Source of the DNA: Ostreococcus lucimarinus | Taxonomy: Eukaryota | Strand: one strand, 5' to 3' | Length of the DNA: 64,000 bases | Assembly (NCBI GenBank): GCA_000092065.1 | Contig: CP000584.1 | In this document: piece after piece, positions 1-64,000 of the stretch | How the letters are laid out: each line of letters opens with the position of its first letter | How positions within the stretch are numbered: position 1 is the first letter of the stretch | Made by a program: the position numbers and the translations under genes | Notes under the pieces: generated by a model | The model's input: the letters and a program-made list of their open reading frames with translations, nothing else | The model's database searches: none | What the model was told of the DNA's origin: nothing

Positions 1-926
1 CTCAAGGCAAGACGGTGACGCCTGTCGTGTTCGGTGCCGAGGGCAACACCATGCATTCTGCGGTCGTTCGAGAGATGGATCGTAACGCCGCATGCGGGGT
101 GAAGGTTATCAAGTTCCCGAACACTAATCCGCGGGTGTACAAGACCATCCCCATCCACTTGCCCAGCGACATGCGAAAGGATCTCAACTATAGCGCGCGC
201 ACGAAAGCCGGCGTCGCGTTGGAGTGCTTGCCGACAAAAGAAGGTCTTTTAATCGGTATCATGCTCGTGAAACCCGAAGATGAGGAAACGTGCGTCAAAT
301 TGAGCAACAAAGAATCTTTGAAGACGTTCTTCGACGAACATTTTCCGATGTTCGTGCCTTGGATCAAGGACGAAGATATCGAAAGCATGGCCAACAGCAA
401 GTTCTTCGGCTTGCCGTCGTTCGGGTACGTGGATAAGTCCCTTAATATGGGTGGTCAGGGCGCGCTTCTCGGGGATGCTATCCACACCGTGAAGCCGTAC
501 TTTGGCTTGGGTGTGAATTCGGCTTGGGAAGACGTAAAAGTGCTCGTCGAGGCTCTCGACGACGCCAACGGCGACACTTCTGTGGCGTTACCACACTACT
601 CTAAGAAGCGTGCGGCGGACGCCAAGGCGCTCGTCGATCTCTCTCGCAGCTTCGATGGAGGTTTCATGACCTTTGTCCTTCCTCTCATCGTCGATTCCAT
701 TTTCAACAAAGTCGCGCCTTGGCTCTTCATGCCCAACACGATTCAAATGCTGCAAAGGGAAGAGTGGTCTTTCAGCGCGATCGCCAAGCGCAAATGGCTC
801 GACCGTTTTATGCAAGGCACGGTCATTATGTCTTTTATGAGCGCTGTCGGGTACGCCGCGTTGCAACTGACGAGACAATACGTCTGGCCATTCGTCGCTC
901 GAGCGCTTTTGCGAGGCGGCGCGTAA
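1..926 (+). CDS. FAD-dependent monooxygenase, kynurenine 3-monooxygenase-like (3' portion; 5' end lies outside window)
   Basis: Frame open from window edge to TAA 924-926. 'GDAIHTVKPYFGLGVNSAWED' matches the flavoprotein hydroxylase GDAAH..P..GQG.N..ED fingerprint. C-terminal hydrophobic anchor as in KMO. Confidence 0.55.
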   Translation, partial: QGKTVTPVVFGAEGNTMHSAVVREMDRNAACGVKVIKFPNTNPRVYKTIPIHLPSDMRKDLNYSARTKAGVALECLPTKEGLLIGIMLVKPEDEETCVKLSNKESLKTFFDEHFPMFVPWIKDEDIESMANSKFFGLPSFGYVDKSLNMGGQGALLGDAIHTVKPYFGLGVNSAWEDVKVLVEALDDANGDTSVALPHYSKKRAADAKALVDLSRSFDGGFMTFVLPLIVDSIFNKVAPWLFMPNTIQMLQREEWSFSAIAKRKWLDRFMQGTVIMSFMSAVGYAALQLTRQYVWPFVARALLRGGA

Positions 927-1035
927 TTAAAACAGATGTGTCTTCTTTAATAATGCAAGTAATAAGCTGCTCGCGTAGAACGCACACACGCCTAAATCGA
1001 AAGAATGTCGTAAGAACTGTCCTACGAAGTAGAAT

Positions 1036-1731
1036 CTAGTAAATCCACGCTCCCCCCCCTATCGAGTTCATTGGCAGCGCGTAAGCCGCGCTCGCGAAGT
1101 ACTTTTCGAGCTGCGGAAGTGCCTTAAAGTTGGCGTGGTACCGCTTGAGCTCCGGAAACGTCTCCAACGGCGACTTCATACCGCGCCTGTTCGCGATGAT
1201 TTCGTGTTGATCCAGCATCTCGAACAGGTGAAAGTCGGCGCTCGACGGCGCGTCGCGAATCAAAAATTCCATCCCGCGTTGCTTCAGCAACGTCTCGAAT
1301 TTCGCGTAGAACTTACCCACCGTCGCGTTCATGTGATCATCGCAGTTCTTTTCGAACGCCTCCTTCGTCGTCGTCTTGCCGTTGAACGGATACACCACGC
1401 CCATCAACGCGTTCCGCAAGTCGTAGATTTCCGCCAGCGCCTGCGCGTTCGCCCATCTATGGTCCTCGCTCGCGAACGCGTCCACGCCCGTGACTTGACC
1501 CAAGAACTCGAGCACCACGCTCGAGTGCGTCACGACTTGACCGTCGCACTCGACGTACGGCAGGTTGATCAGCGCGTTCCCGCTCGCGAGCTCCGGTTTC
1601 TTCCCCGCGAACCACGATCCCGCGTCGGCGTAGTTCACGTCGGCGTAATCCGCGCCGGCGTACTCGCAGAGCATGCGCGCGGGCGCGCCGAGGCCGCGAA
1701 TCGGCCAGTATCCGAGCTCAATCTTCGGCAT
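1036..1731 (-). CDS. glutathione S-transferase, Mu-class-like
   Basis: From first ATG the product 'MPKIELGYWPIRGLGAPARMLCEYAG...LINLPYVECDGQVVTHSSVVLEFL' aligns with the GST-mu N-terminal thioredoxin-like fold. The ORF-track N-terminal extension is Arg/Pro-rich, non-coding-like. Confidence 0.7.
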   Translation of the reverse strand: MPKIELGYWPIRGLGAPARMLCEYAGADYADVNYADAGSWFAGKKPELASGNALINLPYVECDGQVVTHSSVVLEFLGQVTGVDAFASEDHRWANAQALAEIYDLRNALMGVVYPFNGKTTTKEAFEKNCDDHMNATVGKFYAKFETLLKQRGMEFLIRDAPSSADFHLFEMLDQHEIIANRRGMKSPLETFPELKRYHANFKALPQLEKYFASAAYALPMNSIGGGAWIY

Positions 1732-1849
1732 CGCGCGCGCGGTGGCGTGCTTCGCGGGCGCGCGCGCGGCGTCGCGTTGTCGCGGTCGAGCGGGCGGCGG
1801 CGGCCTTCGGGACAACGCGACGCGCGACGGCGACGACGGCGCGCGAGAC

Positions 1850-2666
1850 ATGGCGAGCGTCGCGCCGCGCGCGCGATGCGGGACGATCAAGGTGCGCGAG
1901 TTCGCGCCTCGCGAGCTCGGACGGACGCGGCGTGGGCGCGCGCGGCGACGGCGCGCGACGACGTTTTGGATATCGGTTTAGATACGGCGCGAGTTCGAAC
2001 GAAGGATGCGCGCGCGTTTCGCGAACGGACGACTGACGAACGCGCCGAGCGCGCGCACAGACTATCGTGAACGCACCGACGAAGCGAGGCGCGCGAACGA
2101 CGACGCGCGCGAGTGGTAAGGGCGATGGGAAGGATCGGGTGTACATTGGCAAGGGACGTTACGTCGAAGACGACGCCAAGAAGTACGCTGGGCGCGATAA
2201 CTGGTTCACCGGCGGATGGCCGGGCGGAGAGAAGCAACTGAAGGAAGTTTTCATTCAAGAAGAAGCGGCTGCGGCCGCGCAGGCGGCGAAGGAGAGCGCG
2301 AAGAATGAGCTTCCAGAGTACGCCAAGGGCGACGATACTATTTACGTCGGCAAGGGTAAATACGTTAAAGGTGACGCGAAAAAGTTCGCAGGTCGCGATA
2401 ACTTGTTGACGGGCGGGTGGGCCGGTGGTGAGGTCGGACTGAAGGTTGGGGAGAAGCTGAAGATGAAGAAGGGTGATTTAGTCAAGGTGGCGGCGGGCGG
2501 CGGTTTCTTCGGCATGGGCGGTAAGCCCCAGCGCGTCGGCACCGTTCGCAAAGTGAACGTCAAGAAGAACGGCGATTGCACGATTGAAATCGCCGTGTTG
2601 CCGTTCGATCGCGTCGAAACCGTGGACAGTTCTCTGTGCACGCCGACCACACTGGAGGAAATGTAA
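1850..2666 (+). CDS. plastid-targeted protein with tandem ~45-aa repeats (two exons: 1850-1891, 2061-2666)
   Basis: ATG 1850 encodes 'MASVAPRARCGTIK', then donor GTGCGCGAG at 1892 and acceptor CACAG at 2060. Exon 2 continues in frame ('TIVNAPTKRGARTTTRASGKGD...'). Repeats 'YIGKGRYVEDDAKKYAGRDNWFTGGWPGGE' and 'YVGKGKYVKGDAKKFAGRDNLLTGGWAGGE' are followed by a KOW/SH3-like C-terminus. The ORF-track 'M' at 2067 is GTG with no in-frame ATG, which requires the upstream exon. Confidence 0.6.
1892..2060 (+). other. spliceosomal intron (GT-AG, 169 nt) with GTGCGCGAG 5'ss and GACGACTGACGAACG branch motif
   Basis: Joins the 1850 ATG exon in phase 0 to the 2061 exon. Shares motifs with the other introns in the window. 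Confidence 0.6.
2662..2666 (+). promoter_or_regulatory. TGTAA polyadenylation-type signal overlapping the TAA stop
   Basis: 'gaaaTGTAAacg'. TGTAA is the canonical green-algal poly(A) signal. Similar motifs at 24519-24523 and 38564-38568. Confidence 0.4.
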
Positions 2667-2760
2667 ACGCGTGAACGCTCGTTCTCGAATGACCGCGCCG
2701 CGACGACAGGAACCAGGGGTCTGACGCTCTCGTCCGAACTCGTCCTATCGCGAGTTTCGT

Positions 2761-2802
2761 TAATATTCAATACTTTAATATTCAATACTTTAATATTCAA
2801 TA
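2761..2802. repeat. AT-rich 15-nt tandem repeat (taatattcaatactt x ~2.8)
   Basis: Direct reading: 'taatattcaatactttaatattcaatactttaatattcaatac' lies in the GC-rich 3' intergenic region. Confidence 0.85.
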
Positions 2803-2888
2803 CACACCGATACCGACACCACCGCGAACGATCGTACGCGTCGCCGCCGCAGCCGCCGCCTGCGCCGGTCCTCAGACGCCGGCGGTTC

Positions 2889-3266
2889 ATGCCCGCCGCC
2901 GCGCCACCGGCATCCCCTTCGACGCCGTCGGCGACGATATCTACCGCGCCCACGCACCCCGCCAACTGCTTGTGCTGCATCGGCGGCCCCGACCTGTCGT
3001 TCGAGCGCGCCGTCTTTTCCATCCTCGCATTGAAGTTGGGCTTTGAGTACGACACCGCGGCGAAGTTTATTCGTCTCTGCCGCGCCTCGCCTCGAATGGT
3101 GCTGAGTAAAGGCAAGTTTAAGGTCGCATCGAAGGTGCGAGGGAAAGATATCGACGCGCTGAGCGCGGAGGAGGTGCAGAGGGTGCAGGATGCGGTGCTA
3201 GGCGAGTACGCGGGGACGCTGGCGTTGGAAGAGAAGCAAAGAATCGACGCCGGTACGCGACGTTGA
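2889..3266 (+). CDS. hypothetical protein (125 aa); possibly a 5' exon of the downstream adenylation-domain gene
   Basis: ATG-initiated ORF with non-Arg-biased composition ('...MVLSKGKFKVASKVRGKDIDALSAEEVQRVQDAVLGEYAGTLALEEKQRID'). Its TGA stop is only 8 bp upstream of the next ATG on the same strand. Confidence 0.35.
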   Translation: MPAAAPPASPSTPSATISTAPTHPANCLCCIGGPDLSFERAVFSILALKLGFEYDTAAKFIRLCRASPRMVLSKGKFKVASKVRGKDIDALSAEEVQRVQDAVLGEYAGTLALEEKQRIDAGTRR

Positions 3267-3273
3267 CGTCGCG

Positions 3274-5865
3274 ATGGTGAACGCAGATGGACTACACACG
3301 GTGTGTGATTACGCACGATGGAGAGCGTGCGATCCCACGACGCGATTTCGCGAGGCGGTGCGATATTATGAAACGTTGAACGGCGCGCCGACGACGTTGC
3401 GCTTTGGCGAACTTGTCGACGAGGCGACGCGTTTGAGCGATTTTTTCGCGCCGTACGCGAAGTCAGCGGTACGTGACTCTCCGCCTTGTTGCGTGATCAC
3501 GCTTGAAGACGGCGTGGAAGTGTTCACATGCCAGTTGGCGGCGATGTTTGCAGGTATGGCGGTGTCACCGATGAGTACGCGAGATCCTGCAAAACGATTG
3601 GCGAGCGTCTTTGCAGACGCGGATGTCCGCATCGTGATCGTTCGTGATGGGGACGAGGCATTGAAGGTGGGCGAACTCACGAATGCGAAAGTTTTTACCG
3701 TCGAAGCGTTATTCAGGGCCCAACAACGATCAGCCACTGCGACCATCGCAGTAAAAGCCGACGACGCCTCGCACGTGTTTTTCACGAGTGGATCTACGGG
3801 GCGACCGAAGGGCTGCGTGGCTTCACACGCCGCGCTGTTGTCATACTGCGAAGCGAAGAACATTGCACATGAAATTGACGGTACAAGTGTTGTGTACTGT
3901 GCGAGCAGTCACATGTTTGACCCGCACTTTACGGATTTTTGCAGCGCCATCGTCGCCGGCTGTACGTTGACTTCAGCGTCGCGTGAAGTCACGTTCGCGC
4001 GACTCGGTGATGCTTTGCGAGTATCGAGCGCAACGCATTGTTTGACGACGCCTATTTTGCTCAGTTCGGTACGAGAAATTCCGAGTTTGAAATATTTGCG
4101 GCTCGTCGCGCTCGGCGGAGAAACGATGTCTAAATCGCTCGCGCAAGCTTGGCTCGATGCCGGCGTTCGAGTGGCAAACACATACGGCGTCACGGAATGT
4201 GTCGCGTATCAGACGTTCTGTGAGATAAAACAAGCGTCAAACGATGACTTGCGCACGTTGGGGGATCCACTTCCGGGTAATACATTCATATTTGCCGCCG
4301 ATCCCGGCGACGATCCGACGTTGACGGCGAAAGCGGGCGAGCTTGCAGAACTATGGATCGGCGGGCGCCAGGTCGGGAACGGATATTTGAACCGTCCTGA
4401 GCTCACATCGGCGCGTTTTAAAAATAATTTGTACCGAACGGGCGACATAGTTAAAGTTTCCTCCGACGGCCAGCACATTCTCGTCGGACGTCGCGACGAT
4501 CAAGTGAAGATAAGCGGTCAGCGCGTCGAGCTTGGAGAAGTTGAAGACGCGATTCGCCGTACGTGCAGCGCGTTCACACGTGAAGTGAAGTGTGTTCTGG
4601 CAAGTACAACAAAACAGCTCATCGCTTATTGCACTGGATCTTTCACGGACGTTGACACCGTGGTCACGGCGGCCATGCGATATGCCGTCGCCCGAGAGAT
4701 TCCTCAGCACATGGTTCCATCCATGTTTGTGTTTTTGGACGAGTTGCCGATGACGTCGACAGGAAAAGTTTCGCGCGCGGATTTGTCGCGGCGCGAAGTC
4801 GATGTGCGCGAGCAGGGATGCGCAATCAAGTTTGGTGAGTTTGGTGCGGATTTGGCACGAATATGGTCAGATGAGCTTGGTGTCGATGTAACGCACGGTG
4901 ATGCGGATTTCACAGCGAATGGTGGCGACTCGCTACGAGCGCTTAGAGTAGTTCAGCGAGTAAAAGCGCTCATCATAAAAGAAGACGTCGACGCTGGTGG
5001 TGGTACGTTCGGCGAAGCACTCGGGGCGTTTGCGCCCATCGAACTGTTACAGCGCTCACGGCTAAATGACTACGCGCGCTTTATTCGCGGCAGCGTCGAA
5101 GACTGGCCTTCAAGATATGCCACGGATTCAGACGCCGATGAAGCCGAGGCAACGCTCAGTGATATCGATATCGGCTTGCACGTATTGATTCGCGCATCAG
5201 CGGCAGGTCACGTGAGTTTGGTAAAGCTGCTCGTCGATGCAGGCGTTAGCGTCGATCCAAACTCACGCTCAACGCCGCTCCACGTGGCGTGCGCCAATGC
5301 GCGCGTCGAATGCGTGCGAGCGCTCCTTGATTCCGGTGCCTCCGTGAACGCGCTCGGTACTAGCAGAAGAACGCCGTTGATATTTGCCGTTTCTTCGCCG
5401 ATGTGTACATCTGAGCTCGTGAAGATTCTGTTGGGACGTGGCGCCGCGATTGGCGCAGTCGACGAGGACAAGCAAACTGTTTTGCACGCCGCGGCGCGGG
5501 TGGGCGCGGCGTCTTCGGTCATCGGCACCTTACTCGACGCGCAGTCTACTTCATCCGCGAAAGGTAAAGCGTCAAAAAAAGCGTTGATGTTGCACGTCAA
5601 CGCTCTCGATGTCTGGGGACGTACCGCCTTGCACTGGGCCTCGGTAAACGGCCATCGCAACGCGTGCAAATCGCTCCTCGAGCGAGACGTAGACGCATCG
5701 ATCAAAGATGTCAACGGCGAAACCGCGCGCGACATAGCCGAACGCCGCGCGCTGTGTAGCGCCCAGGAGCGCCCCAGAGGCGGTCGGCCGAGCACGTGGG
5801 GCGACATCGCCAACTTACTCGGCGGAAGCGGAGCTACGAAACACCTCAAAGCGTCTCTGGCGTAA
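3274..5865 (+). CDS. NRPS-like single-module enzyme: adenylation domain - thiolation (PCP) domain - ankyrin repeats
   Basis: Adenylation motifs 'FFTSGSTGRPKGCVASHAAL', 'NTYGVTECV', 'YRTGDIVK', 'GRRDDQVKISGQRVELGEVE', 'PMTSTGKVSRADL'. Phosphopantetheine site 'ANGGDSLRALRV'. C-terminal ankyrin repeats ('TPLHVACANARVECVRALLDSGASVN', 'RTALHWASVNGHRNACKSLLERDVD'). Confidence 0.85.
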   Translation: MVNADGLHTVCDYARWRACDPTTRFREAVRYYETLNGAPTTLRFGELVDEATRLSDFFAPYAKSAVRDSPPCCVITLEDGVEVFTCQLAAMFAGMAVSPMSTRDPAKRLASVFADADVRIVIVRDGDEALKVGELTNAKVFTVEALFRAQQRSATATIAVKADDASHVFFTSGSTGRPKGCVASHAALLSYCEAKNIAHEIDGTSVVYCASSHMFDPHFTDFCSAIVAGCTLTSASREVTFARLGDALRVSSATHCLTTPILLSSVREIPSLKYLRLVALGGETMSKSLAQAWLDAGVRVANTYGVTECVAYQTFCEIKQASNDDLRTLGDPLPGNTFIFAADPGDDPTLTAKAGELAELWIGGRQVGNGYLNRPELTSARFKNNLYRTGDIVKVSSDGQHILVGRRDDQVKISGQRVELGEVEDAIRRTCSAFTREVKCVLASTTKQLIAYCTGSFTDVDTVVTAAMRYAVAREIPQHMVPSMFVFLDELPMTSTGKVSRADLSRREVDVREQGCAIKFGEFGADLARIWSDELGVDVTHGDADFTANGGDSLRALRVVQRVKALIIKEDVDAGGGTFGEALGAFAPIELLQRSRLNDYARFIRGSVEDWPSRYATDSDADEAEATLSDIDIGLHVLIRASAAGHVSLVKLLVDAGVSVDPNSRSTPLHVACANARVECVRALLDSGASVNALGTSRRTPLIFAVSSPMCTSELVKILLGRGAAIGAVDEDKQTVLHAAARVGAASSVIGTLLDAQSTSSAKGKASKKALMLHVNALDVWGRTALHWASVNGHRNACKSLLERDVDASIKDVNGETARDIAERRALCSAQERPRGGRPSTWGDIANLLGGSGATKHLKASLA

Positions 5866-5924
5866 ACGCGCCTCGCAGAGTTACATTGTACATTCTAGAT
5901 AATCCCTCACGCAACGAACGCGCG

Positions 5925-6383
5925 CTACCATAACATATCATCATCCGCATCGTCTTCACCGTCCTCGATCCCCTCGCTCGTCGTCATCGCTCCGATCGCC
6001 CTCGCCGCGTGTTCCGCCGTCTCCGCGTCCGCCCCGCTCGTCGCCGCGAAGTACGCCGCGTTCCTCTTCTTCACCTCCCGCTTCGCCGCCTCCCCCAGCG
6101 CCTCTCGCGGGGCGTCGTCACCACTTCGACGCATCGCTCGCTGTCTCGCGCGCACCGCCTGCTTGTTCATCCGCTTCACGTCCAGCGCGTGTTTATTATT
6201 CGTGCGCTTTTTCGCCTTTTTCGCACCCGCGCCGCCGCCGCCGCCGCCGTCGCCGCCGCCGCCGCGCCGCGCCGTCGCCGTTCCCGCCGCGCCGCTCCCG
6301 AGCGACTCCAACGCGCGCGCGAGTTGATCCTTGAGCAATCGCCGCGACATGTCGTCCCGCGTCGCGTCGCGATGTCGCGCCAT
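5925..6383 (-). CDS. hypothetical small basic/acidic protein
   Basis: ATG at 6381-6383. Lys-rich segments ('AKKAKKRTNNKHALDVKRMNKQAVRARQ') are unusual for spurious ORFs in GC-rich DNA. Acidic C-terminus '...EDDADDDMLW'. Confidence 0.4.
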   Translation of the reverse strand: MARHRDATRDDMSRRLLKDQLARALESLGSGAAGTATARRGGGGDGGGGGGAGAKKAKKRTNNKHALDVKRMNKQAVRARQRAMRRSGDDAPREALGEAAKREVKKRNAAYFAATSGADAETAEHAARAIGAMTTSEGIEDGEDDADDDMLW

Positions 6384-6400
6384 CGCGACGCGCGCGCGCG

Positions 6401-7189
6401 ATGTCGCGCGACGCCGACGCCGACGCGAGCGACGCCGACGCCGACGCGAGCGACGCCGACGACGCGCCGCGCGGCGAGGACCTGTACGCGATCCTCGGCC
6501 TGCGCAAGGAGGCGAATCCGTCGGCGAAGGACATCAAGCGCGCGTACCATCGCAAAGCGCTCGAACTTCATCCCGATAAAAACGTCGGCGACGCGAGCGC
6601 GGCGGGAAAGTTTCAGACGCTGCAGCGCGTGTACGGCGTGCTGAGCGACGAGACGAAGCGACGGACGTACGACGCGACGGGAAGGGTGGAGGACGCGGAG
6701 TTGGGAGGGGAGGCGTTTCAAAATCTGTACGAATATTACCGCGGGGCGTATAAGGAGGTGTCGACGGAGGATATCGAGGCGTTCGAGCGGGAGTATCGGG
6801 GAAGCGAGGCGGAAAAACGAGATGTGCTGGAGCGCTACGCGAAGTACGAGGGAGACATGACGCGGGTGTTCGCGTGGGTGATGTGTAGCGAGGAGGCGGA
6901 CGATTCGCATCGATTCGCCGACGTCGTGGACGAAGCCGTGAGGGATGGACGCGCGGAGTCGTACGCGGTGTACGAGGCGTGGGCGCGAGAGGTGAGGAAA
7001 CGAAAGGCGCCGAAAGATCCGCTGGGGGCGCGGAAGGTGAAAAAGGGGACTAAGAAGGGTGGCGGCGACGACGCGGATTTGTTTGCGCTCATTCAACGCA
7101 AGAACGCGATGCGAGCGGATCAGGCGGATGATATGTTCGCCGCGCTCGAGGCAAAGTACGCGCCGAAGAAAAGAACGAAGAAGAACTAG
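6401..7189 (+). CDS. DNAJC9: DnaJ homolog subfamily C member 9-like J-protein
   Basis: J domain 'DLYAILGLRKEANPSAKDIKRAYHRKALELHPDKN...YGVLSDETKRRTYD'. Downstream region collinear with DNAJC9 ('GDMTRVFAWVMCSEE', '...FAALEAKYAPKKRTKKN'). Confidence 0.85.
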   Translation: MSRDADADASDADADASDADDAPRGEDLYAILGLRKEANPSAKDIKRAYHRKALELHPDKNVGDASAAGKFQTLQRVYGVLSDETKRRTYDATGRVEDAELGGEAFQNLYEYYRGAYKEVSTEDIEAFEREYRGSEAEKRDVLERYAKYEGDMTRVFAWVMCSEEADDSHRFADVVDEAVRDGRAESYAVYEAWAREVRKRKAPKDPLGARKVKKGTKKGGGDDADLFALIQRKNAMRADQADDMFAALEAKYAPKKRTKKN

Positions 7190-7221
7190 CTATTGTCAAT
7201 AATCTCAAGATGTGTGGACGC

Positions 7222-8922
7222 TCACAAGAAGAATCCTTTGCGAATGGGCGCGTTGGGAGGCTTGGCCTCGACGACGTTTGCGCCGAGCGCGTGCTTGCAA
7301 ATTTTGCCTTTCGCGTCGCCACTGTACAGCGCCTTACCATCGGTTGTTACCACAATGGCGTTCACGTCAGCGTCGTGAATAGTCGTTTTGAACATGAGTT
7401 CGCCATCCGTGACGCGCCAAACGCTTAATTCGCCGTCGCCGCGAATGATCGAATACGGTTTCGGCGCTTGCGCCGCTTTGGAACTTCCGATGACGATGAA
7501 AGGATCGTTCTTAATCGTACATAATGAGTTGACATATCCTTCCTGACCACCAACTGATCGCACCCATTGTAACGATAATTTGCCGCTCTTTCCTCGCACG
7601 TCGTGGATGCGCACGCTGCCATCCGCACCGGCGCAATAGAGCGTTCGACCGTCTTTCGCGATCGTCATCTCTCGCACCGCGGAAGTCATCTTCGTGGTCG
7701 AGTGAGGCTGCATCGGTGTGACTTTCGACTTCAAGTCCCATATCGCGATGTATGCATCGAGCGAACCACTCACGATGGCGCTGTTAACTCTCACCAACGA
7801 CGTGACGCAGTCGCTGTGAAATTCCAAATGTTTCACTGTTCCAATTTCTCTCTCACCCGCAGCAGCGCTCTCGAAACATCGATCATACGCATCAACGTCA
7901 TCGATGTCGTCGAGTTTGCTCGTATGCTTGAACGTGAGGTCCTCGCCACTGCTTCTTTCTTCGTTTGTAGGCGAAGACGTTAAATCCCACACATAAACTC
8001 TTCCATCTCGCAACAAGGGCGACGCCAGATAAATGATCGACAAGTCGTCGTTCGCCGCCATCGAACGACACTGTGGCGCGGTGTTTGTGTATTTGGACAG
8101 CTTTTTTACGTTGACGTATTTAAAAACATCGGCGAAATCGCTGTGCGGCGCGCTCCACGTCGTCGTCTCTCCGTTGTCCAGCGACACCTTACTCCATCCA
8201 CCATTTTCGTACCCGACGAGCGCTTCGCCGCTGGCTTTCGATATTTGCAACATCCGCACGGGTGTGTTTGCGTTGTTAAACTCGTCTCCGGTGGCGTTCA
8301 CCGGCGTTGGATAAAAGCTCCGCATCGCGCCAGCGCCAACGTCGCCGCTTGCTCGAATCTGCTTCACCACGCCGTTCGTCATCCCGACGTACACGCTCGC
8401 CCCATCCGGCGCGATCGTCATCACGCGCACACCCTCGCGCACGAACTCCCCCTCGCCTTCGCGCGAAACTGCCTCTGGAACGACGACGCGCTCGAACGCC
8501 GCGCGCGTCGTCTTCATCTTTTCCGCCCGCGCCGGCGCCGACGTCGCGGTCCCGCCCAAACTCAAAGTCGTCGTCGAAGACGACGACGACGACGCTCCAT
8601 CGACCGCGACCGCGTCGAGATCCACCATTTGCGGCGGTGTCTCCCGCGTCCGCGGTCGGCGATGCTTCGCGTACCGCCCCGCGACTTTCCTCGCCCTTCG
8701 CTCGCGATCGCCCTCCCCATCGAGCGTTTCTTCATCGACCACCTCCACTTCGCGTATCCGCACCATCGCCCGCGCCGCCCCGCCCCGCCTCGCCTTCGCC
8801 GCGCCGCGACGTCTCGTCGACCTTCCTCGTCGCGCCTCGCGCTCGCGCGCGCGCGCGTCGATCTCGCGCGCGTCCGACTGGTCAGAGACGCGTCGCCCTC
8901 CCGAGCGTTTTTTTTTAATCAT
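7222..8922 (-). CDS. WD40-repeat protein
   Basis: First ATG ('MIKKKRSGG') at ~8920-8922. Multiple WD repeats ('GRVYVWDL', 'YIAIWDL', 'GSVRIHDV', 'KALYSGDAKGKI'). The longer ORF-track N-terminus is Arg-rich junk. Confidence 0.65.
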   Translation of the reverse strand: MIKKKRSGGRRVSDQSDAREIDARAREREARRGRSTRRRGAAKARRGGAARAMVRIREVEVVDEETLDGEGDRERRARKVAGRYAKHRRPRTRETPPQMVDLDAVAVDGASSSSSSTTTLSLGGTATSAPARAEKMKTTRAAFERVVVPEAVSREGEGEFVREGVRVMTIAPDGASVYVGMTNGVVKQIRASGDVGAGAMRSFYPTPVNATGDEFNNANTPVRMLQISKASGEALVGYENGGWSKVSLDNGETTTWSAPHSDFADVFKYVNVKKLSKYTNTAPQCRSMAANDDLSIIYLASPLLRDGRVYVWDLTSSPTNEERSSGEDLTFKHTSKLDDIDDVDAYDRCFESAAAGEREIGTVKHLEFHSDCVTSLVRVNSAIVSGSLDAYIAIWDLKSKVTPMQPHSTTKMTSAVREMTIAKDGRTLYCAGADGSVRIHDVRGKSGKLSLQWVRSVGGQEGYVNSLCTIKNDPFIVIGSSKAAQAPKPYSIIRGDGELSVWRVTDGELMFKTTIHDADVNAIVVTTDGKALYSGDAKGKICKHALGANVVEAKPPNAPIRKGFFL

Positions 8923-9081
8923 TCGACGACCGTTTGGCCGCGGGACGCGACGTCGCCGCCCGCGCGAGCCGCACGCGTCGACGCGCGCGTCGCGCACGCC
9001 GCGCGCGCGAACGCACGCGAAACGCGGACGCGCGCGCGATCGACGCGCTCGGACGCCCGTTCGGTGCGGCGCGCGCGCGCG

Positions 9082-12000
9082 ATGCGGCGCCGTTTCGACG
9101 ACGAAGCCGCGGGGTGCGCGCGAAGATGCGAACGCGCGCGCGGGCGAACGCGCGGCGCGCGGTGGTCGCGCGGCGCCGCGGTGGCGATGCTCGTCGTCGT
9201 CGCGCGCGTCGTCGTCGCGCAGCGCGTTGAACCGATGAAGGCGCCGACGGTGACGTGGTTGGAACCGCCCAAGGGGCACGTCGCGGGCGGGACGACGCTC
9301 GCGGTGTACGGCGGCGGTTTCCTAAACTCGGCGCGGTTGAAGGTGAGGTTCGCGAGGGGCGAGGAGACGACGGAAGCGTACGCGACGTATCACTCGTCGA
9401 CGATGATCACGGTTGTGACGCCCGCGCGCGTCGGCGCGGGATGGACGCAAGTCACGGTGGCGAACGACGGGGAGACGTGGAGCGGGACGCCGAACGTGTA
9501 CACAAAGGGATCTGGGACGTTTTTGGCGTACGTCTACGACGATTCGTTGGCTGGATTTTACGATGGCGTGCGACAAGGGGAGAATACGAACGCGTATCAC
9601 GAGTTGTGGAGCGCGAGTAACACGACGGGGCCGTACATCGGCGGTACCATCGTGCGCGTCTACGCGCGCAACTTGGATTTGGGCTCGAATACGTTGTCGT
9701 CAAGCGCTACGTACGTAGGCCCGACAGACGGCGCGGGGTCGCCGAATCCGAACTTTCCAGACCCTAATGCGGTGATGAATAGTCCGCCGGTGCATGGGAC
9801 GTTCTATCCGGGCTCGAAGTTGACGTGCAGGATGACGTGCAACATCGATGTAAATCAAGACTCCAGCATCGCTAGCGACGGGTCGGAAACCTTTGTCACG
9901 GCGCAACCAGCAATTTGGCATAGCTACACGTCGGTTGAGTGCGAAACACCACCGATGCCGGTGCCAGTGGGCGATCCGATTCCGTCGACGGCGTGCCACA
10001 TGCACATCTCCAACGATGGGATCAACTACGATTACGCCAACGTTACATTTACGTACGCGGATCCGTTGCCGACAGTGACTAGCATTAGCACGGCGCAGTC
10101 TTCGGTTTGGGGCGCTCGAGGCCCTTTTGATGGAAACACCGAAGTCATCGTCAAGGGAACGAACTTCCTTCCTAGCAAGTATCTCAAATGCAAATTTGGG
10201 GGTATACCGGAGAGCGGTAAAAATTTATGGGAAAGCGACGACGTGTCGCACGTCGTCGGCACGCCCGGCGGACGTGTTCGGTGGGTTTCGAGCACGGAAA
10301 TTCGTTGTATAACCCCGGAGTTCGGTCCTGCGTCACAACAACGTCAATATCCAGCTGGTTCGACGTTAGCGGCCTCCATCGGGTGTTGCGCCGTGCTAGA
10401 TGTCACCTTTGATGCCAACAACGGCATTTCGTCCACCGTCACCATAGTCGACGGCGGGCGAGGCTACGCCACCGCGCCGGTGCTGACAATAATCGGTGGT
10501 GGAGGAGGGGGTGCGACGGCGACAGCGACCATAGACTCGAGCGGAGTCGTCAACGCGGTGACGATCACGAACGCGGGGCACTCTTATAATCAGGGCTCTG
10601 GCGCCACCGCCACGGCGACGCTCGACGCCTCTGGTGGAACGTTGAGCGCGCTTACGCTCACGGCTGCGGGAAGCGGTTACACCGTGCCGCCTGACGTGAC
10701 GTTTTCGTGTAGCGGCGGGGGTGACTCGTGTCTGGGTACGCATATGCAGCACGCTCGTGCTGTGGCAACTCTAGGTCCCGCCGCCAATTGTTTCCCCGAG
10801 TATGGATGCTACGACAAAGTTGTCGTATCGCTGCGACTGACGTTCGTCGGTAATACGTACACTTCCGCGCCTGTGGTTACGATATCACCTCAAAAGCCGT
10901 ACGTCTTGGTGCAGGCGAATGAACTTTTCACATCGGCGAATGATCCCCCGTCGATTGGGGCGTACACCATGCAAGGGAAAGGGGAAACCGAGCTCGATCC
11001 GCAGCTCTCGCACGGCTCGTGGGTGGACGACGGAAGCGGAGGGCGAATTTACAACGTCACCGACGCGCCTTACGACGTTGTCGCGGTCTCGGGTGTACCA
11101 GGAGCGAATCCTGGGCGACGTCTGTACGCGGTCAATCAATATAGTCAGAATAGCCCGGAAGATCGCGGTGATCTTCTCGCACCGCTGGGCCAAGCGGGAA
11201 GCGATGGGTCGATTAAACCGGCGCACCAGGATCTCGTACAAGTGAGCAACAATTACAACAAGTTCGGCGTTCCTGTGATCGGTAACGCGGCTGCAACGCC
11301 CACGCACGTTGGATATCGCGACAACACCGCAGCGGTAAAGGGATATTGGATGTGGAGTCGCAGTACGGGCTCAGCGAGCGATTGCCAAGTTTCCAACAAT
11401 CCGCCGTTGAACTTTTATGATGGCACAACGCTTATGGGACATAACCTCGATAAAGGCACGGGGTGGGTCGTCGCTGGCTCCTCAAACGAGTACTTGGGCA
11501 TTCCTGGAAACTCCGACTTGGGTCATCCGTCGAAATCGTGCTTGTACTTTTTGTACGGCGACATTTACGTATCGCCGTCGGGGAGCGACGCAACCGGACA
11601 AGGCACCGCGGCAAGACCGTACGCCACGATTCAAAAGTGCATCGATTCGGCGTTGACAGACGTGCGTGATTATCACGTGAACGCCGTCGGTGAGTCAAAC
11701 CCGAGCGTGCCCGCGAGGATATCGACGCAAATCACTAAATTCAACGCTGGGCGCTCGCAAAAGCGCGATGGAGGCGGCGGCTACGCGTACACTGTGAATC
11801 GCGATCGTTGCATCCTGAAAGACGGCACGTACTTCGGCCCGGGCAATCGACAACTTCGTGCCAACGGTCGCGTCATCCAGCTATGGGCAGAAAACGAGGA
11901 GCGAGCCGTCATCGACTGCGAAGGCTTCCCCGTGGGCAAGCAAGTCTACGCCAAGCGCGAGCCGACGCGCGTGAGCGCGCCGGGTTCGATCGCCACCCAG

Positions 12001-12084
12001 GGCGTCGTGCTCAAGCGATGCGGATTCAAGATGCCTTACGCCGCGGCGGATAAATTATTTTACCCCGGTCGTCCGACGACGTGA
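9082..12084 (+). CDS. large secreted/cell-surface protein with IPT/TIG domains and beta-helix-like repeats
   Basis: ATG candidates at 9082 ('MRRRFDDE') and 9187 ('MLVVVARVVVAQRV', hydrophobic signal-like). TIG-type motifs 'PPKGHVAGGTTLAVYGGGF', 'GPYIGGTIVRVYARNL', 'GNTEVIVKGTNF'. Gly/Thr-rich repeats 'TIIGGGGGGATATATID'. The 5' 900 nt of the ORF-track ORF is non-coding-like. Confidence 0.6.
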   Translation: MRRRFDDEAAGCARRCERARGRTRGARWSRGAAVAMLVVVARVVVAQRVEPMKAPTVTWLEPPKGHVAGGTTLAVYGGGFLNSARLKVRFARGEETTEAYATYHSSTMITVVTPARVGAGWTQVTVANDGETWSGTPNVYTKGSGTFLAYVYDDSLAGFYDGVRQGENTNAYHELWSASNTTGPYIGGTIVRVYARNLDLGSNTLSSSATYVGPTDGAGSPNPNFPDPNAVMNSPPVHGTFYPGSKLTCRMTCNIDVNQDSSIASDGSETFVTAQPAIWHSYTSVECETPPMPVPVGDPIPSTACHMHISNDGINYDYANVTFTYADPLPTVTSISTAQSSVWGARGPFDGNTEVIVKGTNFLPSKYLKCKFGGIPESGKNLWESDDVSHVVGTPGGRVRWVSSTEIRCITPEFGPASQQRQYPAGSTLAASIGCCAVLDVTFDANNGISSTVTIVDGGRGYATAPVLTIIGGGGGGATATATIDSSGVVNAVTITNAGHSYNQGSGATATATLDASGGTLSALTLTAAGSGYTVPPDVTFSCSGGGDSCLGTHMQHARAVATLGPAANCFPEYGCYDKVVVSLRLTFVGNTYTSAPVVTISPQKPYVLVQANELFTSANDPPSIGAYTMQGKGETELDPQLSHGSWVDDGSGGRIYNVTDAPYDVVAVSGVPGANPGRRLYAVNQYSQNSPEDRGDLLAPLGQAGSDGSIKPAHQDLVQVSNNYNKFGVPVIGNAAATPTHVGYRDNTAAVKGYWMWSRSTGSASDCQVSNNPPLNFYDGTTLMGHNLDKGTGWVVAGSSNEYLGIPGNSDLGHPSKSCLYFLYGDIYVSPSGSDATGQGTAARPYATIQKCIDSALTDVRDYHVNAVGESNPSVPARISTQITKFNAGRSQKRDGGGGYAYTVNRDRCILKDGTYFGPGNRQLRANGRVIQLWAENEERAVIDCEGFPVGKQVYAKREPTRVSAPGSIATQGVVLKRCGFKMPYAAADKLFYPGRPTT

Positions 12085-12198
12085 TCAAACGCGCGCGCAA
12101 CGCGATAAAACAATCATTTGAATTTGATATTACACCCGCCGTGTCAGTCAGCCGCCGCGCGAGGCGCCCTCGCTCGGCGCCGTCCTCGACGACCGCCT

Positions 12199-12429
12199 TC
12201 AACTCCCCATCGGCCCTTTCCCCCCCTTGCTCTGCTCAAACACGCTCTTCGACAAGTCCTGCGCCGCCTGTTGCGCCCGTCGCGCCATCTCCGCCGCGTC
12301 CGTCGCCGCCGCCTCCTTCATCAGCGCGTCCGACTTCACCGCGAAGCGCTGAAACGTCCTCGAGTTCGCCAGCGCGTTCACCATGAGTTCGTTGAACACG
12401 TACGAGAACAATCTATTGACGAAACTCAT
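12199..12429 (-). CDS. hypothetical small protein (76 aa)
   Basis: ATG start 'MSFVNRLFSYVFNELMVNALANSRTFQRF...' with balanced composition. The overlapping + strand ORF is Arg-rich junk. Confidence 0.35.
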   Translation of the reverse strand: MSFVNRLFSYVFNELMVNALANSRTFQRFAVKSDALMKEAAATDAAEMARRAQQAAQDLSKSVFEQSKGGKGPMGS

Positions 12430-12619
12430 CGCGTCCGCGCGTCGCGCGCGTCGTCGAGCGTGCGCGTGCGCGAGTCACGCGTCGGCGCGCGCCGTCGAAT
12501 GACGTCGAAGGTTCGTCGGGTCGGGTCGATCGCACACTCGCGCGCGCGACGACGCGCACAGAAGGACGCGCGACGCGCGCGACGCACGGTAGTCGAGCGC
12601 ACTCGAGCGCGCGCGCGTC

Positions 12620-13228
12620 ATGATGCGCGGTGGACCGTTTAAACTCCAGAACGCCGACCCCGAGGCGGCGGCGACGGAGAAAATGAAGAAGGAAGCCATC
12701 GCGCGCGTGAAATCGTGGGTCGAGGCGCGCCTGCCGAGTGAACACCTGACGAATCGCGATGCGGTGGTGGACGTGAGCGAGGTGCAGTGCGGGGACCCGA
12801 ATTGCGCGCCGATCGACGCGGTGGTGAGGATCATTTACAGGGAGTCGTGCGGGACGATCTTCGGAATTCCGTGCGAAGTGCAAGACGTGGAGGAGGAAGA
12901 CATCGAATCGCAGATGCCGCCGCCGGGAGTGATCGAGGATTGGTATCTGGGGAAGCCGACGCCGTGGCCGCCGGAACCGGAACCGCAGGAGCCGGGACCG
13001 GTGCCGACGGACGCGTTGCGGTTCGCGGTGGGCGACCGCGTACGGTGCCGCATCGGACCGGGCGAAGATGGATGGGCCGCGGGGACGGTCGTCGCGCATT
13101 GGTATCGCGGAAGCACGTGGCCGACGGGACAGTACGCACCGTATCAAGTGCAGCTCGATCGTAAGGATATGGGCAGTGGTTTGATTTTCGCGCCGTACGA
13201 CAACGATCAGTGCGTGATGAAGGAATAA
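12620..13228 (+). CDS. hypothetical protein (202 aa)
   Basis: 'MMRGGPFKLQNADPEAAATEKMKKEAIARVKSWVEA...' has coding-like composition. Divergent from the small minus-strand ORF. Confidence 0.45.
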   Translation: MMRGGPFKLQNADPEAAATEKMKKEAIARVKSWVEARLPSEHLTNRDAVVDVSEVQCGDPNCAPIDAVVRIIYRESCGTIFGIPCEVQDVEEEDIESQMPPPGVIEDWYLGKPTPWPPEPEPQEPGPVPTDALRFAVGDRVRCRIGPGEDGWAAGTVVAHWYRGSTWPTGQYAPYQVQLDRKDMGSGLIFAPYDNDQCVMKE

Positions 13229-14022
13229 GCACATCGACGGCGCCGCCTTCTCGATCGGCCATCGCCGAGGGTCTCGCGAACGAATAGCACGAGTATCACA
13301 ATCGAACCCTCGATAACACCAGTCAGAAGAAGCGAACGACCGAACGTATTGCCCCGCTAGTTTTAATCACACATCCGACTTTAACCAAGCGACGCGTCTT
13401 GTCAAGTCGAGCGCGCGAGAAAGCGCCCGCCGCAATGCGCGCCTCGACCCACGTCGCATGCTCACCAGCCTACATTGCATCGTCGATGCGGGTCGTTCAC
13501 ATCGCATCGCGCGCGCGCGCGACCGCGACTGCGTCGACCGCGGCGTTGCCACGCGCGTGAAATCGTTCCGAGGCGTTGCGAGACGAATCGTTTCGTCTGG
13601 CGAGCGCTTTTACGCGACCGAACGTTCCTTCAAGCGACCGCAACCGAGCCGTTTTGTGCTCCATCCCACGTCGGCGATCGTGTATGATCGTAAACTCGCG
13701 AAGAACGCGCGACTGACGCCGTGCGAGAAACGTCTCGACGACGTCAATGCCGCCGCGAATCTACTCCTCGCGGTATCGTGGTACAACGCGTCGCGATCGT
13801 ATGCGGAGTGGCGAGCGAGTGAGGCGGGCAAGACAAACTGAGTGCGACGTCGAGCGAATTGAGTGCGACGTCCATCGTTTTAGCGCACGCGCTTCGCCAT
13901 CGCCGAATCCAGACGAACGAAGTAGGGCGCCGCGCTAGCGAAATGTTGTGCCGAGAATACCAACAGACACTGCACGACGCACGACGCACAACGCACAACG
14001 CACGACATAACGCGACGCACCG

Positions 14023-15318
14023 ATGCTCGCCCGACCAATCGTCGTCACGGCGTCGCGAACACAAGCTAATACGCACGCTCATTCGCTGCGTGCTCGCGTT
14101 GCATTCCCGCGAAACTCGCGCGTCGTCAAGTTGAGAAAGCCTCCCCGCGGCGCCGCGCACGTCTGCACGAGTCCGGCGCGGCCGAGAGTGATGGTTGTCC
14201 ATGCGGATCCAGACGACGTGCGAACGACAGAACCCGAGGCAGAGGTCGAAGACGCCACGGACACTTCCGTCGAAGACGCGACGAAAGAAGTCGAAGCTGA
14301 GGTCGTCGAACCTCACCGAGTGATGACACCCGAGGCCATCGAGACGAAGAAGGCAGACGTGGACTCGGACGACGAAGCGCTGGCGGAAATGACGCGCGTG
14401 TTGCAAACTTCTTTGAGTCCGCGCGCCGCGGCGCTCATCGCGAAGGGCTTTGTTGATCTAGGAGTGGAGTCACCGAGAGATTTGCGCCGCGCTGTGGCGA
14501 AACGATCGAGCGCGATGATTGGCATCGAAGCGCTCGCAACGATCTTCAACGGATTGATGTGTTTCAGTTTGTTCTCGCTCGCAGCCGCGGCTCAGTTCTC
14601 CGACTTCTTCATACCGAGCTTCTGGAATTACGTCGTGACGTTGTTAGGCATGGTTGGTGCCGCAATCTTCGCAGTCGAGGCGGGCGCGCATCTCTTCATC
14701 ACCGCCGTCTACGTGTACAGCACGATTCGATTCGAGACGACTGATTTGAGAAAGTTCGTGCAATCCATGCAACGGATCGGCGATAACGATCACATCATCG
14801 GTGTCGTACCGCAATCGTCAACCATCAAGCGCGCGTCCACGCTCGTTCACGTCGTGAACGTGTTGAATAACCTTCGCGACGCGTTGCATTCCGAAGCCGA
14901 AATCATCACGCCGACGCACAAGAGCACTTTGCACAACTTGGCGGCGTACTTCGAGTACTCCAACGCTCAAGCGAAGCAAGGTTTCAAACCAGAGGACTAT
15001 GGGCTTGACTCGAAACAGTGCATGGCAATTGCCTCTCTGTTTTCTGAATGGGACACTGACGGAAGCGGAACGCTGCGCAGCGAGGAGCTCTCAAAGCTCC
15101 TTCGCTCGCTCGGCGACGACACGATCAATGACATGGACGTCAACATGGCCATGCGCATCCTCGACAAGAACGAGACCGGTGAGATCGACTTCGGTGAATT
15201 CGTCAAGTGGTACAAGGACGGCGTCAAGCTTCCCGATACGATGACTGCGAGCAAATCGGGCGCCGACGACCTCGAAGACATCGACCCCAACACGCGCATC
15301 GACGAAATCACCGGCTGA
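14023..15318 (+). CDS. EF-hand calcium-binding membrane protein
   Basis: Hydrophobic segments ('LMCFSLFSLAAAAQFSDFFIPSFWNYVVTLLGMVGAAIFAV'). Two C-terminal EF-hand loops ('DTDGSGTLRSEEL', 'DKNETGEIDFGEF'). N-terminal Arg/Ala/Ser-rich presequence-like region. Confidence 0.6.
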   Translation: MLARPIVVTASRTQANTHAHSLRARVAFPRNSRVVKLRKPPRGAAHVCTSPARPRVMVVHADPDDVRTTEPEAEVEDATDTSVEDATKEVEAEVVEPHRVMTPEAIETKKADVDSDDEALAEMTRVLQTSLSPRAAALIAKGFVDLGVESPRDLRRAVAKRSSAMIGIEALATIFNGLMCFSLFSLAAAAQFSDFFIPSFWNYVVTLLGMVGAAIFAVEAGAHLFITAVYVYSTIRFETTDLRKFVQSMQRIGDNDHIIGVVPQSSTIKRASTLVHVVNVLNNLRDALHSEAEIITPTHKSTLHNLAAYFEYSNAQAKQGFKPEDYGLDSKQCMAIASLFSEWDTDGSGTLRSEELSKLLRSLGDDTINDMDVNMAMRILDKNETGEIDFGEFVKWYKDGVKLPDTMTASKSGADDLEDIDPNTRIDEITG

Positions 15319-15587
15319 TTTGGACGCGAGCCGGCGACTTCGATTTCACCTTCTCTACCCACCTTTATCACGTTTACCGACACAGCGACGATTTTCAATA
15401 CTCTACGACCAACGACCTTTCCATCCGCCAACTGTCGCCTCGGCGTCTTCACAGAGATGGCCTCACACGGACGCTCGCTTCACCTCGCGCGGTCGCGCCG
15501 ACGTCGCACGACTTGAGCGACGTCGAGTAGTGTGTACTCGCGGACGAGCGCGCGTCCGTCGCTCCGCCGCGGCCGCGCGCGCGCGCG

Positions 15588-18500
15588 ATGAACTTTATTC
15601 GCCGTTTCGCCAACTCGAGTAATCCGACGCTCGACGCGCGCGACGCGACGCCACCATCGACGTCCGCGCCCGATGCGGCGGGCGCCCGCGTCGAGCTTCG
15701 ATCCGCCGAGACGATCGACGTCCCGCGCGTGATGAATTCGATGTTTGACGAGGGCAGGGACGGGGATTTGGTGTTTTCGTGGCAGTTGATGTCGGGCACC
15801 GCGAATGCGGGCGAAAGCAGCAGACGCGAAGCGACGAACGCGTTCTTCGACGCGTTTTCGGAGACGTACGCGCGGTGGGAACCGGCAAGGGCTAGGGGTG
15901 CAGATGAAGGGGACGATTCAGACGTCGGGTGCGCGGTCGCGCATCCTCGCGCGGTGACGCTCGCGGCGGTGGAGGACGCCGCGGGTCTGGGGGAACGGTT
16001 GGAGCGTGCGCTCACGGGCACTGTCGACGTCGGTGGAATCGAGCAGAGGATGGCGAGCATTGGTGTAGAAACCTTTCGAGCTCTGGAGATTATGTCGAGG
16101 TCGGCGCACAACAGAGTGTTCATGGAGCAGTGCGGGGCGAGTCGCGCGTTGGCAAACGCGTGCAAAACGTGCGCGCAGCGAATGTTGACGTTCAGCGCGG
16201 GGGCGGCGTCGGCTTCAAAAGAAAATTCAATCGAGGCTGGAGCGCTGTTGGAAGCGTTGCAGCACGTCGTGGAGCACGCGGTGAATGTGATTGATTCTTT
16301 CTTGGGCGACGCTTGGGCACTTCGTTCGTTCAACGAAAACGGCGCTTTGTTGGCTTTAATTGAAGTATTACGTGCGGAAAAAGTGGTCGTTGGTCGTGTC
16401 CACGGTGACGTCCGTAAGATGGCAATTTCAATAGAGCGAATGGCCATGCGCGCGATCGGGCGCGTCATGCACGGCGATGCCGCCGTACAAAAGAGCATAG
16501 CAGGAGCAGGAGGCTTGGATATTTTTTTTGAAGGCGTGTACCCAATCGAGGCTGACGTCAGCGTCGATATCGCGGGGTTCGAGACGTCGCTCATGAATCT
16601 CGAAATATCGCACACGCTACTTGCTGGTAATAAGTCCAACGTTGAGCGCGCTCAAGGCATTGGTTTGTTTACGCGAGTGGCCCGTCTGATGCGCGCGGCG
16701 AATGATTTGAGCGAAACACTCGTCTCAGATGAGGCGAGCACGTCAACGACGGAAGGCGAAGTCGCTGGTGTTCCATGGAGCGCGCAGCTCTTAGACGACT
16801 CCCTACGTTGTCATGAAGTCATCATCACGGACGGATATCCTAGTGAGGTGATTAAGAGACTGTTGAAATTCGTCCATCAAGACACCAGCGCCGCTGGCGG
16901 TTGGGCAAGTAAAGGAGCGAGGGAAATGATCTTAAAATGTCTCTTCGATTCGATTATTGAAGCGTGCTCGAGTTCAAAAGAGTCATTCAAGAGCGATTCA
17001 GAGTGTGTGAGATTTAGAGCACACGTGTTACGCTTTTTTAGTGACGCCATCGATATAGATCCCGCGGTCTTGCGCGTGATGCGTCAAGCACGCGCGTGGG
17101 ACATGTTGTTAGACGCCGATACGTACGGCGCAATTCCTTCAGTGGATCACAAAAATGAATATGAATCGGTGTCAGAGAGCACGACGTCGATCTTACGGCG
17201 TCGTGTACAAATTCAAACCGCGGCGTTACTTCTCAAAGCTTGTCAAATTGCCGCCGAATTGTCTGATTGTGTGGACGAATGCAACGTTCTGATCGGCACC
17301 ATCACGACGAGAGCAATACAGCCGTCGGTTGCGATTCGGCTTTGTCGCGTTCTAGAGCTTCTGCTAATCGATTCGTCGCACAGTGTGTGTAAAGCGTTAT
17401 CCGAGGTGGAAGCTCCAGGTCGACTTGCGGGGGCGTTGAACGCGCAATTGAAATGCTGGGGGTGTGACCAGGTAGCGTTCATCGGTGAAGTAGGAGCGAC
17501 AGCGAACTCCGCTGCTTTTGGTTCTACACTAAGCGCACTGAGGGCGTGTCTGAATGGTCCGGACGTGCTCGCGGCGTCGGCACTCAACAACGATGGTGTT
17601 TCTGACTTGATTTTCAACGAGCTTTTGTGGACAAACACGACTCGCGATTTAGCCATATCGGCCGTCGTATCTTTGGTGGGGTTGCGTCTGCACGCTCCAT
17701 CACCTCACGCCAGCGGCGCGCATCGTGAAGCATGGTCAAGCGTGGCGCGCCGATTCATCCAGGCCCTTCCCCGTGCACGAGGTACCGATATCACGTTGTT
17801 ATCGGCGATGCTTTCTGGGTTGCGTCAAATGTTGAACAATCCAAACGGCTCCGGAGACAGTCTGCGAGAATGGATATCGTCTGAAGACGGCGCAGAGTTT
17901 GTACAAATCGTTGCGCTTTGCGATGGTGACGCTGGTGAAGAGGTTGGGTTGGATGTCATAGCGACGTTACAGGCAGTGATCTCTAACTCGCATTCGTCAG
18001 CCTCAACGTTTGAGCGCTCAGTTGGATACGACACATTGATTGACGCCATACAGTGCGCTCGCGGCGCGGGTCCAGTATCCAAACCTCTGTTCGACGCCCT
18101 CATGAGCTTTGTTATTGATGACGACTATGGCACAGGGGGCGAGTCCAGCGGCATCGCTTTGCGGAACGCTAAGGCGCTACAAATGCTGCTCACTCTGATA
18201 GGAAACCTCGGCGCGTCTGACGAGTTAAAGGATGAGCTTCTCAAGGCTTTTAAGCAGATGTTGTCAGCGTCTGTGACGTCAAAAGCCACCGCAGATGCGG
18301 CTGGTGTTTTAGACTTCTGTCTTCAATGGTACGTGGATGCGAATCGCCGGCAAGCAGTACTCGAAGTCATCGCGCTTTGCAGCTCGTTTTCAATGTCCAC
18401 CAAGCACGTGCGTCAAATATTCCGTCTGTTGCAGGGCGACTCCATTTCAGCGGACGATCAATTGCAGCTGCTCCGGGTCCTACAGCACTCCGCAAAGCGA

Positions 18501-21500
18501 GTTGGTCCTTCTACATTTTTCGATTTCACTGGACCTGGTTGCGGGATTCACGTTAATAAACAACTAACTCTTCCAGTACGAAACGGCTACACCGTCTCGA
18601 TGTGGTTCCGCATCGAGCGGTTTCCGGAGTACGGCGGTCCAGTGCCGCTGTTTTCTTTACTATCGGGCGCTGGTAACGGCATTTTAGGAGAGTTACATGC
18701 GAACAAGCTCACGCTTGGCATTCGAGGATCCACGGGCACAGTTGATACCGCGTCGATCGACATCACAGTACGAGAGAACGAGTGGACTTTCTTAACGATT
18801 GTGCACCTTCCGGTGCGAATGTCGCAACCCCTGGTTCGTGTCTTCCTCGATGCTGGCATGGTTGGTCAGGCGAAGTTGCGTTACCCGATCAAGTCCACGG
18901 AAGCGATATCGTATTGTCGCATTGCTTCCGTGACGTTCGACGTTAGCCTAGAGAACGCGCACGTCAAGGTGTCACCGTTTTTCGGCCAACTGGGTTCGAC
19001 GCATATATTCGATGATGCCCTTTCGCAACCGGCGATTGCGATGATTCATGCACTCGGTGCAGATTATGTCGGACGTTTTAAGTCAACAGAATCGCAAACG
19101 GAAAGAATCCTTCAGGCAATCAGCGTGAACGCTGTCGAGGCTCGCGATACTCGCGAGTATCTCGCCGATCATCGACTGATTAGTATAAGCGCAGTCACCG
19201 TCGCCGGTCGAAGCGCTCAGTCGGAGGTGTACGACGTGAACGAATATGATTTGATCGGAGGGGCGAAAGTTTGCGTCACAAACTCAGTCAAAGACGTCGT
19301 GCACTGCCTCGGTGGTGTTCAAGTCGTTCTTCCAATCTTTTCTGACATCCTGCACGCCGCCGAGACGTCGAAACGGCGACAAATTGTTTGCGAAGGGGTT
19401 CATCTGCTCGTTGCTTTACTCGATGGAAGCAGACTCAATCAAGTTACGTTAACGTTGTGTGATGGGTACGCCTTGATTGCAAATCTTCTGCGAGAGAATG
19501 CAACGACTTTACTCTGTCCAGATTTACTCCCAGCACTCGACAGGCTTCGTCGTGCGGGCGGGATCGAGCACGAATCGGCATCGGCACGCATCGTCGTTGA
19601 TTTGCATCTTTGGTCCCTCGCCGATGACGCCACTCAAAAAGCGCATGGCGAGTACTTGTTGAGTTTGGCGACCAAACACTCGGATGGATTACGATTTCAT
19701 TTGCCAACAAGTGATCTCATCGATGCCCTCGATTTCACTCCAGGTGCGAGTGGAACGTCTCGTCGTCGAGTTTTGTTGGACGTGTTGAAGCAGCTTGTTA
19801 TCGACGCCCCGAATCAGATGATTGAGGAAACTGCGGAAACTATCGTTCACGTCATCGAAGAATGTGCCGACGAAGACACCGTTGGTGATGTTCTGCGCTG
19901 GCTAGTTAACTGCATGCAACCGGGTGAGGAAGTTCAGCCCACGCTCTACCAGGCTTTCACCAAGCTCGGCGGACCACTGCTGGCGCTATCGCCTTTGAGC
20001 AGGAGCTCCAGGCGAGTCCGCTCTTTCGCTCTTCTGTGGCTTGCAAACTTGATGCCTCCGCTCGAGGCTTCGAGCAAGAGTTCTGGGGGTGCCTCTCATA
20101 TATCTGCTGCTTTCGGCGCGGCCGCTGGTGCGCTGACTGCCACTCTCGGCGGCAAGTTCACGGCGACAGCGAGTCAGGATTTTGAAGTCGGCTTTTTCAC
20201 TGCAGTCGCGAACGCCCTCGAAAAATTCCCCCTCGATATCGCTGAATCCCGCTCGGCGCTCTTTGAGCTTTTACTTGGTGGCCAGGCGCTACCAGCGGAA
20301 AAAGTAGCCGAAAGGTTGAACAGGGAAAAGAATTCATCCGTGCGAGCTGCGGCTGGCAGGCTCTTTGCCAAAGTCACAGGCCACGGAAACGACGCGCAAA
20401 CCAAAGATAAGGAGTGTATTAGCGTTGGTGTACCCGGTATAGTCAATGCAGGCGCCGCTGGGGTGTTGCTTCGACTGATGAATTCAAGCGATAATGCGGA
20501 AATGCGTTTAAGCGTGCTCGAGCTGCTTCTCCAACTCGTGGAAGGTGCAAGCGTGAACGCACAGGCTGTGCTGGAGCAGCGAGGCTGGCAGACTTGGATC
20601 CTCCCCATCCTCAAAGACCACAGTGACGAAACGCAAAACGACGAGAAATCGATGGCTCGACGATTAATAACGGCACTTCTCTCGCACGCGGTGCTCAAGA
20701 CTGACGAAGGTCACCAGCACGTGTCGAACATGCTTGGCGTCATCGACATTCTCATCAAACGCGGCGTCTTAGCCGATGAGTCAGACTTAGCGCAGGAACT
20801 CCTTTCGGATTTGCTTGAGTGCATTCTCCCGACGCGAGCGTCTTCGTCCGAGCAAGACGAGTGGTCTGAAGTGCAAAATGTTGAGTCACCGATATGTCGT
20901 CGCAACCTTTCGAGACTTTTGCACATATTCGACTCAATCATTTCCGACACGTCCGCGACAGCGGCCGCGCTTGGAGTACCGAGTGCCTCCGATGCAAAGT
21001 CCAGCGTTAAGAAGATCTCTTGGAGATTTTACGACAACTTATGGAACCTATTAGATGCGATCTCTCCTCCTGGTCATCCCGTGGACGCGCCCGAAGAGAC
21101 GGCGGATGCCGTAAAATCCACAAACATGGCTCAAAAGCTGCACAGGCGAGCGAAGAGTATGATTCGTGATTTACCATTTTCGAGCAATAGCGAGAGCGAG
21201 TTTGATAGCGTCGAAGCCGTTGAGGCTCTGCGCAAGACTTGTCAGCGAATGGGATTCAGGTTGACCTTACTTTACGTGCGAGCGAGCGCGCTCGAAGAGT
21301 TGCAGACAGCACTGAATACGTGCATTGGACTTCTACCATCATTTTTGGCCCCAGTCTTGGTCGACAAGGATGGAAAAGCGATGGATACCGCGCCGCTAGG
21401 GAACAGAGCGCACTTGTTTATCGCGGATTTGATGCGTTACGTCGAGTTTGCTAAAAAGAGTGAAGATCCTGATGCGTCAACACGGTCGCAGCTCGTCGTA

Positions 21501-24500
21501 AATCTCGTTCGACTCGCATCTGAGGTTGGTAGACTTCTGCTTTCAGATTGCGCGAGCGTCGAGGAGTGCGCGCATTTGGACGGCCGTGATTTGATTTCTG
21601 AACAAAAGGTGGCAGCCGCCGCAGCGATCGAGGCCAAAGAGTCTAGGAAAGTCAAAGAGCTGCGCTCAAAAGTGAGTGAAAACTTTCTTTCCGAACGTAC
21701 GCGGCACGAGCAAAGGCAAGCGCAAGCCGAGACGGCACTGTTAGAGACTCATAAGTCTAAATTGGGTCCGGTAAGCGAGCGCGAGCGCGCACGTCGCGCG
21801 ATGCAGCGTCTGACGTTTGAAGAACGTTGCGATGTGCTCGCTCGTCGGTGGTCCGCGATGTTGCGCGACTTACAAGGTGAGCGAGGCGCGTGGGCGGCTG
21901 AAAACTGTGATGCAAAGGCGCACTGGAAACTCGACAAGTCTGAGGACTCATCGATGAGACGATCTCGTTTGAAGCGCGATTATAAGTTTGTGCAGTACGA
22001 AGACAATCAAAAAGGTGGCGAATCAACATTACAAAGCGATGTACAAGATATCCAAGCGGTTCGCCTCGTCGGCATGGGTCAAAAATGGAAGATGAATTCG
22101 GATAGCGACTACGTTGATGTCGATGATGTCGCAGACGAACTCGCAGAAAAACTCGCTGTGGACAAGGAGAACGCGATGCACAATAGGAGTAAAGTCGTGT
22201 TCAGCACGCCGGCATCACTCGTGACGCTCACGAGAACTGTACTGGGTAAGCTCAATGTCAGTCGTGATGCCGTTGTATTTGCCGCCGATCGTACGCATGA
22301 GAGTGCGAAAGATCATCGAAAACGTTTCTGGCGATGGAGCTTGAGTGAAATTGTCGAGGTACATCACATGCGATATCGCCTTCAGCACAAGGCTTTCGAG
22401 ATGCATTGCGCGGATCACACCAGTGCCTTTTTTGCGTTCGATACCAAGAAAACGGCGCGATACGCAGCTACGCGCGTGGCATCATCGGCGGGGGCGACTT
22501 TGATGAACAGACGTGCGAAAACTGAAGCAGCCGAACGCGCGAAGGAGCTCTGGCGCAGACAAAAACTGAGCACTTTCGATTATCTTATGGCCTTGAACGT
22601 CTTCGCCGGGCGAACGTTGCACGACTTGAGTCAATATCCCGTTTTCCCTTGGGTGTTGAAAGAATACGAAGCTGAAACAATAGATCTGGCCGACCCTTCG
22701 GTGTATCGAGATCTGAGAAAACCCGTTGGCGCGCTCAACGAAGAGCGTCTCAAGAACTTCGTTGAGAGATACAAGTCGCTGTTGGACGACCCTGACACGC
22801 CGCCTTTCCATTACGGCAGTCATTACTCATCGTCCCCGATCGTACTTTTCTTCTTGTTACGCCTGGAACCTTACACGAAACTCGCTCGAGCATTACAGGG
22901 CGACAGATTTGATCGAGCAGATCGCTTATTCCATTCGGTCGCGGAAACGTTCAAAGCTTGCGTAGAATCATCCGCTGATGTCAAGGAACTTATTCCAGAA
23001 TTTTACTACTCGTCCGAGTTCTTGACGAATACAAATGGACTAAAACTTGGGGTGCGACAGGACGGATCGACTATTGATGATGTAGTTCTCCCGCCTTGGG
23101 CCAAGGGTTCGAGGCACGAATTCACTCGAGTGATGCGGGAATCGCTAGAATCGGACTACGTAAGCGAAAATCTGCACCACTGGGTTGATTTGATTTTCGG
23201 GCACGCACAGCGAGGGGCCGCCGCGGTCGAGCGATGCAACGTGTTTTATTATCTCACATACGAAGGCGCCGTGGATATCGACACATTAGAAGATGATGAT
23301 CAACGGAACGCGATCGAGACACAAATCATCAACTTCGGTCAGACTCCCGCGCAAATTTTCAGGCGCGCGCACCCAGTTCGTCTGCCGCCCCAAGCGACAG
23401 AACACGTGGTTTCAATCTCTCCCGAATCGCTCAAACTCGCGACAGTTGTCTCATCCGAGTCTAACGGCCTACCGATGCGGGCGCAAGCGGTGGTGCACGC
23501 CACCGCGTACGATTCGCGTATTGCCGTGGTCACCGCTGGACGAATGGTTTCCATTCAGCGCTTACAACGTCCTGGAACGACATTCGGGCTGGGTGGCGTC
23601 GATCACTCAACCGCGTACGCGCTCGAACCAGAGACGACATCCCGGCTCATGCTCGAAATTGACGTCGACGCCGATTCGCTTGCGCATTCGCAATCCGTCA
23701 ATGTCGCTCTGAAAGGCAAAGTCTTGCTGAGTGTTGGCCATTGGGACAGAAGCATGCGTATTTTCGACATTGAGGAGGGGCGCGAGATGCAGCGTATCAG
23801 TGCACATCGAGATGTGACGACGTGTCTCGCGTTGTGCGAACTCGGGAGCTCGAGGAGCTGGGACGAGGCTTCGCACCAAATGGACCAAGTCATCGTGGTT
23901 ACGGGAAGTCGCGACACCACGCTCGCGATCTGGGAGATGGTGCTCCCTCAAGGAGGCTGGGGCTTTAGTAAAGGCACCAAAGTCCTGAGCGCCGAACCAA
24001 AAATGATCTGTTTCGGTCATGACGAAGCCATCACGTGCGTTGCTGTGAATTCATCGCTCAACTTGGTAGCGAGTGGCAGCATTGATGGCACCCTCATCCT
24101 GCACGACAGCCGGGATGGGCACATCGTTCGTGCATTGGAAAGCACCCCACCTGGGTGCATCCCATCGTCCATCGAATTGCTTCCAAAATCATCTCTCGTC
24201 GTGTGCGCGTGCGGCGTCGCCGGCGCGCTGTCCGTGCATGATGTCAACGGTGCCACACTCGCCAAATCGCTCAGTCGGCACGAAGCCTTTGACGCATTTT
24301 GCGTCACCCGCGACGAGCGACATATTCTCATCGGCAATCGTCGCGGAGACATCACTGTCCGCGCCGTGCATGATTTATCGATTCGTGCGCAAATCAACGT
24401 CGCCAACGCGGGCGTCGTCTCCATTTCACCCGTCGCGCGCGACGAGTGCCTCGTCGTCGGTCTTGCCGACGGTCGTGTGTGCCTCTGGGCGCCCGCGGCG

Positions 24501-24512
24501 CGTAGCCTTTAA
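15588..24512 (+). CDS. BEACH-domain and WD40 protein (LYST/neurobeachin family), 2974 aa single exon
   Basis: BEACH signature 'STFDYLMALNVFAGRTLHDLSQYPVFPWVL...FHYGSHYSS...LIPEFYYSSEFL...HHWVDLIFGHAQRG'. Preceding PH-like region and C-terminal WD repeats. ATG at 15588, TAA at 24510-24512. Confidence 0.9.
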   Translation: MNFIRRFANSSNPTLDARDATPPSTSAPDAAGARVELRSAETIDVPRVMNSMFDEGRDGDLVFSWQLMSGTANAGESSRREATNAFFDAFSETYARWEPARARGADEGDDSDVGCAVAHPRAVTLAAVEDAAGLGERLERALTGTVDVGGIEQRMASIGVETFRALEIMSRSAHNRVFMEQCGASRALANACKTCAQRMLTFSAGAASASKENSIEAGALLEALQHVVEHAVNVIDSFLGDAWALRSFNENGALLALIEVLRAEKVVVGRVHGDVRKMAISIERMAMRAIGRVMHGDAAVQKSIAGAGGLDIFFEGVYPIEADVSVDIAGFETSLMNLEISHTLLAGNKSNVERAQGIGLFTRVARLMRAANDLSETLVSDEASTSTTEGEVAGVPWSAQLLDDSLRCHEVIITDGYPSEVIKRLLKFVHQDTSAAGGWASKGAREMILKCLFDSIIEACSSSKESFKSDSECVRFRAHVLRFFSDAIDIDPAVLRVMRQARAWDMLLDADTYGAIPSVDHKNEYESVSESTTSILRRRVQIQTAALLLKACQIAAELSDCVDECNVLIGTITTRAIQPSVAIRLCRVLELLLIDSSHSVCKALSEVEAPGRLAGALNAQLKCWGCDQVAFIGEVGATANSAAFGSTLSALRACLNGPDVLAASALNNDGVSDLIFNELLWTNTTRDLAISAVVSLVGLRLHAPSPHASGAHREAWSSVARRFIQALPRARGTDITLLSAMLSGLRQMLNNPNGSGDSLREWISSEDGAEFVQIVALCDGDAGEEVGLDVIATLQAVISNSHSSASTFERSVGYDTLIDAIQCARGAGPVSKPLFDALMSFVIDDDYGTGGESSGIALRNAKALQMLLTLIGNLGASDELKDELLKAFKQMLSASVTSKATADAAGVLDFCLQWYVDANRRQAVLEVIALCSSFSMSTKHVRQIFRLLQGDSISADDQLQLLRVLQHSAKRVGPSTFFDFTGPGCGIHVNKQLTLPVRNGYTVSMWFRIERFPEYGGPVPLFSLLSGAGNGILGELHANKLTLGIRGSTGTVDTASIDITVRENEWTFLTIVHLPVRMSQPLVRVFLDAGMVGQAKLRYPIKSTEAISYCRIASVTFDVSLENAHVKVSPFFGQLGSTHIFDDALSQPAIAMIHALGADYVGRFKSTESQTERILQAISVNAVEARDTREYLADHRLISISAVTVAGRSAQSEVYDVNEYDLIGGAKVCVTNSVKDVVHCLGGVQVVLPIFSDILHAAETSKRRQIVCEGVHLLVALLDGSRLNQVTLTLCDGYALIANLLRENATTLLCPDLLPALDRLRRAGGIEHESASARIVVDLHLWSLADDATQKAHGEYLLSLATKHSDGLRFHLPTSDLIDALDFTPGASGTSRRRVLLDVLKQLVIDAPNQMIEETAETIVHVIEECADEDTVGDVLRWLVNCMQPGEEVQPTLYQAFTKLGGPLLALSPLSRSSRRVRSFALLWLANLMPPLEASSKSSGGASHISAAFGAAAGALTATLGGKFTATASQDFEVGFFTAVANALEKFPLDIAESRSALFELLLGGQALPAEKVAERLNREKNSSVRAAAGRLFAKVTGHGNDAQTKDKECISVGVPGIVNAGAAGVLLRLMNSSDNAEMRLSVLELLLQLVEGASVNAQAVLEQRGWQTWILPILKDHSDETQNDEKSMARRLITALLSHAVLKTDEGHQHVSNMLGVIDILIKRGVLADESDLAQELLSDLLECILPTRASSSEQDEWSEVQNVESPICRRNLSRLLHIFDSIISDTSATAAALGVPSASDAKSSVKKISWRFYDNLWNLLDAISPPGHPVDAPEETADAVKSTNMAQKLHRRAKSMIRDLPFSSNSESEFDSVEAVEALRKTCQRMGFRLTLLYVRASALEELQTALNTCIGLLPSFLAPVLVDKDGKAMDTAPLGNRAHLFIADLMRYVEFAKKSEDPDASTRSQLVVNLVRLASEVGRLLLSDCASVEECAHLDGRDLISEQKVAAAAAIEAKESRKVKELRSKVSENFLSERTRHEQRQAQAETALLETHKSKLGPVSERERARRAMQRLTFEERCDVLARRWSAMLRDLQGERGAWAAENCDAKAHWKLDKSEDSSMRRSRLKRDYKFVQYEDNQKGGESTLQSDVQDIQAVRLVGMGQKWKMNSDSDYVDVDDVADELAEKLAVDKENAMHNRSKVVFSTPASLVTLTRTVLGKLNVSRDAVVFAADRTHESAKDHRKRFWRWSLSEIVEVHHMRYRLQHKAFEMHCADHTSAFFAFDTKKTARYAATRVASSAGATLMNRRAKTEAAERAKELWRRQKLSTFDYLMALNVFAGRTLHDLSQYPVFPWVLKEYEAETIDLADPSVYRDLRKPVGALNEERLKNFVERYKSLLDDPDTPPFHYGSHYSSSPIVLFFLLRLEPYTKLARALQGDRFDRADRLFHSVAETFKACVESSADVKELIPEFYYSSEFLTNTNGLKLGVRQDGSTIDDVVLPPWAKGSRHEFTRVMRESLESDYVSENLHHWVDLIFGHAQRGAAAVERCNVFYYLTYEGAVDIDTLEDDDQRNAIETQIINFGQTPAQIFRRAHPVRLPPQATEHVVSISPESLKLATVVSSESNGLPMRAQAVVHATAYDSRIAVVTAGRMVSIQRLQRPGTTFGLGGVDHSTAYALEPETTSRLMLEIDVDADSLAHSQSVNVALKGKVLLSVGHWDRSMRIFDIEEGREMQRISAHRDVTTCLALCELGSSRSWDEASHQMDQVIVVTGSRDTTLAIWEMVLPQGGWGFSKGTKVLSAEPKMICFGHDEAITCVAVNSSLNLVASGSIDGTLILHDSRDGHIVRALESTPPGCIPSSIELLPKSSLVVCACGVAGALSVHDVNGATLAKSLSRHEAFDAFCVTRDERHILIGNRRGDITVRAVHDLSIRAQINVANAGVVSISPVARDECLVVGLADGRVCLWAPAARSL

Positions 24513-24518
24513 CTGCAT

Positions 24519-24523
24519 TGTAA
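24519..24523 (+). promoter_or_regulatory. TGTAA polyadenylation-type signal
   Basis: 'gcatTGTAAaata' lies 7 nt after the BEACH gene stop. Confidence 0.4.
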
Positions 24524-24616
24524 AATAACTAGCTCAATCCGTTGATCCATCGTCGTCCTCGCGCGACATCGCATCTCGCGCCAGCCGCGCCAGTGACTGG
24601 CCAGTTGCGGCGCAAG

Positions 24617-25336
24617 ATGAACGCAATCCGAATCGCACGTCACTTGCGGCCGCATCGAACGCGCAGCATGACGAAGGCGAAGAAAACCAAGCCCGCGCAC
24701 AAGTCGAACAAGAAGAAGAAGGTCGCCCCCGCGAACCGCGCGACGACGCGCGCGGCGCTGCAGAAAACGCCGACGAGGGGAAAGACGGTGCCGGCGAAGT
24801 TGACGGAGAAAAATATGACGCCCAAGGCGCTGAGGACGCCAAAGACGCCGAAGATGACGTCTGCGGGCGTGGCGAAGAAGCCTCGGTCGAGCACAAAGTC
24901 GGACGGGCGGCGAACGACGCCGAAGAAACCTAAAAATACGACGTCGTATATCATGAATCAGCGCAAGTACGGTGCGCAACCGCCGACGCCAAGACCGTTG
25001 AGTGGGATGAAGAGCCCGAGATTGGAAACGCTGGCGACGGCAACGATGAAACCGCCAGCAAGTGGATTAGATATGTTCGGAAGCATGCTCGGGGCGTTGT
25101 CGCCGGCGGCGTTAGAGAGGGTCGAGGTCGAAGGTGAGGAGTCGACGTCGGAAGTTATCAAACTGTGTTCGATTATTACCGAGCAAGCGAAGACGATTCA
25201 GCGATTGGAGTCGGAGGTTAATCACCTGCGGGCGCAGTTACAGGCTCGAGCGGTCGCGCCAGTCCCAACGTTGCGTCGTGTACCGTCAACGACATCTGAG
25301 TTGGCGTCGCGCATTGCCGGTTTGTTCAAGCGATGA
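24617..25336 (+). CDS. hypothetical Lys-rich basic protein with TP/SP motifs and C-terminal coiled coil
   Basis: First ATG at 24617; the ORF-track start is TTG. 'AKKTKPAHKSNKKKKVAP...TPKALRTPKTPKMTS' then heptad-like 'IQRLESEVNHLRAQLQAR'. Confidence 0.45.
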   Translation: MNAIRIARHLRPHRTRSMTKAKKTKPAHKSNKKKKVAPANRATTRAALQKTPTRGKTVPAKLTEKNMTPKALRTPKTPKMTSAGVAKKPRSSTKSDGRRTTPKKPKNTTSYIMNQRKYGAQPPTPRPLSGMKSPRLETLATATMKPPASGLDMFGSMLGALSPAALERVEVEGEESTSEVIKLCSIITEQAKTIQRLESEVNHLRAQLQARAVAPVPTLRRVPSTTSELASRIAGLFKR

Positions 25337-25401
25337 ACGTCGCTAATGATTTGTAATCTTCACATTGTACTACGTGCCGCAAGTCGGTTTCTTATCGGTG
25401 C

Positions 25402-27909
25402 CTAAACCGTCATATACTTTCGTAGAATCGCGCGCGCTAAGCCGTTTGCGTTCGAAGAACGATAGATGAGGGATAAGTTGTACGCCGCTTCGCGACGCAA
25501 ATCGTCCGCCTCGGAGCTCACCGGCATCTCCAGACAACGCTCATAAATCGGACGAGCGAGGTGCGGAAAGCCGAGATGTTGCAGGCCTCGGGCCAAGTTG
25601 TACATCCCTTCTTGTGGGCTTGTCGTGTTCAACTCCGCGGTACGTTCGAGCAGAACGACAGCTCGAAGCGCCAGTGCGTGACGCTGCTGCTCGTTTGAAT
25701 TTCTCGTTGCCATGTGCAAAAGAGAAATCGCCGCACATAAATTCACCTCGTGATCGTTCGGCGCGATCGTGAGAGCCGTGAGGAAATCGTGCATTGCTAT
25801 AGACCACTTTTTGTTCCACGTGTGAACGTACCCAGATGCCATCAAAGGTAGCAGACGTTCGCGTGAGGCATCGTCGAGGCTACTCGCGACGAGACGCTTG
25901 GCGAGCTTTGATGTTCCAACGCTGAGCGCTCGAGGATAATCGATAGCCATGTGCATCAGCATGTTCCAAACCGTTACCGAATTCGGGAATACCTCAAGAA
26001 CACTACGACAGCTTGCCGCAGACTCTTGCAAATCGCCCATCATGTACGCCACGAGCGACTTTAGGTATCGTAGCGAAGCCGTCTGCTCTCGCGTCAGCAC
26101 GCTCCCCGCGGAGAATGAAAGCGCATGATTCACGATGGTTCCCGCTTCTTCGTGTCGACCGAGCCGAATAGCGACCTCGGCACCGCTTATAATATTAGCA
26201 AACACATCATCATCTGATATCCGAACGTTATCGTCCACGAAATCATCGCTCCCCTGTCCCGCGCGTTGGAGCTTGCGTTGCGATCTTTTTTCGCTCAAGT
26301 CTTCCAAGAGCTTCAACGCAGCTGGAATGATGACAGTCAGTTCGGCTTCGCTCAAGAGCTTTCTTTGTAAAGCAGTCACGCGCAATAAAATGCCATATTT
26401 CTGTACCTCGACGTCATCTAAATTTGACACAAGTGACCTCGCCCGCCTCAACGATTCTTCGTCGTCTTGAAAACGCGAAAGCGAATCGGCTAGAGATACG
26501 GCGATGAATACGTCGCTCGGGTGCTTGTCATGGAGCATGTCGTAAAATTCGACTACCGCGCGCAAGCCCCTCGATTGCTGAACGCATCGCTCTACGCGCT
26601 GCCACATATCGACATTGTCGTACTCGTCGAGCGCGATTAAGTGCATGAACACCTCTTCCGCCTTCGACGCCAACCCAACCTCCATCAGAGTTTTTCCGCA
26701 GTCAAAGTACAAGTCATCAAACTCAGTCACCTTGTGCCGCAAGAGCTCTTCAATGCGCTCCATGCCTTCTTCCGTTTGTCCTTCGTAAAGCAAACATTGA
26801 CCTTGTTTTACGGAAATGTCCAAAGGCAGCTGTCCAGAGTCGACGTGCTCTAAAATATTCGCGCGCGAACGCTCGACAATTTCTAGTACCTCGGAATACT
26901 TGCGGAACTCAATCTTCAACTCAATCAAAATGTTCACCACTGTGGCGTCGATGTGCTGTGGATACGCTTTCAGCATGTGCTCTAGAGCATGCTCAGCCTT
27001 ATCTCGCATATCAGCACTATAATACAACTTGGCGAGCAAGACCACGGCGTCACGCAAAATAGCGCCGTCGAGCGGCGGCAAATCGTCCTTCAGCACCCAC
27101 TCAAGTTGCTCAATCGCCTTTTTCGCATCTCCAAGCTCCGAATACAACGTTGCTTGATCCATTTTATTCTCGTAATTGTGCGGGTCAGACCTCGCCGCCT
27201 TTGCTAAGCAATGTATGGCGTAATCTTTGTTGTTCACGTTTACCGCCAGCGACGCCATGCGATACCACATCGACGGGTCCACCCCACGCTTCACCGCCGT
27301 CGCCAAAGAGTAACTATCCAACGCCTTTTCTAAATCGTTCGTTTCCTCGTACACCAGCGCCAATTGCTCGTACGGTTCGCTCGAATGCGGGATTTTCACA
27401 ATCGCCGCGTGCAACTTACTCACCGCCTCGGCGTATTCGCCCCGCGCGTACAATATGGTCGCATCACTCATTAAATCGTTTGCCTCCATCGCTTGCTTCG
27501 ACCGCGCCGACTTCTTCTGTCGCCCCTTTCGCCGCCGTTTCCTACTCTCGTTCACGCCGCCCATGCGCAAAAACGCCGCCATGGTCGGGTTTCGTCGCGC
27601 CGTCGCCTCGTCGTCGTCGTCGTCACGCGCCGTACCTCCACCGCGTCCTCCCGACCCATCGCTCGTGCCCGCCAGCGTCGACCGCTCGTACGCGACGACT
27701 TTCTCCGCCAGTCTTCCCTCGCGCAGGAGCTCGAGTCCATCGAACGCTCGACCGTCGCGTTCGTTGTCGGAATCGGTTTCTTCGTCTTCGTTCGATTCTG
27801 ATTCGGATGCGTCGTCGCCGGCGCGCGCGTGGGGCTTGCCGTGCACTCGCAGACGCCTCGCGCACGAGGGCTCGTCTACATCGTCGATCGCGCGCCCGGG
27901 GAGGGACAT
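25402..27909 (-). CDS. TPR-repeat subunit of transcription factor IIIC (GTF3C3/Tfc4-like)
   Basis: First ATG ('MSLPGRAIDD') at ~27909. 'ILYARGEYAEAVSKLHAAIVKIPHSSEPYEQLALVYEETNDLEKAL' matches the GTF3C3 TPR array. Acidic N-terminus and KRRRKGRQKK basic patch as in Tfc4. Confidence 0.7.
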   Translation of the reverse strand: MSLPGRAIDDVDEPSCARRLRVHGKPHARAGDDASESESNEDEETDSDNERDGRAFDGLELLREGRLAEKVVAYERSTLAGTSDGSGGRGGGTARDDDDDEATARRNPTMAAFLRMGGVNESRKRRRKGRQKKSARSKQAMEANDLMSDATILYARGEYAEAVSKLHAAIVKIPHSSEPYEQLALVYEETNDLEKALDSYSLATAVKRGVDPSMWYRMASLAVNVNNKDYAIHCLAKAARSDPHNYENKMDQATLYSELGDAKKAIEQLEWVLKDDLPPLDGAILRDAVVLLAKLYYSADMRDKAEHALEHMLKAYPQHIDATVVNILIELKIEFRKYSEVLEIVERSRANILEHVDSGQLPLDISVKQGQCLLYEGQTEEGMERIEELLRHKVTEFDDLYFDCGKTLMEVGLASKAEEVFMHLIALDEYDNVDMWQRVERCVQQSRGLRAVVEFYDMLHDKHPSDVFIAVSLADSLSRFQDDEESLRRARSLVSNLDDVEVQKYGILLRVTALQRKLLSEAELTVIIPAALKLLEDLSEKRSQRKLQRAGQGSDDFVDDNVRISDDDVFANIISGAEVAIRLGRHEEAGTIVNHALSFSAGSVLTREQTASLRYLKSLVAYMMGDLQESAASCRSVLEVFPNSVTVWNMLMHMAIDYPRALSVGTSKLAKRLVASSLDDASRERLLPLMASGYVHTWNKKWSIAMHDFLTALTIAPNDHEVNLCAAISLLHMATRNSNEQQRHALALRAVVLLERTAELNTTSPQEGMYNLARGLQHLGFPHLARPIYERCLEMPVSSEADDLRREAAYNLSLIYRSSNANGLARAILRKYMTV

Positions 27910-28090
27910 CGCGCGCGCGCGTCGCACGATGGCGTGCGACGGTTGTCTGTGCGCCAACTGAACTCGCTCGCGTCTCGCGCCTCGTTCGACTTGACTACTT
28001 TTGCTTTTTGTGTTACACGTGGTATTTCTAATGTGTGTGTTTGAATGTCGTTTGAATGTCGTTAATCGTGTTGTTCTGATCGTCGCGCGC

Positions 28091-31000
28091 TCATCGCGCG
28101 GCGTTCAGGTAAAGTCTGTATTGCTCGCGTCGGCGCTCTTCAATTTGTTCTTGACCGCGACGACGGTACTCTTTGAGATCGCGGCACCTGGGCACGGGGC
28201 AGTCGTCCTCCATGCATCCCTTAGAATGAATTTGCAACAGCGTCCACGTTTTACGGCAGAGCTGGCACCCGCCTGCTGATTTGACCGTGCAGCTCAAGGC
28301 GTGCTTGAGCAAGTGTTTGATTTTCGGGCAGTTGCTGTTTTCGCATCGTTCTTTGCGGCATTTGCACGCGTGGAGCAAGAGTTCCATGGTTCGCTCGATC
28401 TGCGCCGCGCGGTTCTCGCGCTCGGCTTGAGACAACGCCGTGCGATCTCCGGCGGTACGACCTTGTCGCATGAGGGGGTGCTGGTGACCAGTTCTGATGC
28501 GGCAGTTGTCGCAAATATCGAAATCGGGGCACGTCTCGCAGCGCCAACCCTTTCCGGGCTCGAGCTCGCGTGAACAAACGTTGCATGATGCGACGAATGC
28601 AGGCTCAGATGGATTGTTCAAGTGATACAGCACCATCATGGTCGTATGTTTGGCGCGACGAAGCGAGTCGAACTGGAAGTGATTGCCTTGGCACAAGGAC
28701 AGGAACGCTTGACGTGTGTCAAAGAATTCGCTCTCGAGCTTTTCCTCCTCGTCCTTCTGTTCCTTCGTCAGCGTGGGAATTTCCTCACACTTTTCGCACT
28801 CGAGCTTGCGGCCAGCGTAACGTTTTTCGTTCTCTGGCATCGCATCTTCAGTCTCCTTGCATTCTTCGCAAAGCACCAAGGGTGTGCCTTCCGTCGCGTA
28901 ATAGCGGTTGGCACCGGCGATGGTTCTGCGGCAGCACAAACATTGGTGCGCAAGATGGGCGAGCATGAAGTCGTTTCTCATGTTGCTGATCGTCGTCCCG
29001 AGCTTCTTCATTAGTTCTTTATTCAGTTCAGCGTCAGCGGCGATCGTGCCACTCTTTGCCTTGGCCGCCTTGCGCGCGCTGATCTTAACCGTGGACGACT
29101 TTGTCTTCGCCTCGATGTTCTTTGCCTCCTCGAGTTCCTTCATGATGGTCGGTATCCAATCTTCCGCAATGCCGGAGAAGTAATCACCATCGAAATACGG
29201 ATACTCAGTGGCGCATCGAATATCGTGATTTTGATTGCCGAGTCGGAATTCATCGTACACGTTCGAAGTTGAAATGACGATGCCATCCTTCTGCGCCGAG
29301 CGCAACATCTTGAGGTACCACTCACGAAGCTTGTCAGCCTTTGGCGTCTTTTGCACCTTGGGGTGACAGTACAGAATGTAATCGTCTCCTTGGAACGGCG
29401 GACACGCCCAAATAAAGCACGACGTGAAGCCGCGCTGTTTGACATAGTCCAGGTACGCAATCAGAATGTTGTGATAGACGTACGTGCGCAACGCGCAGTT
29501 TTCGCCCGTGGCCACGGTGACGTTGTCCGGTCGGAAGTACTTGACAGAGTCCAAATACGAGAGGTAAATTCTTCGCCGGTTCGGTTCAGGGCACTCGTCA
29601 TCATACTCTTGCACATAAATAGCCATCAAACACACATCGGTGGCCTCAAGCTTTTGGAACAGGAGGATGACGCGCGAACGGTAAGTAAAGTGCGCCGGAA
29701 TGCCCTGTTCTTTGAAGTGGGCGTAGTAGTGCGGCTTGGTGTCCATTTGTTTGAGTGTTTGAGACACAACACGAATGGTCAAGTTCTCAGCGGTCGGGAC
29801 GTTTTCTATGGGTACGCCCAACTGCTTCGCGCGCTCCACGCGTTCCGCCGAGAGCTTCGACGCGAGGCGTTCTTCCAAAAACGTCGACATCTTTGTCTTC
29901 GGTAACGAGCTCGCCGGCTGTTGTGAAGACGGACGTTCAGCAGTAACTTGACGTTCGTTCTTATCCAACTGCGATAAGATGCAGTTTGGACACGTGAATG
30001 GCGCTTCACCGCCTTCATTGCGTCTACCGTTGAAAAGAACGCAGAGTTGGTGATACCAATCCTCGCAGTAGTCGCATTGCACCCATGGCTCCTCGAGATC
30101 GTCGTCGTTCTTCTTCTTGATGAGCGTCGCTTTCGGAAACCGTTGACCCTCGACATCGACATACCCTTGGATGGCGTTGAAGCACGGGTTACACCACGCA
30201 TCTCTTCGAGTCTCGCCCCCGAGGCTAGGCATCTGGTGGAATACTTGTCCGCGCTTGATGCGACCGACGCAACTGTAGCAGTAAAGCGGCGGTGGTTCGA
30301 ACGTCAATCGTTCAACGCCGCATGCACGGCACGAACTTTCTGTCGCGTTGATCACCGCCCGCTCAGCTTCCTTCTGAAGCTGACGAGCGCTCGGTTGACC
30401 TTGACCTTGCACCTTTTCCTTGTCGGCGAGACGCAAGGCGGCGAGATGCGTACGGATTTCTTCCGGAGTGAAGCACTCCATTAACGACGTCCCTTCGCCA
30501 CCTGGCTTGCGATCCGTTTTCAAACCGCTCGTACCCTTCACCATGAGTTGACCACGATCGAGATCGTGATCGAGCTTCATTCTCTTGTTGCCGTGCGCCA
30601 TTTGCATTTGCGCCTGTTGACGCTGCTTGAGCATGGCGTTGCGCACGGGACCGCACACCGGACACCCAGCGTCCTTGCACGTCTGATGATGCTTCAACAA
30701 CTCACGCGACGCCAAACATCGAGGATAGTTGCACTGCGTCAGCGTACACTTCAACACGTGCTCCCACAACTGCTTCGCGACGTGACAGTGCGGCGTGTAG
30801 GGGCAGTGCCCGTGTCGCGCCTGACACTTGCTCGCGTGTCGAAGGAAGAGAAGCCATCGTTGCTGTTTCACGATGTACGCCTTTCGTAACTGCTCGTCAT
30901 TGATGTCTCGCCAATTAGCAACGACACCACCCCCACCACTACCCGGTTGCTGGCGCCCGCGCATCGCCGCCTGTTGCTGTTGGGCCATCTGTTGCTGTTG

Positions 31001-31677
31001 CGCGAGCTGCTTCGCCTGCGCCGCCTGCTGCGCCTTGGTGAGCTTTTTACCCTTCGGCGGCGCCTTAGCTCGTCCCTTGGGCGCCGCCGCCGTCGCTGCC
31101 TCAGGCATCATCGAACCCACACCCTGCGTCGGAATCATCGTCCCAGGTGGCACGCCGGCCATCATTTGCGAAGATCCTCCCGCGTATTGCGATCCTTGCG
31201 CCGCCGCCGCGCCGCGCAAAATCGGCGCCCCATTCGGTAACATACCGTTACCCCCCATCATCTGTCCCGCCGCGGGTTGCGCCATATTCCCCCCTAATCC
31301 CCCTGGGAACAACGCTCCCATCTGCTGACGCGAAGCCGCCGCAGCGCTCCCGCCTCCTCTTCCGCCCTGTTGCGCGCCTTGACGAGAAATCATGATGCGC
31401 GCGACGGCTTGAAGTCGCGCCTCCAACGTCGCCTTGTCGCAATACTCATCCTACGATCGCAAAAACACCCCCACAATCCAACCGTCAGTCCTCGAACGTC
31501 ATCACCCGCGCGCGCGCGCGCCTCAACCGCCTCGTTCGTCGCGCGCGCCGATCGAAACCGCGCACCTTGCTCCGCGCTCCGCGATACACCGCCTCCTCCA
31601 ATCGCAGCACAAAGTCCGGTAGCTTGTGTTTCCACTCGTTCGTCAATTCCGGTTTCCTTTGTTTAAACACTCGCAAT
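28091..31677 (-). CDS. CBP/p300-type histone acetyltransferase (main exon 28091-31450; upstream KIX exon 31566-31677; further 5' exons likely)
   Basis: HAT/KAT11 core ('KKNDDDLEEPWVQCDYCEDWYHQLC', 'YLSYLDSVKYF'). ZZ and TAZ2 zinc fingers ('LLHACKCRKERCENSNCPKIKHLLKHALSC'). Upstream exon encodes the KIX helix '...NEWKHKLPDFVLRLEEAVYRGARSK', which splices (GTGCGCGG...GGACTGACGG...CGTAG) onto 'DEYCDKATLEARLQAV'. Confidence 0.85.
31451..31565 (-). other. spliceosomal intron (GT-AG, 115 nt) within KIX-coding region of the CBP gene
   Basis: Donor GTGCGCGG after codon AAG (31566-31568). Branch motif GAGGACTGACGG. Acceptor CGATCGTAG in phase 0 before GATGAG at 31450. Confidence 0.6.
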
Positions 31678-32233
31678 CTGCGCACCGTTCGCGCGTCCAC
31701 GCCGTCGTCAGTCGTCCCTTCGCCTGAGCGCGCGTTCGCGCGCGTCTTCGCGACCTAAGCCTCGTCCGCGAGATCCGCGTTCGCGCCTCCCCCCCCCGCG
31801 TCGCCTCGCGCGCCGTTCGCCTTCGCGACGCACATGTGTTGAATCAGAATCTTCCTCTGCGGGATGTCGTCGTCCGATTGCCACGTGCGCCACGAGTGCT
31901 TCGCCCCCCCGCCGTCGCTCGCGCCGTTCGCGCCCGGCATTCGAACGCCCCGCGCCTTGTGCGGATTGACCTCGACCGACCGCGGTCGCGCGTGTGGGCA
32001 AACAGTCACGCGCGATCGTCGTCGCGCGTCCCGCGGGTCGCGATCGCGCGGCGCGCGCGCGTCGTCGCGCGTCCCGCGACCGCGCGTCGGCCCGTCGCGA
32101 TCGCGCGCGCGATGCGGCACGCGTTCGGCCGGCGCGCGCGCGCTCGCTCGAGGGCGTCGAGCGTCGCTCGCCGCTCTGACGCGGCGCGATCGCAGACGCG
32201 CGGGATTCGCGCGCGCGAATAGGGTCTAGGGCG

Positions 32234-33679
32234 ATGGCGCGCCGAACGCGACCGACCGAATGCGAATCGACGCGCGCACACGACGACGCGCGGCGCGCGC
32301 GCGACGCGCGACGACCGAGGGTCCGAGCGACGCTTTCGAGCGACGCGCGGCGCGCGCGCGACGCGCGACGGCGACGCGCGGCGATGGCGCGCGCGATGAC
32401 GACGCGGGGCGCGGTGGCGACGGGGCTCGACGGACGCCGCGGCGACGCGAAGACGCGCGCGCGTCGGCGCGGGGGGGGGCGAACGGCGACCGCGCGAGGC
32501 GGGACGGACGCGCGGACGCGCGAGGGGGCGGGAGGGACGCGGGCGCGAGGTTGGGAGGGGACGCGCGCGAGCGCGCGGGACGCGCGGACGGGCGAGGACG
32601 CGGCGCGACGGGCGAGGACGCGGGCGGTGATCGGGGCGCGCGAGCGGTGGGGCGATGGCGCGCGCGGGCGAGGGTGGGGCGCGCGCGTCGAGAGCGCGGC
32701 GTCGGACGCCGCGGTGGGCGAGGGCGAGCGAAAGCCGACGAAGGGGAAGGGGGTGTCGAATTTGTTGAAGCGAACCGTGAGCTCTCTCTTCATGGTCGCC
32801 GTGGGCGGGGTGGTGATCTTCGCCGGTGGGTGGCCATGGGCGCTGGCGATGGCGCTCTTCAACGGCGCGTCGTGCGTGGAATACTTTGGAATGGTGCGAG
32901 AGATGAATAAGGAGCTTCCGTATCCGCCGCCGGAGTGGTGCATTAATTTATGCGTCGCGGCGTGCGCTTCGTTACCAGTTCTCCTGCACGCCACGGGGGG
33001 TAAGATGACGTCCATCATCGTCGCCACGGTGATTTCGTTCACCGCGATCTGCGCCGCGCTCATCGTGAACGAAGAGTCCCACTTTAACGAGTTTACGTCG
33101 TCTCTGTTTGGCTTGATTTATTGCGGCTTCTTGCCGACGTTTTGGGTCAAGCTTCGCGGCATGAGCGGCGTCTCGCTAGCCACTCCGGACAGTTTGCTTC
33201 ATCACTGGCCCGCTTGGCTCGGTGGTCCGGGGATTTGGACCCTCGGCCTCGCGGCGACGATCACCATCGTGCTCTCCGTCGTGAGCGCGGACGTCGGGGC
33301 GTACGCGTTTGGCAAAAACTTTGGTAAAAACAAACTCACGGCGGTAAGCCCGAATAAGACGGTCGAAGGCGCGATCGGCGGGTTGTTGGCTTGCGCGGGG
33401 ACGTGCGCGGCTTTGTTTTCAGTCATGGGGTGGCCTGGAACCGCGTGGCAAGGCGCGTTTTTGGGCGTCACGGTGTTCTTCACCTCCGTCTTTGGCGATC
33501 TCCTCGAGAGCGTGATGAAGAGAAATGCGACGATGAAGGACAGTGGGAATCTGATTCCGGGTCACGGCGGCTTGCTCGATCGATTTGATTCGTACATTTT
33601 CACCGGGAGTGTGACGTACTTCTTTGTCATCGCCGTCCTCGGCGGTTTCCGAAGAGTCTTTTCGGTTGGATATTACTAA
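32234..33679 (+). CDS. phosphatidate cytidylyltransferase (CDP-diacylglycerol synthase)
   Basis: Signature 'GHGGLLDRFDS' plus multiple TM helices ('LFMVAVGGVVIFAGGWPWALAMALFNG'). ATG at 32234 opens a ~170-aa Arg/Ala/Gly low-complexity N-terminus, so the true start is uncertain. This region may instead hold 5' exons of the antisense CBP gene. Confidence 0.7.
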   Translation: MARRTRPTECESTRAHDDARRARDARRPRVRATLSSDARRARDARRRRAAMARAMTTRGAVATGLDGRRGDAKTRARRRGGGRTATARGGTDARTREGAGGTRARGWEGTRASARDARTGEDAARRARTRAVIGARERWGDGARGRGWGARVESAASDAAVGEGERKPTKGKGVSNLLKRTVSSLFMVAVGGVVIFAGGWPWALAMALFNGASCVEYFGMVREMNKELPYPPPEWCINLCVAACASLPVLLHATGGKMTSIIVATVISFTAICAALIVNEESHFNEFTSSLFGLIYCGFLPTFWVKLRGMSGVSLATPDSLLHHWPAWLGGPGIWTLGLAATITIVLSVVSADVGAYAFGKNFGKNKLTAVSPNKTVEGAIGGLLACAGTCAALFSVMGWPGTAWQGAFLGVTVFFTSVFGDLLESVMKRNATMKDSGNLIPGHGGLLDRFDSYIFTGSVTYFFVIAVLGGFRRVFSVGYY

Positions 33680-33811
33680 AGCGCGGCAAATACATCAAAT
33701 ACATCATCCATGGCGGCGTCCGTCGCGCCCGTCGCGAAGATGTCACACATCTAGACTCGTACTAATAACCCTATTGTAGTTGTAACATCCGACTAATAAC
33801 GAAAAGGACTT

Positions 33812-34564
33812 CTATCCCTTTCGCGGCGTCGCCTCGATGACAAACGTGGTGCCGAGATGGTGCGTCGATTTTTCCACAATTTCCAACCCCGCGTCTTCGA
33901 TTAGCTTCAAAATGTCCCTATTCCAGTAACATCCCCATCGTCGCGCGTGTGCATCGGCGAAATGATCCAGAATATTACTCAACCAGCCGTACTCGCTTCG
34001 TCCGTGCTCGAGCAACAACACCCGACCGCCGTCTCGCTTAACGACGCGCTTCATCTCTCGCAACGCCCCCACCGCGTCCTCGTAACTGCACAACCCAAAC
34101 GTATCCACCACGGTATCCACGCTTCCCGTCTTCACATTCATCCTTTGCGCGTCTCCTCGCGTCACGATCGCCTCTCGCACCGTCGTCCCGCCGTCGCGCG
34201 TCCGCAGCTTCGCGCGCGCCTCCTCCACCATCCCATCGCACGCGTCCATCGCCAGCAGCGTGCGCACTTTTTTCGGGTCATAATACGAAAAGTTCCTTCC
34301 CGTACCGCACGCCACCTCCAACACGTCGCCGCGGGCGCCGTACGCGAGCGACGCGCGCATGTTTTCGATGCCGGACCAGTATTCACTGGACCTCACGGCG
34401 TCGTCAAAGGTTTTCGCCTCGCGATCGTACGCCGCGTCGCGCGCGCGCGCGTCGACGCGCTCGCAATCGCACGCGCGTCCACCGAGCGCGGCACCGTAGC
34501 CGACGACGACGCCCGCGCACGCGACGCCGGTCGCGAACGCGGAGGCGACGAGGCGAGGAAACAT
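33812..34564 (-). CDS. class I SAM-dependent methyltransferase (Methyltransf_11-type)
   Basis: First ATG 'MFPRLVASAFATGV' (hydrophobic N-terminus). SAM-binding 'VLEVACGTGRNFSYY' and 'VDTVVDTFGLCSYED...GGRVLLLEHGRS'. The ORF-track start is TTG. Confidence 0.7.
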   Translation of the reverse strand: MFPRLVASAFATGVACAGVVVGYGAALGGRACDCERVDARARDAAYDREAKTFDDAVRSSEYWSGIENMRASLAYGARGDVLEVACGTGRNFSYYDPKKVRTLLAMDACDGMVEEARAKLRTRDGGTTVREAIVTRGDAQRMNVKTGSVDTVVDTFGLCSYEDAVGALREMKRVVKRDGGRVLLLEHGRSEYGWLSNILDHFADAHARRWGCYWNRDILKLIEDAGLEIVEKSTHHLGTTFVIEATPRKG

Positions 34565-35026
34565 CCGCGCGACGACGTGTGACGCCAGAGCGCCGCGCGG
34601 CGTCGACGCGACGACGCGCGACGACGCGCGACGACGCGCGACGACGCGCGACGCGCGATGTCGCGCAAGCGACCGCGCGCGACGCGCGATACGAGCGACG
34701 ACGACGCGCATCTCTCGACGGTGGTTCAAAAATCATCTTTGCAAACGGCGCGCGCGACGACGCGAAACGGCGCGAAGCGGGCGCGACGAGACGCGACGGG
34801 ACGAAAAGTGCGCGCGCGGGGGAAGTCGTCGACGGCGCCGTTGGCGCTGGCGGTGACGCACGATCGCGTGCGGACGCTGGAGGTGCGATGATTAGACGAT
34901 TGGGATGGGCGTTCGAGGCGACGGCGGCGCGCGGGTGCCCGGTTTGACGCGAGAGAACGCGCGCGCGCGAAGAGACTGACGAAGGCGCGCTGGCGTCGAG
35001 ATCGCGGACAGGAGCTAGTGGAGGAG

Positions 35027-38000
35027 ATGTGCGCGCGAAGCGGGCGACCGCAGCCGGTGTTGCGGAGGGTTGGGGACGAGGGCGCGTACGCGAACGCGCT
35101 GTTACGATCGACGTACGCGTTCGCGCCGGATTCTGCGCCAACGTTTTCGGGTAGAGGAGGCGAGCGTAGGGGTGGTGTGATGGATACCGTGCGCGCAGCG
35201 ATCGAGCATTCATTTCGCGCGTCGGCGAATCCGCGGAATGTGTTGTGTAAGGGGATGTGCCGACGCGTTGAGCGACGTGACGGCGGCGTTCGAGGCGCGC
35301 TTTTGAGCGGTTCGACAGAGGTGAGCGTGCGGTGCTCGACGAGCGCGTACGAGGCGTTCAAGTCACCGGTATGGGAAACATTTTGTGATAGAGTGGGAGA
35401 CGACATGTTTCTGCACATTTTATTGTACTGCAGCGTGTTTGTGAGAGTCGGTACGGACAGAGACACGCCGTTGTTGCAGATTTGTGGCTACCCGATGAAT
35501 GACTCCTCGCGCAAGCGGGCCATAACGACCGCGATGGCTACGAGTAAGACGCGAGCGGGAATTCGACGCGAACGGAGGGCGCGAAAGCGACGCCAAGATG
35601 AAGAGGCGGCAGAGAATTGCGCGTTGGAGACCGATTCCACCATGCTTGAGTCGAAGTGCATGTCCGAAAAGCCGCTCACCGCGAACCCATTCATTTCGCA
35701 CATCGACGTGAAGGAAGTCATTCGATTGAGCGACGTCTATCGTTGTTCACAAGATGTCTCAGTCGACGGGGATGGCGAGACTAGTGGACTGACGAGCGAG
35801 GAGGTGACTTTGTCGCCTGCCTCGACGGAATATCTGCAAACGTCGAGAAAGCGCTCGAAGTCGTACAGAAAGCCGAGTTGGCTTCGTAAGCGTGAAGCGC
35901 GGCTGAACTCAACGCATGCTCAGAGTTTGCGGACGCGAGAAGTGAAGCAAATGACCGCCGGCAACATCGTGAATCGACAAAAGAATGCGAGTTTGGGTAA
36001 CGAGGTGAAACTTGCTGACGAGGTCTTCGATCGAGGGGTGTTCATGTTTCGTTCAAGCTTCACGAAGAAACCAGGCTTGCCGGCGACGCATACTCTGCGA
36101 TCGATCGGCTTGGGCGTCCGCGCATCAAGGCGCCTTTACCTGACGATATTTAAGGCAAAAAAGCTTACGAAGGCTACATCGAAGCACAAGACAGATCGCG
36201 CTTTGCGGCAGGCAAAGAGTACGTATAGAATTCCGCAAAAGCACCGCGACACACTTTTACCGACGTTGCGGGCGATGTTGGACAAGGTTCGATGTTGCCC
36301 ATTCACGAACATCCTCAACAAGCACGCTCCCATGCCGCGTGAGCTAATGGTCTCCACGAAACGAGTCGGTGAATTGAGTCAAGCGTCGCTGTTATCTGCG
36401 TATACGGCACCACGAAGAGTAGCCGCCTTTGTTTGGGAAGTCATTGAGCGCCTCGTGCCCGTCGAACTCTTGGGGTCGGTCCAAACACGAAAAAGCCTGT
36501 ACGGTTGCATTCGCCGAATTGTGTCGTTGCGAAGATACGAGCGGTTTACTTTGCATGAAGTCATGCAAGGCATCCGAACGGCAGACTTCAAGTGTTTCAA
36601 GGCGAAAACGACCAATGCGAGTAACGCAGGACAGGTGGAGGCGAGTCAGCGGAGAATGGTCACCAAATGGATCAGCTGGCTCGTGCAAGAGATGGTCTTC
36701 CCAATCATACGATGTCATTTCTACGCCACGGATACGCAAACACACAAAAATAGGATATTCTTTTACCGGAAAGGGATTTGGTCTCGGCTCGTCACCGCCA
36801 CACTACAAAGCTTGGAAGAAACGTCGTTCAAGCGCCTCACGGCGAAGGAAGTGACAGCGATGATGGATAGATCGAATGCGTCCAACTTGGGGTTTTCGAA
36901 CATGCGATTTTTACCGAAAGGCTCGGGGTTACGACCTCTAGCGACGCTGAACAAACCGACGACCTTTGTCGTCAAGGGCGGCGGGAAGAATTCAATGCGG
37001 TGGTTGAAGAAATTCGATGCGATAAACAGACGGTTGAAAGACGTGCAGGATATTCTCCACCACGAGACAGTTCGAGATCCGAACGTCTTAGGCGCAGCCG
37101 TCGGAGATTATAAGGCGGCTCTTCTTCGTCTTGGACCGTGTCTACGCGCGATTCGTCGCCAAAAGTTACTTGGACGGCGTCCTCAGGCGTACATTCTCGC
37201 GACTGACATTAAAGGCGCTTTCGATAATCTTCCGCTCGAATCTCTCGAGCGCGTGGCCTTGGACCTAATCTCAAGCTCATCATATCAAACGCTTCATTAT
37301 GCCGTCGTGAAACAAAACGGTGAGGCAAAATATAAAAAGTTGGTGTCTTCCCTTCCGACCGCGGCGAAAGGCGAAAGAGTGCCGGGACCTCTCGTGACTG
37401 AAGCGCAGCGCGTTTCGAACACCGGCGGTGCGGCGATTCTTGGTAGAGAGAGCAGAAACTCGATCGTCATTGACGCAGGATTCGCTAAGGAAATTTCCGA
37501 TGAAAACATAGTGCCGTTATTGCGCGCACATCTACGAGAAAACATCATCTCTGCGCGCGGCAAGTTCTTGTTACAAACCGTCGGAATCCCGCAGGGTTCG
37601 ATTGTATCTCCGCTTTTGTGCAGCCTATTTTACGGCCACCTCGAACACGAGTATGGATTATTGAGCGGTTTCTGTGGCGAGCAATCAACCGTGTGTCGAT
37701 GGATGGACGACATGCTTCTCGTCACCACCGATCTTGATCGGGCCAAAGCGTTCGTCGACATGTGTAAGAAAGGTTTCGAGGCGCACGGCTGCACTCTAAA
37801 CACCACAAAAACGCTTTCAAACTTCGACCACGGAGAAGACGTACGACAAAGGACATTTGTGAACGCGGATGGGCGAAGTTACATCCCGTGGTGCGGTATA
37901 TTAATCGATTGCCTAACGCTAGAAATAATGGTGGACTACTCGAGGTACTCGGGAGAATTCGTTCGAGAGTCGATGAATCTACCGCTCGGGCGCAAGGCGT

Positions 38001-38497
38001 GGACGCGTCTACCCGAACGCATTTGTGGCTTTTTGAAGCCAAAATGTGCGGCTATATTTTTCGACGAGAGTATCAACAGCAAAGTCACCGTGCGCGTCAA
38101 CGTCTACCAGCTCTTCCTCATGGCGGCGATGAAAACACACAGCTACGTCGCTGCGACGAGCGCGATTCCGGGATGCGAGCAAATCTCATCGCTTGCACTT
38201 TATCGCGCGATCAAGCACGCCGTTCGTTTCGGACAAATATTGATACAGCGTCAGAGTAGCAGCGCGCGCGCGCACTGCAGTAGCGTCGGGAGACTGCCGG
38301 ACTCGCACGTTGAATTTCTCGCTATCCAAGCCTTCTTGAAAGTCCTTCAACAAAAGCAGACGCGATACAAGCGAGTAATTCAGCTATTGAACTCGCGACT
38401 CACCTCACAAGGCATGAAACGAACGTGCAGAAACGGTCTGCTCACACAAGCGATGGAACCATCGCGAAACACGATTTTCACACATATTAGATTTTAG
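35027..38497 (+). CDS. TERT: telomerase reverse transcriptase
   Basis: RT motifs 'FFYATDTQTHKNRIFFYRKGIWSRL' (motif T/1), 'RFLPKGSGLRPLATLNK', 'QGIPQGSIVSPLLCSLFYGHLE' (B'), 'WMDDMLLVTTD' (C). First ATG 35027; the ORF-track start is GTG 35018. Confidence 0.9.
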   Translation: MCARSGRPQPVLRRVGDEGAYANALLRSTYAFAPDSAPTFSGRGGERRGGVMDTVRAAIEHSFRASANPRNVLCKGMCRRVERRDGGVRGALLSGSTEVSVRCSTSAYEAFKSPVWETFCDRVGDDMFLHILLYCSVFVRVGTDRDTPLLQICGYPMNDSSRKRAITTAMATSKTRAGIRRERRARKRRQDEEAAENCALETDSTMLESKCMSEKPLTANPFISHIDVKEVIRLSDVYRCSQDVSVDGDGETSGLTSEEVTLSPASTEYLQTSRKRSKSYRKPSWLRKREARLNSTHAQSLRTREVKQMTAGNIVNRQKNASLGNEVKLADEVFDRGVFMFRSSFTKKPGLPATHTLRSIGLGVRASRRLYLTIFKAKKLTKATSKHKTDRALRQAKSTYRIPQKHRDTLLPTLRAMLDKVRCCPFTNILNKHAPMPRELMVSTKRVGELSQASLLSAYTAPRRVAAFVWEVIERLVPVELLGSVQTRKSLYGCIRRIVSLRRYERFTLHEVMQGIRTADFKCFKAKTTNASNAGQVEASQRRMVTKWISWLVQEMVFPIIRCHFYATDTQTHKNRIFFYRKGIWSRLVTATLQSLEETSFKRLTAKEVTAMMDRSNASNLGFSNMRFLPKGSGLRPLATLNKPTTFVVKGGGKNSMRWLKKFDAINRRLKDVQDILHHETVRDPNVLGAAVGDYKAALLRLGPCLRAIRRQKLLGRRPQAYILATDIKGAFDNLPLESLERVALDLISSSSYQTLHYAVVKQNGEAKYKKLVSSLPTAAKGERVPGPLVTEAQRVSNTGGAAILGRESRNSIVIDAGFAKEISDENIVPLLRAHLRENIISARGKFLLQTVGIPQGSIVSPLLCSLFYGHLEHEYGLLSGFCGEQSTVCRWMDDMLLVTTDLDRAKAFVDMCKKGFEAHGCTLNTTKTLSNFDHGEDVRQRTFVNADGRSYIPWCGILIDCLTLEIMVDYSRYSGEFVRESMNLPLGRKAWTRLPERICGFLKPKCAAIFFDESINSKVTVRVNVYQLFLMAAMKTHSYVAATSAIPGCEQISSLALYRAIKHAVRFGQILIQRQSSSARAHCSSVGRLPDSHVEFLAIQAFLKVLQQKQTRYKRVIQLLNSRLTSQGMKRTCRNGLLTQAMEPSRNTIFTHIRF

Positions 38498-38563
38498 GAA
38501 CTCTTTCATAGTCAAACAAACATCTCCTGTACTCATCCTTCTACTGTACTCAACAACAACAAA

Positions 38564-38568
38564 TGTAA
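38564..38568 (+). promoter_or_regulatory. TGTAA polyadenylation-type signal downstream of TERT
   Basis: 'caaaTGTAAacatcg' ~67 nt after the TERT stop, in the AT-rich convergent inter-gene spacer. Confidence 0.35.
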
Positions 38569-38664
38569 ACATCGTCGTAAATTTTGATTCGTGGTTCGTC
38601 GTAGTCGTCGTCGAATCGATCGACGGTAAAAAACATTGCGAAAGCGTGATTCGCGGTGAAGCGC

Positions 38665-39489
38665 CTAGTAGGCGCGTTGTTCGCCTTCGTGGGCGAATCG
38701 ACAAGACTCACCGCGGTCGCAGCGCCCCTTTTGCCAGTCGAAGCACACGCCACGCGGGCGATCACCACCGCGGTCGCCACCGTAGCCGCGATCACGATCG
38801 CCGCCCCAGCGATCGCCGCCGCGGTTGCCACCGTAGCCGCGATCGCCGCCGCCGCGGTACCCGCCGCCGCCGCCGCCGCCGTCTTCAGAGTGCGCGAAGC
38901 GGCACGAGTCGCCTCGATCGCATCGGTTTTCTCTCCAAGCGTAGCACACACCTCGCGGGCGGTCTTCGCGAGCGTACGGACGATCATCCCGTCGGTCGTA
39001 CCCGCCTCGGCGATCGCCGCCTCGGCGGTCGTCGTATCCGCCGCCGCCTCGCCCTCGCATCTCATCCGGGTTCTTTCTTCGCTCGTTCGCGATCTCGCAT
39101 CGAACTTCCCGTCCCATGATGTCCATTCCGGTCGCCTTTTCGACCGCATCGTCCGCCTCACCCTGAATCGCGTACTTCACGAACGCCAATCCTCGCTTGC
39201 GTCCCGTCTCGCGATCCTTCGGCATGTACACGTCGAGCACGTTTCCGTACGCCTGGAACTTATCCCGGATGTCGTCCTCGTGCGCGTCGAACGAGATGTT
39301 TCGCACGAGCACGGAGACTCCCGGCAAGTCGCGCGGGTTCGGCGGTTCGTCTCGGACCGGCGGCGGCGGTGCCCCGCGGTCGCCGTCCCCGTGATCGGCG
39401 GCGCCGCCCTCATCGGCGGCGGGTTCGTCGGCGACGCGACGAGGGTTATCCTCGTCGATCTCGCGCTGTTCGTTATCTTCGTCGGACAT
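38665..39489 (-). CDS. RNA-binding protein: RRM + two CCCH zinc fingers + RGG/RGD repeats
   Basis: First ATG 'MSDEDNEQ'. RRM 'VLVRNISFDAHEDDIRDKFQAYGNVLDVYMPKDRETGRKRGLAFVKY'. Two 'C-x7-C-x5-C-x3-H' fingers ('GVCYAWRENRCDRGDSCRFAH', 'GVCFDWQKGRCDRGESCRFAH'). Gly/Arg repeats between them. Confidence 0.75.
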   Translation of the reverse strand: MSDEDNEQREIDEDNPRRVADEPAADEGGAADHGDGDRGAPPPPVRDEPPNPRDLPGVSVLVRNISFDAHEDDIRDKFQAYGNVLDVYMPKDRETGRKRGLAFVKYAIQGEADDAVEKATGMDIMGREVRCEIANERRKNPDEMRGRGGGGYDDRRGGDRRGGYDRRDDRPYAREDRPRGVCYAWRENRCDRGDSCRFAHSEDGGGGGGGYRGGGDRGYGGNRGGDRWGGDRDRGYGGDRGGDRPRGVCFDWQKGRCDRGESCRFAHEGEQRAY

Positions 39490-39803
39490 CGTTCGGGCGT
39501 GCGCGGCGCGCGAGGTCGTGGGCGTCGGACGCGGGCGTCGACGTGTGCGGCGCGATCGGGGAATCGCGGCGGATTCGCGATTTTCGAGACGATTCAATTC
39601 TCCCGGATCGGATGAGTCGGGTCGGGTCGGGCGCTGCGGCGAGACTCGATCAATACGCAATACAACACTATCAGAGACTAAAAAAGAGAACCTACAGTAA
39701 ATAAATATGAATGAAGACGCCGTGAGTGGTGACGACGCGCGCGCTTGCAAAGGCGGAAGATTGCGAGAAGTAAGTCGCCGGCGCGCTGAAGGAGTCAACT
39801 CGG

Positions 39804-41300
39804 TCAGAGGTGCATGGCTGAAGAAAAGTGAGGCGCCCAGCGCGATTGCTTGGCGGCGAGCTTAAGGGTGCGGAAAACTTCCGCATTGGCGGCCCAGAAA
39901 CTGACGGAATGTAACCCTAGACCGTTGGCTTTGGCGTAAGGCTTGACGACGTCTTCGCGAAACGCGCGAAGCTTGTGTCGAGGTACGCGCGGGCACAGGT
40001 GGTGCTCGGTTTGAAACTGTAAACCACCGTGGAACCAGTCGAGCCAGCGCGGGCAGTCGATGTCCAACGTCCCAGCGAGTTGCATGTTCACCCACTCGTC
40101 GTTTTCAGGTCGCCCTTCGAAGACGTCGCGCGAAAAATGCGAGAGGCAAATTTGCACGTGGATGACGCCGGCGACGGCGTGCGAGAGGAAGAAGAACGGC
40201 ACTTTGTGACCCACGGGTAACTGAGCGATGAGCGTGGTGAGCCACGTGGCGAACACACCAAGTGTTAAAAACTCCATCGCTCGGCTCCGCACGCGCTTCG
40301 CCTTGATCAAGAAGATCAACGTCTGCAAGTATAAGTTGATGCGAGCGACGGCCATAATTGGATAGAACGTGTAGTGCTGGAATCGAACGAGCGTCCTGGC
40401 GAGACGGTCGTACGTCATGCGTCTGCGGTGATACAGAGAGTACACCGAGCCAAAATATTTGTTGGAGACCGCGAACACGGGCATGTGCTGGATGTCGGGG
40501 TCGCATTCCAACGAGTTGCACGCGCAGTGGTGGACGTTGTGCGTCGCCATCCACCACGCGATGCCGACGCCGTTGAAGAGGTTTCCAACGCACCACCCGA
40601 TCATGGCGTCTTTTTTGCGATCATAAGTGATCGATGTGTGCCCAGCATCGTGGCCGATGAACATACTTTGCTGCCAAAACAAACCGAGCAAGACGGCGCC
40701 GAACATGTGCGTCTTGAAACCGGCGCCCGACGACAACACGCACGCCAACACGCCGCCGAAAAGCACGACCAATCTCGCGATGATGAAGGCGTAATCCGTG
40801 AGATCGCTCTTCAACAACTTCTCACTACCCTCCATCGCGTCCCTCATCCGACGAAACGCCTTTAAATGCGTCGGCGGCGCCGCGCTCTCGTCCACCAAGC
40901 GCCCGATTCGAAGCGTCTCCAAGCGCGCCAGCGCGCGCCGCTCCCCCCCGTGATACGCCATGAACGCGTCCGTCGCGTCTCTCCCCGCGTACTGCTCCAG
41001 AATCGTGCTCCCCCCCGGATGTTTCTCGACCCAAGACGTCGCGTCGTACACCCCATCGCCCACGACGAGCCAACAATCGCTCCCGACGTCGTGCGAGCGC
41101 ACGTCGGCGCGCGCGTACGTCGCCTCGCCTCGCCGCGTCTCCCCCCCGACGCCCGTCCCGACGTCCCGCGCCGCGCTCGCGTCGCCGCGATTCGCCCGTC
41201 GCGCGCCCTCGCCCTCCCGCGCCGTCGCGCGCGTCGCGCTCGCGTCCCCGCGTCGTCGCGCGCGCGCGCGACGCGAGAGGTCCACGCCGTCCCGCGGCAT
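39804..41300 (-). CDS. front-end fatty-acid desaturase with N-terminal cytochrome b5 domain
   Basis: Cyt b5 haem motif 'HPGGSTILEQYAGRDATD'. Three histidine boxes 'HDAGH', 'HNVHH', 'QTEHH' (Q-type third box typical of delta-4/5/6/8 front-end desaturases). Multiple TM segments. Confidence 0.85.
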   Translation of the reverse strand: MPRDGVDLSRRARARRRGDASATRATAREGEGARRANRGDASAARDVGTGVGGETRRGEATYARADVRSHDVGSDCWLVVGDGVYDATSWVEKHPGGSTILEQYAGRDATDAFMAYHGGERRALARLETLRIGRLVDESAAPPTHLKAFRRMRDAMEGSEKLLKSDLTDYAFIIARLVVLFGGVLACVLSSGAGFKTHMFGAVLLGLFWQQSMFIGHDAGHTSITYDRKKDAMIGWCVGNLFNGVGIAWWMATHNVHHCACNSLECDPDIQHMPVFAVSNKYFGSVYSLYHRRRMTYDRLARTLVRFQHYTFYPIMAVARINLYLQTLIFLIKAKRVRSRAMEFLTLGVFATWLTTLIAQLPVGHKVPFFFLSHAVAGVIHVQICLSHFSRDVFEGRPENDEWVNMQLAGTLDIDCPRWLDWFHGGLQFQTEHHLCPRVPRHKLRAFREDVVKPYAKANGLGLHSVSFWAANAEVFRTLKLAAKQSRWAPHFSSAMHL

Positions 41301-41492
41301 GTGCCTCGTCGACCCGTCTCGCGTCGCCGCGTCGCGCGTTTCCGACGCGAGACGGTTCGACGCGTTTCCGTCGCGCGTTTGCGAAGAATCCCGCGCCGTC
41401 GCCGCGTCGCGCTTTGTCGCGGTGCGACGCGCTTCCGGTCAACGCGCGTCGTCCGACCGCATCGTCGACGTCGCCCCCCTGGGGCCTCGCGA

Positions 41493-41551
41493 CGAGATTT
41501 TTTCACCTTTTCTCGCCCCTGGGGCCCGCGAACAAAGGTGAAAAAATCTCG
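41493..41551. promoter_or_regulatory. perfect 18-bp AT-rich inverted repeat (cgagattttttcaccttt / aaaggtgaaaaaatctcg) with 23-bp GC-rich spacer, in the bidirectional desaturase promoter
   Basis: Direct reading: arms 41493-41510 and 41534-41551 are exact reverse complements. Spacer and left flank each carry 'cccctggggcc'. Sits between the divergent starts at 41300 (-) and 41772 (+). Confidence 0.8.
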
Positions 41552-41771
41552 AGGCGCGCGCGCGAGTCCCGACTCGTCGACGGCGCGTGTAAACACTACT
41601 TATACCCCCCTGGTTTCGTTTCTTTCATTTACTTCACCGCATCTCTTAAATACGACGCATTCGAGCTTTTCGACGGCCACCCAGGACACGAAACCCCGTA
41701 CTCATACGAACACCACACCGCACGCGCGTGGACGCGCGCGCGCCGCACAATCAATCGCGCGCGCGCCCACC

Positions 41772-43161
41772 ATGCGCGCCTGCACGCCTCGCGCGTCGAG
41801 CGCGAACGCTCCAGGCGCGCAAAACGACGAACGACGCGCGACGCGCGCGAAGACGCACCGACGACCCGCGGTGGCGTCGCCGACGATCCTCGTTCAGGGC
41901 GGCAAGGATCCGGAGACGACCACGAATGGGCTGTCGAAGAAACGACGCGCGGTGATCGAGGACATGACGTCGTTCGCGGCGGGAGAACTGAGCGGACTGC
42001 TGAAGGACCCGGACACGAATTGGCAACCGCAAGATTGGCTGCCGAATCCGGAGTCGCCGGATTTCTTGGATCAGGTGCGAGGGCGAGGGGGGGCGAGGGG
42101 ACGCGCGCGAGGGATGGTTTATCCGCGCGAGGGCGGTCGAGGGCGTTCGAACGAGACGCGACGCGGGACGCGCGAGGCGAGGTCGAGGCGCGCGCGAGAT
42201 GGGCGAGGGGGTGGGTGGAGGCGTGCGCGCGCGCGAAAACGCGGTGACTGACGAGCGCGCGAACGCGTCGCGATCGCGATAGGTGGCGGAGATTCGTAAA
42301 CGCGCGGCGAACATCCCCGACGATCTCTTCGTCGTGCTCGTCGGCGATATGATCACCGAAGAGGCGTTGCCGACGTACATGAACATGTTGAACACGCTCG
42401 AAGGAACGAAGGATAACTCTGGCGCGGATGCTCACCCGTGGGCGGTGTGGACGCGCAAGTGGACGGCGGAGGAAAACCGTCACGGCGACCTCATGAACAA
42501 GTACTTGTGGATGACGGGTAAGGTGAACATGAAGCCGGTCGAGACCACGATCCAGAAGCTCATCGGCAGCGGCATGAACCCTAAGACGGACAACAACCCG
42601 TACCTCGGTTTCGTGTACACGTCTTTCCAAGAGCGCGCGACGAAAATTTCCCACGGGAACACGGCGCGCTTGGCCAAGGAGGCGGGCGATCCGGAGTTCG
42701 CGAAGATGTGCGGCATCATCGCCGCCGACGAAGGCCGCCACGAGATCGCGTACCAGCGCATCATCGATGAAGTATTGGCGCGCGATCCCGACGGTGCCGT
42801 CCTCGCGTACGCGGACATGATGGAGAAGCAAATCACCATGCCCGCGCACATGATGTGCGACGGCCAGCACAAGGCGCGAACCGGCCGCGACCTCTTCGTC
42901 GATTTCGCCGCCGTCGCGGAGCGCACGGGCGTGTACACCGGCCACGATTACGCCGATATCATGGATCACCTCAACAAGCGTTGGGACATCGCCAACATCA
43001 CGGGTTTGGGCGGCGAGGCGGCCGCCGCGCAAGAGTACTTGATGAAGCAACCCGCTCGCATCCGCAAGCTCGTCGCTTTCGCCGAGAAGAGGGCGGCGAA
43101 GAAGCCTCCGGCCAAGGAAACCTTCTCCTGGATTTACGATCGTCCCGTCGACATCAACTAA
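41772..43161 (+). CDS. soluble acyl-ACP (stearoyl-ACP delta-9) desaturase, plastidial; two exons (41772-42074, 42283-43161)
   Basis: Exon 1 '...[19 protein letters not shown]' and exon 2 '[39 protein letters not shown]...[16 protein letters not shown]...[12 protein letters not shown]' are collinear with plant SAD/FAB2 (di-iron EENRHG / DEKRHE-type motifs). Intron GTGCGAGG...GGTGACTGACGAG...GATAG. Short transit-peptide-like N-terminus. Confidence 0.9.
42075..42282 (+). other. spliceosomal intron (GT-AG, 208 nt)
   Basis: Donor after CAG (Q) at 42072-42074; acceptor AG 42281-42282. Without splicing the frame runs into a Gly/Arg-rich read-through to TGA 42249. The ORF-track 'M' at 42283 is GTG, the first codon of exon 2. 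Confidence 0.85.
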
Positions 43162-43404
43162 ACAACCACCACCGTAGCGCGAGAAAGGCAATATAGCCTC
43201 CGCTTTTAGCTCTTGCCGTTGCGGCGTGTTGCTCGGTGCTCGACTATTCACGCTCAAATGTAAAAAGATTCAGATTCAATTCCCTACGCGATTCCCTGCG
43301 GCGCTTGATGGATGTGTATTATTATTGCACGCATCATTCCTCGAACCACGCGTCGAGCTCTACGCTAGAAACGACTCTGCGACTCGATCGCTCGTCGCGC
43401 ATCC

Positions 43405-44241
43405 TTAGTTTTCGCGCGTCGGCAAGACCGCCTCGATGGCCGTCCACACCTCGCTCATGTCCTTTGCCGCGTCGATTTTCGCGACGACGGGAGAGTAGTG
43501 CTCCAAAATGGGCTTCGTTTGCGAGTGGTACGCTTCGAGGCGCGTCACGAGCGCTTCTTTCGTGTCATCGCTGCGCTGCTCGAGCTGCTCGCCAGTCTCG
43601 TCGTCAAACATGCGCTTCGGCTTGGCTTGCTTACCCGGGCACGCCTTCAGGCTCTTCGGCGGGTTGAACGTGGCGTGATACGAGCGACCGCTCGCCTTGT
43701 GCACCCATCGGCCGCAGATGCGCTTCTCCAAAAGCGAGTCCGGGACCTCGAGCGAGACGACGACGTCCACCTTCTCGCCGCGCTTCGCCAGCATCTCATC
43801 CAGCTTCTTCGCCTGCTCGATCGTCCGCGGGAACCCATCCAAAATGAACCCACGCGCGCAATCCTTCGCCGCGATTCGATCGCGAATGATCGCCACGACG
43901 ATGTCGTCCGTCACCAATCCCCCCGAATCCATCGCCGCCTTCGCGCGTCTCCCGACATCCGTCCCCGCCGCCACCGCCGCGCGCAGCATGTCTCCCGTCG
44001 CGAGCTGCGGCACGCCGAGCTTCTCCGTGATCTTCGGCGCTTGCGTTCCTGCGTCGCGCGCGTCCGTCGCGTCCGTCAGTCACCGCGCGCGCGTCGTTCG
44101 CGTCGCGCGTCGATCGCCGTCGTCTCGCGTCGCCGACGCTCGCGTCTCTCGCGTCTCTCGCGCACCCTTGCCCGCGCCCGGCGGTCCGAAGATGACGATC
44201 ACCGATCGCGGCGCGCCGCGCTTGCTCTGCCCGCCGCCCAT
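43405..44241 (-). CDS. adenylate kinase; two exons (~44166-44241 and 43405-44048)
   Basis: Exon 1 '[26 protein letters not shown]' (P-loop), phase-1 donor GTGCGCGAGAG. Exon 2 '[32 protein letters not shown]...[10 protein letters not shown]...[19 protein letters not shown]' (NMP-binding and LID). Confidence 0.85.
44049..44165 (-). other. spliceosomal intron (GT-AG, ~117 nt) in adenylate kinase gene
   Basis: Donor GTGCGCGAGAGACG; branch GGTGACTGACGGACG; acceptor CGACGCAG. Splits the P-loop GKG|T codon. Confidence 0.8.
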
Positions 44242-44307
44242 CGCGCGGCGTCGCGTTCCGCGGCGTGCCGACGTCTGCCGACGTCACTCGTCGACGCTGA
44301 TTACGCG

Positions 44308-45387
44308 ATGCGGCGCGCGCTGCACGTCGCGCGCGTCGCCAAGGCGAAGAACCGCGACGCCGGACGGTCGATGCACTGGCGCGTGGGTAAGGGGAGCGAG
44401 TCCGCGAACGGCGCGGGCGAGGCGACGGCGCGCGGCGGGAAAGGAAGCTCGAAGACGACGCGGTCGCAGCGGACGAACAAGAGCTACAAGGTGTACGTCA
44501 GCGGACGACCGACGATCGACGACGTCGAACGGGCGTCGAGGGGGGAGAAGACGAAGTCCATGGGCGTGGTCGAGCGCGAGGCGCCGTACAGGCTGACGCG
44601 AGACGAGCGAGAGGCGTGGGAGCGAGCGAAACGGCGAGGAGGGCTGGAGACGCGAAGCGCGAGTCGAGACGGGCTCGCGAGACGACGGTTTCCGTTGGTG
44701 AACACGCATCGGGCGTACTGCGATGCGGTGGGGATGGTGTTCGTGTGCACGGAACAAGACGTGGGGGGGGGGGAGGATTGCGTGGTGGTGGACGTGTCGA
44801 CGCTGCGGGCGAGCGAGGACGGCGACGCGCGCGCGCGGTTGAGCGAGTTGGCGATCGCGTTGGGGGCGAGCGCGGAGGATTTGTGCGGCGACGAGGAACC
44901 GCTGATGGCGCAGATGCGATACGTGGCGGCCATGGAGGGGGGGTTCGAGCGCACGGCGCTGGTGGAAGTGTTGGAGGGAGACGCCGAAGCCGAGCCGGCG
45001 CCGAGCGAGAGCGAAATCGCGGCGGCGAGAGACGCCGTCTCGGCCGCGGCGGATCGCGTGCGCGAAATGAAAGATTCAGGGAAATCGAACGCGGATGATG
45101 ACGTGAAAGCTGGCGTGCGATGCCTCCTCGAGGCGAAGGCGAAGCTGGGAGCGATGGAGGCCGCCGCGGAGAAGACGTCGGCGGCCGCGAACGAGGCCGC
45201 GGAAGTGGATCTGGAGGCTGAATTAAAACGAATCGAAGAAGCGGCTCGGAGATCACTCGTCGAGTTACCCATTCACGGTTTGCCCGAACGATATATGCGG
45301 TTCAAGTGTCCTGATCGTCCAACGGCGAAGGCGCTCTCGAAAGCCATCGCAAAGGAGGATCTCGCGCCTTTGTTGCTCGAAGTCTAG
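44308..45387 (+). CDS. hypothetical protein with WHEP-TRS-like helix-turn-helix segment
   Basis: 'SESEIAAARDAVSAAADRVREMKDSGKSNADDDVKAGVRCLLEAKAKL' resembles WHEP-TRS. Basic N-terminal region 'YKVYVSGRPTIDDVERASRGEKTK...LTRDEREAWERAKRRG'. The 5' 800 nt of the ORF-track ORF is antisense junk. Confidence 0.4.
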   Translation: MRRALHVARVAKAKNRDAGRSMHWRVGKGSESANGAGEATARGGKGSSKTTRSQRTNKSYKVYVSGRPTIDDVERASRGEKTKSMGVVEREAPYRLTRDEREAWERAKRRGGLETRSASRDGLARRRFPLVNTHRAYCDAVGMVFVCTEQDVGGGEDCVVVDVSTLRASEDGDARARLSELAIALGASAEDLCGDEEPLMAQMRYVAAMEGGFERTALVEVLEGDAEAEPAPSESEIAAARDAVSAAADRVREMKDSGKSNADDDVKAGVRCLLEAKAKLGAMEAAAEKTSAAANEAAEVDLEAELKRIEEAARRSLVELPIHGLPERYMRFKCPDRPTAKALSKAIAKEDLAPLLLEV

Positions 45388-45450
45388 GCAGCATCACGGT
45401 TTAGTTGCGGTACGCGCTCTGCTTTGCTATGTACAATGTATTTATTTGCT

Positions 45451-48144
45451 TTACTGTATTCCTCGCGCGACTCGCTGAGGCGCGATGTCACCAGGACCGA
45501 CGCCCTTGGAGGCGTAGTACTCGCTGAAATCGAGGCGGAACAACAAGAATTGCGTGTCCACGTGCGTTTGGAGTGGCAAAAGGTTCAAGAAACCGTCCAA
45601 TGCACGCGCGTAGTCGTCGCGCAAATTTGCCAGTCGACTCTGCGCCACGGCGACCTCGTCCTTATCGATAAAATCGCTCGCATTCGACTCCTCGCCGACG
45701 TATGTCCCCCATTGCTTGTTCTTCTCGCGCTCGGCGATGCGCTCTCGCGTCGCCGCCTTCTTCGCGACGACGTCTGCCGCCATGTCGAAAAGATCAGCTG
45801 CGACTTCGCGGAACGACATCATCACCTCAAAAAGTGCGTAAAGGGTCTGCAGAACTAGCTGCGACTTTGACCCGAGCAAAGCCTTTTGAACGACGGCGTC
45901 GAGGAATACGTCGTGCGCCGCGATGATTTCATCCAAATCGGAATGCTTGGCAAACTTCTCCTCGAGCTCGACCCACGAGGTCTCCAGCACCTCGAACATG
46001 ACGTAGTACTGAAAGTTAGAAATAAAGCTGTGCATCTCCCCTCGCAATGAATGACAGCTGCGTAGCATGTCAGCCAACGCCGCGCCAGACGTGCCCCCGC
46101 CGGCGGTTTCGCTTGACAACAAATGCGCTACCGTCGGTTTCATCATCTGCCACGTCCCACAGAGCGAATGTTCCACTCGCTTCAGACGCCACAGAAAGTT
46201 GAACACGCGCAAATACTTGCTCATCGCGTGTTCGGTGAATATCGTCGTCAAAGGCTGATTTACGACGTACTCGAGCGTGAAGACATCCCATCCCACTTCT
46301 TCGTTCAAGTGCGCCATCAAACGCACGCGTAAGCGATCGAGAAAGTCTGGAGAATCCGACTGGGCGCTACTGCTGCGCACGGCTTGTTCGAGCATACCGC
46401 TGAGCTTGAAGACACTCAATGAATTCGCGGGCTGCTCCAAGCTCGGACCCATCAAGTCCATCAAGCACTCGTGCAAATCCCCCTGGCCGAGCAACAAATA
46501 GCGCTTGAGCGCTTGACAATGCTCTCCGAGCTTGAAGCGTTCGAAGAGTACGCGACGCACCGTTCCGTCCACACGCTTTGCTGTCTCGCTAATCAACGTC
46601 GTCAAACCATCTGGATTCTCAAAGTCTAGCCCTCCAGCCTTTTCCACCGCGTTCAAGACGTCCGCGCGTTCGGGCGTCCAGCTCGAGTCGTCGCAGCATC
46701 TGCGAAGAAAGTTTATGCTCTTGCCGAGGCGAAGTATAGTTTTCCCCTGTTCGCGCGTGATGAACGAGGGCAGCATGTCCTCATCGAACGCATACTTTCG
46801 GCGCCATAAATCTTTATCCGAAATCGAGTGATCAACGCTCACGAAGAACTCGCACAATGGGTCTTCGAGCTCGCCGCTCACCGTCCATCGATGCACCATG
46901 CCCAAATACGGCGTCGCGCTCGCGCTCAAAACTCTTCGTACCAACGCGGTGGATGACGGGTCGCCGTGTTGAGAGTAGTTGTACATGGCCGCCAAAGCAG
47001 CGCCTCCTCGCTTGCCGTGCGTCGCGTCGACCAAAACCGCTAGCGTCCGTAACATCTTGAGAGGATCGGCGAGCCACACGAAGAGTCGACGCAGGGTGAG
47101 GTAACTGTCGCCGCCCTTCGCCGCGCCGTCGCCTCGTTCGAGGTAAGCCACGATCGGAATCTGCGCTTGAGCTTCTAATACCGCGATCAACTTGTAGTAA
47201 CTCGCAAGCTCGCGCTGAATCGCCGCTCTGAACGCCTGCCGCGTGCTGCCGTCGCCGTCGTCGACGTCGACGCCCGCCGTCCTGCCGTCGCCGAGCGCCG
47301 CCGAAACCTTCTTAAATAACCACCCTACTTCGGTGAGGCACTTGATCAAATTTCGTCGCCCGGCCGAGACGTTCACGTTCGGTGCCAGCGCGAACGCTTG
47401 TTGGGCCGGAGAAAACTTGATGAACTCGCCGTCGATGCCTTGACACGCGTACAGCACGTCTCGCACCAATTCGCGTTCGTCGCACTCCCCGCTCGCCGCG
47501 CGTTCAATCTCCAAAGTCCTGTACGCATCCGCGCGCCGACCGACGGCGTGCAACCCGAGCGCCCCTTTCTCACCGCCCGCGAGCGCGCGCGCGGCCTCGC
47601 CATCATCCAACCGTCTCGTCGCCGCCGCCGTCGCCGCGCCCGCGCGTTCGTCTCGCGTCAACGCCTTCGCCGCCGCGTCCAAATCCAACCGCCGCATCCC
47701 TCGCGCGCTCGCGCCCACCCCCCCGCCCGCTCCCCACGCGCCCTCCGCGTCCTCCGAGATCGCCAACAGCGTCCTGAGCACTCCCGCGCGTCGCGTCGAC
47801 CCGCTCGCGTCGCGCCTTCGCGCGCGTTCGCACGCCTCCGCCGCGCGCGCCGCCGCGTCCTCCCCCCGCCTCTCTCGCACCCTTCGCACGATCGCCCGCG
47901 CCACCGCCTCGCCGTCGTCCATCGCGTCCCTCACGGCCGTTCCCTCGCCCAGCGTCGACGCGAGCACGCGCGTCGCGACCCGGCGTCCCGCGTCCGCGCG
48001 TCGCGTCGCCTCGCGATCGTCCGTCGGCATCGCGTGCGTCGGCGTCGCGTTCGTCGGCATCGCGTTCGCGAGCGTTCGCTCGACGAGCGCTCGAACGAGC
48101 GCGGCGACATCGCGCGCGTCGTCGCGCGCGCGCGCGTCGGCCAT
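45451..48144 (-). CDS. gamma-tubulin complex component (GCP2/GCP3-like, Spc97/Spc98 family)
   Basis: GRIP-type regions 'ELVRDVLYACQGIDGEFIKF', 'ASYYKLIAVLEAQAQ', 'YLLLGQGDLHECLMDLMG', 'QYYVMFEVLETSWVELEEKF'. 897 aa. Confidence 0.8.
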   Translation of the reverse strand: MADARARDDARDVAALVRALVERTLANAMPTNATPTHAMPTDDREATRRADAGRRVATRVLASTLGEGTAVRDAMDDGEAVARAIVRRVRERRGEDAAARAAEACERARRRDASGSTRRAGVLRTLLAISEDAEGAWGAGGGVGASARGMRRLDLDAAAKALTRDERAGAATAAATRRLDDGEAARALAGGEKGALGLHAVGRRADAYRTLEIERAASGECDERELVRDVLYACQGIDGEFIKFSPAQQAFALAPNVNVSAGRRNLIKCLTEVGWLFKKVSAALGDGRTAGVDVDDGDGSTRQAFRAAIQRELASYYKLIAVLEAQAQIPIVAYLERGDGAAKGGDSYLTLRRLFVWLADPLKMLRTLAVLVDATHGKRGGAALAAMYNYSQHGDPSSTALVRRVLSASATPYLGMVHRWTVSGELEDPLCEFFVSVDHSISDKDLWRRKYAFDEDMLPSFITREQGKTILRLGKSINFLRRCCDDSSWTPERADVLNAVEKAGGLDFENPDGLTTLISETAKRVDGTVRRVLFERFKLGEHCQALKRYLLLGQGDLHECLMDLMGPSLEQPANSLSVFKLSGMLEQAVRSSSAQSDSPDFLDRLRVRLMAHLNEEVGWDVFTLEYVVNQPLTTIFTEHAMSKYLRVFNFLWRLKRVEHSLCGTWQMMKPTVAHLLSSETAGGGTSGAALADMLRSCHSLRGEMHSFISNFQYYVMFEVLETSWVELEEKFAKHSDLDEIIAAHDVFLDAVVQKALLGSKSQLVLQTLYALFEVMMSFREVAADLFDMAADVVAKKAATRERIAEREKNKQWGTYVGEESNASDFIDKDEVAVAQSRLANLRDDYARALDGFLNLLPLQTHVDTQFLLFRLDFSEYYASKGVGPGDIAPQRVARGIQ

Positions 48145-48424
48145 CGTCGCGCGCGCGGTCGTCTGTCGCCGCGCGCGGGCGTCCGCGGCCGTTGACGTCG
48201 TGTTTGGTCCGTGTTTGGTCCGTGTGTGTACGAGACCGACCGTCGCGAACTCTCGTAGAGCGGCGTCCGCGAGCGGTAGTACATAGCGACGAACCGCGCG
48301 ATAAAAGCGTCCGACGACGGAGCGTTTTCGTCGCGGCGCGAGCGTTACGCGACGGACGCCGCGGCGGGCGACGGCGGGCGACGCGCGACGACGCGCGGCA
48401 GACGCCAGCGCGAGGGCGCGTGCG

Positions 48425-50392
48425 ATGGACGGTCGGCGTCTCGCGCCGGCGGACGCGCGCGAGGCGCGCGAGACGGCGGACGCGCGCGAGACGGCGTGGA
48501 AGGTGGACGTGCGCGCGCTCGAGCGAGAGGCGCGTCGACGGCGCGCGACGGACGCGCGCGGAGGCGCGGACGCGGACGACGCGGACGCGGGCGACGACGG
48601 TGGGAAGGCGGGACGCGCGACGCCGTTGGCGGTGGTGTGTCAGGACGTGCGGTACGAGGTGAGGGATCGTAAGACGGGCGCGACGACGCGGTTGCTGGAC
48701 GACGTCAGCGCGGTGTTTCCTCCGGGGGGGGCGTCGGCGCTCATGGGTCCGTCGGGGGCGGGGAAGACGACGCTGCTGGACGTCATGAGCGGGAGGAAGA
48801 CGCAGGGACGCTTGCGCGGGCGCGTCGTCGTCGGTGCCGAGCCGGCGACGAAGGCGGCGTTGAAGACGTGCGCGGCGTACGTCGAGCAGTTTGATTGCTT
48901 GCTCGCGTCGTTGACGGTGCGAGAAACGTTGATGTATCAAGCCGAGTTAAAGCGAGGCGCGGAAGGTTTCGACGCCAAGGCGCGCGAGGAGCAAGTGAAT
49001 CGATTGATCGAAGACTTGCAGTTGGAAAAGTGCGCCGACGTCGTCGTCGGCAGCGCTTTGTCGCGAGGGATTTCCGGCGGGCAAGCAAAGCGCACGAACA
49101 TCGGCATAAGTTTGGTCACTCGTCCTCGTATTTTGTTCTTGGACGAGCCCACGAGCGGATTGGATTCGAAAACTTCGTACGATTTGATGCGAGTCATTCG
49201 AAAATTTTGCGACACCGCCGGAGTCACGGTCATCGCCACCATTCACTCGCCGAGCTCGGAGGCGTTTCGTCAATTCGATCGTCTGTTGATGCTGAAGAAT
49301 GGCAAAGTCACCTACGCGGGTCCATTATTCGGCGAAGAGGGCGCAGAGACGTACTTTTATTCGCTCGGGTTTTACTTTGATCCGAACGATAACTTTGCGG
49401 ATTTCTTAATCGCCACCGCGGGCGACGATTCGACGGATTTTGCCAGAGAGTTTACGGCGAGTTTTCATCACAAGCGTAATCGCGACGAAGTGCGCAAGTA
49501 CGTGCGAGAAGTGGTGAATCGGCGGGAAGCAGGCGACACGCGATCTCTGCTGCTCGCAAACGCCCCAAAACCTGTCGGTTTTGCGAGCGCCGTGCGCACG
49601 CTGTTAAAGTACCGCACGTCTCGAAATTACCGCGACGCGCAATTCGTCGGCGCGCGCTGCGCCGGGCACCTCATATTCGCCGCCGTCATGGCGACCATGT
49701 ACGCGGGCCAAGGAAAGGTCATGTCACTCGACGCCCAAATCAACGTCTCTAACATGCTGTTTATGAACAACGTCCTCCCCGCGTTCGCTGCGAGTGGATA
49801 CTTGCCTTCAATCTTGATGGAACGCCCACTTCTGTACCGCGAGCTCGACGACGGATGTTACCCACTCTTGGCGTACATCGCGTACAAAATCATCGAAGAA
49901 GCACTCGTGGCGCTCATTGTCTCACTCGTTGCGACTGCGATCTTATACAACGCCGCAGGTCTGCGAGGCAACTTCTTCGTCGATTGGCTCGCGTACTTTG
50001 GCATGCAACAATGCGGCGGCGCCGTCGCCTACCTCTGCGCCGCCGTCGCCCGCGACGTCGACGCCGCCAACGCCATCTTACCCGTGTACAACGTCCTTCA
50101 GGTCCTTTTCGCCGGTGTTTTACTCAACATCAACGACGTCCCGCGCGCTTGGACCTGGTGGCCACCGACGTTATTCGTTCGATACGGCTGGAAGGCGCAA
50201 ATGCTCAACCACTTCGCTCGCGTCGAGCCTCCCGTCTTTCTCGCCGACGACGGCTCCCTCGTCGGCGTCACCTCGTATTACGACGTCACCGGCACGACGT
50301 CGTCTAATCTCGGTTTCGTGTACTTGCTCTGGGCGTGTTGGCTCGTCGTCGCCGCCGTCTGCACCGCGAGCGTGCGCCACCAAAATCGTTAG
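48425..50392 (+). CDS. ABC transporter, G-family (white/brown-type half transporter)
   Basis: NBD first: Walker A 'GPSGAGKTTLLDV', signature 'ISGGQAKRTNIGISL', Walker B 'ILFLDEPTSGLD'. Then ABC2-type membrane domain with 6 TM segments. Confidence 0.85.
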   Translation: MDGRRLAPADAREARETADARETAWKVDVRALEREARRRRATDARGGADADDADAGDDGGKAGRATPLAVVCQDVRYEVRDRKTGATTRLLDDVSAVFPPGGASALMGPSGAGKTTLLDVMSGRKTQGRLRGRVVVGAEPATKAALKTCAAYVEQFDCLLASLTVRETLMYQAELKRGAEGFDAKAREEQVNRLIEDLQLEKCADVVVGSALSRGISGGQAKRTNIGISLVTRPRILFLDEPTSGLDSKTSYDLMRVIRKFCDTAGVTVIATIHSPSSEAFRQFDRLLMLKNGKVTYAGPLFGEEGAETYFYSLGFYFDPNDNFADFLIATAGDDSTDFAREFTASFHHKRNRDEVRKYVREVVNRREAGDTRSLLLANAPKPVGFASAVRTLLKYRTSRNYRDAQFVGARCAGHLIFAAVMATMYAGQGKVMSLDAQINVSNMLFMNNVLPAFAASGYLPSILMERPLLYRELDDGCYPLLAYIAYKIIEEALVALIVSLVATAILYNAAGLRGNFFVDWLAYFGMQQCGGAVAYLCAAVARDVDAANAILPVYNVLQVLFAGVLLNINDVPRAWTWWPPTLFVRYGWKAQMLNHFARVEPPVFLADDGSLVGVTSYYDVTGTTSSNLGFVYLLWACWLVVAAVCTASVRHQNR

Positions 50393-50398
50393 CGCCAA

Positions 50399-52369
50399 AT
50401 GCAAAGCCAAGTTGTCCCCAGTCCTCACCTCGCGAACATGCGATCGCGCGCGTCGCCGTCGTCGCGCGTCGCCGCACCGCGCGCGTCGGCGAAGCGCCAC
50501 CGCGACGTTCGACGCACCGACGCGCGCGCGTCGCGCGCGTCGGCGCCGGCGCCGCGCGACGACGATGAAGACGTCGACGCGTCGACGTTCGATGCGTCGA
50601 CGTTCGACGCGTCGCGTCGCGCGCTGCTCGCGCTCGCCGCGTCGACGACGACGGTGATGGTCGGTGCGGACGTCGCGCGCGCGTCGCCCGTGCGGGCGTC
50701 GATGCGGATGGCGGATCGAGGGCCGGTGGCGCGCGCGGCGCCGCGACCGCCGTGCGGGCCGGGATACGCGACGCTGCGCGACGCGGGAACGTATCGAGGA
50801 TTGGCCACGGTCGATCGCGAGGGACGCGGTCTGCGAGGGTTGTTGCCACCGAACGTCGTCGAGGACGACGTGGAGGTGCGCCGGGCGAGGGAAGCGCTCG
50901 GGCAGTGCGACGGCGCGTTCGAGTCGTACAAGCAGTTGGTGGCGCTGCAGACGACGGACGAGCGGACTTTTTATAAATTGTTGCGATCGGACACCGAGCG
51001 GTTGCTGCCGCTGTTGTACACGCCCACGGTCGGCGAGGCGTGTCTGAGATTCGGGACGCTGATACAACGACCGATGGGGGTGTGGGTAAGCTCGGACGAC
51101 GCGGGGAACGTGCGGGAATTGATGCGCAATTGGCCGCGCGACGACGTGAAAATCGCCGTGATCACGGATGGGGAGAGAATTTTAGGGCTCGGAGATCAAG
51201 GAGCGAACGGGATGGGAATTAGCGCGGGAAAGAGCATGGTGTACGCCGCATGTGGAGTGCCGCCGAGTGCGCTGTTGCCGATTCAGATTGACACCGGTAC
51301 AAACAACAAGACGTTGCTCGACGATCCGTTGTACATCGGGCTCAAACGCGAGCGCGACCGCTCCCAGGCCTACGACGCGCTCTTGGATGAAGTCGTCGTT
51401 TCGATTCGCGAGCGATTCGGTCCGAACACGATCATACACTGGGAAGACTTCGCGCCGAGGAACGCGTTCAGGGTATTGAAAAAGTATTACTCCGCGCCCG
51501 ATGTCGTGACGTACAATGACGACATCCAAGGCACCGCAGCGGTTACGGTGAGCGGGATATTGGCGTCGGTGCGAGCGCTAGAGAGAGGTGGTGACGTCAC
51601 TCAGCAGCGCGTATTGTTCTTTGGCGCTGGACAGGCGAATATCGGCGCCGCTGAACTCTTCGTCCTCGCGTTGACGAAGCGCGGCGTCGCGGAAGCCGAC
51701 GCTAGGAAACGGGTGTGGCTGTTTGATTCAAAAGGCCTCGTCGTGCGCTCGCGCGCGTCGCAGCTGAGTGATGACAAATTGCCTTTTGCACAAGACGCGA
51801 GGGAGGAAACTGACCTCGCATCAGCGATCGAAAGCATCAAGCCGACGGTGTTGGTCGGCGCCGCCGCGGTGCCCGGGGCGTTTACTCAAAAAGTCGTCAA
51901 GTCGATGAGCAAACTCAACGACCAACCGATCATTTTCGCGCTCTCCAACCCGACGTCCAAGGCTGAGTGCACCGCCGAGCAGGCGTACGCGTGGAGCAAC
52001 GGCCGAGCGATATTCGCGAGCGGCACCCGATTTCCGCCGGTGCGATTCTCGGCTGAAAAGACGTTCGCCCCCGGATTCGCCAACAACGCCTTCATCTTCC
52101 CACCCATCGCCCTCGCCACCATCGTCAGCGGCGCGAAACAAGTCACTCCAGACATGTTTCTCACCGCCGCCGAAGCCTTGGCCGAATCCGTCGACGCCAA
52201 CCTCTTCGCCGTCGGCGCCGTCTACCCGCCCGTCGATCGCATCGCCTCCTCCGCCGTCGCCGTCGCCGCGCGCGTCGCTCGCGCCGTCGACCCATCCATC
52301 GATCTCGACACCTGGCGCGCCCGCGTCCAGGACTACATCGCATCCAACGATTTATTCGATAGCCTGTAA
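50399..52369 (+). CDS. NAD(P)-dependent malic enzyme
   Basis: 'LYTPTVGEAC', 'GLGDQGANGMGISAGKSMVYAACGGV', 'FNDDIQGTAAVTVSGILASV', 'VLFFGAGQANIGAAEL'. ~135-aa Arg/Ser/Ala-rich N-terminal extension (organellar presequence-like). Start uncertain: ATG 50399 lies only 7 bp after the ABCG stop. Confidence 0.85.
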   Translation: MQSQVVPSPHLANMRSRASPSSRVAAPRASAKRHRDVRRTDARASRASAPAPRDDDEDVDASTFDASTFDASRRALLALAASTTTVMVGADVARASPVRASMRMADRGPVARAAPRPPCGPGYATLRDAGTYRGLATVDREGRGLRGLLPPNVVEDDVEVRRAREALGQCDGAFESYKQLVALQTTDERTFYKLLRSDTERLLPLLYTPTVGEACLRFGTLIQRPMGVWVSSDDAGNVRELMRNWPRDDVKIAVITDGERILGLGDQGANGMGISAGKSMVYAACGVPPSALLPIQIDTGTNNKTLLDDPLYIGLKRERDRSQAYDALLDEVVVSIRERFGPNTIIHWEDFAPRNAFRVLKKYYSAPDVVTYNDDIQGTAAVTVSGILASVRALERGGDVTQQRVLFFGAGQANIGAAELFVLALTKRGVAEADARKRVWLFDSKGLVVRSRASQLSDDKLPFAQDAREETDLASAIESIKPTVLVGAAAVPGAFTQKVVKSMSKLNDQPIIFALSNPTSKAECTAEQAYAWSNGRAIFASGTRFPPVRFSAEKTFAPGFANNAFIFPPIALATIVSGAKQVTPDMFLTAAEALAESVDANLFAVGAVYPPVDRIASSAVAVAARVARAVDPSIDLDTWRARVQDYIASNDLFDSL

Positions 52370-52522
52370 TCGTGCTTTCGCGCTCGCGTTCTCCCCTCGC
52401 CCTTCGTCGACGCGCGTCCCGTCCCGCTCGCGGGTTATCCACTCACTCCGGTCGCCATCGACGTCGCGTCCAAGCCGCGTCGCGCCGCACTTCACCGCGC
52501 GTTCGCGACCGGCGCGGCGACG

Positions 52523-52545
52523 ATGCGCGCGGGACCGCGCGCGAC

Positions 52546-52584
<39 letters not shown>

Positions 52585-54169
52585 GCGGCGTCGGCGCGCG
52601 CGCGTCGACGCGACGCCGAGCCCGCGCGGCGACGTCGACGCGAGCTCGAGCGCGCGCGAGCGCGCGACGGCGCGCGACGACGGCGTCGTGCGCACGCGCG
52701 TCGTGCGCGAGCGAGGGAGCGAGACGCCGAGAGAGGCGCGCGCGAGCGCGAGCGCGGAGGGGAGGAGGACGACGAATCGCGAGGCGCCGCGCGGCGCGAC
52801 GGGCGGCGGCGCGCGAGCGCGACGACGACGCGCGACGACGACGAAGGAGACGCGCGATGGCGTCGTCGACGCGACGATGACGACAGAAGGCGCGCCAGGG
52901 AGCGAACGCGGCGCTGGAGGGAGGGATCGACAGACGAAGAAGGAACGCGCGAGGACGCGCTGGGCGGACGCGCGGTCGCGAGCGAGAGGGACGTCGATGG
53001 GTCAAGATGAACGTATGAGCGTCGAGGACGAGCGAAATCTCGGGCGGGCGATACAGGCGTTGTTGCGAATCGAGCGCGAGGCGGAGATTTTGCGAGATGA
53101 GGCGGCGGCGACGAGGATTCAAGCGACGGAGGCGCTGGGCGCGGTCGAGGCGTTGGCGCTGCGAGAGAAAGCGGCCAAGCAGTCCAAGCGTCTGTTCGAA
53201 GACACGCTCGCGTTGCGATTAGAGTACGACAGCCCGGCGGCGATGAGAGCTGCGGAGCGCGAGGGGAAGATGGCGCGGAAGAGGCTCGTGACGGCGAACA
53301 TGGCCTTTGCAGCGAGCATCGCGCGAAAGCTGTACGATAGAATTCCCGCCATGGAAAAGGCGGGGATGAGTAGGCAAGACATGGTTCACGAGGGCGCCAC
53401 CGGTCTCGTTCGCGCGAGTGAGCTATTCGATCCTTCAAAAGGATTCAGATTCACGACGTACGCTCACGCATGGGTTCGTCAGGCCATCGTACGCGGCGTG
53501 CACGCCAACGGCAGAACGATTCGCGTCCCTTCGCACGCTCACGTTCTCAAGAAGGCGGCTTACGAAAAGCAGCTCGAGATGCAAAGCGAACTCGGTCGCA
53601 GCGCGACGAAAGAAGAAATTGCCGACTCTTCGTCGCGCTTCACCGTGGAGATGCTGGAGAAGTTCAAGGATTTGAGCATGGATCCTCTCAGCCTGGACGC
53701 GAACGCCTCGCAGGAAACGGACGAACTCGATCTCGCAAGCCCCGACGACGCCGCCGAACTCGGTCCATCCGATGCCGTGGCGCGGGAGATTGAGAGGGAT
53801 TTCCTTCGAAACGAGATCAGAGCGAGTTTGGACCGACTACCCGCGCCGCAAGCGTACGTCCTCCGACGCCGTTTCGGTCTCATCGGCGACGGTCCGATGA
53901 CGCTCGCCGAAATCGGCGCCGCGCTCAACAAGACCGGTGAAGGTGTCCGCTACCTCGAGAAGAAAGCGCTCGAAAACCTCAAACGACAAGATGGTATCAC
54001 TGTCGATGGCGTCACCGTCTCGCTCGCACAGCATTTGGATACGTCCAACGACGCGAGGGCGTCGATGGCGACGGCGCCCGCGAAACCAAAACGCAGACGC
54101 GCCAAGACCAAGACCACGACGATCGCGCCGTCCGCGCTCGATCTCGTGCGCTCGATCGATTTAGCATAG
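52523..54169 (+). CDS. sigma-70-type RNA polymerase sigma factor (nuclear-encoded, plastid)
   Basis: Region 2 'MVHEGATGLVRASELFDPSKGFRFTTYAHAWVRQAIVRGV'. Region 3/4 'LTLAEIGAALNKTGEGVRYLEKKALENLKR'. Low-complexity Arg-rich N-terminus with (GV)5 from a (ggcgtc)5 microsatellite at ~52552-52582. Confidence 0.8.
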
Positions 54170-54314
54170 CATAGATGGTCTCGCTCGGAGCGCTTCGAGC
54201 TGAGACGCGCAACACATAGTCCATTTTTTTAACGCATTCTTCGCAGAGCCGCGCGCGCTCGCAAAACAACCGACGAGTGGATAACAACCTCCTCATTCCC
54301 ACACACGCGTTCCC

Positions 54315-54866
54315 ATGCGCGTCCTCGCCGTCGCGCCCGCGGTCGGGCCCGCGCGCGCGACGAAGGCGTCCGCGCCGACGCGCCGCGCCGCGCTCGCGAT
54401 GTTCCTCGCCCCCTCGCTCACCGTCGTCGCTCGAAACGACGCCGCGATGGCGAAGACTGATTACGAAACCGACGCCAAAGCCGTGCTCGACGCGCAGCGC
54501 AAGCTTCTGCGCGACGGCAAGGGCGACGCGTACGCGACGTACCGCAAAGCCGCGGACGAGTTTTTCGCGACGTACAAGTTTGATCACAAAGGACACACGA
54601 ATTCGTTTTCGCAGACGACGAACCTGGACGTCATCGTCGAGACGCAGCGCGAATATTTAGACGCGAAGGGATTGAAGTGGGATAAAACGCAAGTACCACC
54701 GTCGAGCAGTAACAAAGGAGCGATGCTCGATGCGTATCTGGCGAACGGAGAGCGATGCTTGGTGAAGGAGGCGTACCCGCCTTTTGGCGAGATTCGCAAA
54801 GACGAGTCGATGCTCGCTGAATGGAAGGCGATCGAGTGCACGCAAGGTTTGGTGAAGCCGAAGTAG
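54315..54866 (+). CDS. putative thylakoid-lumen protein with twin-arginine signal
   Basis: 'ATKASAPTRRAALAMFLAPSLTVVARNDAAMA|KTDYE' contains an RR motif, hydrophobic core and AxA cleavage site. Mature ~130-aa helical Lys-rich domain of unknown function. Confidence 0.5.
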   Translation: MRVLAVAPAVGPARATKASAPTRRAALAMFLAPSLTVVARNDAAMAKTDYETDAKAVLDAQRKLLRDGKGDAYATYRKAADEFFATYKFDHKGHTNSFSQTTNLDVIVETQREYLDAKGLKWDKTQVPPSSSNKGAMLDAYLANGERCLVKEAYPPFGEIRKDESMLAEWKAIECTQGLVKPK

Positions 54867-54919
54867 GAAAAAGACACATGTTTGTTATCGTACATAGTTT
54901 GTGTCGATCTATATCATCG

Positions 54920-55876
54920 TCACACGTGACGCTTGTCACCCTTGCTCGCCGCGGACTTTTTCGCGTTCTCCGCGTTGTACACCGGGAGGCGGATGTCGTA
55001 CGTGTCCGCCGCCACGCGAAGACCGATACCTGCGCTTACGCCCGCGATGATCCGCAAAGACGGCGGCGCACCGGCTTGACGCGCGATGATGTACGCCAAC
55101 GCCCCGGTGGCGGCGGTCGTGGCGTAGATATCGGCGTACGAGTGAAAGATTCTCGTTGGCCGTTGAACTAAAATATCGCGCACGATGCCCCCAAACGTAG
55201 CCGTCATAATTCCGCACAACACCTGCGCAATCATAGGTACGCCCGCGCGTATGCCATTTTGCGTGCCGATGACGCAAAAAGCCCCGACTCCCAACGCATC
55301 GCTCGCCTCGATCCAATAATCATCATCGGTAAATCCAAACTGTTTCTTCGCGCTCTCCCAGCCGCAAAACGTCGCCAACGCCGTGCCCGCCGCGATCCAC
55401 AAGTACTCCTGCTCCTCCATCCAAAACGCCCGCCGTCCTTGACCGAGCAAAATATCTCTCACCGTACCCCCGCCCACCGCGGTGATGGTGCCGACCGCGG
55501 TGCATCCGAACGCGTCCATCCCGCTCGCCGCCGCGAGCAGGCTCCCCGTCATCGCGAACGAGCTCGTGCCAAAGTAATCCGCCAACCGTAGCGCGCCTGG
55601 GACGGTGAAGTTCGGATAGCGAGGCATACCGTCTGGATGTACCGTAGGGGCGCCCACCTGCGCATCCGCGGCGAACGAGCGCGCGTGCGCGCGCGTCCGC
55701 GGTCGTGTGTTCGCGAGCGATGACTTCACGCGTCCCGACGCGTCGAAAGATTTGCACGCGCCCGTGTTGAGCGACGCGCGCGCCGTGGACACCGCCGACG
55801 CGGAAGCAGATGACGCGAACGATGCGCGAGCGAATCCCGCGGACGCGAGGTCAGCGAGACGCTTGCGAGTGGACAT
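54920..55876 (-). CDS. UPF0126 (YadS/glycine-transporter-like, TRIC-related) membrane protein
   Basis: Duplicated 'GTITAVGGGTVRDILLG' / 'CGIMTATFGGIVRDILV' motifs within two 3-TM repeats. Ser/Ala-rich ~70-aa presequence. Confidence 0.7.
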   Translation of the reverse strand: MSTRKRLADLASAGFARASFASSASASAVSTARASLNTGACKSFDASGRVKSSLANTRPRTRAHARSFAADAQVGAPTVHPDGMPRYPNFTVPGALRLADYFGTSSFAMTGSLLAAASGMDAFGCTAVGTITAVGGGTVRDILLGQGRRAFWMEEQEYLWIAAGTALATFCGWESAKKQFGFTDDDYWIEASDALGVGAFCVIGTQNGIRAGVPMIAQVLCGIMTATFGGIVRDILVQRPTRIFHSYADIYATTAATGALAYIIARQAGAPPSLRIIAGVSAGIGLRVAADTYDIRLPVYNAENAKKSAASKGDKRHV

Positions 55877-56069
55877 GACGAGCGGCGCTGTGCGGGCGGG
55901 ACGGGGCCAGCGCGAACGAACGACGCGAACGCGATCGGATTCGACAAGGCAAGATGCGCGCTATGGCGGTGATTAAATCAATTCTAGCGAAATAAATGTC
56001 AACGGTCGTGCGCACGCAGCGGCGAGAATCGAGCCTCGCGATTCAATAGGCGTGAAACGTTATTACGTT

Positions 56070-56636
56070 TCACGCCTCGTCCACGTTGACGCCGAGCAAG
56101 GTCACCTTGAAGAACACGTCCGCTCCCGCGAAGGGGTGATTGGCGTCCAAAACAACTTTCTCGGCGTCCATCGCGCGCACCACCGCGGGTTGCCCGTTGA
56201 CGAGAGTCACCGTCAATCCTTCGACCAAACCTCCCTTATCCGACCACTCGGCGCGCAAGCGCGCGATTTCCTCGTGATTCGCCGGCACGCTAAATAACAA
56301 GTTCGGATCGTAATCACCCCCGCTCGCGCTCACCACCGCACTATTTCCAACGTTCAGCTTCCGCACCGCCTCATCGAACGCCTTAAACAGCGGATTTCCC
56401 ATGACGTCGCTCGCGCCGACCTCAAACGTCACCGCCTCCGTCGCCGCCGCGTCTTGCAAAACCTCCCCTTCCCCAGTCTCCACGCCGAACTGAATCTTCA
56501 CGATGTCACCGGTCACGGGAAACCCTTCGCTCGCGTCCGCGCGCGCGTCTTCGTGCACGCTCATGCGCGTGGCGAAGCCCTTTTGACCTTTTCGCACGTC
56601 TTGGAGAATGGTGCCGATGAAATCGACGTCAGGCAT
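56070..56636 (-). CDS. FKBP-type peptidyl-prolyl cis-trans isomerase (SlyD/FkpB-like)
   Basis: From ATG 'MPDVDFIG'. 'VTGDIVKIQFGVETGEGEV...VVLDANHPFAGADVFFKVTLLGV' matches SlyD-type FKBP with IF-domain insert. Upstream part of the ORF-track ORF (GTG start) overlaps the GLTP gene on the other strand and is rejected. Confidence 0.7.
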   Translation of the reverse strand: MPDVDFIGTILQDVRKGQKGFATRMSVHEDARADASEGFPVTGDIVKIQFGVETGEGEVLQDAAATEAVTFEVGASDVMGNPLFKAFDEAVRKLNVGNSAVVSASGGDYDPNLLFSVPANHEEIARLRAEWSDKGGLVEGLTVTLVNGQPAVVRAMDAEKVVLDANHPFAGADVFFKVTLLGVNVDEA

Positions 56637-56775
56637 CTCAAACGTCTCGTCCTCCGCGCTCGCGCGACGCCGCGCCGCGCGCCCGCGCGCCGACGCCGCG
56701 CGCATCGAGCGCTTCCCCGTCGTCGTCGCGCGCGGCGCCCGGACGCGCGCGGCGCTCGACGTCGTCGTCGCGAAC

Positions 56776-57423
56776 ATGCCGAGCGTCGAGCAGTGCGGCC
56801 TCGCGCGGCAGAGCGCGCCTCGCGGCGGCATGCCGTCGCGCGTGGCGCGCGTCATCGACGCGCTCGACGCGCTCGACGCCGACGTCGAGTTCACGCGCCC
56901 CGGGGACGTGGACGCCGCGCGGTTTTGCGACGTCATGGATGCCATGCTCGAAGTCATCGCCGCGCTCGGCTTCGCGTTCGAGCTCGCGAAGGCGGACGTA
57001 TCGAAGAACGTGCGACGGATTCGAGACGTGGTTCGGGCGCGCGGCGAGGCGCGGGCGTCGCTGTTCGAGGCGATCGCGCGCGACCGCGAGGCGGGCGGAC
57101 GGGTCTGGGTGCCGGCGCTCTGGTTGCGGCGGTTCGGCGGCTTCGTCGTGGGTTTGCTCGGGGAACTCACGCGAGACGCGAGCTTGGATCTCCGGACGTG
57201 CGGGGCGAGGTCGTACGAGCGCGCGCTGAAGCCGTATCACGGGTTCGCGTTGCGAGGGGTTTTCGCGGCGGCGTTGGCGATGCCGCCGAGCAGAGCGCAG
57301 TTCTGCGCTGTGGCTGGGAGCGAGGAGGAGATGCGCGCGTGTGTGGCGAAGTTTGCGCCCGTCATGGACGCGCTCGACGGATTCTTAACGGCGGAAGGGT
57401 TGAACGACCCGACTCCGGTGTAA
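56776..57423 (+). CDS. glycolipid transfer protein (GLTP/ACD11 fold)
   Basis: 'SYERALKPYHGFALRGVFAAALAMPPSRAQF' aligns with GLTP 'AYEMALKKYHGWIVQKIFQAALYAAPYKSDF'. Upstream 'DVDAARFCDVMDAMLEVIAALGFAFELAKADVSKNV' matches the sugar-headgroup-binding helices. Confidence 0.75.
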   Translation: MPSVEQCGLARQSAPRGGMPSRVARVIDALDALDADVEFTRPGDVDAARFCDVMDAMLEVIAALGFAFELAKADVSKNVRRIRDVVRARGEARASLFEAIARDREAGGRVWVPALWLRRFGGFVVGLLGELTRDASLDLRTCGARSYERALKPYHGFALRGVFAAALAMPPSRAQFCAVAGSEEEMRACVAKFAPVMDALDGFLTAEGLNDPTPV

Positions 57424-57497
57424 AATATTTGCGCTCAAAGCGCGTTAGAGTAGAAGTGTATTTGAAGAGCGGAACGTTTGGTTCGATTGCAAGGATT

Positions 57498-58999
57498 TTA
57501 ATCATCCATAGTGTTGTACATGGAGAAGTCTGGCATCGATGCCGATGATACCAGACCCTTCTTCATTTTTCGCATAGATGGCGGCGCGCGCAAGCCCTTG
57601 TCAAGGCCAAGCTCAGCGATTTTATCGCGTTCTTCTTCGGCTTCGCGTGCGTCGTCGTCGTCCGACTGGCCCGCGGCTTCTCGAATCTTTGATAAATCCG
57701 GCACAGAGCTAACCTTGACGAACTTGCCCTTGACTCGCGGGCGGTTGTCAGCGCATGCTTTGCGCGATTGATACCGAATCACCTTGTTGAAGTTTCGATT
57801 CTTCCTCTTTTCCTTCCATCGTTTCAATCGCTCGAGACGCGTCTGCGGCTGCGGTAACCCGGCGTACGTATCCGATCCCGAAGGTGGGCCTTCTGGAATC
57901 GAGCGTAACGCGTCAGCCATCGCAGAATGTCCATTCGCATCCCCTGCGCCGCTCGATGCGACCGTCTGATTGTCCAAATCGCTCTCGGGTTCGCGTTTGA
58001 CAGCCACCGCGCTCAGCTTCCCCGCGAGAGATTCAAAACCCATATCGCTAGACTCAGGCGATGGCGAGCCGAACGCGCCGTACGATGGATTCAATTCTAA
58101 AAACCGCACCGCAGAATCGTCCAAAATTGGACCTAAAAAGCCGCTCGACGAGGCATACTCGCCGACCCGACGTAACGCCTCGATTTCGCTCTTCGACATC
58201 CCCACCGAGTCGCTATACTTGCTTCCCGATCGCTCCCCGTCGATTTCTCGATTCACCACCCCATCCTTCGCCGCATCTTCATCATCGAGCGGGTCCCTCA
58301 AGAAGCTCTCCGGATCGATCCCATCAGCGTCAAGCTCGCCCAAATTCTCGTCCCAAAACGCTCCGTCCAACGTTTCCACCGGAAACGACGACGACGGCAT
58401 CATGGGATTACTCAAATACTCATCGCATATCCCGATCACATCATCCGTCGTCACCTCAACGTCATCGCCGTCGCCGTACGCATCGCTCATCCGTCTCGAA
58501 TCCGCATCCTCCGCGCCGTGCGCGCCGACCCCTCGCCCGTTCGTCCCGAGCGCCGTGCGCTCGTGCTTACTCGCGATCGCGTTCGCCGCGTGCACGCGCG
58601 CATCGCACGCATCGCACAGGTACGCCTGCGTCACCGTCGTTCGCACCACCGTCAGTCGTCGCGCGCGTCTTCGCGCGCGCTTTCGTCGCCGCGCGTCGTC
58701 CGAACGTCCCCGTTCGTCGTCGTCGTCTTATCGTTATCCGAAGCGCCATCCTCTCCGACCGCGCCTCGCCGCCGCGCGTCGCGCGCGCGCGTCCCGCGCG
58801 TCGTCGACGCGTCGCGAGCGCGTCGTCTCCCGGTCACCGCGCGCGCCGTCGCGCGCACCTCGTCCTGCGCGCAGTACCAACTCGCCGCGCGCCGCGCGCC
58901 TTCGGGACACGATTCGCACGCGGCGCCCGTCGCGTCGCGCGTCGCGTCCTCGGCGCGCGCGCGATCGGACGCGCTCGCGCGCGCGTCGCTCGGCGCCAT
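57498..58999 (-). CDS. CONSTANS-like B-box / CCT-domain protein; two exons (58859-58999, 57498-58625)
   Basis: Exon 1 'MAPS...CESCPEGARRAASWYCAQDE' and exon 2 'AYLCDACDARVHAANAIASKHERTAL' together reconstitute one B-box (compare CO 'CTVYCRADSAYLCAGCDARIHAAN...HERV'). C-terminal CCT domain 'RLERLKRWKEKRKNRNFNKVIRYQSRKACADNRPRVKGKFVK'. Confidence 0.8.
58626..58858 (-). other. spliceosomal intron (GT-AG, 233 nt) splitting the B-box
   Basis: Donor GTGCGCGCGACG after GAC GAG; branch GACGACTGACGGTGG; acceptor GTGACGCAG before GCG TAC CTG TGC. Confidence 0.75.
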
Positions 59000-59329
59000 G
59001 CGTCGCGCGAGCGCCGTGCGCGCGCGTGTGCGCGGCGCGCGCGGCGCGCGCGCGCGTAACGACTCGAGACCCGGGAGTCGGGCATCGGCGCGCGGTCCGA
59101 CCGACCGCCGAGCCGAGTCATCAACTCAATCCATCGCGGCGAACCAGGATGCGCCGCCTGCACTCGTCGCCGCGCGCGCCGACGCCGACGAAGCGTAGCG
59201 AACGTCGTGAACGTCGTTAACGTCGCGCTCCGCGCCCCCGCGCGCCGTCGTCGCGGCCCCGGTTCGACGTCGCGACGCGCGACGCGCGCGAACAGTTGAC
59301 GGTTAAGAAAAAGTCGCGCTTTGGCGGCG

Positions 59330-62300
59330 ATGCGCGCCCGGTTCGCGCGCGGCGCGTCGATGTCGGCGCTTCTGCTCGCGCTGTGCGCTTTGGCGTCGCT
59401 CTTAGGCGTCGCTCGGGGCGGTGGTTCGCCGTCGCCGTCCCCCGTGCACTGTTCGGCGAGGTGGATCGACGTCAACAAAGGGGGCTGCCCAAGCTGCGGA
59501 CCAGGCACGTATAGTAAGCGATACCAAATCGATCGCGATCCCGCGTACGATGGACGACGGTGTCCTCATGTCAACGGGCATGTGTCTTATGGACATGATT
59601 GCGAGGCACCGCCATGTCCGCCGCCGCCGCCATCGCCGCCGCCGCCGTCGCCACCGCCGCCGCCGCCGGGACAGTTTGTTCCCGTGCAGGTATCCATCAA
59701 CGATCCCGTGCCGAGAGTGTCAGATGCGTACGACTTTCACATTCTCACCTCACATCCTTCGTGCGATTCACAAAACGATTGTTTTGAGAGTCACATCGAG
59801 ACGGACGTGAGCGAGCATCACGTCGGACTCAGGTGCGACGTCACCGTGCAAAAGAAGGACCAAGTTTGTGCGACATTCGGTCGTCACATGCCTTGCAGGC
59901 TGTGGAATGACTTTTATCCAACAACTTTAACCCTCACGGATGAGCATGGTGACATCGTCGAAGGCGATTACGTCATTGAGTATGAATGCTACTTTGAACT
60001 CGCAAACGGCGAGCTCGTACCTGAGCCGACCAAGGTGAAGAAGACGCTGCACGAGTTCAGCGTATCCAAAGGGTGCGATTTGAAAATGAATTTGAATCGA
60101 GATTCCAAAGCAGAGCTCGCGGCGTATCTCCTCAGTGGCGCCGATGAATTCAATATCGCTGACTGCTCGAGTTTGAAGAGTATTTACGCCGCGAAGGAGG
60201 CCGTGTTCCGTATTTTCGATTCAAACCCGACAGATGGCCGACTCGATCACGAAGAAATCCTCATCGGTGTTGAGGCACACAGCATGGATACACAGATAGT
60301 GAATCATTGGAAGGACATCGTCGACGCTGAGGGTGGCGATGGACTGTTCCTCACACTTTCGAACTTCATGTCGGCAGACATCGCGCCTCGCGGTTGTCAA
60401 TCCGGCGCCGGTGACGTCGTGACGTTCACGGAGGCGACGTATCCAACGAGTGATCCTGGACGTGAAACGGGATCCAGGCAATGCGGAGAGATGGCGGGAT
60501 CTATGAAGACCACGTGGTCGTTTCCTCGATCAATGCAACTCGGCGATTGGTCGTGCGTATACATCGACGGGCTTTTGTACAGTCAATTGCTCGCCCAAAC
60601 GAGCCGAAACGCCGTATCGATGCAGAACAGCGTGACAGATATTCGCCCTGTCATTGGCTCTTTTCATGATGCAGAGCAATCTCTCGCTGCGCATTTCACG
60701 TTCGCAGGCGTGTCAAACGCAAGGCTGATTTCTTCAGAATCGCCGCGGGCGGATGGCCAAGAAGTGGTTCCAACCCTCTCCATCGATGATACGTATACAG
60801 GTAGTCTGCGAGTCTTCACGGCTTCTCAACACGGTAAACACGGGGCGTGCCTGAACAGCTGCCAAGGTTGTACCTTCCATTCGTACAAGTACATTGGGGA
60901 ACCGTTCAAGAATGATTTTGCCGTGTCGATGCAAATATTCATTCCTACACAGCTTTCGAGCAATTCTGGCTTTCGGAAGAAGTCGGAACCTCTCATGAGC
61001 TTCACTTCAGATGCATCTGGTAGTATGCAGCACAGCATCAAGTTACGATTGGGCACGGCACTCTCGAAGTTTTCACTTCAATTTATACATGAAAAAGTAA
61101 ACAGCGTGACGGGTCATCGAGATGAGCTATCAGAGCCCATTCCTCTGGGTGCGTTTGGACGCTGGACGTCAATTGGATTTTCTTTCCACCCAAAAGATGG
61201 TCTCACGTTGTACAGGTTCAGCGTTGAGGGAGGTAGGGTAACACATGAAATCAAGGTGCCGAGCAATAACGATGAGTGGAAATCGAGACTGCGAGACACG
61301 TTGCATTTGATGCACCGTCGTGAATTTTTCAAAGAGAACCGAATAGAATACGACGATCTTCGCGTGTACACTGGCCGAGTAAAGAACAACACATTCATAG
61401 ACGCGTATAAGTGCGACGCGTTGGGTGCTCAGTGTGCACCTCGAGCACACGCAACGCCAAACTCACGTCGCGTCGTATGTGTCATGCTGGATGTCCACGA
61501 CAGTAGTGGAGGAGACGCCCGTGCGCCGTATTCCTGCACCGGTGCCCTGTACTACGACGGCGGCGCCATTGAAGTGCGCGCGAAAATGGATCTCACTGGA
61601 GTCGCATTCGAATTCCGCGACACGGCTTGGCACGAATCATCTTTTGAAATCTTGCGACGCACGCACGATCCAAGTGGCGATAACGCGTTTGATACAGTCG
61701 TACTCGTTGACGGTGGTTTGAACGGCTGTGCGTCGATGTTTTCGTCGATTACGTATCTCGACCGAGAGGCTGGTCAGCAGCCCAACTCTCGCTGGCAGTA
61801 CAAGATCAAAACAAAGACGGACGATGTCGATGTAAGCTTTTTGTCGCTCACTACTCATTTTAAAACGCCTTGGATTGGTCAAATTGTGGGCGAAGTGATG
61901 GCCGGTAAGTCGGTTGTTCCTGTTGGCGAAGTCCGCATTTGCGCAGACTTCGTGAAGCCCAACGGTACTTTTCTGATGTATCGCAGTCACAATCACTCTA
62001 ATCTGGCTTTGCACATGCCCGTCGTTCACACATCTAATCTCACTATCTCAGCAGAACAACAGGCGCATCGAGCTACGGACGGCTTACACTTGAAGCCTGA
62101 CTCGATTCGTGTCGCAAGAGGACAGTATTTGCGCGTCAACCTCGACTATTGGAGCGCAATACAAGAGGTCGAAGTGTGCACCGCAACCGGAGAGAACAAT
62201 TTCAGAACTTTCGTGCGGGAGTTCGATCCGGGATACTCTGTGAATCACGGTCACGAGTGCAAATTACGAGAAACTAACGCAACCCAAACTTTCAGCGCAT

Positions 62301-64000
62301 CGCGCGTGACTTGCTTCTTCTTCACCTGTCGGGGCTCAAAGCTTACGACATTGCATGGTCAGTTCGTAACCGCAGCCGTCGAAGAAGGCGACGACGTGAG
62401 AATGACGCAAATTCGTGTTGTTGGTCAGCGTGGCAGATGCACGTTCACGGCGATAAGTGATGACGATGGGCGCTATGCAATCGATGTACTCGATCGCTCC
62501 GGGAACGTCCCCGTCAAGGCGAATATGCTCATCGGCGCGTATAAGGAAGAAGTTTTTGGTGAAGAATTCGAAGTTCCCCTCCTGGATACGAGCGATTCAG
62601 ATGGCGATGATGATTCGCTAAACGTTCCGACGCGAGTGTTACTCGTACTTCGTCGAAAGAACAGTTCGCTTGCGGCGCGTCTCGGGCATGAAGTCCCGGA
62701 TTACAGCAGCTCCTACTACGACGGCGAAACGCATCAGTATCTGGATCAACATGGATATAGTCCACCGTATGGCAGCTCCTACTACGACGGCGAAACGCAT
62801 CAGTATCCGGATCAACATGGATACAGTCCACCGTTCGGCAACACGCCATATGTGCACACTATTTACGATAACGCCTACGATTCAGGCGTTCCTGCCGCCA
62901 AAGTAGAGTTCCAAAGTTTGACGAATTTACGTCTGGAAAACACAACTCTTATGAAGAAAGATGGAGTTGCTGATGGTTGGAATGCAGGGGGGTCCTCGAA
63001 TCAGTCAATGTTTAATGTCACGGGTCGTTTTACTGGAATGGACGCGGTTGAGGGTATCAGGGTCGAATGCTCCTGCGATGATGGCGAATATGTCGTTGGT
63101 TTGAGCTACGCAGAGCACATAGCTAACTTTTCCAAAGCAGCGACCGAATTTGCCATTCACTGTCGTGGTAAAGGCTATGAGCCAGCCATCATTTCAGGTG
63201 GTCGCTCTTACGCAAATTCAAATAACTATCGGATGGCCATGGAGACGAGACCATCGCATCACATGACGGATCTATACGATGTGTACCAGTCAACTGACAT
63301 CACATCTTCGCCACCCATCTCCACGGCGAATGATTTCTCATATGCAGCAGCGCAGAGGCGACTACTGGCTCCAACGAGTTCGTACCCTGCAAGAAGCCCG
63401 ACGTCAAACGAGTATCCAACGACGAGCCCGACGCCAAGCAGTCAATTATTGAACTCTTATCCTCAGTCGTATGATGCGCAAACGAATGAGTATCCTCAGT
63501 CGTATGATGCGACGACGTCTACTTATTTTCCACCCTACCACATCGATGACTATCTCGATCGAGGCTATCGTTCAAACATGTGTATGAAGAAGACATTCAC
63601 CATTAAACTTACACGCAGTGGGCGTGTTTTGTTTTATGAAACGCAAGGCCATTGGCTGTACGATCATCCGGTGCAGCATGAAAATTTTCACCATACTCAG
63701 ACGTGGCAAACTGGTGGACAGTCGCCGCCGTACGGCTACACGGAGCAAACGCCACCGTACGGCTACGCGGAGCAAACGCCGCCGTACTCTGCGCGCGACA
63801 AGTCTTCCCTGGGCGCACATGCCGACGTTTCGCACACGGGCCAAGCTTTGCATGAGTACCATGAACCTGCTCAACTCATAGTACCGGTCGCGTACGCAGA
63901 AAGAGCACACAGCCCCTTGTTTGTGCGAATGGTGGTAATTTCACAAAATGTGACGCTGAGCGACGCCGACATACGTTGGACAGTGCCGACTCCCTCACCG
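59330..64000 (+). CDS. very large secreted Cys/Tyr-rich surface protein with extensin-like Ser-Pro4 linker and tandem repeats (3' end beyond window)
   Basis: Frame opens after TGA 59297, ATG 59330. I found no stop to the window end (>1550 codons); it is absent from the ORF track only because it has no stop in-window. Signal peptide 'MRARFARGASMSALLLALCALASLLGVARG'. 'PPCPPPPPSPPPPSPPPPPPG'. Repeats 'SSYYDGETHQY[LP]DQHGYSPP[YF]G' x2, 'TPPYGYTEQ' x2, 'YPQSYDA' x2. Many Cys. Markedly lower GC and A/T-ending codons than neighbouring genes. Confidence 0.6.
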   Translation, partial: MRARFARGASMSALLLALCALASLLGVARGGGSPSPSPVHCSARWIDVNKGGCPSCGPGTYSKRYQIDRDPAYDGRRCPHVNGHVSYGHDCEAPPCPPPPPSPPPPSPPPPPPGQFVPVQVSINDPVPRVSDAYDFHILTSHPSCDSQNDCFESHIETDVSEHHVGLRCDVTVQKKDQVCATFGRHMPCRLWNDFYPTTLTLTDEHGDIVEGDYVIEYECYFELANGELVPEPTKVKKTLHEFSVSKGCDLKMNLNRDSKAELAAYLLSGADEFNIADCSSLKSIYAAKEAVFRIFDSNPTDGRLDHEEILIGVEAHSMDTQIVNHWKDIVDAEGGDGLFLTLSNFMSADIAPRGCQSGAGDVVTFTEATYPTSDPGRETGSRQCGEMAGSMKTTWSFPRSMQLGDWSCVYIDGLLYSQLLAQTSRNAVSMQNSVTDIRPVIGSFHDAEQSLAAHFTFAGVSNARLISSESPRADGQEVVPTLSIDDTYTGSLRVFTASQHGKHGACLNSCQGCTFHSYKYIGEPFKNDFAVSMQIFIPTQLSSNSGFRKKSEPLMSFTSDASGSMQHSIKLRLGTALSKFSLQFIHEKVNSVTGHRDELSEPIPLGAFGRWTSIGFSFHPKDGLTLYRFSVEGGRVTHEIKVPSNNDEWKSRLRDTLHLMHRREFFKENRIEYDDLRVYTGRVKNNTFIDAYKCDALGAQCAPRAHATPNSRRVVCVMLDVHDSSGGDARAPYSCTGALYYDGGAIEVRAKMDLTGVAFEFRDTAWHESSFEILRRTHDPSGDNAFDTVVLVDGGLNGCASMFSSITYLDREAGQQPNSRWQYKIKTKTDDVDVSFLSLTTHFKTPWIGQIVGEVMAGKSVVPVGEVRICADFVKPNGTFLMYRSHNHSNLALHMPVVHTSNLTISAEQQAHRATDGLHLKPDSIRVARGQYLRVNLDYWSAIQEVEVCTATGENNFRTFVREFDPGYSVNHGHECKLRETNATQTFSASRVTCFFFTCRGSKLTTLHGQFVTAAVEEGDDVRMTQIRVVGQRGRCTFTAISDDDGRYAIDVLDRSGNVPVKANMLIGAYKEEVFGEEFEVPLLDTSDSDGDDDSLNVPTRVLLVLRRKNSSLAARLGHEVPDYSSSYYDGETHQYLDQHGYSPPYGSSYYDGETHQYPDQHGYSPPFGNTPYVHTIYDNAYDSGVPAAKVEFQSLTNLRLENTTLMKKDGVADGWNAGGSSNQSMFNVTGRFTGMDAVEGIRVECSCDDGEYVVGLSYAEHIANFSKAATEFAIHCRGKGYEPAIISGGRSYANSNNYRMAMETRPSHHMTDLYDVYQSTDITSSPPISTANDFSYAAAQRRLLAPTSSYPARSPTSNEYPTTSPTPSSQLLNSYPQSYDAQTNEYPQSYDATTSTYFPPYHIDDYLDRGYRSNMCMKKTFTIKLTRSGRVLFYETQGHWLYDHPVQHENFHHTQTWQTGGQSPPYGYTEQTPPYGYAEQTPPYSARDKSSLGAHADVSHTGQALHEYHEPAQLIVPVAYAERAHSPLFVRMVVISQNVTLSDADIRWTVPTPSP
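62705..62830 (+). repeat. 63-nt tandem duplication inside the large ORF (encodes SSYYDGETHQY.DQHGYSPP.G twice)
   Basis: 'agcagctcctactacgacggcgaaacgcatcagtat[c/ct]ggatcaacatggata[t/c]agtccaccgt[a/t][t/c]ggc' repeated head-to-tail with 4 substitutions. Also a 27-nt duplication at ~63725-63780 and a 21-nt one at ~63460-63520. Confidence 0.8.

Follow-up and report, generated by a model that had tools for sequence, protein, structure and literature searches.

The locus described here raises the question of whether two reading frames placed almost end to end on one strand of a nuclear genome encode a single protein, interrupted by a very small intron, or two proteins, and, if two, how the second is reached by ribosomes. 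It lies within a stretch of 64,000 nucleotides (hereafter, the window) of Ostreococcus lucimarinus contig CP000584.1 (assembly GCA_000092065.1), in which a small upstream frame, ORF1, is closely followed by a long frame, ORF2. An earlier note on this DNA proposed that a 34-nt GT..AG segment is spliced out to fuse the two, naming a +1 frameshift, a sequencing error, or an unusually large upstream ORF as alternatives. The analysis leads, with high confidence, to two separate cistrons with neither intron nor fusion, and it is most likely that they share an mRNA. That they form one conserved bicistronic nuclear locus whose second cistron is translated by leaky scanning is the probable, if far from certain, explanation; for O. 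lucimarinus, we infer both the co-transcription and the leaky-scanning route.

Layout of the locus

The features of the locus are collected in Table 1. Relative to ORF1, ORF2 occupies the +1 frame, which is open from 3202 onward, and the 7-nt spacer (3267-3273) reads cgtcgcg. The window matches Ostreococcus lucimarinus, the gene upstream of ORF1 being XP_001417288.1, while the C-terminal 56 aa of ORF1 are identical to XP_001417289.1 of O. lucimarinus CCE9901, a truncated GenBank model of 56 aa that starts at the internal Met70 codon (ATG 3096). The ORF coordinates, the tight junction and the in-frame GT..AG are exactly as the earlier note had described them, and its view that two ordinary, independent nuclear genes would not lie so close together is borne out by the other same-strand neighbours on the same and related contigs, which are spaced 110-222 nt apart; the tight ORF1-ORF2 spacing exceeds chance. 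A sequencing error does not account for the junction, since window positions 1-6259 are matched at 100% identity and with 0 gaps by two independent SRA assemblies and the exact 125-aa ORF1 product is found on 484 public contigs. A 324-aa ORF on the minus strand (2342-3316) that overlaps ORF1 is without a Pfam match and was treated as the spurious antisense of GC-rich coding DNA.

Table 1. Features at the ORF1-ORF2 locus, with positions in the window
Feature	Position	Strand	Description
15-nt tandem repeat TTAATATTCAATACT, 2.9 copies	2760-2803	+	TRF, 100% matches; sole AT-rich block near the locus
ORF1, upstream cistron	2889-3266	+	ATG 2889, TGA 3264-3266; 125 aa, 378 nt
Internal in-frame ATG of ORF1 (Met70)	3096-3098	+	Conserved; context cctcgaATGgt, pyrimidine at -3
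Out-of-frame mini-ORF	3190-3201	+	ATG CGG TGC TAG, three codons; TAG formed by Leu codon CTA (3198-3200) and the next G
Proposed GT..AG 'intron', chance pattern	3253-3286	+	Holds the ORF1 stop, the 7-nt spacer and the ORF2 start (3274-3276)
ORF2, downstream cistron	3274-5865	+	Adenylation / carrier / ankyrin-repeat protein, 863 aa (ORFs, Pfam)

Two proteins

Homologues of ORF1 in related lineages are 57-100% identical, each ending at its own stop codon, and ORF1 evolves with a dN/dS of 0.09-0.37, dS being saturated in distant pairs; judged by these substitution patterns, ORF1 is under protein-level selection and appears to encode a real protein. Pfam returned 0 matches in ORF1. The distant ORF1 family comprises 35 representatives, mostly of 58-330 aa with two repetitive outliers of 601 and 662 aa, and is marked by a CxCC...C motif with invariant C27, C29, C30, P34, D35, F60, R62, S73, and K78. 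An AlphaFold model of ORF1 (pLDDT 85.7) contains four helices, and the product, which ends in ...IDAGTRR, is accordingly predicted to be a small helical protein of this CxCC family. One family member, from another alga (assembly GCA_000372725.1), stands alone with no adenylation gene adjoining.

ORF2 matches the Pfam AMP-binding family at residues 31-372 (E=3e-41) and several ankyrin families, the PP-binding match being weak. Its orthologues, of 847-874 aa, begin at the equivalent ATG; the N-terminal peptide expected of ORF2 is (Ac-)MVNADGLHTVCDYAR. The earlier note had pointed to an ORF1-like N-terminal extension on orthologues as the mark of a fused protein; none of the 75 relatives of ORF2 carries one, the coverage of a fused query being at most 76%, and distant homologues without the extension include an 871-aa dinoflagellate protein. 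Because the AMP-binding domain starts at residue 31 and homologues exist without the extension, ORF2 is complete without ORF1. In a distant, AT-rich genome (GCA_016850925.1), the ORF2 homologue is 40% identical and an unrelated ORF of 157 aa, in which Pfam found no significant match, lies 40 nt upstream; the linkage of ORF1 to the adenylation-ankyrin gene is thus not universal.

The junction across related lineages

A separate ORF1 stop and a separate ORF2 ATG are kept in at least 11 related lineages, and in all related contigs the adenylation ORF comes immediately after ORF1. The distance between stop and start ranges from -17 to +30 nt, covers all three relative frames and includes ATGA and TGATG overlaps (Table 2), while the ORF2 ATG sits 2-8 codons before the conserved ORF2 core in every lineage. 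Two conserved, colinear coding ORFs are thus kept across species with a short spacer, as is characteristic of bicistrons.

Table 2. Distance and frame between the ORF1 stop and the ORF2 start by lineage
Gap (nt)	Frame	Lineages	Remarks
+7	+1	window, L012-14, L015, L018	
+6	0	L003	Two in-frame stops, TGA ACC TGA
-17	+1	L007/16/17/28	
-1	+2	L019	TGATG
-4	+2	L020-24/27	ATGA
+24 or +27	0	L008, L025/26/29	
+30		L031	More distant, ORF1 47% identical
+7		L032	More distant, ORF1 41% identical

If the segment 3253-3286, which reads gtacgcgacgttgacgtcgcgatggtgaacgcag, were removed as a spliceosomal mini-intron, ...EEKQRIDA would be joined to DGLHTVCDYARW... in frame and with no stop, giving a single protein of 980 aa in which the expected junction peptide would be IDADGLHTVCDYAR. 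The segment resembles the short introns of Ostreococcus in its GT..AG ends and in a length of 34 nt that is near the minimum: in O. lucimarinus introns average 188 bp, the shortest in an EST survey being 26 bp, with a class of 40-65 bp on chromosome 2 (PMC2367439). Length alone is therefore not excluding, and was dropped as a decisive argument in view of the 26-bp intron reported for this species (PMC2367439). The two closest relatives also have an in-frame GC..AG at the homologous place. The sites, however, are not conserved. In the closest relative, where ORF1 is 98% identical, the donor reads GGC instead of GGT, a difference that is synonymous in ORF1; the donor is GC with a poor flanking consensus in both L012-14 and L015, and in seven other lineages a homologous pair of donor and acceptor is absent. 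The window itself holds eight in-frame G[TC]..AG candidates, each 13-34 nt long, over the junction, and the related lineages hold 5-14 in-frame pairs each at non-homologous positions, so the 34-nt GT..AG is a chance pattern. Every lineage conserves the ATG that would become intronic, the relative frame of the ORFs varies, and a fusion occurs neither among the 75 ORF2 relatives nor among the 35 ORF1 relatives, none of which is joined to an adenylation domain. Together with the unspliced RNA described below, these observations make the mini-intron a very improbable reading, and the claim that it fuses the two ORFs is refuted.

Fusion by recoding or artefact, that is, by a programmed +1 frameshift, stop codon readthrough, or a sequencing or assembly error, has in its favour that ORF2 lies here in a +1 frame already open before the ORF1 stop. 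Frames 0, +1 and +2 all occur among the lineages, however, with no fixed frame relation, which overturns the frameshift proposal; a double in-frame stop separates the ORFs of L003, and independent assemblies as well as hundreds of contigs carry the identical sequence. Such a fusion is given next to no credence.

Transcripts and the probable promoter region

RNA evidence comes from Ostreococcus mediterraneus, for which three transcriptome-derived contigs (L038-L040; 3600, 3594 and 3568 nt) cover the orthologous pair, their transcriptome status (they are JGI records) resting on the MMETSP label of an identical protein and on near-coincident contig ends. All three begin 1-7 nt before the ORF1 ATG and contain, unspliced, ORF1, a TAG stop, a spacer of 27-30 nt and ORF2. 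Their only differences from the colinear genomic contigs are indels of 2-3 nt and a single 20-nt indel located in the 3' region. Unspliced continuity across the junction is the outcome that the earlier note had itself named as refuting its intron. Two metagenome-derived sequences, P0013 and P0014, in which foreign N-termini precede the last 36 aa of ORF1, were considered as markers of an internal 5' end and set aside as chimeric assemblies; in their source scaffolds, one of which has a run of N, the match to the window begins at 3153-3155.

Separate transcripts would offer another explanation. The two genes might be monocistronic and overlapping, with transcription of ORF2 beginning inside ORF1, in its 3' part, and with the ORF1 mRNA ending within ORF2, the tight spacing reflecting only extreme genome compaction. 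In Ostreococcus, where intergenic distances average less than 200 bp, transcripts are documented to overlap (PMC2367439), and GenBank annotates a separate small gene here. The 3' ends of the short-read contigs run into a convergent neighbouring gene and do merge with it, so that overlapping transcripts can be joined in assembly, and the contigs are therefore compatible with a second start site inside ORF1. Against this, in three datasets the contigs share a start at the ORF1 ATG, and the pair stays within -17 to +30 nt over lineages whose synonymous divergence is saturated, a distance unlike the 110-222 nt of other same-strand neighbours. The TTAATATTCAATACT repeat block is probably the core-promoter region of an ORF1-ORF2 transcription unit, as we infer from its AT-richness and position; most related lineages have motifs resembling TAATA[CT]T some 85-180 nt ahead of the ORF1 ATG, whereas no comparable AT-rich block precedes ORF2. 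A synonymous constraint at 3198-3201, set out below, further marks the last ~85 nt of ORF1 as scanned leader. Overlapping monocistronic genes are for these reasons regarded as rather unlikely.

Start codons and the route to ORF2

Start contexts were judged by the general rule of a purine at -3 and a G at +4, which is not an Ostreococcus-specific consensus. By that rule, the ORF1 start in the window is weak (cggttcATGcc, with T at -3), and -3 is likewise a pyrimidine in the nine Ostreococcus lineages whose ORF1 start is defined, L018 having been read by hand. The ORF2 start, in contrast, is well placed in the window (gtcgcgATGgt, with G at -3 and G at +4) and position -3 is a purine in 7 of 10 sequences, the exceptions with a pyrimidine being L003, L025, and L026. 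A weak first and a stronger second start are a feature of bicistrons translated by leaky scanning. Between the two starts, internal ATGs number one or two in each lineage (three in L018) against 3.6-5.5 expected, an observed/expected ratio of approximately 0.25-0.55 that falls short of significance in each lineage taken alone (P = 0.07-0.45), the lineages moreover being related to one another.

The sole out-of-frame ATG opens a mini-ORF that is three codons long in every lineage possessing that ATG. Its stop depends on a leucine codon of ORF1, CTA or TTA, followed by G in 10 of 10 Ostreococcus sequences even though the residue after it may be G, V, E or A, and CTA and TTA each make up only 4 of the 78 leucine codons in ORF2. 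This pattern points to synonymous-site constraint, by which a rare [CT]TA plus G keeps a TAG three codons behind the sole out-of-frame ATG, and it lends support to the shortage of ATGs before ORF2. With such a constraint at 3198-3201, the final ~85 nt of ORF1 act like a leader that is scanned.

Leaky scanning would then proceed as follows. A single mRNA, starting upstream of ORF1 and downstream of the TTAATATTCAATACT repeats, would carry both ORFs; part of the scanning 40S subunits would initiate at the poor-context ORF1 ATG, and the remainder would leak past it and past the single weak in-frame ATG. Starts at the out-of-frame ATG would end after three codons, allowing scanning to resume, and initiation would follow at the ORF2 ATG, which is well placed. 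A contribution from termination-reinitiation, where stop and start nearly touch, is also possible.

That reinitiation is instead the main route, with ribosomes restarting within a few bases of finishing ORF1 on the same bicistronic mRNA, is possible though unlikely. In every lineage the distance from stop to start is between -17 and +30 nt, and the overlapping or nearly touching arrangements (ATGA in L020-24, TGATG in L019, and gaps of -17, +6, and +7 nt) are those expected of termination-reinitiation. In Chlamydomonas, according to work cited in PMC11892635, bicistronic expression was good with a spacer of 6 nt and was first put down to reinitiation, and post-termination 40S subunits move in both directions over short distances (PMC11892635). 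The efficiency of reinitiation drops, however, with the length of the upstream ORF, which here is ~120 codons, and in two experimentally tested green algae the output of ORF2 is inverse to the strength of the ORF1 start context, a result at odds with reinitiation (PMC11892635). A weak ORF1 context, ATG depletion, and a quick stop after the out-of-frame ATG are furthermore expected if ribosomes scan through ORF1 and are unneeded for coupling. The ATGA and TGATG overlaps are in themselves more typical of termination-reinitiation than of leaky scanning.

Comparison with known bicistrons

The nearest likeness to the reading preferred here, a bicistron translated by leaky scanning, is found in the green-algal bicistrons (PMC7896298, PMC11892635), which share a small conserved ORF1 of ~300-400 nt, a larger ORF2 on the same strand, a very short spacer, a weak ORF1 context, an apparent shortage of ATGs before ORF2, conservation across species, and RNA contigs with both ORFs. 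In these bicistrons, median ORF1 lengths are 291-357 nt, the median spacer in Auxenochlorella is 40 nt and the median observed/expected ATG ratios are 0.48-0.49 (PMC11892635). The present locus, a candidate of this kind, differs in having shorter spacers, with true stop/start overlaps. The pairing of a CxCC protein with an adenylation-carrier-ankyrin protein is absent from the supplementary tables of PMC11892635 under 'ankyrin', 'AMP-binding', and 'adenylation'; in both of the studies named above, O. lucimarinus and Micromonas were searched only for orthologues of Chlamydomonas, Chromochloris, and Auxenochlorella loci. CDC26-TTM3 of land plants and green algae, as presented in PMC11892635, is likewise nuclear, bicistronic and deeply conserved, and its upstream coding ORF is small; its proteins are unrelated to those of ORF1 and ORF2.

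The ATGA, TGATG, or few-base gaps between long ORFs also recall reinitiation in caliciviruses and influenza B (AUGA, UAAUG) and translational coupling in bacteria. Such coupling depends on a particular upstream RNA element or on a Shine-Dalgarno sequence; the remaining features of the ORF1-ORF2 locus differ in favouring scanning through ORF1. In bacteria, MbtH-like small proteins are partners of adenylation domains, and the placement of a small protein gene beside an adenylation enzyme is a resemblance that suggests a partner role for ORF1. It is conceivable, if quite doubtful, that the locus is an operon-like eukaryotic module in which the CxCC protein is a dedicated partner of the enzyme, with stoichiometry set by prokaryote-style coupling, through ATGA or TGATG overlaps, after a 120-codon ORF. 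The partner might then be, for example, an activator, chaperone, or metal-dependent regulator of the enzyme, and prokaryote-style coupling would be a nuclear expression mode not yet shown in Mamiellophyceae.

Implications

The gene models at this locus call for correction: the GenBank ORF1 is truncated to 56 aa, the enzyme starts at ATG 3274, and neither an intron nor a fusion should be annotated. Of the alternatives raised in the earlier note, the unusually large upstream ORF comes closest to what was found, in the form of a conserved coding upstream cistron. Mamiellophyceae have the most compact genomes of free-living eukaryotes, and the locus adds a well-conserved candidate bicistron for this group that is independent of Chlamydomonas and Chromochloris queries. 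Its natural series of spacings, from a 17-nt overlap to 30 nt, could help to tell leaky scanning from reinitiation, and the rare codon that closes the out-of-frame ATG offers a signature that could be searched genome-wide for upstream cistrons through which ribosomes scan. The locus also brings to light an uncharacterised, widespread family of small CxCC proteins linked to an NRPS-like adenylation-ankyrin enzyme in marine algae.

Two open reading frames at a tight junction

ORF1, encoding a small protein of the CxCC family, and ORF2, encoding an adenylation/carrier/ankyrin protein, are separated in the window by only seven bases (cgtcgcg). Their coordinates, the tight stop/start arrangement and the in-frame GT..AG deletion described in the earlier note all hold on re-reading of the sequence, the segment 3253-3286 having GT at its 5' end and AG at its 3' end and its removal fusing ...QRIDA to DGLHTVCDYARW... 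in frame. The sequencing error allowed for in the same note is contradicted: window positions 1-6259 are identical in two SRA-derived contigs and the exact ORF1 product is present on 484 public contigs, so that an assembly error at the junction is excluded. A Pfam search matched ORF2 to an AMP-binding adenylation domain (residues 31-372, E=3e-41), to ankyrin repeats and, only weakly, to a carrier domain; no family was matched by ORF1.

The 56-aa 'predicted protein' XP_001417289.1 of Ostreococcus lucimarinus CCE9901 corresponds to the last 56 residues of ORF1. Since this entry and XP_001417288.1 match the window and the neighbouring genes (TMEM208, GST, a DNAJC9-type DnaJ and a WD40 protein) are eukaryotic, the window belongs to the nuclear genome of a picoalga of the O. 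lucimarinus type. GenBank under-annotates ORF1, because XP_001417289.1 starts at the internal Met70; the model covers 3096-3266 only and leaves the conserved CxCC N-terminal half unannotated. A minus-strand ORF of 324 aa (2342-3316), antisense to ORF1 and the intergenic region upstream and without a Pfam match, looks like a spurious open frame in GC-rich sequence.

Features of the window and ORF1-ORF2 junctions in the lineages compared (L-numbers are loci or contigs; gap, ORF1 stop to ORF2 ATG; frame, ORF2 relative to ORF1)
Feature or lineage	Position	Strand	Gap (nt)	Frame	Remarks
XP_001417288.1	2067-2666				gene directly upstream of ORF1
15-nt tandem repeat	2760-2803				TTAATATTCAATACT x2.9, perfect; AT-rich; 85-130 nt upstream of ORF1 ATG
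ORF1	ATG 2889 to TGA 3264-3266	+			125 aa, 378 nt
Internal ATG, Met70	3096	+			in frame; conserved, weak context
Mini-ORF	3190-3201	+			ATG CGG TGC TAG; out of frame, three codons
ORF2	ATG 3274 to 5865	+		+1	863 aa
Window, L012-14, L015, L018			+7	+1	
L003/L004			+6	0	TGA ACC TGA ATG, two in-frame stops
L007/16/17/28			-17	+1	overlap
L019			-1	+2	TGATG
L020-24/27			-4	+2	ATGA
L008, L025/26/29			+24 or +27	0	
L031 (more distant)			+30		AMP-binding match in downstream ORF
L032 (more distant)			+7		

ORF1 as a protein-coding gene and its linkage to ORF2

ORF1 genuinely encodes a protein. Its 14 relatives in the database show 57-100% identity and, barring a few chimeric or truncated entries, each has its own stop directly past a conserved ...LALEEKQR; pairwise dN/dS across nine lineages is 0.09-0.37, with distant pairs saturated, or almost so, at synonymous sites. 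Searching 1.84 billion representatives with a profile yields a family of 35 members, of 58-328 aa except for two repetitive outliers (601 and 662 aa), in whose alignment C27, C29, C30, P34, D35, F60, R62, S73 and K78 never vary and C64 is all but fixed; the AlphaFold model is a confident four-helix domain (mean pLDDT 85.7). Among metagenome sequences, one ORF1 variant (protein P0107) carries an in-frame 20-aa deletion at ~3160-3220 (KDIDAL/ALEEKQR), lying between short direct repeats and taking out most of the last helix together with the mini-ORF. Two metagenome scaffolds, L036 and L037, have unrelated sequence attached to that of the window at nearly the same point of ORF1 (~3153-3155), one with a deoxyhypusine-synthase fragment and the other with an N-gap; they are the source of the hybrid proteins P0013 and P0014 and are probably chimeric assemblies formed via a shared GC-rich k-mer.

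On metagenomic and genomic contigs of related picoalgae, the adenylation-ankyrin ORF always has the ORF1 homologue immediately before it, and the neighbourhood is syntenic. Every lineage compared retains the ORF1 stop and has an ATG 2-8 codons before the ORF2 core (...TVCD[YH]AR... or equivalent). In L012 (3417) and L015 (1057), at the equivalent of ~2805, a further in-frame ATG precedes the ORF1 start by 72-84 nt and would give ORF1 versions of 148 and 153 aa; the window reads ATA at the site of the L012 ATG. A distant adenylation-carrier-ankyrin homologue (844 aa, 40% identity) from an AT-rich organism (GCA_016850925.1; L041 3487-6535) is preceded at 40 nt by a 157-aa ORF that is unrelated to ORF1, contains HRHFHIIP and gave nothing significant in a Pfam search; this may be another tight tandem pair. 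A 142-aa CxCC-family member in GCA_000372725.1, presumably Emiliania huxleyi (L033 5001-5429), stands alone as a gene: its neighbours are a DHHC gene and a Kringle/Notch-like one, and an adenylation gene is absent from the vicinity. An unrelated ORF precedes the distant enzyme and the haptophyte small protein is unlinked; the ORF1-ORF2 linkage appears so far to be confined to Ostreococcus and close relatives, taken to be Mamiellales.

Rejection of splicing, frameshift and readthrough

The earlier note had suggested that the 34-nt segment is an intron fusing the two ORFs, or else that a +1 frameshift joins them, and neither suggestion withstands comparison. The donor GGT is GGC in L012-14, where ORF1 is 98% identical and the change is synonymous in its frame, L015 likewise has GC at the donor position, and a homologous donor/acceptor pair is absent from the remaining lineages. 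The ATG inside the segment is conserved, which is not required of an intron. Relative frames 0, +1 and +2 are all found and L003/L004 have two in-frame stops; no one event of splicing, frameshifting or readthrough can therefore have been conserved. An ORF1-like N-terminal extension, which the note proposed to look for, occurs in none of 75 ORF2 relatives searched with the fused query: ORF2 orthologues are 847-874 aa, the extension is absent also from an 871-aa dinoflagellate homologue, and the adenylation profile already begins at ORF2 residue 31. Each lineage has 5-14 in-frame G[TC]..AG pairs that span the junction (8 in the window), so that the GT..AG pattern is expected by chance. Intron length by itself is not decisive, since an EST survey lists a shortest intron of 26 bp and a chromosome 2 class of 40-65 bp (PMC2367439). 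The fusion is rejected, and a conserved locus of two unfused cistrons is very probably real.

Transcription of the pair

The orthologue cluster of L025/26/29 includes proteins that carry MMETSP transcript labels for Ostreococcus mediterraneus (Transcript_523, Transcript_7914, 'type:complete', UniRef100_A0A6U0EYS0). The three encoding contigs, short-read assemblies from three datasets that count as transcripts by the MMETSP label of their proteins (3600, 3594 and 3568 nt), begin 7, 1 and 5 nt before the ATG of ORF1 and each carry ORF1, its TAG, a 27-30 nt spacer and ORF2, the unspliced continuity of two cistrons that the earlier note had set against its own intron; their 3' parts enter the convergent neighbour, so that overlapping RNAs can be merged. 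They are colinear with the genomic contigs, differing only by indels of 2-3 nt and one of 20 nt just past the ORF2 stop. The one serious rival, in which ORF2 has a transcription start within ORF1 and the two are overlapping monocistronic genes of an extremely compact genome, is unlikely: other same-strand neighbours lie 110-222 nt apart, whereas this pair has stayed -17 to +30 nt apart despite deep divergence, an AT-rich block resembling a promoter is found only upstream of ORF1, and the O. mediterraneus contigs begin at ORF1. Most related lineages (L012, L015, L003, L018, L025, L020) have TAATA[CT]T-like motifs at a comparable place before ORF1, and the TTAATATTCAATACT repeat with this motif is a possible conserved core-promoter element.

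Translation of ORF2

The ORF1 ATG has a pyrimidine at -3 in all nine Ostreococcus lineages with a defined start and the ORF2 ATG a purine in seven of ten (ttcATGc and gcgATGg, respectively, in the window), and only one or two ATGs (three in L018) lie between the two starts against 3.6-5.5 expected, a deficit that is not significant in any single lineage (P = 0.07-0.45). The TAG of the mini-ORF, in the +1 frame, arises where the Leu codon CTA meets a codon beginning with G (3198-3203). CTA or TTA followed by G stands at this site in 10/10 Ostreococcus sequences, these being the two rarest Leu codons in ORF2 (4/78 each), and the next amino acid varies (G, V, E, A); the more distant L031 and L032, which lack the out-of-frame ATG, have common Leu codons here. 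Such synonymous conservation would be expected from selection if ribosomes scan through this stretch of ORF1 and have to escape trapping before ORF2. A single mRNA would carry both ORFs, and scanning ribosomes would traverse ORF1, including the mini-ORF site, to start at ORF2. ORF2 may also, or instead, be reached by termination-reinitiation where stop and start nearly touch, a reasonable route since the ATGA and TGATG overlaps are its hallmark. Co-transcription with scanning-dependent translation of ORF2 is rather likely and the best mechanism.

Relation to green-algal bicistronic loci

Bicistronic loci of green algae have a small ORF1 (medians 291-357 nt), short spacers (median 40 nt in Auxenochlorella) and 5' leaders that are likewise short, a poor context at the ORF1 start and too few ATGs before ORF2 (observed/expected medians about 0.48), and experiments favour leaky scanning over reinitiation (PMC7896298, PMC11892635). 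The present ORF1 is 378 nt and its weak start is shared; ATGs before ORF2 tend to be scarce here too, and the stop/start geometry is unusually tight and varied. By its sequence-level features, the locus is probably best filed in this class. A search by obvious keywords did not find the gene pair in the tables curated for the 2025 study, and in both studies O. lucimarinus and Micromonas were examined only for orthologues of other algae's loci (PMC7896298, PMC11892635). The pair sets a small protein of the CxCC type beside an NRPS-like enzyme with adenylation and ankyrin parts, and its tight, varied stop/start geometry makes the locus useful as a natural test case.

Follow-up and report, generated by a model that had tools for sequence, protein, structure and literature searches.

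An adenylation-thiolation enzyme ending in ankyrin repeats in Ostreococcus and other eukaryotes, with a small candidate partner gene directly upstream in Mamiellales

The DNA analyzed here, called the window, is a 64,000-nucleotide stretch of contig CP000584.1 (assembly GCA_000092065.1) of Ostreococcus lucimarinus. One gene in it encodes an adenylation domain (A), a carrier or thiolation domain (T) and a series of ankyrin repeats (ANK), and is referred to as A-T-ANK. A small gene, ORF1, lies directly upstream, and A-T-ANK is therefore also called ORF2 where the two are discussed as a pair. The features are as follows.

2889..3266, + strand: ORF1, conserved small protein of 125 aa, candidate upstream cistron and candidate partner; motifs H23-x3-C27-L-C29-C30-I-G-x-P-D (HxxxCxCC) and Lys-rich L72-S-K-G-K-x-K
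3267..3273, + strand: 7-nt spacer between the ORF1 TGA (3264-3266) and the A-T-ANK ATG, read from the sequence
3274..5865, + strand: A-T-ANK gene, 863 aa plus stop codon, a single uninterrupted ORF
3274..4473, + strand: adenylation domain, large N-terminal subdomain (aa 1-400); motifs A1 42-47, A2 93-99, A3 169-180, A4 215-218, A5 302-308, A6 359-372, A7 387-391; pocket residues D216, P217, T220, L257, V278, L280, T303, A311, Y312
4474..4803, + strand: adenylation domain, small C-terminal subdomain (aa 401-510); motifs A8 405-424, A9 476-482, A10 496-501 with K498
4831..5103, + strand: carrier (thiolation) domain (aa 520-610), GGDS at 550-553
4930..4932, + strand: Ser553, predicted phosphopantetheine attachment site
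5104..5160, + strand: acidic, poorly conserved linker between T and ANK (aa 611-629); conservation 0.27, pLDDT below 50 at 620-629
5161..5703, + strand: ankyrin repeats 1-5 (aa 630-810); conserved residues outside the repeat consensus are D730, Q734, R742, D779, W781, R783, W788 and N792
5704..5850, + strand: ankyrin repeat 6, degenerate, with a loop and tail specific to the family (aa 811-859); pattern D812..G815-E-T..A822-E-R-R-A-x-C828..R833..G836..S840..G843-D-I-A..L849-G-G-S-G-x-T855

The architecture of A-T-ANK is not a gene-model artefact. The A, T and ANK parts share one reading frame with an ATG start and zero internal stop codons, and this ATG is the first available after the upstream stop and matches the N-termini of the homologues in the alignment. 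That the ankyrin part might be a separate gene, which the first-pass annotation had named as the outcome that would undo its reading, was ruled out by the continuous frame, by the recurrence of the fusion in about 100 protein clusters, and by two transcriptome contigs of the sister species O. mediterraneus that contain the whole of A-T-ANK. The gene had been annotated before now as a predicted protein in the genomes of O. lucimarinus and chytrids.

The clusters with this architecture come from Mamiellales algae, seven chytrid fungi and Balamuthia, together with cryptophyte and dinoflagellate fragments. A-T-ANK is a small, undescribed family present in several eukaryotic groups, and no functionally characterised homologue was found in the searchable literature. 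Outside the family, bacterial nonribosomal peptide synthetase (NRPS) modules come closest, at 28-33% identity; the best 120 matches of either search were all family members or bacterial NRPSs, and no protein named AASDH was among them. The Balamuthia copy carries the annotators' name 'SimD6'. The architecture had been called unusual. That word is to be qualified in view of the earlier annotation as a predicted protein and of a report on dinoflagellates in which single PKS/NRPS domains fused to ankyrin repeats are noted in passing and repeat-domain fusions are frequent (PMC6361889).

The adenylation domain is recognized by Pfam AMP-binding at aa 31-372 (E 3e-41, 141.9 bits against a cut-off of 29.9), followed by a weak match to AMP-binding_C. 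The NCBIfam model TIGR01733 'amino acid adenylation domain', which was built from bacterial sequences, matches with E 2e-74 and 250.8 bits, under its curated cut-off of 317.4. All ten core motifs, including A3 (TSGSTGxPKG), A7 (Y/F-RTGD), A8 (GRxDxQVKIxGxRVELxE) and the A10 Lys, were located at aa 42-501, as the first reading of the sequence had it. The best solved relative is LgrA, whose A-T part aligns over aa 73-565 (E 9e-89). D216 and K498 are invariant in 57/57 A-T-ANK sequences. In the alignment, D216 corresponds to D235 of GrsA, which binds the alpha-amino group, and K498 to GrsA K517, which binds the carboxylate (GrsA numbering checked via the FDASVWE register).

What amino acid might be activated? 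The 10-residue specificity code, whose extraction had been proposed, is DPTLVLTAYK in the window protein and DP[G/T]LVLT[V/A]YK in nearly all family members; the Ostreococcus clade shows the paired change G220T+V311A. This near-invariance is a new finding, and it suggests one amino-acid substrate common to the whole family. The side chain is probably uncharged and medium-to-large. DPTLVLTAYK is not known to match any specificity code, and therefore no substrate is assigned and it is D216 by itself that points to the substrate class.

The carrier domain is less easily recognized by profile. Pfam PP-binding (PF00550) matches aa 526-563 with 19.9 bits, just short of the cut-off of 20.8, because an insertion at about aa 569-579 separates carrier helices 2 and 3; apart from this insertion the domain is conserved (G580-FGE..P588..ELL..YA). 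Two homologues clear the same cut-off (P0305 with 27.9 bits and P0289 with 24.7 bits). F546, G550, G551 and S553 are invariant, and the serine of the GGDS motif, read earlier as GGDS and found here as GGDS(L) at 550-554, is present in 57/57 sequences. In the full-length AlphaFold2 (AF2) model (pLDDT 88.3, pTM 0.82), four carrier helices lie at 521-535, 553-568, 588-593 and 597-607, and Ser553 opens the second. The best structural matches of this model are thioester-forming or thiolation-state NRPS modules, namely EntF (5t3d), LgrA (5es8) and DltA (3e7w).

The description of A-T-ANK as a stand-alone A-T protein was borne out. No condensation (PF00668), thioesterase (PF00975) or reductase (NAD_binding_4) domain was detected in it by Pfam, and NCBIfam likewise showed none. 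Condensation and thioesterase genes and a phosphopantetheinyl transferase (PPTase) gene were not found among the larger ORFs scanned in the window. No biosynthetic gene cluster was found either, the rest of the window consisting of housekeeping genes. The neighbors of A-T-ANK (FAD monooxygenase, GST, DNAJC9, WD40 and TIG genes) are kept as Mamiellales synteny only; those in Spizellomyces, Geranomyces and the lineage L066 are unrelated to this set.

This neighborhood bears on the idea that A-T-ANK is a loading didomain that stands by itself and serves a small-molecule pathway with scattered genes, comparable to the bacterial A-T proteins NovH, SimD6 and SyrB1. The ankyrin repeats would merely recruit trans-acting enzymes, encoded elsewhere, that tailor or condense the tethered amino acid, and the product would be a metabolite. 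The kinship with bacterial NRPS modules, the 'SimD6' name of the Balamuthia copy and the frequent joining of single PKS/NRPS domains to repeat domains in dinoflagellates (PMC6361889) all agree with it, and Ostreococcus has large PKS genes (PMC4661987). However, no condensation, thioesterase, P450, halogenase or other tailoring gene was seen in the window or near A-T-ANK in the lineages examined, and a code and tail that stay near-constant across very distant eukaryotes would be unusual for secondary metabolism. I consider this reading unlikely, though it deserves to be taken seriously. If it is true, the result is a modest one: a type of enzyme already known would have an accessory domain new to it.

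The C-terminal part is where the family is most conserved. Pfam places three Ank_2 matches here, the first starting at aa 638 (124.2 bits with a cut-off of 27.3, E 3.3e-36). The repeats are real, tandem helix-turn-helix units of about 33 residues with TPLH-type motifs, and the first count of about five was slightly low, since the AF2 model has six ankyrin helix pairs (630-655, 668-686, 701-721, 736-759, 785-803 and 818-848), the sixth with a loop insertion. Mean conservation is 0.77 for the sixth repeat plus tail, 0.70 for the fifth repeat and 0.55 for the adenylation core, and aa 820-859 form the most conserved 40-aa stretch of the protein. Judged from the alignments, conservation that peaks in the last ankyrin repeat rather than in a catalytic motif is a new finding. 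Together with the co-conserved small gene upstream in Mamiellales, it indirectly favors the notion that the ankyrin part is central to what the protein does.

The tail seems to belong to this family. It is present in 129 cluster representatives, and 7/7 of the longest carriers scanned are A-T-ANK proteins; an exhaustive search together with the Pfam scans of these seven did not find it in any other architecture, and a word-indexed search with the tail returned short fragments only. The tail has no Pfam family. The first helix of repeat 6 aligns with the Notch ankyrin domain, and a PDB sequence search gave nothing beyond such a generic ankyrin helix. A nucleophile of the GxSxG type in the tail was ruled out, S852 being replaced by A or G in some members.

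Cys828 is invariant in all intact tails, as are its neighbors R824, R825 and R833. Might the ankyrin/tail module itself be an off-loading catalyst? Cys828 would then accept the aminoacyl group by transthioesterification and pass it on or release it, making A-T-ANK self-sufficient. Such a role would suit the best-conserved segment of a protein that has no other release domain. Yet ankyrin repeats are not known to act as catalysts, no His or Asp partner that is clearly non-structural was seen, the loop around Cys828 is modelled with moderate confidence only (pLDDT 72-80), and no transferase was matched by the tail in structure or sequence. A catalytic Cys828 is thus quite improbable.

A co-conserved PPTase and partner genes in related algae had been suggested as things to look for. 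No PPTase gene was found among the scanned ORFs of the window; a small gene, ORF1, was found directly upstream. ORF1 falls in the same 90% cluster as the O. lucimarinus 'predicted protein' XP_001417288.1, and its homologues were found at 56 metagenome loci with 33-100% identity. A same-strand A-T-ANK gene follows ORF1 in 52/52 testable Mamiellales loci, which cover 26-100% A-T-ANK identity and 48-74% GC. The spacer in all 52 lies between -17 and +91 nt and does not keep the two ORFs in a constant relative frame, and a close ORF1/A-T-ANK pair is also present in L003, L005 and L067. The dN/dS of ORF1 is 0.10-0.23, similar to that of ORF2. The homologues are 112-158 aa long; conservation is highest in the Cys motif near the N-terminus and in the Lys-rich stretch at the center, and the C-terminus is variable. 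On sequence grounds, this conserved protein of about 120 aa directly upstream of A-T-ANK in Mamiellales is a new finding and a candidate partner.

ORF1 has no Pfam or PDB match. When 17 homologues were compared with Pfam at E up to 10, only four unrelated single-member matches appeared (E 0.15-0.2). A single-sequence model is helical, with a Cys cluster, low confidence (pLDDT 56.5) and no recognisable fold. A resemblance to a FadD8 hairpin (E 1.5) raised the question of whether ORF1 is the C-terminal subdomain of an adenylating enzyme, split off as a separate protein; this was ruled out, as hhalign gave a probability of 0.15% against the small adenylation subdomain of the A-T-ANK family itself, Pfam AMP-binding_C was not found, and the model is of the helical, low-confidence kind just described. 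That ORF1 is an N-terminal exon or a frameshift partner of A-T-ANK was also ruled out, because the spacers could not accommodate introns at such lengths and differ from one another modulo 3. ORF1 was not found beside A-T-ANK in chytrids, L066 and the P0016 lineage. Thus, it is not a universal acceptor unless it is encoded elsewhere in these genomes.

Are ORF1 and ORF2 translated from one mRNA? Between the two start codons, 30 ATG triplets were seen against 67 expected. Position -3 is a pyrimidine for ORF1 in 15/16 lineages and a purine for ORF2 in 14/16, counts that are not independent as the lineages are related. Two short-read contigs of O. mediterraneus begin 1-7 nt before the ORF1 ATG, cross both ORFs and enter the convergent downstream gene. 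Since they fuse to this convergent neighbor, they may be assembly fusions. The start contexts and the ATG depletion match the features reported for green-algal bicistrons (PMC7896298, PMC11291117). The pair further resembles these in having a small ORF1 and a larger ORF2 on one strand with a very short or overlapping gap and no fixed frame, a weak ORF1 start context, few ATGs before ORF2, and an arrangement kept between genera. Bicistronic loci were validated in Chlamydomonas, Chromochloris and Auxenochlorella, while Mamiellophyceae were screened only for colinear homologues (PMC7896298, PMC11291117); unlike the validated loci, the ORF1/A-T-ANK pair is known from sequence and short-read contigs. 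The pair thus bears the sequence hallmarks of a green-algal bicistronic mRNA, and it would extend the phenomenon to Mamiellophyceae with a functional hypothesis attached.

A position immediately 5′ of a main ORF is also what one expects of a cis-acting, conserved-peptide uORF that tunes translation of the enzyme. Alternatively, ORF1 may be an unrelated gene kept adjacent by genome compaction, as Mamiellales genomes are extremely compact and synteny of DNAJC9, WD40 and TIG is kept at the locus as well. A length of 112-158 aa with a conserved N-terminal and central part and a variable C-terminus is, however, the reverse of what stalling-peptide uORFs show. The dN/dS that resembles that of ORF2 also speaks against such a reading, and the narrow spacer range in 52/52 loci across 48-74% GC is much tighter than ordinary synteny. 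A uORF or a bystander is therefore improbable.

The reading that I favor, tentatively and with a chance of being right that falls a little short of even, is that A-T-ANK is a single-module NRPS-like aminoacyl carrier enzyme whose ankyrin domain docks to an acceptor that is likely a protein, with ORF1 as the candidate partner in Mamiellales. The first step, strongly suggested by the sequence, would be the ATP-driven activation of one specific alpha-amino acid to aminoacyl-AMP by the adenylation domain. The fused carrier would presumably then receive the aminoacyl group on the thiol of the phosphopantetheine attached to Ser553, for which a trans-acting phosphopantetheinyl transferase from elsewhere would be required. 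In the third and most speculative step, the six-repeat ankyrin domain may be the docking site for the loaded carrier and the acceptor, most likely a protein, as the first-pass annotation had supposed. The key part of this site would be the conserved repeats 5-6, with their Arg/Trp-rich surface and the Cys828 loop and tail. On this view A-T-ANK would not assemble peptides but would be devoted to aminoacyl transfer (modification), a role similar to the one proposed for vertebrate AASDH/ACSF4-U26. In Mamiellales, ORF1 with its HxxxCxCC and Lys-rich motifs would be the best candidate partner or acceptor, and ORF1 and A-T-ANK are probably translated from one bicistronic mRNA via leaky scanning. The ankyrin domain could equally serve localisation or regulation.

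A bolder version can be put forward, as a long shot. A-T-ANK may be a protein-aminoacylating enzyme that docks on its own repeats 5-6 and transfers the amino acid through the Cys828/Arg loop to a specific protein, the target in Mamiellales being the co-translated ORF1. If true, several eukaryotic supergroups would have in common a thiotemplate (NRPS-derived) system that modifies proteins after translation, and its ankyrin domain would be a substrate receptor or even a catalyst.

How does A-T-ANK compare with known systems? Over aa 35-610 it comes closest in sequence and fold to LgrA, EntF and DltA/DltC, with which it shares the core motifs, the position of the carrier serine and a thiolation-state-like model. 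These proteins have operon-encoded condensation, thioesterase or transferase partners and no ankyrin repeats, whereas no such partner, operon or cluster was found for A-T-ANK. It differs from a canonical NRPS module in that condensation, thioesterase and reductase domains are found neither in the protein nor in the scanned ORFs of the window, and from the NRPS-like reductases Lys2, CAR and ATRR in having no reductase domain by Pfam. By analogy only, ORF1 recalls the MbtH-like proteins, which are likewise small and have their genes beside those of adenylating enzymes; unlike them, it has no MbtH family match in Pfam at E up to 10. Ebony, the Drosophila beta-alanyl-amine synthase, is likewise a stand-alone A-T protein without a canonical condensation domain, and it passes its aminoacyl thioester on to an acceptor. 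For this, Ebony ends in a catalytic domain dedicated to selecting the amine (Izore 2019, as cited in PMC10531068), whereas the T domain of A-T-ANK is followed by ankyrin repeats and the tail alone, in which no transferase fold can be recognized.

By analogy, the closest known counterpart is vertebrate AASDH/ACSF4-U26, the C-terminus of which consists of PQQ-like beta-propeller repeats. Both are single-module eukaryotic A-T proteins without a condensation domain and with a non-catalytic C-terminus of the repeat, protein-interaction type; A-T-ANK differs in ending in ankyrin repeats and a Cys-loop tail, and in being found in algae, chytrids and amoebae, while AASDH is found in animals. According to the account of Drozak et al. 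[quoted passage not shown] Little is understood in general of those eukaryotic A-T enzymes that combine one module with a non-catalytic repeat domain. Ostreococcus tauri is amenable to gene targeting by homologous recombination. The pocket is fixed in algae, chytrids and an amoeba, and thus one assay could answer for all of them; the critical surface is narrowed to about 80 residues including an invariant Cys, and in Mamiellales a concrete candidate partner is encoded with the enzyme in an ORF1/ORF2 unit. The A-T-ANK family is thus a second case, independent of AASDH and possibly more tractable.

A-T-ANK is encoded by a single ORF of 863 codons at window positions 3274-5865 (+), which joins an adenylation (A) domain, a carrier (T) domain and ankyrin repeats. 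Its ATG is the first possible start after the upstream stop. The first-pass annotation had placed here a stand-alone A-T enzyme ending in ankyrin repeats, an unusual NRPS-like architecture. The ORF, the profile matches, the core motifs, the GGDS motif and the AF2 model all confirmed it, and all three expected domain types were matched by Pfam:

aa 31-372: AMP-binding, E 3e-41
AMP-binding_C: weak match
aa 526-563: PP-binding, 19.9 bits, slightly under the cut-off of 20.8
from aa 638: three Ank_2 matches, E 3.3e-36

The amino-acid adenylation model TIGR01733 (NCBIfam) matches at E 2e-74, with a score under its curated cut-off. All 10 adenylation core motifs were found, and GGDS lies at aa 550-553. 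The PP-binding score falls below threshold because an insertion follows carrier helix 2. The remainder of the carrier is kept after the insertion (G580-FGE...P588-x-ELL...YA), and the AF2 model (pLDDT 88.3, pTM 0.82) has four carrier helices, helix 2 being opened by Ser553. Judged by motifs and model, the carrier domain is complete. The ankyrin repeats are present as annotated, but the count of about five was low; the model gives six helix pairs, the sixth interrupted by a loop. No release domain was found in the A-T-ANK sequence.

Is the ankyrin part a separate gene? This was ruled out, since the frame is unbroken, the domain order recurs in relatives, and transcripts of O. mediterraneus hold the whole ORF. 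The order is kept in every full-length relative examined (57 aligned proteins, 30-99% identity). The longest proteins bearing the C-terminal tail (aa 811-859) also have it, 7 of 7, and differ solely in low-complexity insertions. MMETSP transcript assemblies contain the whole ORF of the O. mediterraneus orthologue (860 aa, 59% identical). The gene is real and correctly delimited, and its architecture is genuine and conserved.

The closest solved structures are NRPS A-T modules, with LgrA aligned over aa 73-565 (E 9e-89). In a Foldseek search of the PDB, the model was matched best by holo-EntF in the thioester-forming conformation (5t3d), and the LgrA initiation module in the thiolation state (5es8) and DltA (3e7w, rmsd 3.5 A) were also among the top matches. 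These matches are consistent with an A-T pair able to load itself. That a protein of three parts reaches a high pTM is no more than a hint of a defined domain arrangement.

The 10-residue specificity code, whose extraction the first-pass annotation had proposed, was read from an alignment to GrsA-PheA, whose numbering agrees at FDASVWE. In this register the positions are D216, P217, T220, L257, V278, L280, T303, A311, Y312 and K498. The code is not known to match any other specificity code. Across 57 members the consensus is DPGLVLTVYK, with D, P, Y and K invariant. All 12 members of the Ostreococcus clade have T220 and A311, and the other 45 have G220 and V/I311. The codons concerned in A-T-ANK are:

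nt 3931-3933 (+): aa 220
nt 4204-4206 (+): aa 311

The paired change of G220T and V311A would roughly keep the pocket volume, and its constant pairing in the clade suggests compensation preserving the same substrate. The invariant Asp216 argues for an alpha-amino acid, and the uncharged pocket lining with a small residue at position 239 argues for a medium-to-large, uncharged side chain. Since the code is almost constant across supergroups, one conserved substrate is suggested for the whole family. Such a near-fixed code suggests core metabolism or a dedicated modification, of which it is more typical than of diversifying secondary metabolism.

The C-terminal ankyrin module is under the strongest constraint in the protein. 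The mean majority-residue frequency is 0.55 in the A core, 0.58 in A_sub, 0.55 in the T domain, 0.27 in the T-ANK linker and 0.45-0.57 in ANK1-4, and reaches 0.70 in ANK5 and 0.77 in ANK6 plus the tail; aa 820-859 is the most conserved 40-residue stretch. The tail reads D-x-x-G-E-T-x-x-x-x-A-E-R-R-A-x-C-x-x-x-x-R-x-x-G-x-x-x-S-x-W/F-G-D-I-A-x-x-L-G-G-S-G-x-T-K. The tail opens with an ordinary ankyrin helix that aligns to Notch ANK, and its loop holds the invariant Cys828 plus R824, R825 and R833. No counterpart of the Cys828 loop and the GGSG-TK ending was found in Pfam or the PDB. Repeats 4-5 also conserve non-consensus residues (D730, Q734, R742, D779, W781, R783, W788 and N792). Such conservation indicates a specific surface for a shared ligand or partner or, conceivably, a catalytic site. 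A tail HMM, run exhaustively against 1.84 billion cluster representatives (50% identity level), matched 129, of which 104 reach E <= 1e-10; where full-length matches were checked, the motif sits no more than a few tens of residues from the C-terminus. The divergent member P0062 (5001-8381 of the 936-kb contig L066) has a C-terminal extension of about 170 aa in place of the canonical Cys-loop tail, and this member may show what takes over the tail function in another lineage; its locus has no ORF1 upstream.

ORF1 is the small gene preceding A-T-ANK (ORF2):

2889-3266 (+): ORF1, 125 aa, in a frame different from that of A-T-ANK, with an HxxxCxCC motif
3267-3273: 7-nt spacer from the ORF1 stop to the A-T-ANK start codon

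ORF1 belongs to the same 90% cluster as XP_001417288.1 (Ostreococcus lucimarinus CCE9901). Homologues are found at the equivalent place in O. mediterraneus (66% identity) and at a distant Mamiellales locus (39%). The first-pass annotation had proposed a search for partner genes in related algae, and an ORF1 profile found 56 loci in metagenomes. An A-T-ANK gene (protein 26-100% identical to that of the window) comes next on the same strand in all 52 with sufficient downstream sequence; the remaining four contigs stop within 1-139 nt. ORF1 was absent from the examined flanks of two chytrids, L066 and the lineage of the homologue P0016. Since the ORF1 stop and the first ORF2 ATG lie -17 to +91 nt apart at the 52 loci, without a constant frame relation, ORF1 is neither an exon nor a frameshift or read-through part of A-T-ANK. 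The loci range from 48% to 74% GC. Purifying selection acts on ORF1, whose dN/dS is 0.10-0.23; ORF2 gives 0.19-0.20 in those of the same comparisons whose dS is unsaturated. Its core consists of H-x3-C-L-C-C-I-G-x-P-D-x-x-F-E, two helices ending in F-x-R-L, and L-S-K-x-K-x-K-x-A. The C-terminus varies among homologues, which speaks against a stalling-peptide uORF. No Pfam, PDB or MbtH-like match was found for ORF1, and a resemblance to the HP..VVG.PD hairpin of the adenylating-enzyme C-terminal subdomain (E 1.5) failed profile-profile comparison. A single-sequence model is helical and unreliable (pLDDT 56.5).

It is known that green algae express hundreds of bicistronic mRNAs, whose ORF2 is translated by leaky scanning, and that this is helped when the start context of ORF1 is weak, the 5' leader is short and few ATGs lie ahead of ORF2; some inter-ORFs are shorter than 100 nt or overlapping (PMC7896298, PMC11291117). 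Among 16 lineages, which are related so that the counts are consistent trends and not independent trials, 30 ATG triplets lie between the two starts, against 67 from shuffles and 62 in equal-length ORF2 segments; position -3 is a pyrimidine for ORF1 in 15 (TTCATGC in the window) and a purine for ORF2 in 14 (GCGATGG). In O. mediterraneus, two transcriptome contigs start 7 and 1 nt before the ORF1 ATG and continue through ORF2; they also enter the convergent neighbor, so that a short-read assembly fusion is possible. The evidence favors a bicistronic unit. The upstream gene (stop 2666) and ORF1 are 222 nt apart, and in this gap, with surroundings of about 59% GC, a perfect AT-rich 15-nt tandem repeat (TTAATATTCAATACT, 2.9 copies) lies at 2760-2803, and it may be a promoter element for the unit.

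No biosynthetic cluster was found around A-T-ANK; the rest of the window encodes housekeeping proteins. The main rival reading, in which A-T-ANK acts in trans as the loader of a metabolite pathway encoded at scattered sites, is less likely but plausible. Features of the window include:

15-926 (+): C-terminal part of an FAD_binding_3 monooxygenase, with a hydrophobic C-terminal stretch
1036-1890 (-): GST
5925-6383 (-): convergent 152-aa ORF, Arg/Lys/Gly-rich, without a Pfam family
8143-12084 (+): very large ORF, at least 1313 aa, whose counterparts at related loci have TIG/IPT domains
35018-38497 (+): telomerase reverse transcriptase (TERT)
39804-41300 (-): cytochrome-b5-fused front-end desaturase
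52523-54169 (+): sigma-70-type factor, nuclear-encoded, presumably plastid-targeted

Also encoded are DNAJC9 (same 90% cluster as XP_001417291.1 of Ostreococcus lucimarinus CCE9901), WD40, EF-hand, BEACH and TPR proteins, a p300-type acetyltransferase, a gamma-tubulin complex protein, an ABCG transporter, malic enzyme, a glycine-transporter-family protein and a CCT-motif protein. The cluster matches of ORF1 and DNAJC9 assign the window to O. lucimarinus or a strain nearly identical to it. The DNAJC9/WD40/TIG neighbors recur at other Mamiellales loci as plain synteny, and the A-T-ANK neighbors in Spizellomyces, Geranomyces and L066 are unrelated to those of the window. The monooxygenase and GST genes also flank an identical A-T-ANK protein on other contigs, and the O. 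mediterraneus contig ends too near A-T-ANK to show them. They are absent at two Mamiellales loci (L005 and L067) and the chytrid loci, and thus are probably functionally unlinked to A-T-ANK. Only 59 nt separate the end of the 152-aa ORF from the A-T-ANK stop codon. In O. mediterraneus, the A-T-ANK transcript contigs are fused to the counterpart of this ORF, implying 3' UTRs that overlap or one long antisense 3' UTR. The ORF at 8143-12084 has a low-complexity Arg-rich N-terminal region that is probably non-coding; since the ORF overlaps the antisense WD40 gene call (7222-9279), its actual start probably lies well beyond 8143 in the downstream direction. GC content is 0.51-0.55 at 16000-30000, which holds the BEACH-domain (2974 aa), TPR and p300-type genes, and at 60000-64000, against 0.60-0.66 elsewhere. 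The sigma factor, desaturase and telomerase are ordinary nuclear genes and confirm the eukaryotic green-algal context.

Read from sequence, A-T-ANK has a competent-looking adenylation domain and a carrier with its attachment serine, and ORF1 is tightly linked to it in one algal order. I infer that A-T-ANK charges its own carrier arm with one amino acid and that the ankyrin module would be where the cargo meets its acceptor. The acceptor may be a protein and, in Mamiellales, may be or involve ORF1; Cys828 may take part in the transfer. The suggestion of the first-pass annotation that the cargo is handed to a protein partner is reasonable, with indirect support only. The additions made here are the definition of the family, the recognition that its specificity code is fixed and its Cys-loop tail hyper-conserved, and the conserved ORF1-ORF2 unit; together they provide a testable candidate partner.

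The A-T-ANK family is small, sharply bounded, patchily distributed and eukaryotic. Named members come from seven chytrids (two Spizellomyces, Geranomyces, Chytriomyces, Chytridiales sp. JEL0842, Siphonaria sp. and Phlyctochytrium) and from the amoebozoan Balamuthia, and they include a partial Prorocentrum protein and a Baffinella fragment; many more come from marine assemblies. In a family-profile search, members score from 1213 down to 656 bits, followed by bacterial C-A-T NRPS modules, which do not exceed 621 bits, and none of AASDH, Ebony and Lys2 is among the best 120 matches. In the literature searched, neither a paper on the family nor a functionally characterized homologue was found. 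The closest published comment concerns dinoflagellates, whose mono-domain PKS/NRPS proteins often carry fused HEAT, ankyrin or PPR repeats (PMC6361889). The features that define Ebony, Lys2/CAR/ATRR and canonical NRPS modules are missing from A-T-ANK. Vertebrate AASDH/ACSF4-U26 activates beta-alanine, and a role in post-translational modification has been suggested (Drozak 2014, as cited in PMC10531068). It is the closest analogue in logic, an A-T protein with a repeat-domain C-terminus. A-T-ANK is not a member of the AASDH family: its C-terminal domain differs, and AASDH is absent from its nearest relatives.

Follow-up and report, generated by a model that had tools for sequence, protein, structure and literature searches.

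Two genes lie back to back in the 64,000-nucleotide window of Ostreococcus lucimarinus analyzed here (contig CP000584.1 of assembly GCA_000092065.1): a CBP/p300-type acetyltransferase gene on the minus strand, called HAC below, and CdsA (phosphatidate cytidylyltransferase, a CDP-diacylglycerol synthase) on the plus strand. A preliminary description of the locus held that the TAZ1 domain and initiator methionine of the acetyltransferase should lie in 31900–32700, across the annotated N-terminus of CdsA, so that one of the two gene models had to be wrong. The question is therefore where each gene begins and whether the two really collide.

We believe that they very probably do not. In our model, a plant-type (HAC-like) CBP/p300 histone acetyltransferase gene of three coding exons occupies the minus strand (Table 1); its translation begins at ATG 31940 and yields the order KIX-TAZ1-PHD-KAT11-ZZ-TAZ2. 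ATG 32384 is the most likely start of the divergent CdsA, which leaves about 440 nt between the two start codons. The HAC model overlaps neither of the possible CdsA starts. HAC is an ordinary green-alga CBP/p300-type acetyltransferase gene of an already known architecture; the result is a refined annotation and no new biology.

Table 1. Features of the HAC–CdsA locus (positions in the window).
Feature	Position	Length	Strand	Remarks
HAC exon 1	31834–31940	107 nt	minus	ATG 31940; encodes MPGANGASDGGGAKHSWRTWQSDDDIPQRKILIQH and 2 nt of the Ile-36 codon; start of KIX
HAC intron 1	31678–31833	156 nt	minus	phase 2; GTGCGT ... ACTGAC ... CAG
HAC exon 2	31566–31677	112 nt	minus	encodes (I)LRVFKQRKPELTNEWKHKLPDFVLRLEEAVYRGARSK: end of KIX helix 1, loop, helix 2
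HAC intron 2	31451–31565	115 nt	minus	phase 0; GTGCGC ... ACTGAC ... TAG
HAC exon 3	28091–31450	3360 nt including stop	minus	KIX helix 3, Gly/Gln-rich linker, TAZ1, PHD, KAT11 HAT, ZZ, TAZ2
KIX-encoding span	31385–31892		minus	residues about 17–95; interrupted by both introns
TAZ1	30653–30865		minus	residues 269–339
PHD	29981–30103		minus	residues 523–563 (Pfam)
HAT_KAT11 (PF08214)	29174–29803		minus	residues 623–832 (Pfam)
ZZ	28478–28594		minus	residues 1026–1064 (Pfam)
TAZ2	about 28157–28387		minus	residues about 1095–1171
CG-rich spacer	31941–32383	about 440 nt	.	78% GC; between the divergent start codons
CdsA (most likely extent)	32384–33679	431 aa	plus	presequence 32384–32713; conserved membrane core 32714–33679

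Exons and Introns of HAC

ORF calling gave a main minus-strand ORF at 28091..31426. When the three exons are spliced, they form one in-frame product of 1192 aa, and the exon–intron boundaries, reading frame and start codon, together with the domain content and conservation, were demonstrated in this analysis. Exon 2, intron 2, the acceptor near 31678 and the ACTGAC branch motif were found to the base where the preliminary description had put them. The further exon that it expected around 31800–31900 is also present and is the first coding exon; it encodes WQSDDDIPQRKILIQH (…WRTWQSDDDIPQRKILIQH) and ends in frame at the donor AT/GTGCGT. Intron 1 closes at 31678 with the acceptor GGTGCGCAG; its ACTGAC occupies 31712–31707. 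The distance of the branch A to the 3' splice site is 30 nt in intron 1 and 34 nt in intron 2. The pattern GTGCG...ACTGAC...YAG is common to both introns, and intron 1 contains an in-frame stop (TAG, ~31755). We considered repeated "introner"-type elements as their origin and rejected this, as elsewhere in the window only short CG-rich matches were found. When JGI metagenome and metatranscriptome contigs were scanned for exact matches to the spliced exon 1/2 and exon 2/3 junctions, one scan for each, none was found. No ncRNA was detected in the introns and the spacer beyond sub-threshold palindrome matches, and a bacterial promoter/terminator scan, a method unsuited to eukaryotic sequence, found nothing.

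The same two introns, with the same positions and phases and canonical GT..CTRAY..AG signals, occur in five related genomes from four species (L003, L005/L006, L007, L009). The donors of intron 1 in L003, L005, L007 and L009 are GTAAGT, GTACGT or GTGCGT, and intron 2 measures 115–147 nt in all relatives. Compared with L009, exon 1 is 93.5% identical without indels, the changes in its KIX part being synonymous, and exon 2, likewise free of indels, is 98.2% identical with 2 synonymous changes, whereas intron 1 is only 68% identical and has 1–2-nt indels. The 37 residues of exon 2 are 100% identical in L005/L006. A conserved ATG stands 16–28 codons ahead of a conserved Trp in 4/4 related species, and it is closely preceded by an in-frame stop in L003, L005 and L009, which are the 3/3 relatives whose sequence reaches far enough. 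At the protein level, the orthologue P0006 (60% identity, 99% coverage) runs unbroken over both junctions (...IPQRKVLIQHILRLFQQRKP...GARTKEEYCDKDTLEARLQ), on a contig (L001) that is possibly intron-less genomic DNA instead of mRNA. It starts 14 residues ahead of the conserved Trp that opens KIX, and its leader ends in a stop codon. Transcript-derived algal proteins are likewise continuous over both exon junctions.

Public gene calls divide the locus differently. The 100%-identical contig L002 carries three separate automatic ORFs of 61, 66 and 1064 aa, and by this model the acetyltransferase would start at the internal Met 31285 (P0001, 1064 aa, no KIX), while the ORFs from 31940 and about 31685 would be small genes or noise. 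However, the ORF finder behind these calls was blind to introns. Joined through canonical introns, the three pieces stay in frame, and together they match a single, unbroken and conserved KIX in P0006, P0013, P0073 and P0099; the contrast between exon and intron conservation is consistent with splicing. We regard the three-gene division as extremely improbable. Because intron-blind gene finders produced them, the closest public calls (P0001–P0005) are each truncated, begin in an intron or read through one; for example, P0004 reads through intron 2 in frame and P0002 begins inside it. KIX is therefore missing from all five protein records. With the three-exon model, the KIX-TAZ1-PHD-KAT11-ZZ-TAZ2 protein is complete again; the start of CdsA probably shifts by 150 nt. 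The main value of both models lies in annotation, and no open biological question hinges on them.

The KIX Domain

In the preliminary description, the gene was a CBP/p300-type acetyltransferase with a KIX domain divided among small upstream exons and the start of the main exon. This reading is supported, the small exons being two in number. Pfam KIX_2 (PF16987) matched residues 19–81 of the spliced protein with an E value of 3.7e-5 and 24.0 bits, just below the gathering score of 25.6 bits. KIX domains are known to be under-detected by Pfam and InterPro, and the KIX of Arabidopsis HAC1/5/12 is documented (PMC5668377). When a profile of green-lineage orthologues (alignment A2) was compared with PDB, the 9 best matches were all KIX domains: the E values were 1.5e-4 for MED15a, 0.0027–0.0081 for CBP and 0.0099 for p300, and a CBP-KIX/ferritin fusion and two yeast MED15/Gal11 KIX chains followed at 0.03–0.06. 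A narrower alignment (A1) had given histone H2B matches at a weak level equal to that of KIX; these were treated as low-complexity noise, and the broader A2 resolved the matter. In hhalign (E 0.002 against CBP KIX), ARSKDEYCD stands opposite ANSRDEYYH of CBP, the pairing proposed earlier. The profile evidence thus indicates that the KIX assignment of the split N-terminal domain holds. One detail needed correction: the main exon was thought to begin in the middle of KIX helix 3, whereas the predicted model of P0006 places the exon 2/3 junction in the loop just before this helix.

Domain Order and Comparison with Known Acetyltransferases

Pfam ordered the domains of HAC as KIX_2, then TAZ, PHD, KAT11 and ZZ. 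HAT_KAT11 was matched with an E value of 4.5e-33, zf-TAZ (6.6e-27) in two stretches that flank the catalytic region, the better match being TAZ1, and ZZ once. TAZ1 thus lies downstream of KIX. The bromodomain (PF00439) had no Pfam match in the HAC protein; green-lineage homologues are also without it, while the stramenopile matches carry it. In HAC, as in all the green-lineage homologues that were inspected, KIX stands 12–60 residues from the N-terminus and is followed by a Gln/Gly-rich linker and TAZ1, and transcript-derived MMETSP proteins have the same KIX-first order.

Among the closest counterparts are the green-alga orthologues P0006 and P0011 (JGI label "E1A/CREB-binding protein") and the transcript-derived P0013 (MMETSP) and P0073 (whose cluster includes Prasinococcus capsulatus), which are colinear throughout, with 37–60% identity and 99% coverage. 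Their N-termini align with that of HAC as M, a short leader, W-x-T/S-W-Q/H..., and KIX. The plant HAC family (Arabidopsis HAC1/HAC5/HAC12) has the same order of N-terminal KIX, long low-complexity linker, TAZ1, PHD, KAT11, ZZ and C-terminal TAZ2, also without a bromodomain, and land-plant HAC1/HAC12 are 46–48% identical to HAC over 67% of the length. Plant HACs have about 1650–1850 aa; the protein here is much shorter because its KIX-TAZ1 linker is only about 170 aa. Its KIX begins after 16 residues, and Pfam sees a single ZZ in it. HAC has KAT11, PHD, ZZ and two TAZ fingers in common with animal CBP/p300 (CREBBP/EP300), and the helix 2/3 region of its KIX aligns with that of CBP. The animal proteins have TAZ1 ahead of KIX; by contrast, HAC has KIX and then TAZ1, and is without the bromodomain, NRID and IBiD. 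By homology, the KIX and TAZ fingers may serve in docking transcription factors and the KAT11 domain would acetylate histones, so acetyltransferase activity and coactivator function are predicted for HAC.

Search Upstream of ATG 31940

The idea of TAZ1 upstream arose because the animal domain order was assumed, and imposing that order on a green-lineage gene produced an apparent conflict without a real basis. In its strict form, this idea requires a further minus-strand coding exon in 31900–32700, with TAZ1 and the true Met, overlapping the N-terminal part of the CdsA ORF. Besides the animal order, it can point to the minus-strand frame that stays open for ~97 codons upstream of ATG 31940 and to a 451-aa antisense ORF that covers the region, although 78–84% GC would leave such frames open by chance. 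Against it, no minus-strand ATG occurs in the 853 nt between 32793 and 31940, so that ATG 31940, which stands 16 codons ahead of the KIX core in exon 1, is the first one downstream of 32793. The TAZ1 search proposed earlier was carried out on the three minus-strand frames of 31941–32800, which contain no Cys/His-rich coding (1–3 Cys per 286 aa, compared with 9 Cys in the 73 aa of TAZ1) and no Pfam match at E<=10. Comparison with orthologous genes, also proposed earlier, speaks in the same direction: TAZ1 is already found at its place after KIX, the green-lineage homologues all begin with KIX, and in the relatives the conserved ATG has an in-frame stop just above it where the sequence reaches. 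We believe that an upstream TAZ1 exon is scarcely credible, and that HAC begins at ATG 31940.

A milder alternative keeps both coding models but extends the 5' UTR of the HAC mRNA, or adds a leader exon without coding sequence, so that the mRNA overlaps the 5' end of the CdsA transcript in antisense. The short spacer is in its favor, and a long leader could run through the ATG-free minus-strand stretch without meeting an upstream AUG. Nothing demands such a leader, however, no conserved splice-like leader exon was seen, and the intergenic sequence shares only 79% identity with L009 and contains indels; we consider this alternative very unlikely. The coding models do not depend on this choice, and HAC is read from ATG 31940 in either case.

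Probable Start and Presequence of CdsA

The CdsA ORF is open from 32234 and matches CTP_transf_1 (PF01148) with an E value of 1.3e-55 at residues 179–465 of 481 (profile positions 2–261 of 264). NCBIfam PRK11624 gave a partial match only, with 96 bits, far under the equivalog cut-off of 385, and the protein is thus not an E. coli-type equivalog. Upstream of the conserved core, ATG codons occur only at 32234 and in the 32384/M54 region.

Translation from ATG 32234 would give 481 aa with an Arg-rich extension of ~175 aa and a spacer of only 293 nt. Public calls, namely P0121 (a 98% identical variant) and L002, keep this 481-aa ORF, and long forms of 481–526 aa occur in other relatives. However, the close relative L009 has ACC in place of this ATG. 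In the alignment with L009, 32234–32383 is only 56% identical, with frame-breaking indels of 5, 4, 1 and 7 nt, whereas the indels in 32384–32713 (3, 15 and 9 nt) are all multiples of three; this indel argument comes from one pairwise alignment of low-complexity, 84%-GC sequence. Also within 32234–32383 lies a direct repeat of 30 nt, of a type seen in the intergenic DNA of the window. Moreover, the close relatives P0122 and P0123 (89–96% identity) start with MARAMTT/MTT, the equivalents of M51/M54. The spacer length counts against ATG 32234 as well, since with ATG 32384 it matches that of L009, where the CdsA ATG is at 3001 and an ORF is called over HAC exon 1 from 2555, about 445 nt. A start at 32234 therefore seems rather unlikely to us, and ATG 32384 is the most likely start of CdsA, which would make the ORF model 150 nt too long.

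In the preliminary description, an Arg-rich N-terminus of 170 aa was judged implausible for the CdsA ORF. This was probably right for the first 50 codons (32234–32383), which behave as non-coding DNA does, and probably wrong for the next ~110 codons, which appear to form a coding presequence: the indels after 32384 are in frame, and the Arg-rich segment of ~110 aa is therefore taken as real. It is Arg/Ala/Gly-rich, fast-evolving and 84% GC. CdsA orthologues and transcript-derived homologues have N-terminal extensions of 105–175 aa, and those of the CTP_transf_1 CDP-diacylglycerol synthases in green-alga transcriptomes (105–150 aa) are non-conserved, as here, although the presequence here is extremely Arg/Gly/Ala-rich, unlike those of the synthases compared. 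Plant plastid CDS4/CDS5 may be analogous CDP-diacylglycerol synthases with an N-terminal extension. The non-conserved Arg/Ala-rich extension in all relatives and transcript-derived homologues, with the in-frame indels, suggests that the presequence may be an organelle-targeting peptide.

The Spacer Between HAC and CdsA

The part of the spacer from 31941 to 32233 is 79% identical to L009, with 1-nt indels, and the spacer contains CG-rich palindromes and a direct repeat spaced by 57 nt. Both 5' UTRs and a bidirectional promoter used by the two genes are presumably located there. Transcription start sites, promoter function, the targeting role of the presequence and biochemical activity are inferred. 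The pairing of HAC and CdsA is syntenic in at least four picoalgal species, and a bidirectional promoter, if real, could co-regulate a lipid-synthesis enzyme with a chromatin acetyltransferase. Intron 2 is 94% identical to that of L009, against the 68% of intron 1. We speculated that this unusually well-conserved intron might carry a regulatory element and that a compact bidirectional promoter in the spacer might co-regulate HAC and CdsA, a combination that we consider unlikely.

Three-exon structure of the HAC gene

HAC, the minus-strand gene of a plant-type CBP/p300 histone acetyltransferase, consists of three coding exons, whose in-frame joining gives a protein of 1192 aa. The 112-nt exon, the 115-nt intron, the acceptor with ACTGAC and the upstream coding block claimed in the preliminary description were all found where it had placed them. 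The acceptor of intron 1 ends at 31678, with ACTGAC 30 nt 5' of it, and the coding block of exon 1 carries ...WRTWQSDDDIPQRKILIQH.

Features of the HAC and CdsA genes, with conservation against the close-relative locus L009
Feature	Window position	Strand	Description	Identity	Indels
Main HAC ORF	28091..31426	-	1111 codons; CBP/p300-type acetyltransferase hallmarks
HAC exon 1	31940-31834	-	opens with ATG 31940; donor AT/GTGCGT, final exon base 31834	93.5%	none; KIX-part changes synonymous
HAC intron 1	31678-31833	-		68%	1-2 nt
HAC exon 2	31677-31566	-	112 nt	98.2%	none; two synonymous changes
HAC intron 2	31451-31565	-	115 nt; GTGCGC...ACTGAC...TAG	93.9%	none
HAC exon 3	31450-28091	-	last coding exon of the three-exon join
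CdsA ORF	32234..33679	+	481 codons; cytidylyltransferase domain; divergent from HAC
CdsA ORF, first part	32234-32383	+		56%	5, 4, 1, 7 nt
CdsA ORF, from ATG 32384	32384-32713	+		76%	3, 15, 9 nt
CdsA conserved core		+		94%	one of 6 nt

The closest full-length homologue, P0006 (60% identity over 99% of length), is encoded on the 4230-nt contig L001, where its ATG is preceded by an AT-rich leader ending in TAA. P0006 reads MAQNQTDANKKQAGWRTWQSDEDIPQRKVLIQHILRLFQQRKPSVTKEWQQKLPDFVLRLEEAVYRGARTKEEYCDKDTLEARLQ without a break and therefore spans both proposed HAC junctions; L001 may be an mRNA or a genomic copy that lacks introns, and this argument is valid both ways. The same colinear N-terminus was found in the transcript-derived (MMETSP) proteins P0013 and P0073 and in Apatococcus P0099. 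The genomic loci of four related species share the three exons with their intron positions and phases, and their splice signals are canonical (donors GTAAGT/GTACGT/GTGCGT, branch CTGAC/CTAAC, acceptors YAG). In all four, an ATG lies 16-28 codons ahead of a conserved Trp, and an in-frame stop stands directly 5' of the HAC ATG in L003, L005 and L009. Exact scans of a metagenome collection for both spliced junctions returned no match.

Unlike intron 1, intron 2 is conserved against L009 at about exon level, and its length varies from 115 to 147 nt among more distant relatives. The order TERT, methyltransferase, CdsA, HAC, TPR protein, small ORF and BEACH-domain protein is shared by the window (~25400-35000), L002 (a public contig 100% identical to the window), L003, L005 and L009, and thus by four related picoalgae, all uncultured.

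N-terminal KIX domain

The Pfam domains of the spliced protein are, in order, KIX_2 (19-81), TAZ (269-339), PHD (523-563), HAT_KAT11 (623-832), ZZ (1026-1064) and a second TAZ, in agreement with a CBP/p300 gene; no bromodomain was matched by Pfam in the 1192 aa. On the isolated N-terminus, KIX_2 scored 24.0 bits (E 3.7e-5), slightly under the gathering score of 25.6. A profile built from the N-termini of eleven green-lineage proteins was searched against PDB, and its nine best matches were all KIX domains: MED15a (1.5e-4), CBP (0.003-0.008), p300 (0.01), and a CBP-KIX/ferritin fusion and two yeast MED15/Gal11 KIX chains (0.03-0.06). Hhalign paired ARSKDEYCD of HAC with ANSRDEYYH of CBP, and the AlphaFold model of a HAC orthologue has three helices (pLDDT 70). 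Fold searches were compatible with KIX, without discriminating power. Because of the KIX_2 match, the PDB profile matches, the hhalign pairing and the three-helix model, we assigned the region as KIX. For Arabidopsis HAC1/5/12, a KIX domain has been documented (PMC5668377).

Search for a further upstream exon

The preliminary description was right about the gene's identity and a KIX domain split over small upstream exons; its expectation of TAZ1 and the initiator Met further upstream, in collision with the CdsA N-terminus, did not hold. The minus strand has no ATG between 32793, already within the conserved CdsA core, and 31940, so that ATG 31940, which opens exon 1, is the first AUG of any spacer-initiated transcript. 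When 31941-32800 is translated in the three minus-strand frames, each 286 residues include 1-3 Cys and 3-10 His, compared with 9 Cys and 8 His in the 73 residues of the genuine HAC TAZ1, and none of the frames matched a Pfam family even at E<=10. TAZ1 lies downstream of KIX here, an order shared by every green-lineage HAC protein inspected; the expected upstream TAZ1 was derived from the animal domain order. Long open frames upstream of ATG 31940 are expected at 78-84% GC. The 451-codon antisense ORF at 31708-33063 (minus), which covers the CdsA presequence and part of the core, had no Pfam match and looks like an artefact of this composition. The window has 59% GC, and spurious long ORFs are common in its CG-rich stretches.

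Start codon of CdsA and the spacer

The CdsA Pfam domain begins at ORF residue 179, and orthologue conservation begins at about residue 160. The only in-frame ATGs ahead of the conserved part are 32234, 32384 and 32396 (those at 32260 and 32655 are out of frame); therefore, barring an unseen intron, translation has to include 105 or more codons of the Arg-rich extension. ATG 32234 is absent in L009, the GGCGGCGATGGCGCGCGCGATGACGACGC block around 32384 is identical in the window and L009, and the homologues P0122 and P0123 begin at positions equivalent to M51 and M54. Judged from these sequence comparisons, CdsA probably starts at ATG 32384. If so, the Arg-rich leader would be a genuine fast-evolving presequence, plausibly an organelle-targeting peptide. 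N-terminal extensions in transcript-derived green-alga homologues measure 105-150 aa. A perfect 30-nt direct repeat (32284-32313 and 32341-32370, spacing 57 nt) lies within ORF codons 1-50, a seemingly non-coding part, and gives a repeated 'DARRARDARR' in the conceptual translation.

The HAC and CdsA start codons are 443 nt apart (293 nt if ATG 32234 is used), and the two models do not overlap. The equivalent distance in L009 is ~445 nt (from CdsA ATG 3001 to 2555, where the ORF called across HAC exon 1 begins); measured to the automatic CdsA call start, it is ~660 and ~510 nt in L003 and L005, respectively. No repeat-family or Rfam signal was found in the HAC introns and the spacer. CG-rich spacer palindromes at 32009-32050 and 32098-32146 gave symmetric mir-m107-1 matches on both strands at ~22-24 bits, under the 83-bit cut-off. 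They are almost certainly not RNAs and could be promoter elements.

Public gene calls

Automatic calls on L002 cut HAC into ORFs of 61, 66 and 1064 aa (window 31285-31940, L002 5346-6001), the 61-aa call opening at the proposed HAC ATG. Related proteins in public records, P0002 to P0005, are likewise truncated, begin within intron 2 or continue through it. The KIX domain is therefore absent from database records. HAC is a gene of an ordinary type that was already known, and the gain lies in a corrected annotation. The downstream TPR-repeat ORF (25402-27957, minus) reads 851 aa from a TTG; the call on the identical contig has 814 aa.

Follow-up and report, generated by a model that had tools for sequence, protein, structure and literature searches.

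The closest match to the introns described here is found in the canonical introns of Ostreococcus and of the Mamiellophyceae at large. Among the EST-confirmed introns of O. lucimarinus that lie off chromosome 2, 87.2% carry ACTGAC and 66.5% carry GACTGACG, the donor consensus being an atypical GTGCGTG of 4.8 bits (Irimia & Roy, 2008; PMC2483917); such strictness of signals in intron-poor genomes is a pattern found across eukaryotes (Irimia & Roy, 2008; PMC2483917). The canonical introns of all Mamiellophyceae have been described as singletons with a 5' bias, an AG|GTGCGT donor and an NCTGAC branch point (Verhelst, 2013; PMC3879977), and a 2022 preprint reports GYGCGY donors in the Mamiellales, with the U1 pairing region unmodified (bioRxiv 10.1101/2022.06.08.495308). 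A parallel is offered by the intron-poor yeasts (GTATGT ... TACTAAC), which share the near-invariant donor and branch site, the 5' bias, the few introns per gene and the logic of convergent signal strengthening, and which differ in that Ostreococcus uses GTGCGY and ACTGAC, has a GC-rich composition and belongs to an unrelated lineage.

The same algal class also contains the introners of Micromonas (IE-A/D-IE1 and IE-C/ABC-IE; Worden, 2009; Verhelst, 2013; Simmons, 2015; van Baren, 2016), which are likewise spliceosomal, occur in GC-rich regions, have a similar donor (GYGCGT) and, in the case of IE-C, an identical branch motif, GACTGACG. Unlike the introns reported here, they exist in hundreds to thousands of highly identical copies, have lengths that form uniform classes, occupy lineage-specific or polymorphic positions and prefer gene centres; the criterion for clustering introners is 80% identity over 80% of length (van Baren, 2016; PMC4815162). 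It was originally predicted from the 64-kb window analysed here (by which we mean the whole of that stretch of DNA) that its introns form an introner-like family. We arrive at a different reading, to which we assign a probability of about 0.93: the seven introns are regular (canonical), vertically inherited spliceosomal introns, and their likeness to one another comes from strict signals together with a shared regional composition.

Genes and introns of the window

The window is a gene-dense stretch of green-algal nuclear DNA in which ORFs and Pfam matches outline about 30 genes, among them those for a stearoyl-ACP desaturase (SAD), TERT, a CBP/p300-type acetyltransferase, gamma-tubulin complex protein 3, an ABCG transporter, malic enzyme, a plastid sigma factor and a 2974-aa BEACH protein. 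The ABCG protein is, residue for residue, XP_001417300.1 of O. lucimarinus CCE9901, and four further gene models are exactly those of annotated CCE9901 proteins. Seven introns in roughly 30 genes amount to about 0.2 per gene, a density that would fit the strict signals of intron-poor genomes. An Rfam scan of the whole window matched no RNA family, so the introns host no snoRNA or snRNA gene. The seven introns are as follows:

42075-42282, + strand: intron of the SAD gene, 208 nt, phase 0, after codon 100 of 393; 5' splice site GTGCGAGGG, branch site GACTGACG at 42246-42253, 3' end GATAG
1892-2060, + strand: intron in the gene of a predicted chloroplast-type protein (ATG 1850, stop 2666), 169 nt, after codon 14; signals GTGCGCGAG ... 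CGACTGACGAA ... ACAG
44049-44165, - strand: intron of the adenylate kinase gene (ATG 44241), 117 nt, phase 1, in P-loop codon 26; signals GTGCGCGAG ... TGACTGACGGA ... GCAG
58626-58858, - strand: intron of a CONSTANS-like CCT protein gene (ATG 58999), 233 nt, phase 0, after codon 47, in the B-box; signals GTGCGCGCG ... CGACTGACGGT ... GCAG
31678-31833, - strand: first intron of the CBP/p300-type histone acetyltransferase gene (ATG 31940), 156 nt, phase 2, after codon 35; signals GTGCGTCGC ... CGACTGACGAC ... GCGCAG, with the donor context CACAT|GTGCGTCGC at 31833
31451-31565, - strand: second intron of the same acetyltransferase gene, 115 nt, phase 0, after codon 73 of 1192; signals GTGCGCGGT ... 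GGACTGACGGT ... CGTAG
34883-35011, + strand: unannotated intron of the TERT gene, 129 nt, phase 0; signals GAG|GTGCGATGA at 34883, AGACTGACGAA at 34973, ACAG| at 35011

Six of these had been claimed before, and five of the six sets of coordinates stand, on the strength of transcripts, exact protein matches and domains; the sixth intron, given as 31678-31730, runs in fact from 31678 to 31833. Removal of the SAD intron, the one with which this study is chiefly concerned, brings ...PDFLDQ against the downstream exon (FLDQ|VAEIRK), and a 1307-nt metatranscriptome contig (L002), whose protein is 98% identical, aligns to 41771-42077 and 42281-43285 with nothing between; it thus leaves out exactly 42075-42282 and confirms the junction. 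The adenylate kinase junction, 44165/44166 to 44048/44049, is present in three independent RNA-derived Logan contigs (L010-L012); its spliced model is exactly XP_001417553.1, and the Pfam ADK profile runs unbroken over it. Checking the splice junctions in transcripts, as had been proposed, therefore bore out 42075/42282 and 44165/44049; none was found for the TERT junction. The spliced models at 1892-2060 and 58626-58858 are exactly XP_001417288.1 and XP_001417557.1, and in the latter Pfam zf-B_box, at residues 30-71, bridges the junction. Excision of 31451-31565 restores a KIX-like domain, and 31678-31833 is based on frame analysis and on Pfam KIX_2 at residues 19-81. Overall, transcript contigs stand behind two of the junctions (42075-42282 and 44049-44165), and annotation and homology behind four; the support for both CBP introns, as for that of TERT, consists of a restored frame, continuous domains and conservation.

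Three other features of the window may be recorded here. One unbroken ORF of 2974 codons (15588-24512, + strand), BEACH/neurobeachin-like and of about 53% GC, is the reason for the lower-GC block at 16-24 kb. The ~4 kb from 59800 to 64000 are devoid, in both orientations, of ORFs above 130 aa, have a GC of 0.49-0.54 (vs ~0.63 nearby), gave no Pfam match for the ten longest ORFs and no Rfam match, and include two short tandem repeats, one of 66 nt x 2 (62706-62834) and one of 27 nt x 2.4 (63723-63787); so empty a tract is unusual, being out of keeping with so compact a genome. Finally, a cytochrome-b5 fusion 'front-end' fatty-acid desaturase (39804-41300, - strand), lying between an RRM/CCCH gene and SAD, is missing from the syntenic place in O. 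tauri (9433-10001 of the O. tauri sequence L004), and was thus gained or lost between O. lucimarinus and O. tauri.

Shared signals and the comparison of intron interiors

All seven introns, that of TERT included, start with GTGCG and contain GACTGACG, whose branch A lies 24-34 nt ahead of the YAG end, as the original prediction had it for both donor and branch motif. The five at 1892-2060, 42075-42282, 44049-44165, 58626-58858 and 31451-31565 start with GTGCG(C/A)G, carry GACTGACG(R) and have a GC of 0.66-0.75, which, with lengths of 115-233 nt, agrees with their earlier description as GC-rich and of that size. AG precedes the donor in four of the seven and G in six, and GACTGAC is present in all five O. 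tauri orthologs. The positions are biased towards gene 5' ends, after codons 14, 100 (of 393), 25, 47, 35, 73 (of 1192) and 75 (of ~1236). In each of these respects, that is, a GTGCGY donor, GACTGACG near the 3' end, GC-richness, a length of ~100-250 nt, location at gene 5' ends, lack of mutual similarity and an intron-poor context, the set is the same as the canonical Ostreococcus and Mamiellophyceae introns (PMC2483917, PMC3879977). The one difference, that donor positions +6/+7 are mostly C/G in these seven vs the published T/G, comes from a small sample and is nothing of substance.

It had been suggested that the genome be searched for units of the form GTGCG...ACTGACG...YAG. Within the window, GTGCG-N(60-220)-ACTGACG-N(14-28)-YAG has 6 matches vs 1.07 +/- 1.09 expected from 200 dinucleotide shuffles (maximum 5), an excess of about 6-fold, and all 6 are introns of the present set, none being intergenic. 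Taken by itself, ACTGACG shows no enrichment over the window (14 matches vs 11.5 expected); 7 of the 14 sites fall inside the ~1.1 kb of intron sequence.

The sense strand of all seven introns is also purine-rich (G 0.40-0.51, T down to 0.04, GC skew +0.15 to +0.37), and no polypyrimidine tract lies between branch site and acceptor in any of the seven. The purine skew is absent from two of the five O. tauri orthologs.

Whether the likeness extends beyond the signals was assessed for the seven introns of this one 64-kb window by taking their interiors (the introns minus the donor and the branch-to-acceptor segment) and comparing local alignments with those of dinucleotide shuffles. Pairwise z-scores range from -0.6 to +1.9, apart from one pair at 3.3, which owes its score to a (CG)n run. 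The summed pairwise score is 737 vs 649 +/- 32 and was reached by 2 of 200 shuffles, a mild elevation that we attribute to higher-order low complexity, namely (CG)n runs and GACG words; a null with reversed partners (baseline 507) was set aside because reversal alters dinucleotide content (CG/GA direction). The internal block GTTCGAACGA that had been noted in 1892-2060 and 42075-42282 is indeed common to both, but every pair of introns has a common 9-17-mer of CG-rich low complexity, such as GACGCGCGCGCG, and a 10-mer found in two of them thus carries no weight as evidence of a family.

BLAST gave a similar picture. Intron-intron matches in the window reach <=41 bits and <=76 nt and often cover just the branch region; the best is 75% over 76 nt, and no pair nears 80% identity over 80% of length. 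Five of the seven introns have their best non-self match (<=59 bits) outside introns, in the CG-rich 5' ends of other genes. The introns have a GC of 0.72 and a CpG o/e of 2.0, nearly those of the first 200 nt of CDSs (0.73 and 1.94; all CDS, 0.58 and 1.56), and it is this likeness in composition that accounts for the cross-matches. Terminal inverted repeats and target-site duplications are the hallmarks of published introners derived from DNA transposons; in the seven introns, inverted-repeat scores of the terminal 40 nt do not leave the range of the shuffles, giving no terminal inverted repeats, and their junctions show no target-site duplication consistently. The lengths are heterogeneous, 115-233 nt, and do not fit ABC-IE (~64 nt). 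Neither BLAST nor the composite-motif scan turned up an intergenic or extra intron copy in the window. The all-against-all comparison of these seven introns thus yields no family, pairwise scores lying within the shuffle range, and what is seen is the situation that had been named in advance as refuting one: the same motifs without sequence similarity elsewhere.

Age of the intron positions

All five positions that could be tested against the syntenic O. tauri sequence (L004), those in SAD, adenylate kinase, TERT and both in CBP, are shared. The O. tauri introns are 185 nt long in SAD, 227 nt in adenylate kinase, and 142 and 137 nt at the first and second CBP sites; their interiors are largely diverged, and two donors, in adenylate kinase and the first CBP intron, are GTACGT and not GTGCG. 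Global pairwise identities between O. lucimarinus and O. tauri introns overlap (orthologous 0.44-0.63, non-orthologous 0.36-0.62) and are not discriminating in this composition, so position conservation was used instead; it indicates that the positions are inherited from a common ancestor with O. tauri.

The SAD intron can be traced further. In Chlamydomonas reinhardtii, FAB2 is interrupted at precisely this codon boundary and in the same phase (FLDK|VRELRK vs FLDQ|VAEIRK), by an intron with signals that are different and ordinary (GTGAGA ... CCCTGACAC ... ACAG). Since the position is shared with both O. tauri and Chlamydomonas, and the Chlamydomonas signals differ, comparison of the sequences indicates that this intron dates far back among the chlorophytes and became stricter in its signals where it stood, and that it is not an inserted element; independent insertions at the same AG|GT proto-splice site in SAD and FAB2 would be a less economical account. 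Two Micromonas-like contigs from ENA MAGs (L008 and L009; GC 0.65-0.67) contain SAD and lack the intron at FLD|V, which, given its presence in Ostreococcus and Chlamydomonas, points to lineage-specific loss. A 20-mer from the interior of the intron matched seven records in a metagenome contig collection; in five of them it lies in the orthologous SAD locus, between the flanking exons (94-100% identity over 327 nt), and the remaining two are unrelated chance matches.

Inside the SAD intron, 42112-42131 form an AT-richer island, GTTTATCC (reverse complement GGATAAAC, I-box/GATA-like), which is kept in O. tauri (~10200-10215 of L004), the rest of the intron having diverged. Similar GGATA words occur in introns 1892-2060 and 58626-58858, the 3 observed vs ~0.8 expected being too few for significance. 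The GGATA-type island could be an intronic regulatory site, or chance.

How, then, should the uniformity of the set be read? That it is merely what GC-rich sequence yields, and that the introns have been over-interpreted, could be argued from the unremarkable count of ACTGACG by itself, but with half of those sites packed into the introns, a composite motif well above expectation whose every match is an intron, and junctions confirmed by transcripts and annotated proteins, it is almost certainly wrong; indeed, the transcript contigs refute it. The original prediction, that these are introner-like elements, copies of a mobile transposon-like sequence that spread recently as in Micromonas pusilla CCMP1545, draws on the uniform donor and branch motifs, the GC-richness and a few short common words such as GTTCGAACGA, and might draw further on the presence of GACTGACG in the IE-C elements of Micromonas RCC299 (PMC3879977). 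Against it stand interiors that pair by pair look like shuffles and fall far from the clustering criterion, the varied lengths, the lack of terminal inverted repeats, target-site duplications and intergenic copies in the window, the single locus to which the SAD interior belongs in metagenomes, and positions shared with O. tauri and, for SAD, with Chlamydomonas. All seven introns, moreover, lie at gene 5' ends, whereas introner elements favour gene centres (PMC3879977). We consider a recent introner origin extremely improbable.

A variant of this idea moves the event back in time: the introns might be relics of an ancient introner burst in the ancestor of the Mamiellophyceae, with the splice signals alone surviving decay and Micromonas IE-C as a living relative. 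Like signals across unrelated genes and the GACTGACG-bearing IE-C of Micromonas RCC299 would be in keeping with such a burst, as would the fact that the positions of the six introns other than that of SAD have been traced within Ostreococcus only. For the SAD intron it is excluded, because a position shared with Chlamydomonas predates the Mamiellophyceae and its signals were remodelled in place. The burst is also at odds with the donors of the orthologous O. tauri introns, which vary (GTACGT vs GTGCG), and with the generality of strict signals in intron-poor eukaryotes that have no introner history (PMC2483917), so that for the set as a whole we hold it to be very unlikely.

Regular, vertically inherited introns under strict signals would account for the same features as follows. 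The spliceosome of this intron-poor lineage would require near-consensus signals: a donor AG|GTGCGY and GACTGACG ~24-34 nt before YAG, with no obvious polypyrimidine tract. From general spliceosome biology, the GUGCGY donor would be read by U1 and then by U6 snRNA, ACUGAC would pair with the U2 branch-point recognition sequence with its final A bulged, and the short, fixed spacing from branch to acceptor would lead to choice of the first downstream YAG. Location in the extreme 5' ends of genes, which are ~72% GC and CpG-rich, would add a common low-complexity vocabulary (GCGCGC, GACG, CGAGG).

A hidden intron and a probable upstream exon in TERT

A motif match upstream of the annotated TERT start had been taken as the sign of a 5' intron. 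The motif, AGACTGACGAAGG, is present, and so, judging from conservation in three species, is the intron (34883-35011); the proposed acceptor, CTAG at 35018, is not conserved, and the real one is ACAG at 35011. The motif can in this case be said to have located a hidden intron, as had been envisaged. It is preceded by a further feature:

34658-34882, + strand: putative first coding exon of TERT, 75 codons, MSRKRPRATRD...PLALAVTHDRVRTLE

The frame that opens at ATG 34658 ends in phase 0 at the donor and resumes after the acceptor as ELVEE-M, in which M is the annotated start (35027); the predicted spliced junction would read ...CTGGAG|GAGCTAGTG... This open frame, in phase across the intron, argues that the upstream exon is coding and not UTR. 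Both O. tauri (L004 4909-5006) and L006, the third of the Ostreococcus genomes, preserve the position, the signals and the coding sequence on either side, and each of the three has the upstream frame open, starting from an ATG. The block PLAL(A/V)V(T/Q)H(D/A)RVRTLE|ELVE(E/D) is conserved, invariant or nearly so, and differences by codon position number 7/6/14, mostly third. In L006, furthermore, CTG (Leu) takes the place of the annotated Met codon, and translation must therefore start further upstream there. ACH81296.1 (1156 aa), the TERT protein on deposit, is the window ORF from 35027, and from these comparisons it probably starts at an internal Met and lacks 80 N-terminal residues.

A protein search with the extended N-terminus found no transcript over the TERT junction, its two matches being the third Ostreococcus genome and a chimeric contig. 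The latter (L005, from the JGI metatranscriptome 3300019032) joins 34703-34774, in the first exon, to 37555-38531, in the 3' part of TERT, through a 5-nt microhomology. Both parts match the window at 100% identity, while nothing in it corresponds to the contig's first 236 nt. It is probably an assembly or template-switch chimera, and suggests that 34703-34774 is transcribed in the TERT orientation. The extended N-terminus gave no match to a TEN-domain model in Pfam.

As for the intron code itself, the alternative that had been offered alongside the introner reading, an exceptionally strict splice-signal code, is correct, yet it was already published for O. lucimarinus (PMC2483917) and for the Mamiellophyceae (PMC3879977; 10.1101/2022.06.08.495308). 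The code has been in the literature since 2008, convergent strengthening in an intron-poor genome included, and the introns of this window add nothing new to it; the one novelty lies in TERT, whose gene model probably needs correcting. The missing ~80 residues, if true, bear on the modelling or expression of this telomerase, and the strict splice code is a practical gene-finding tool.
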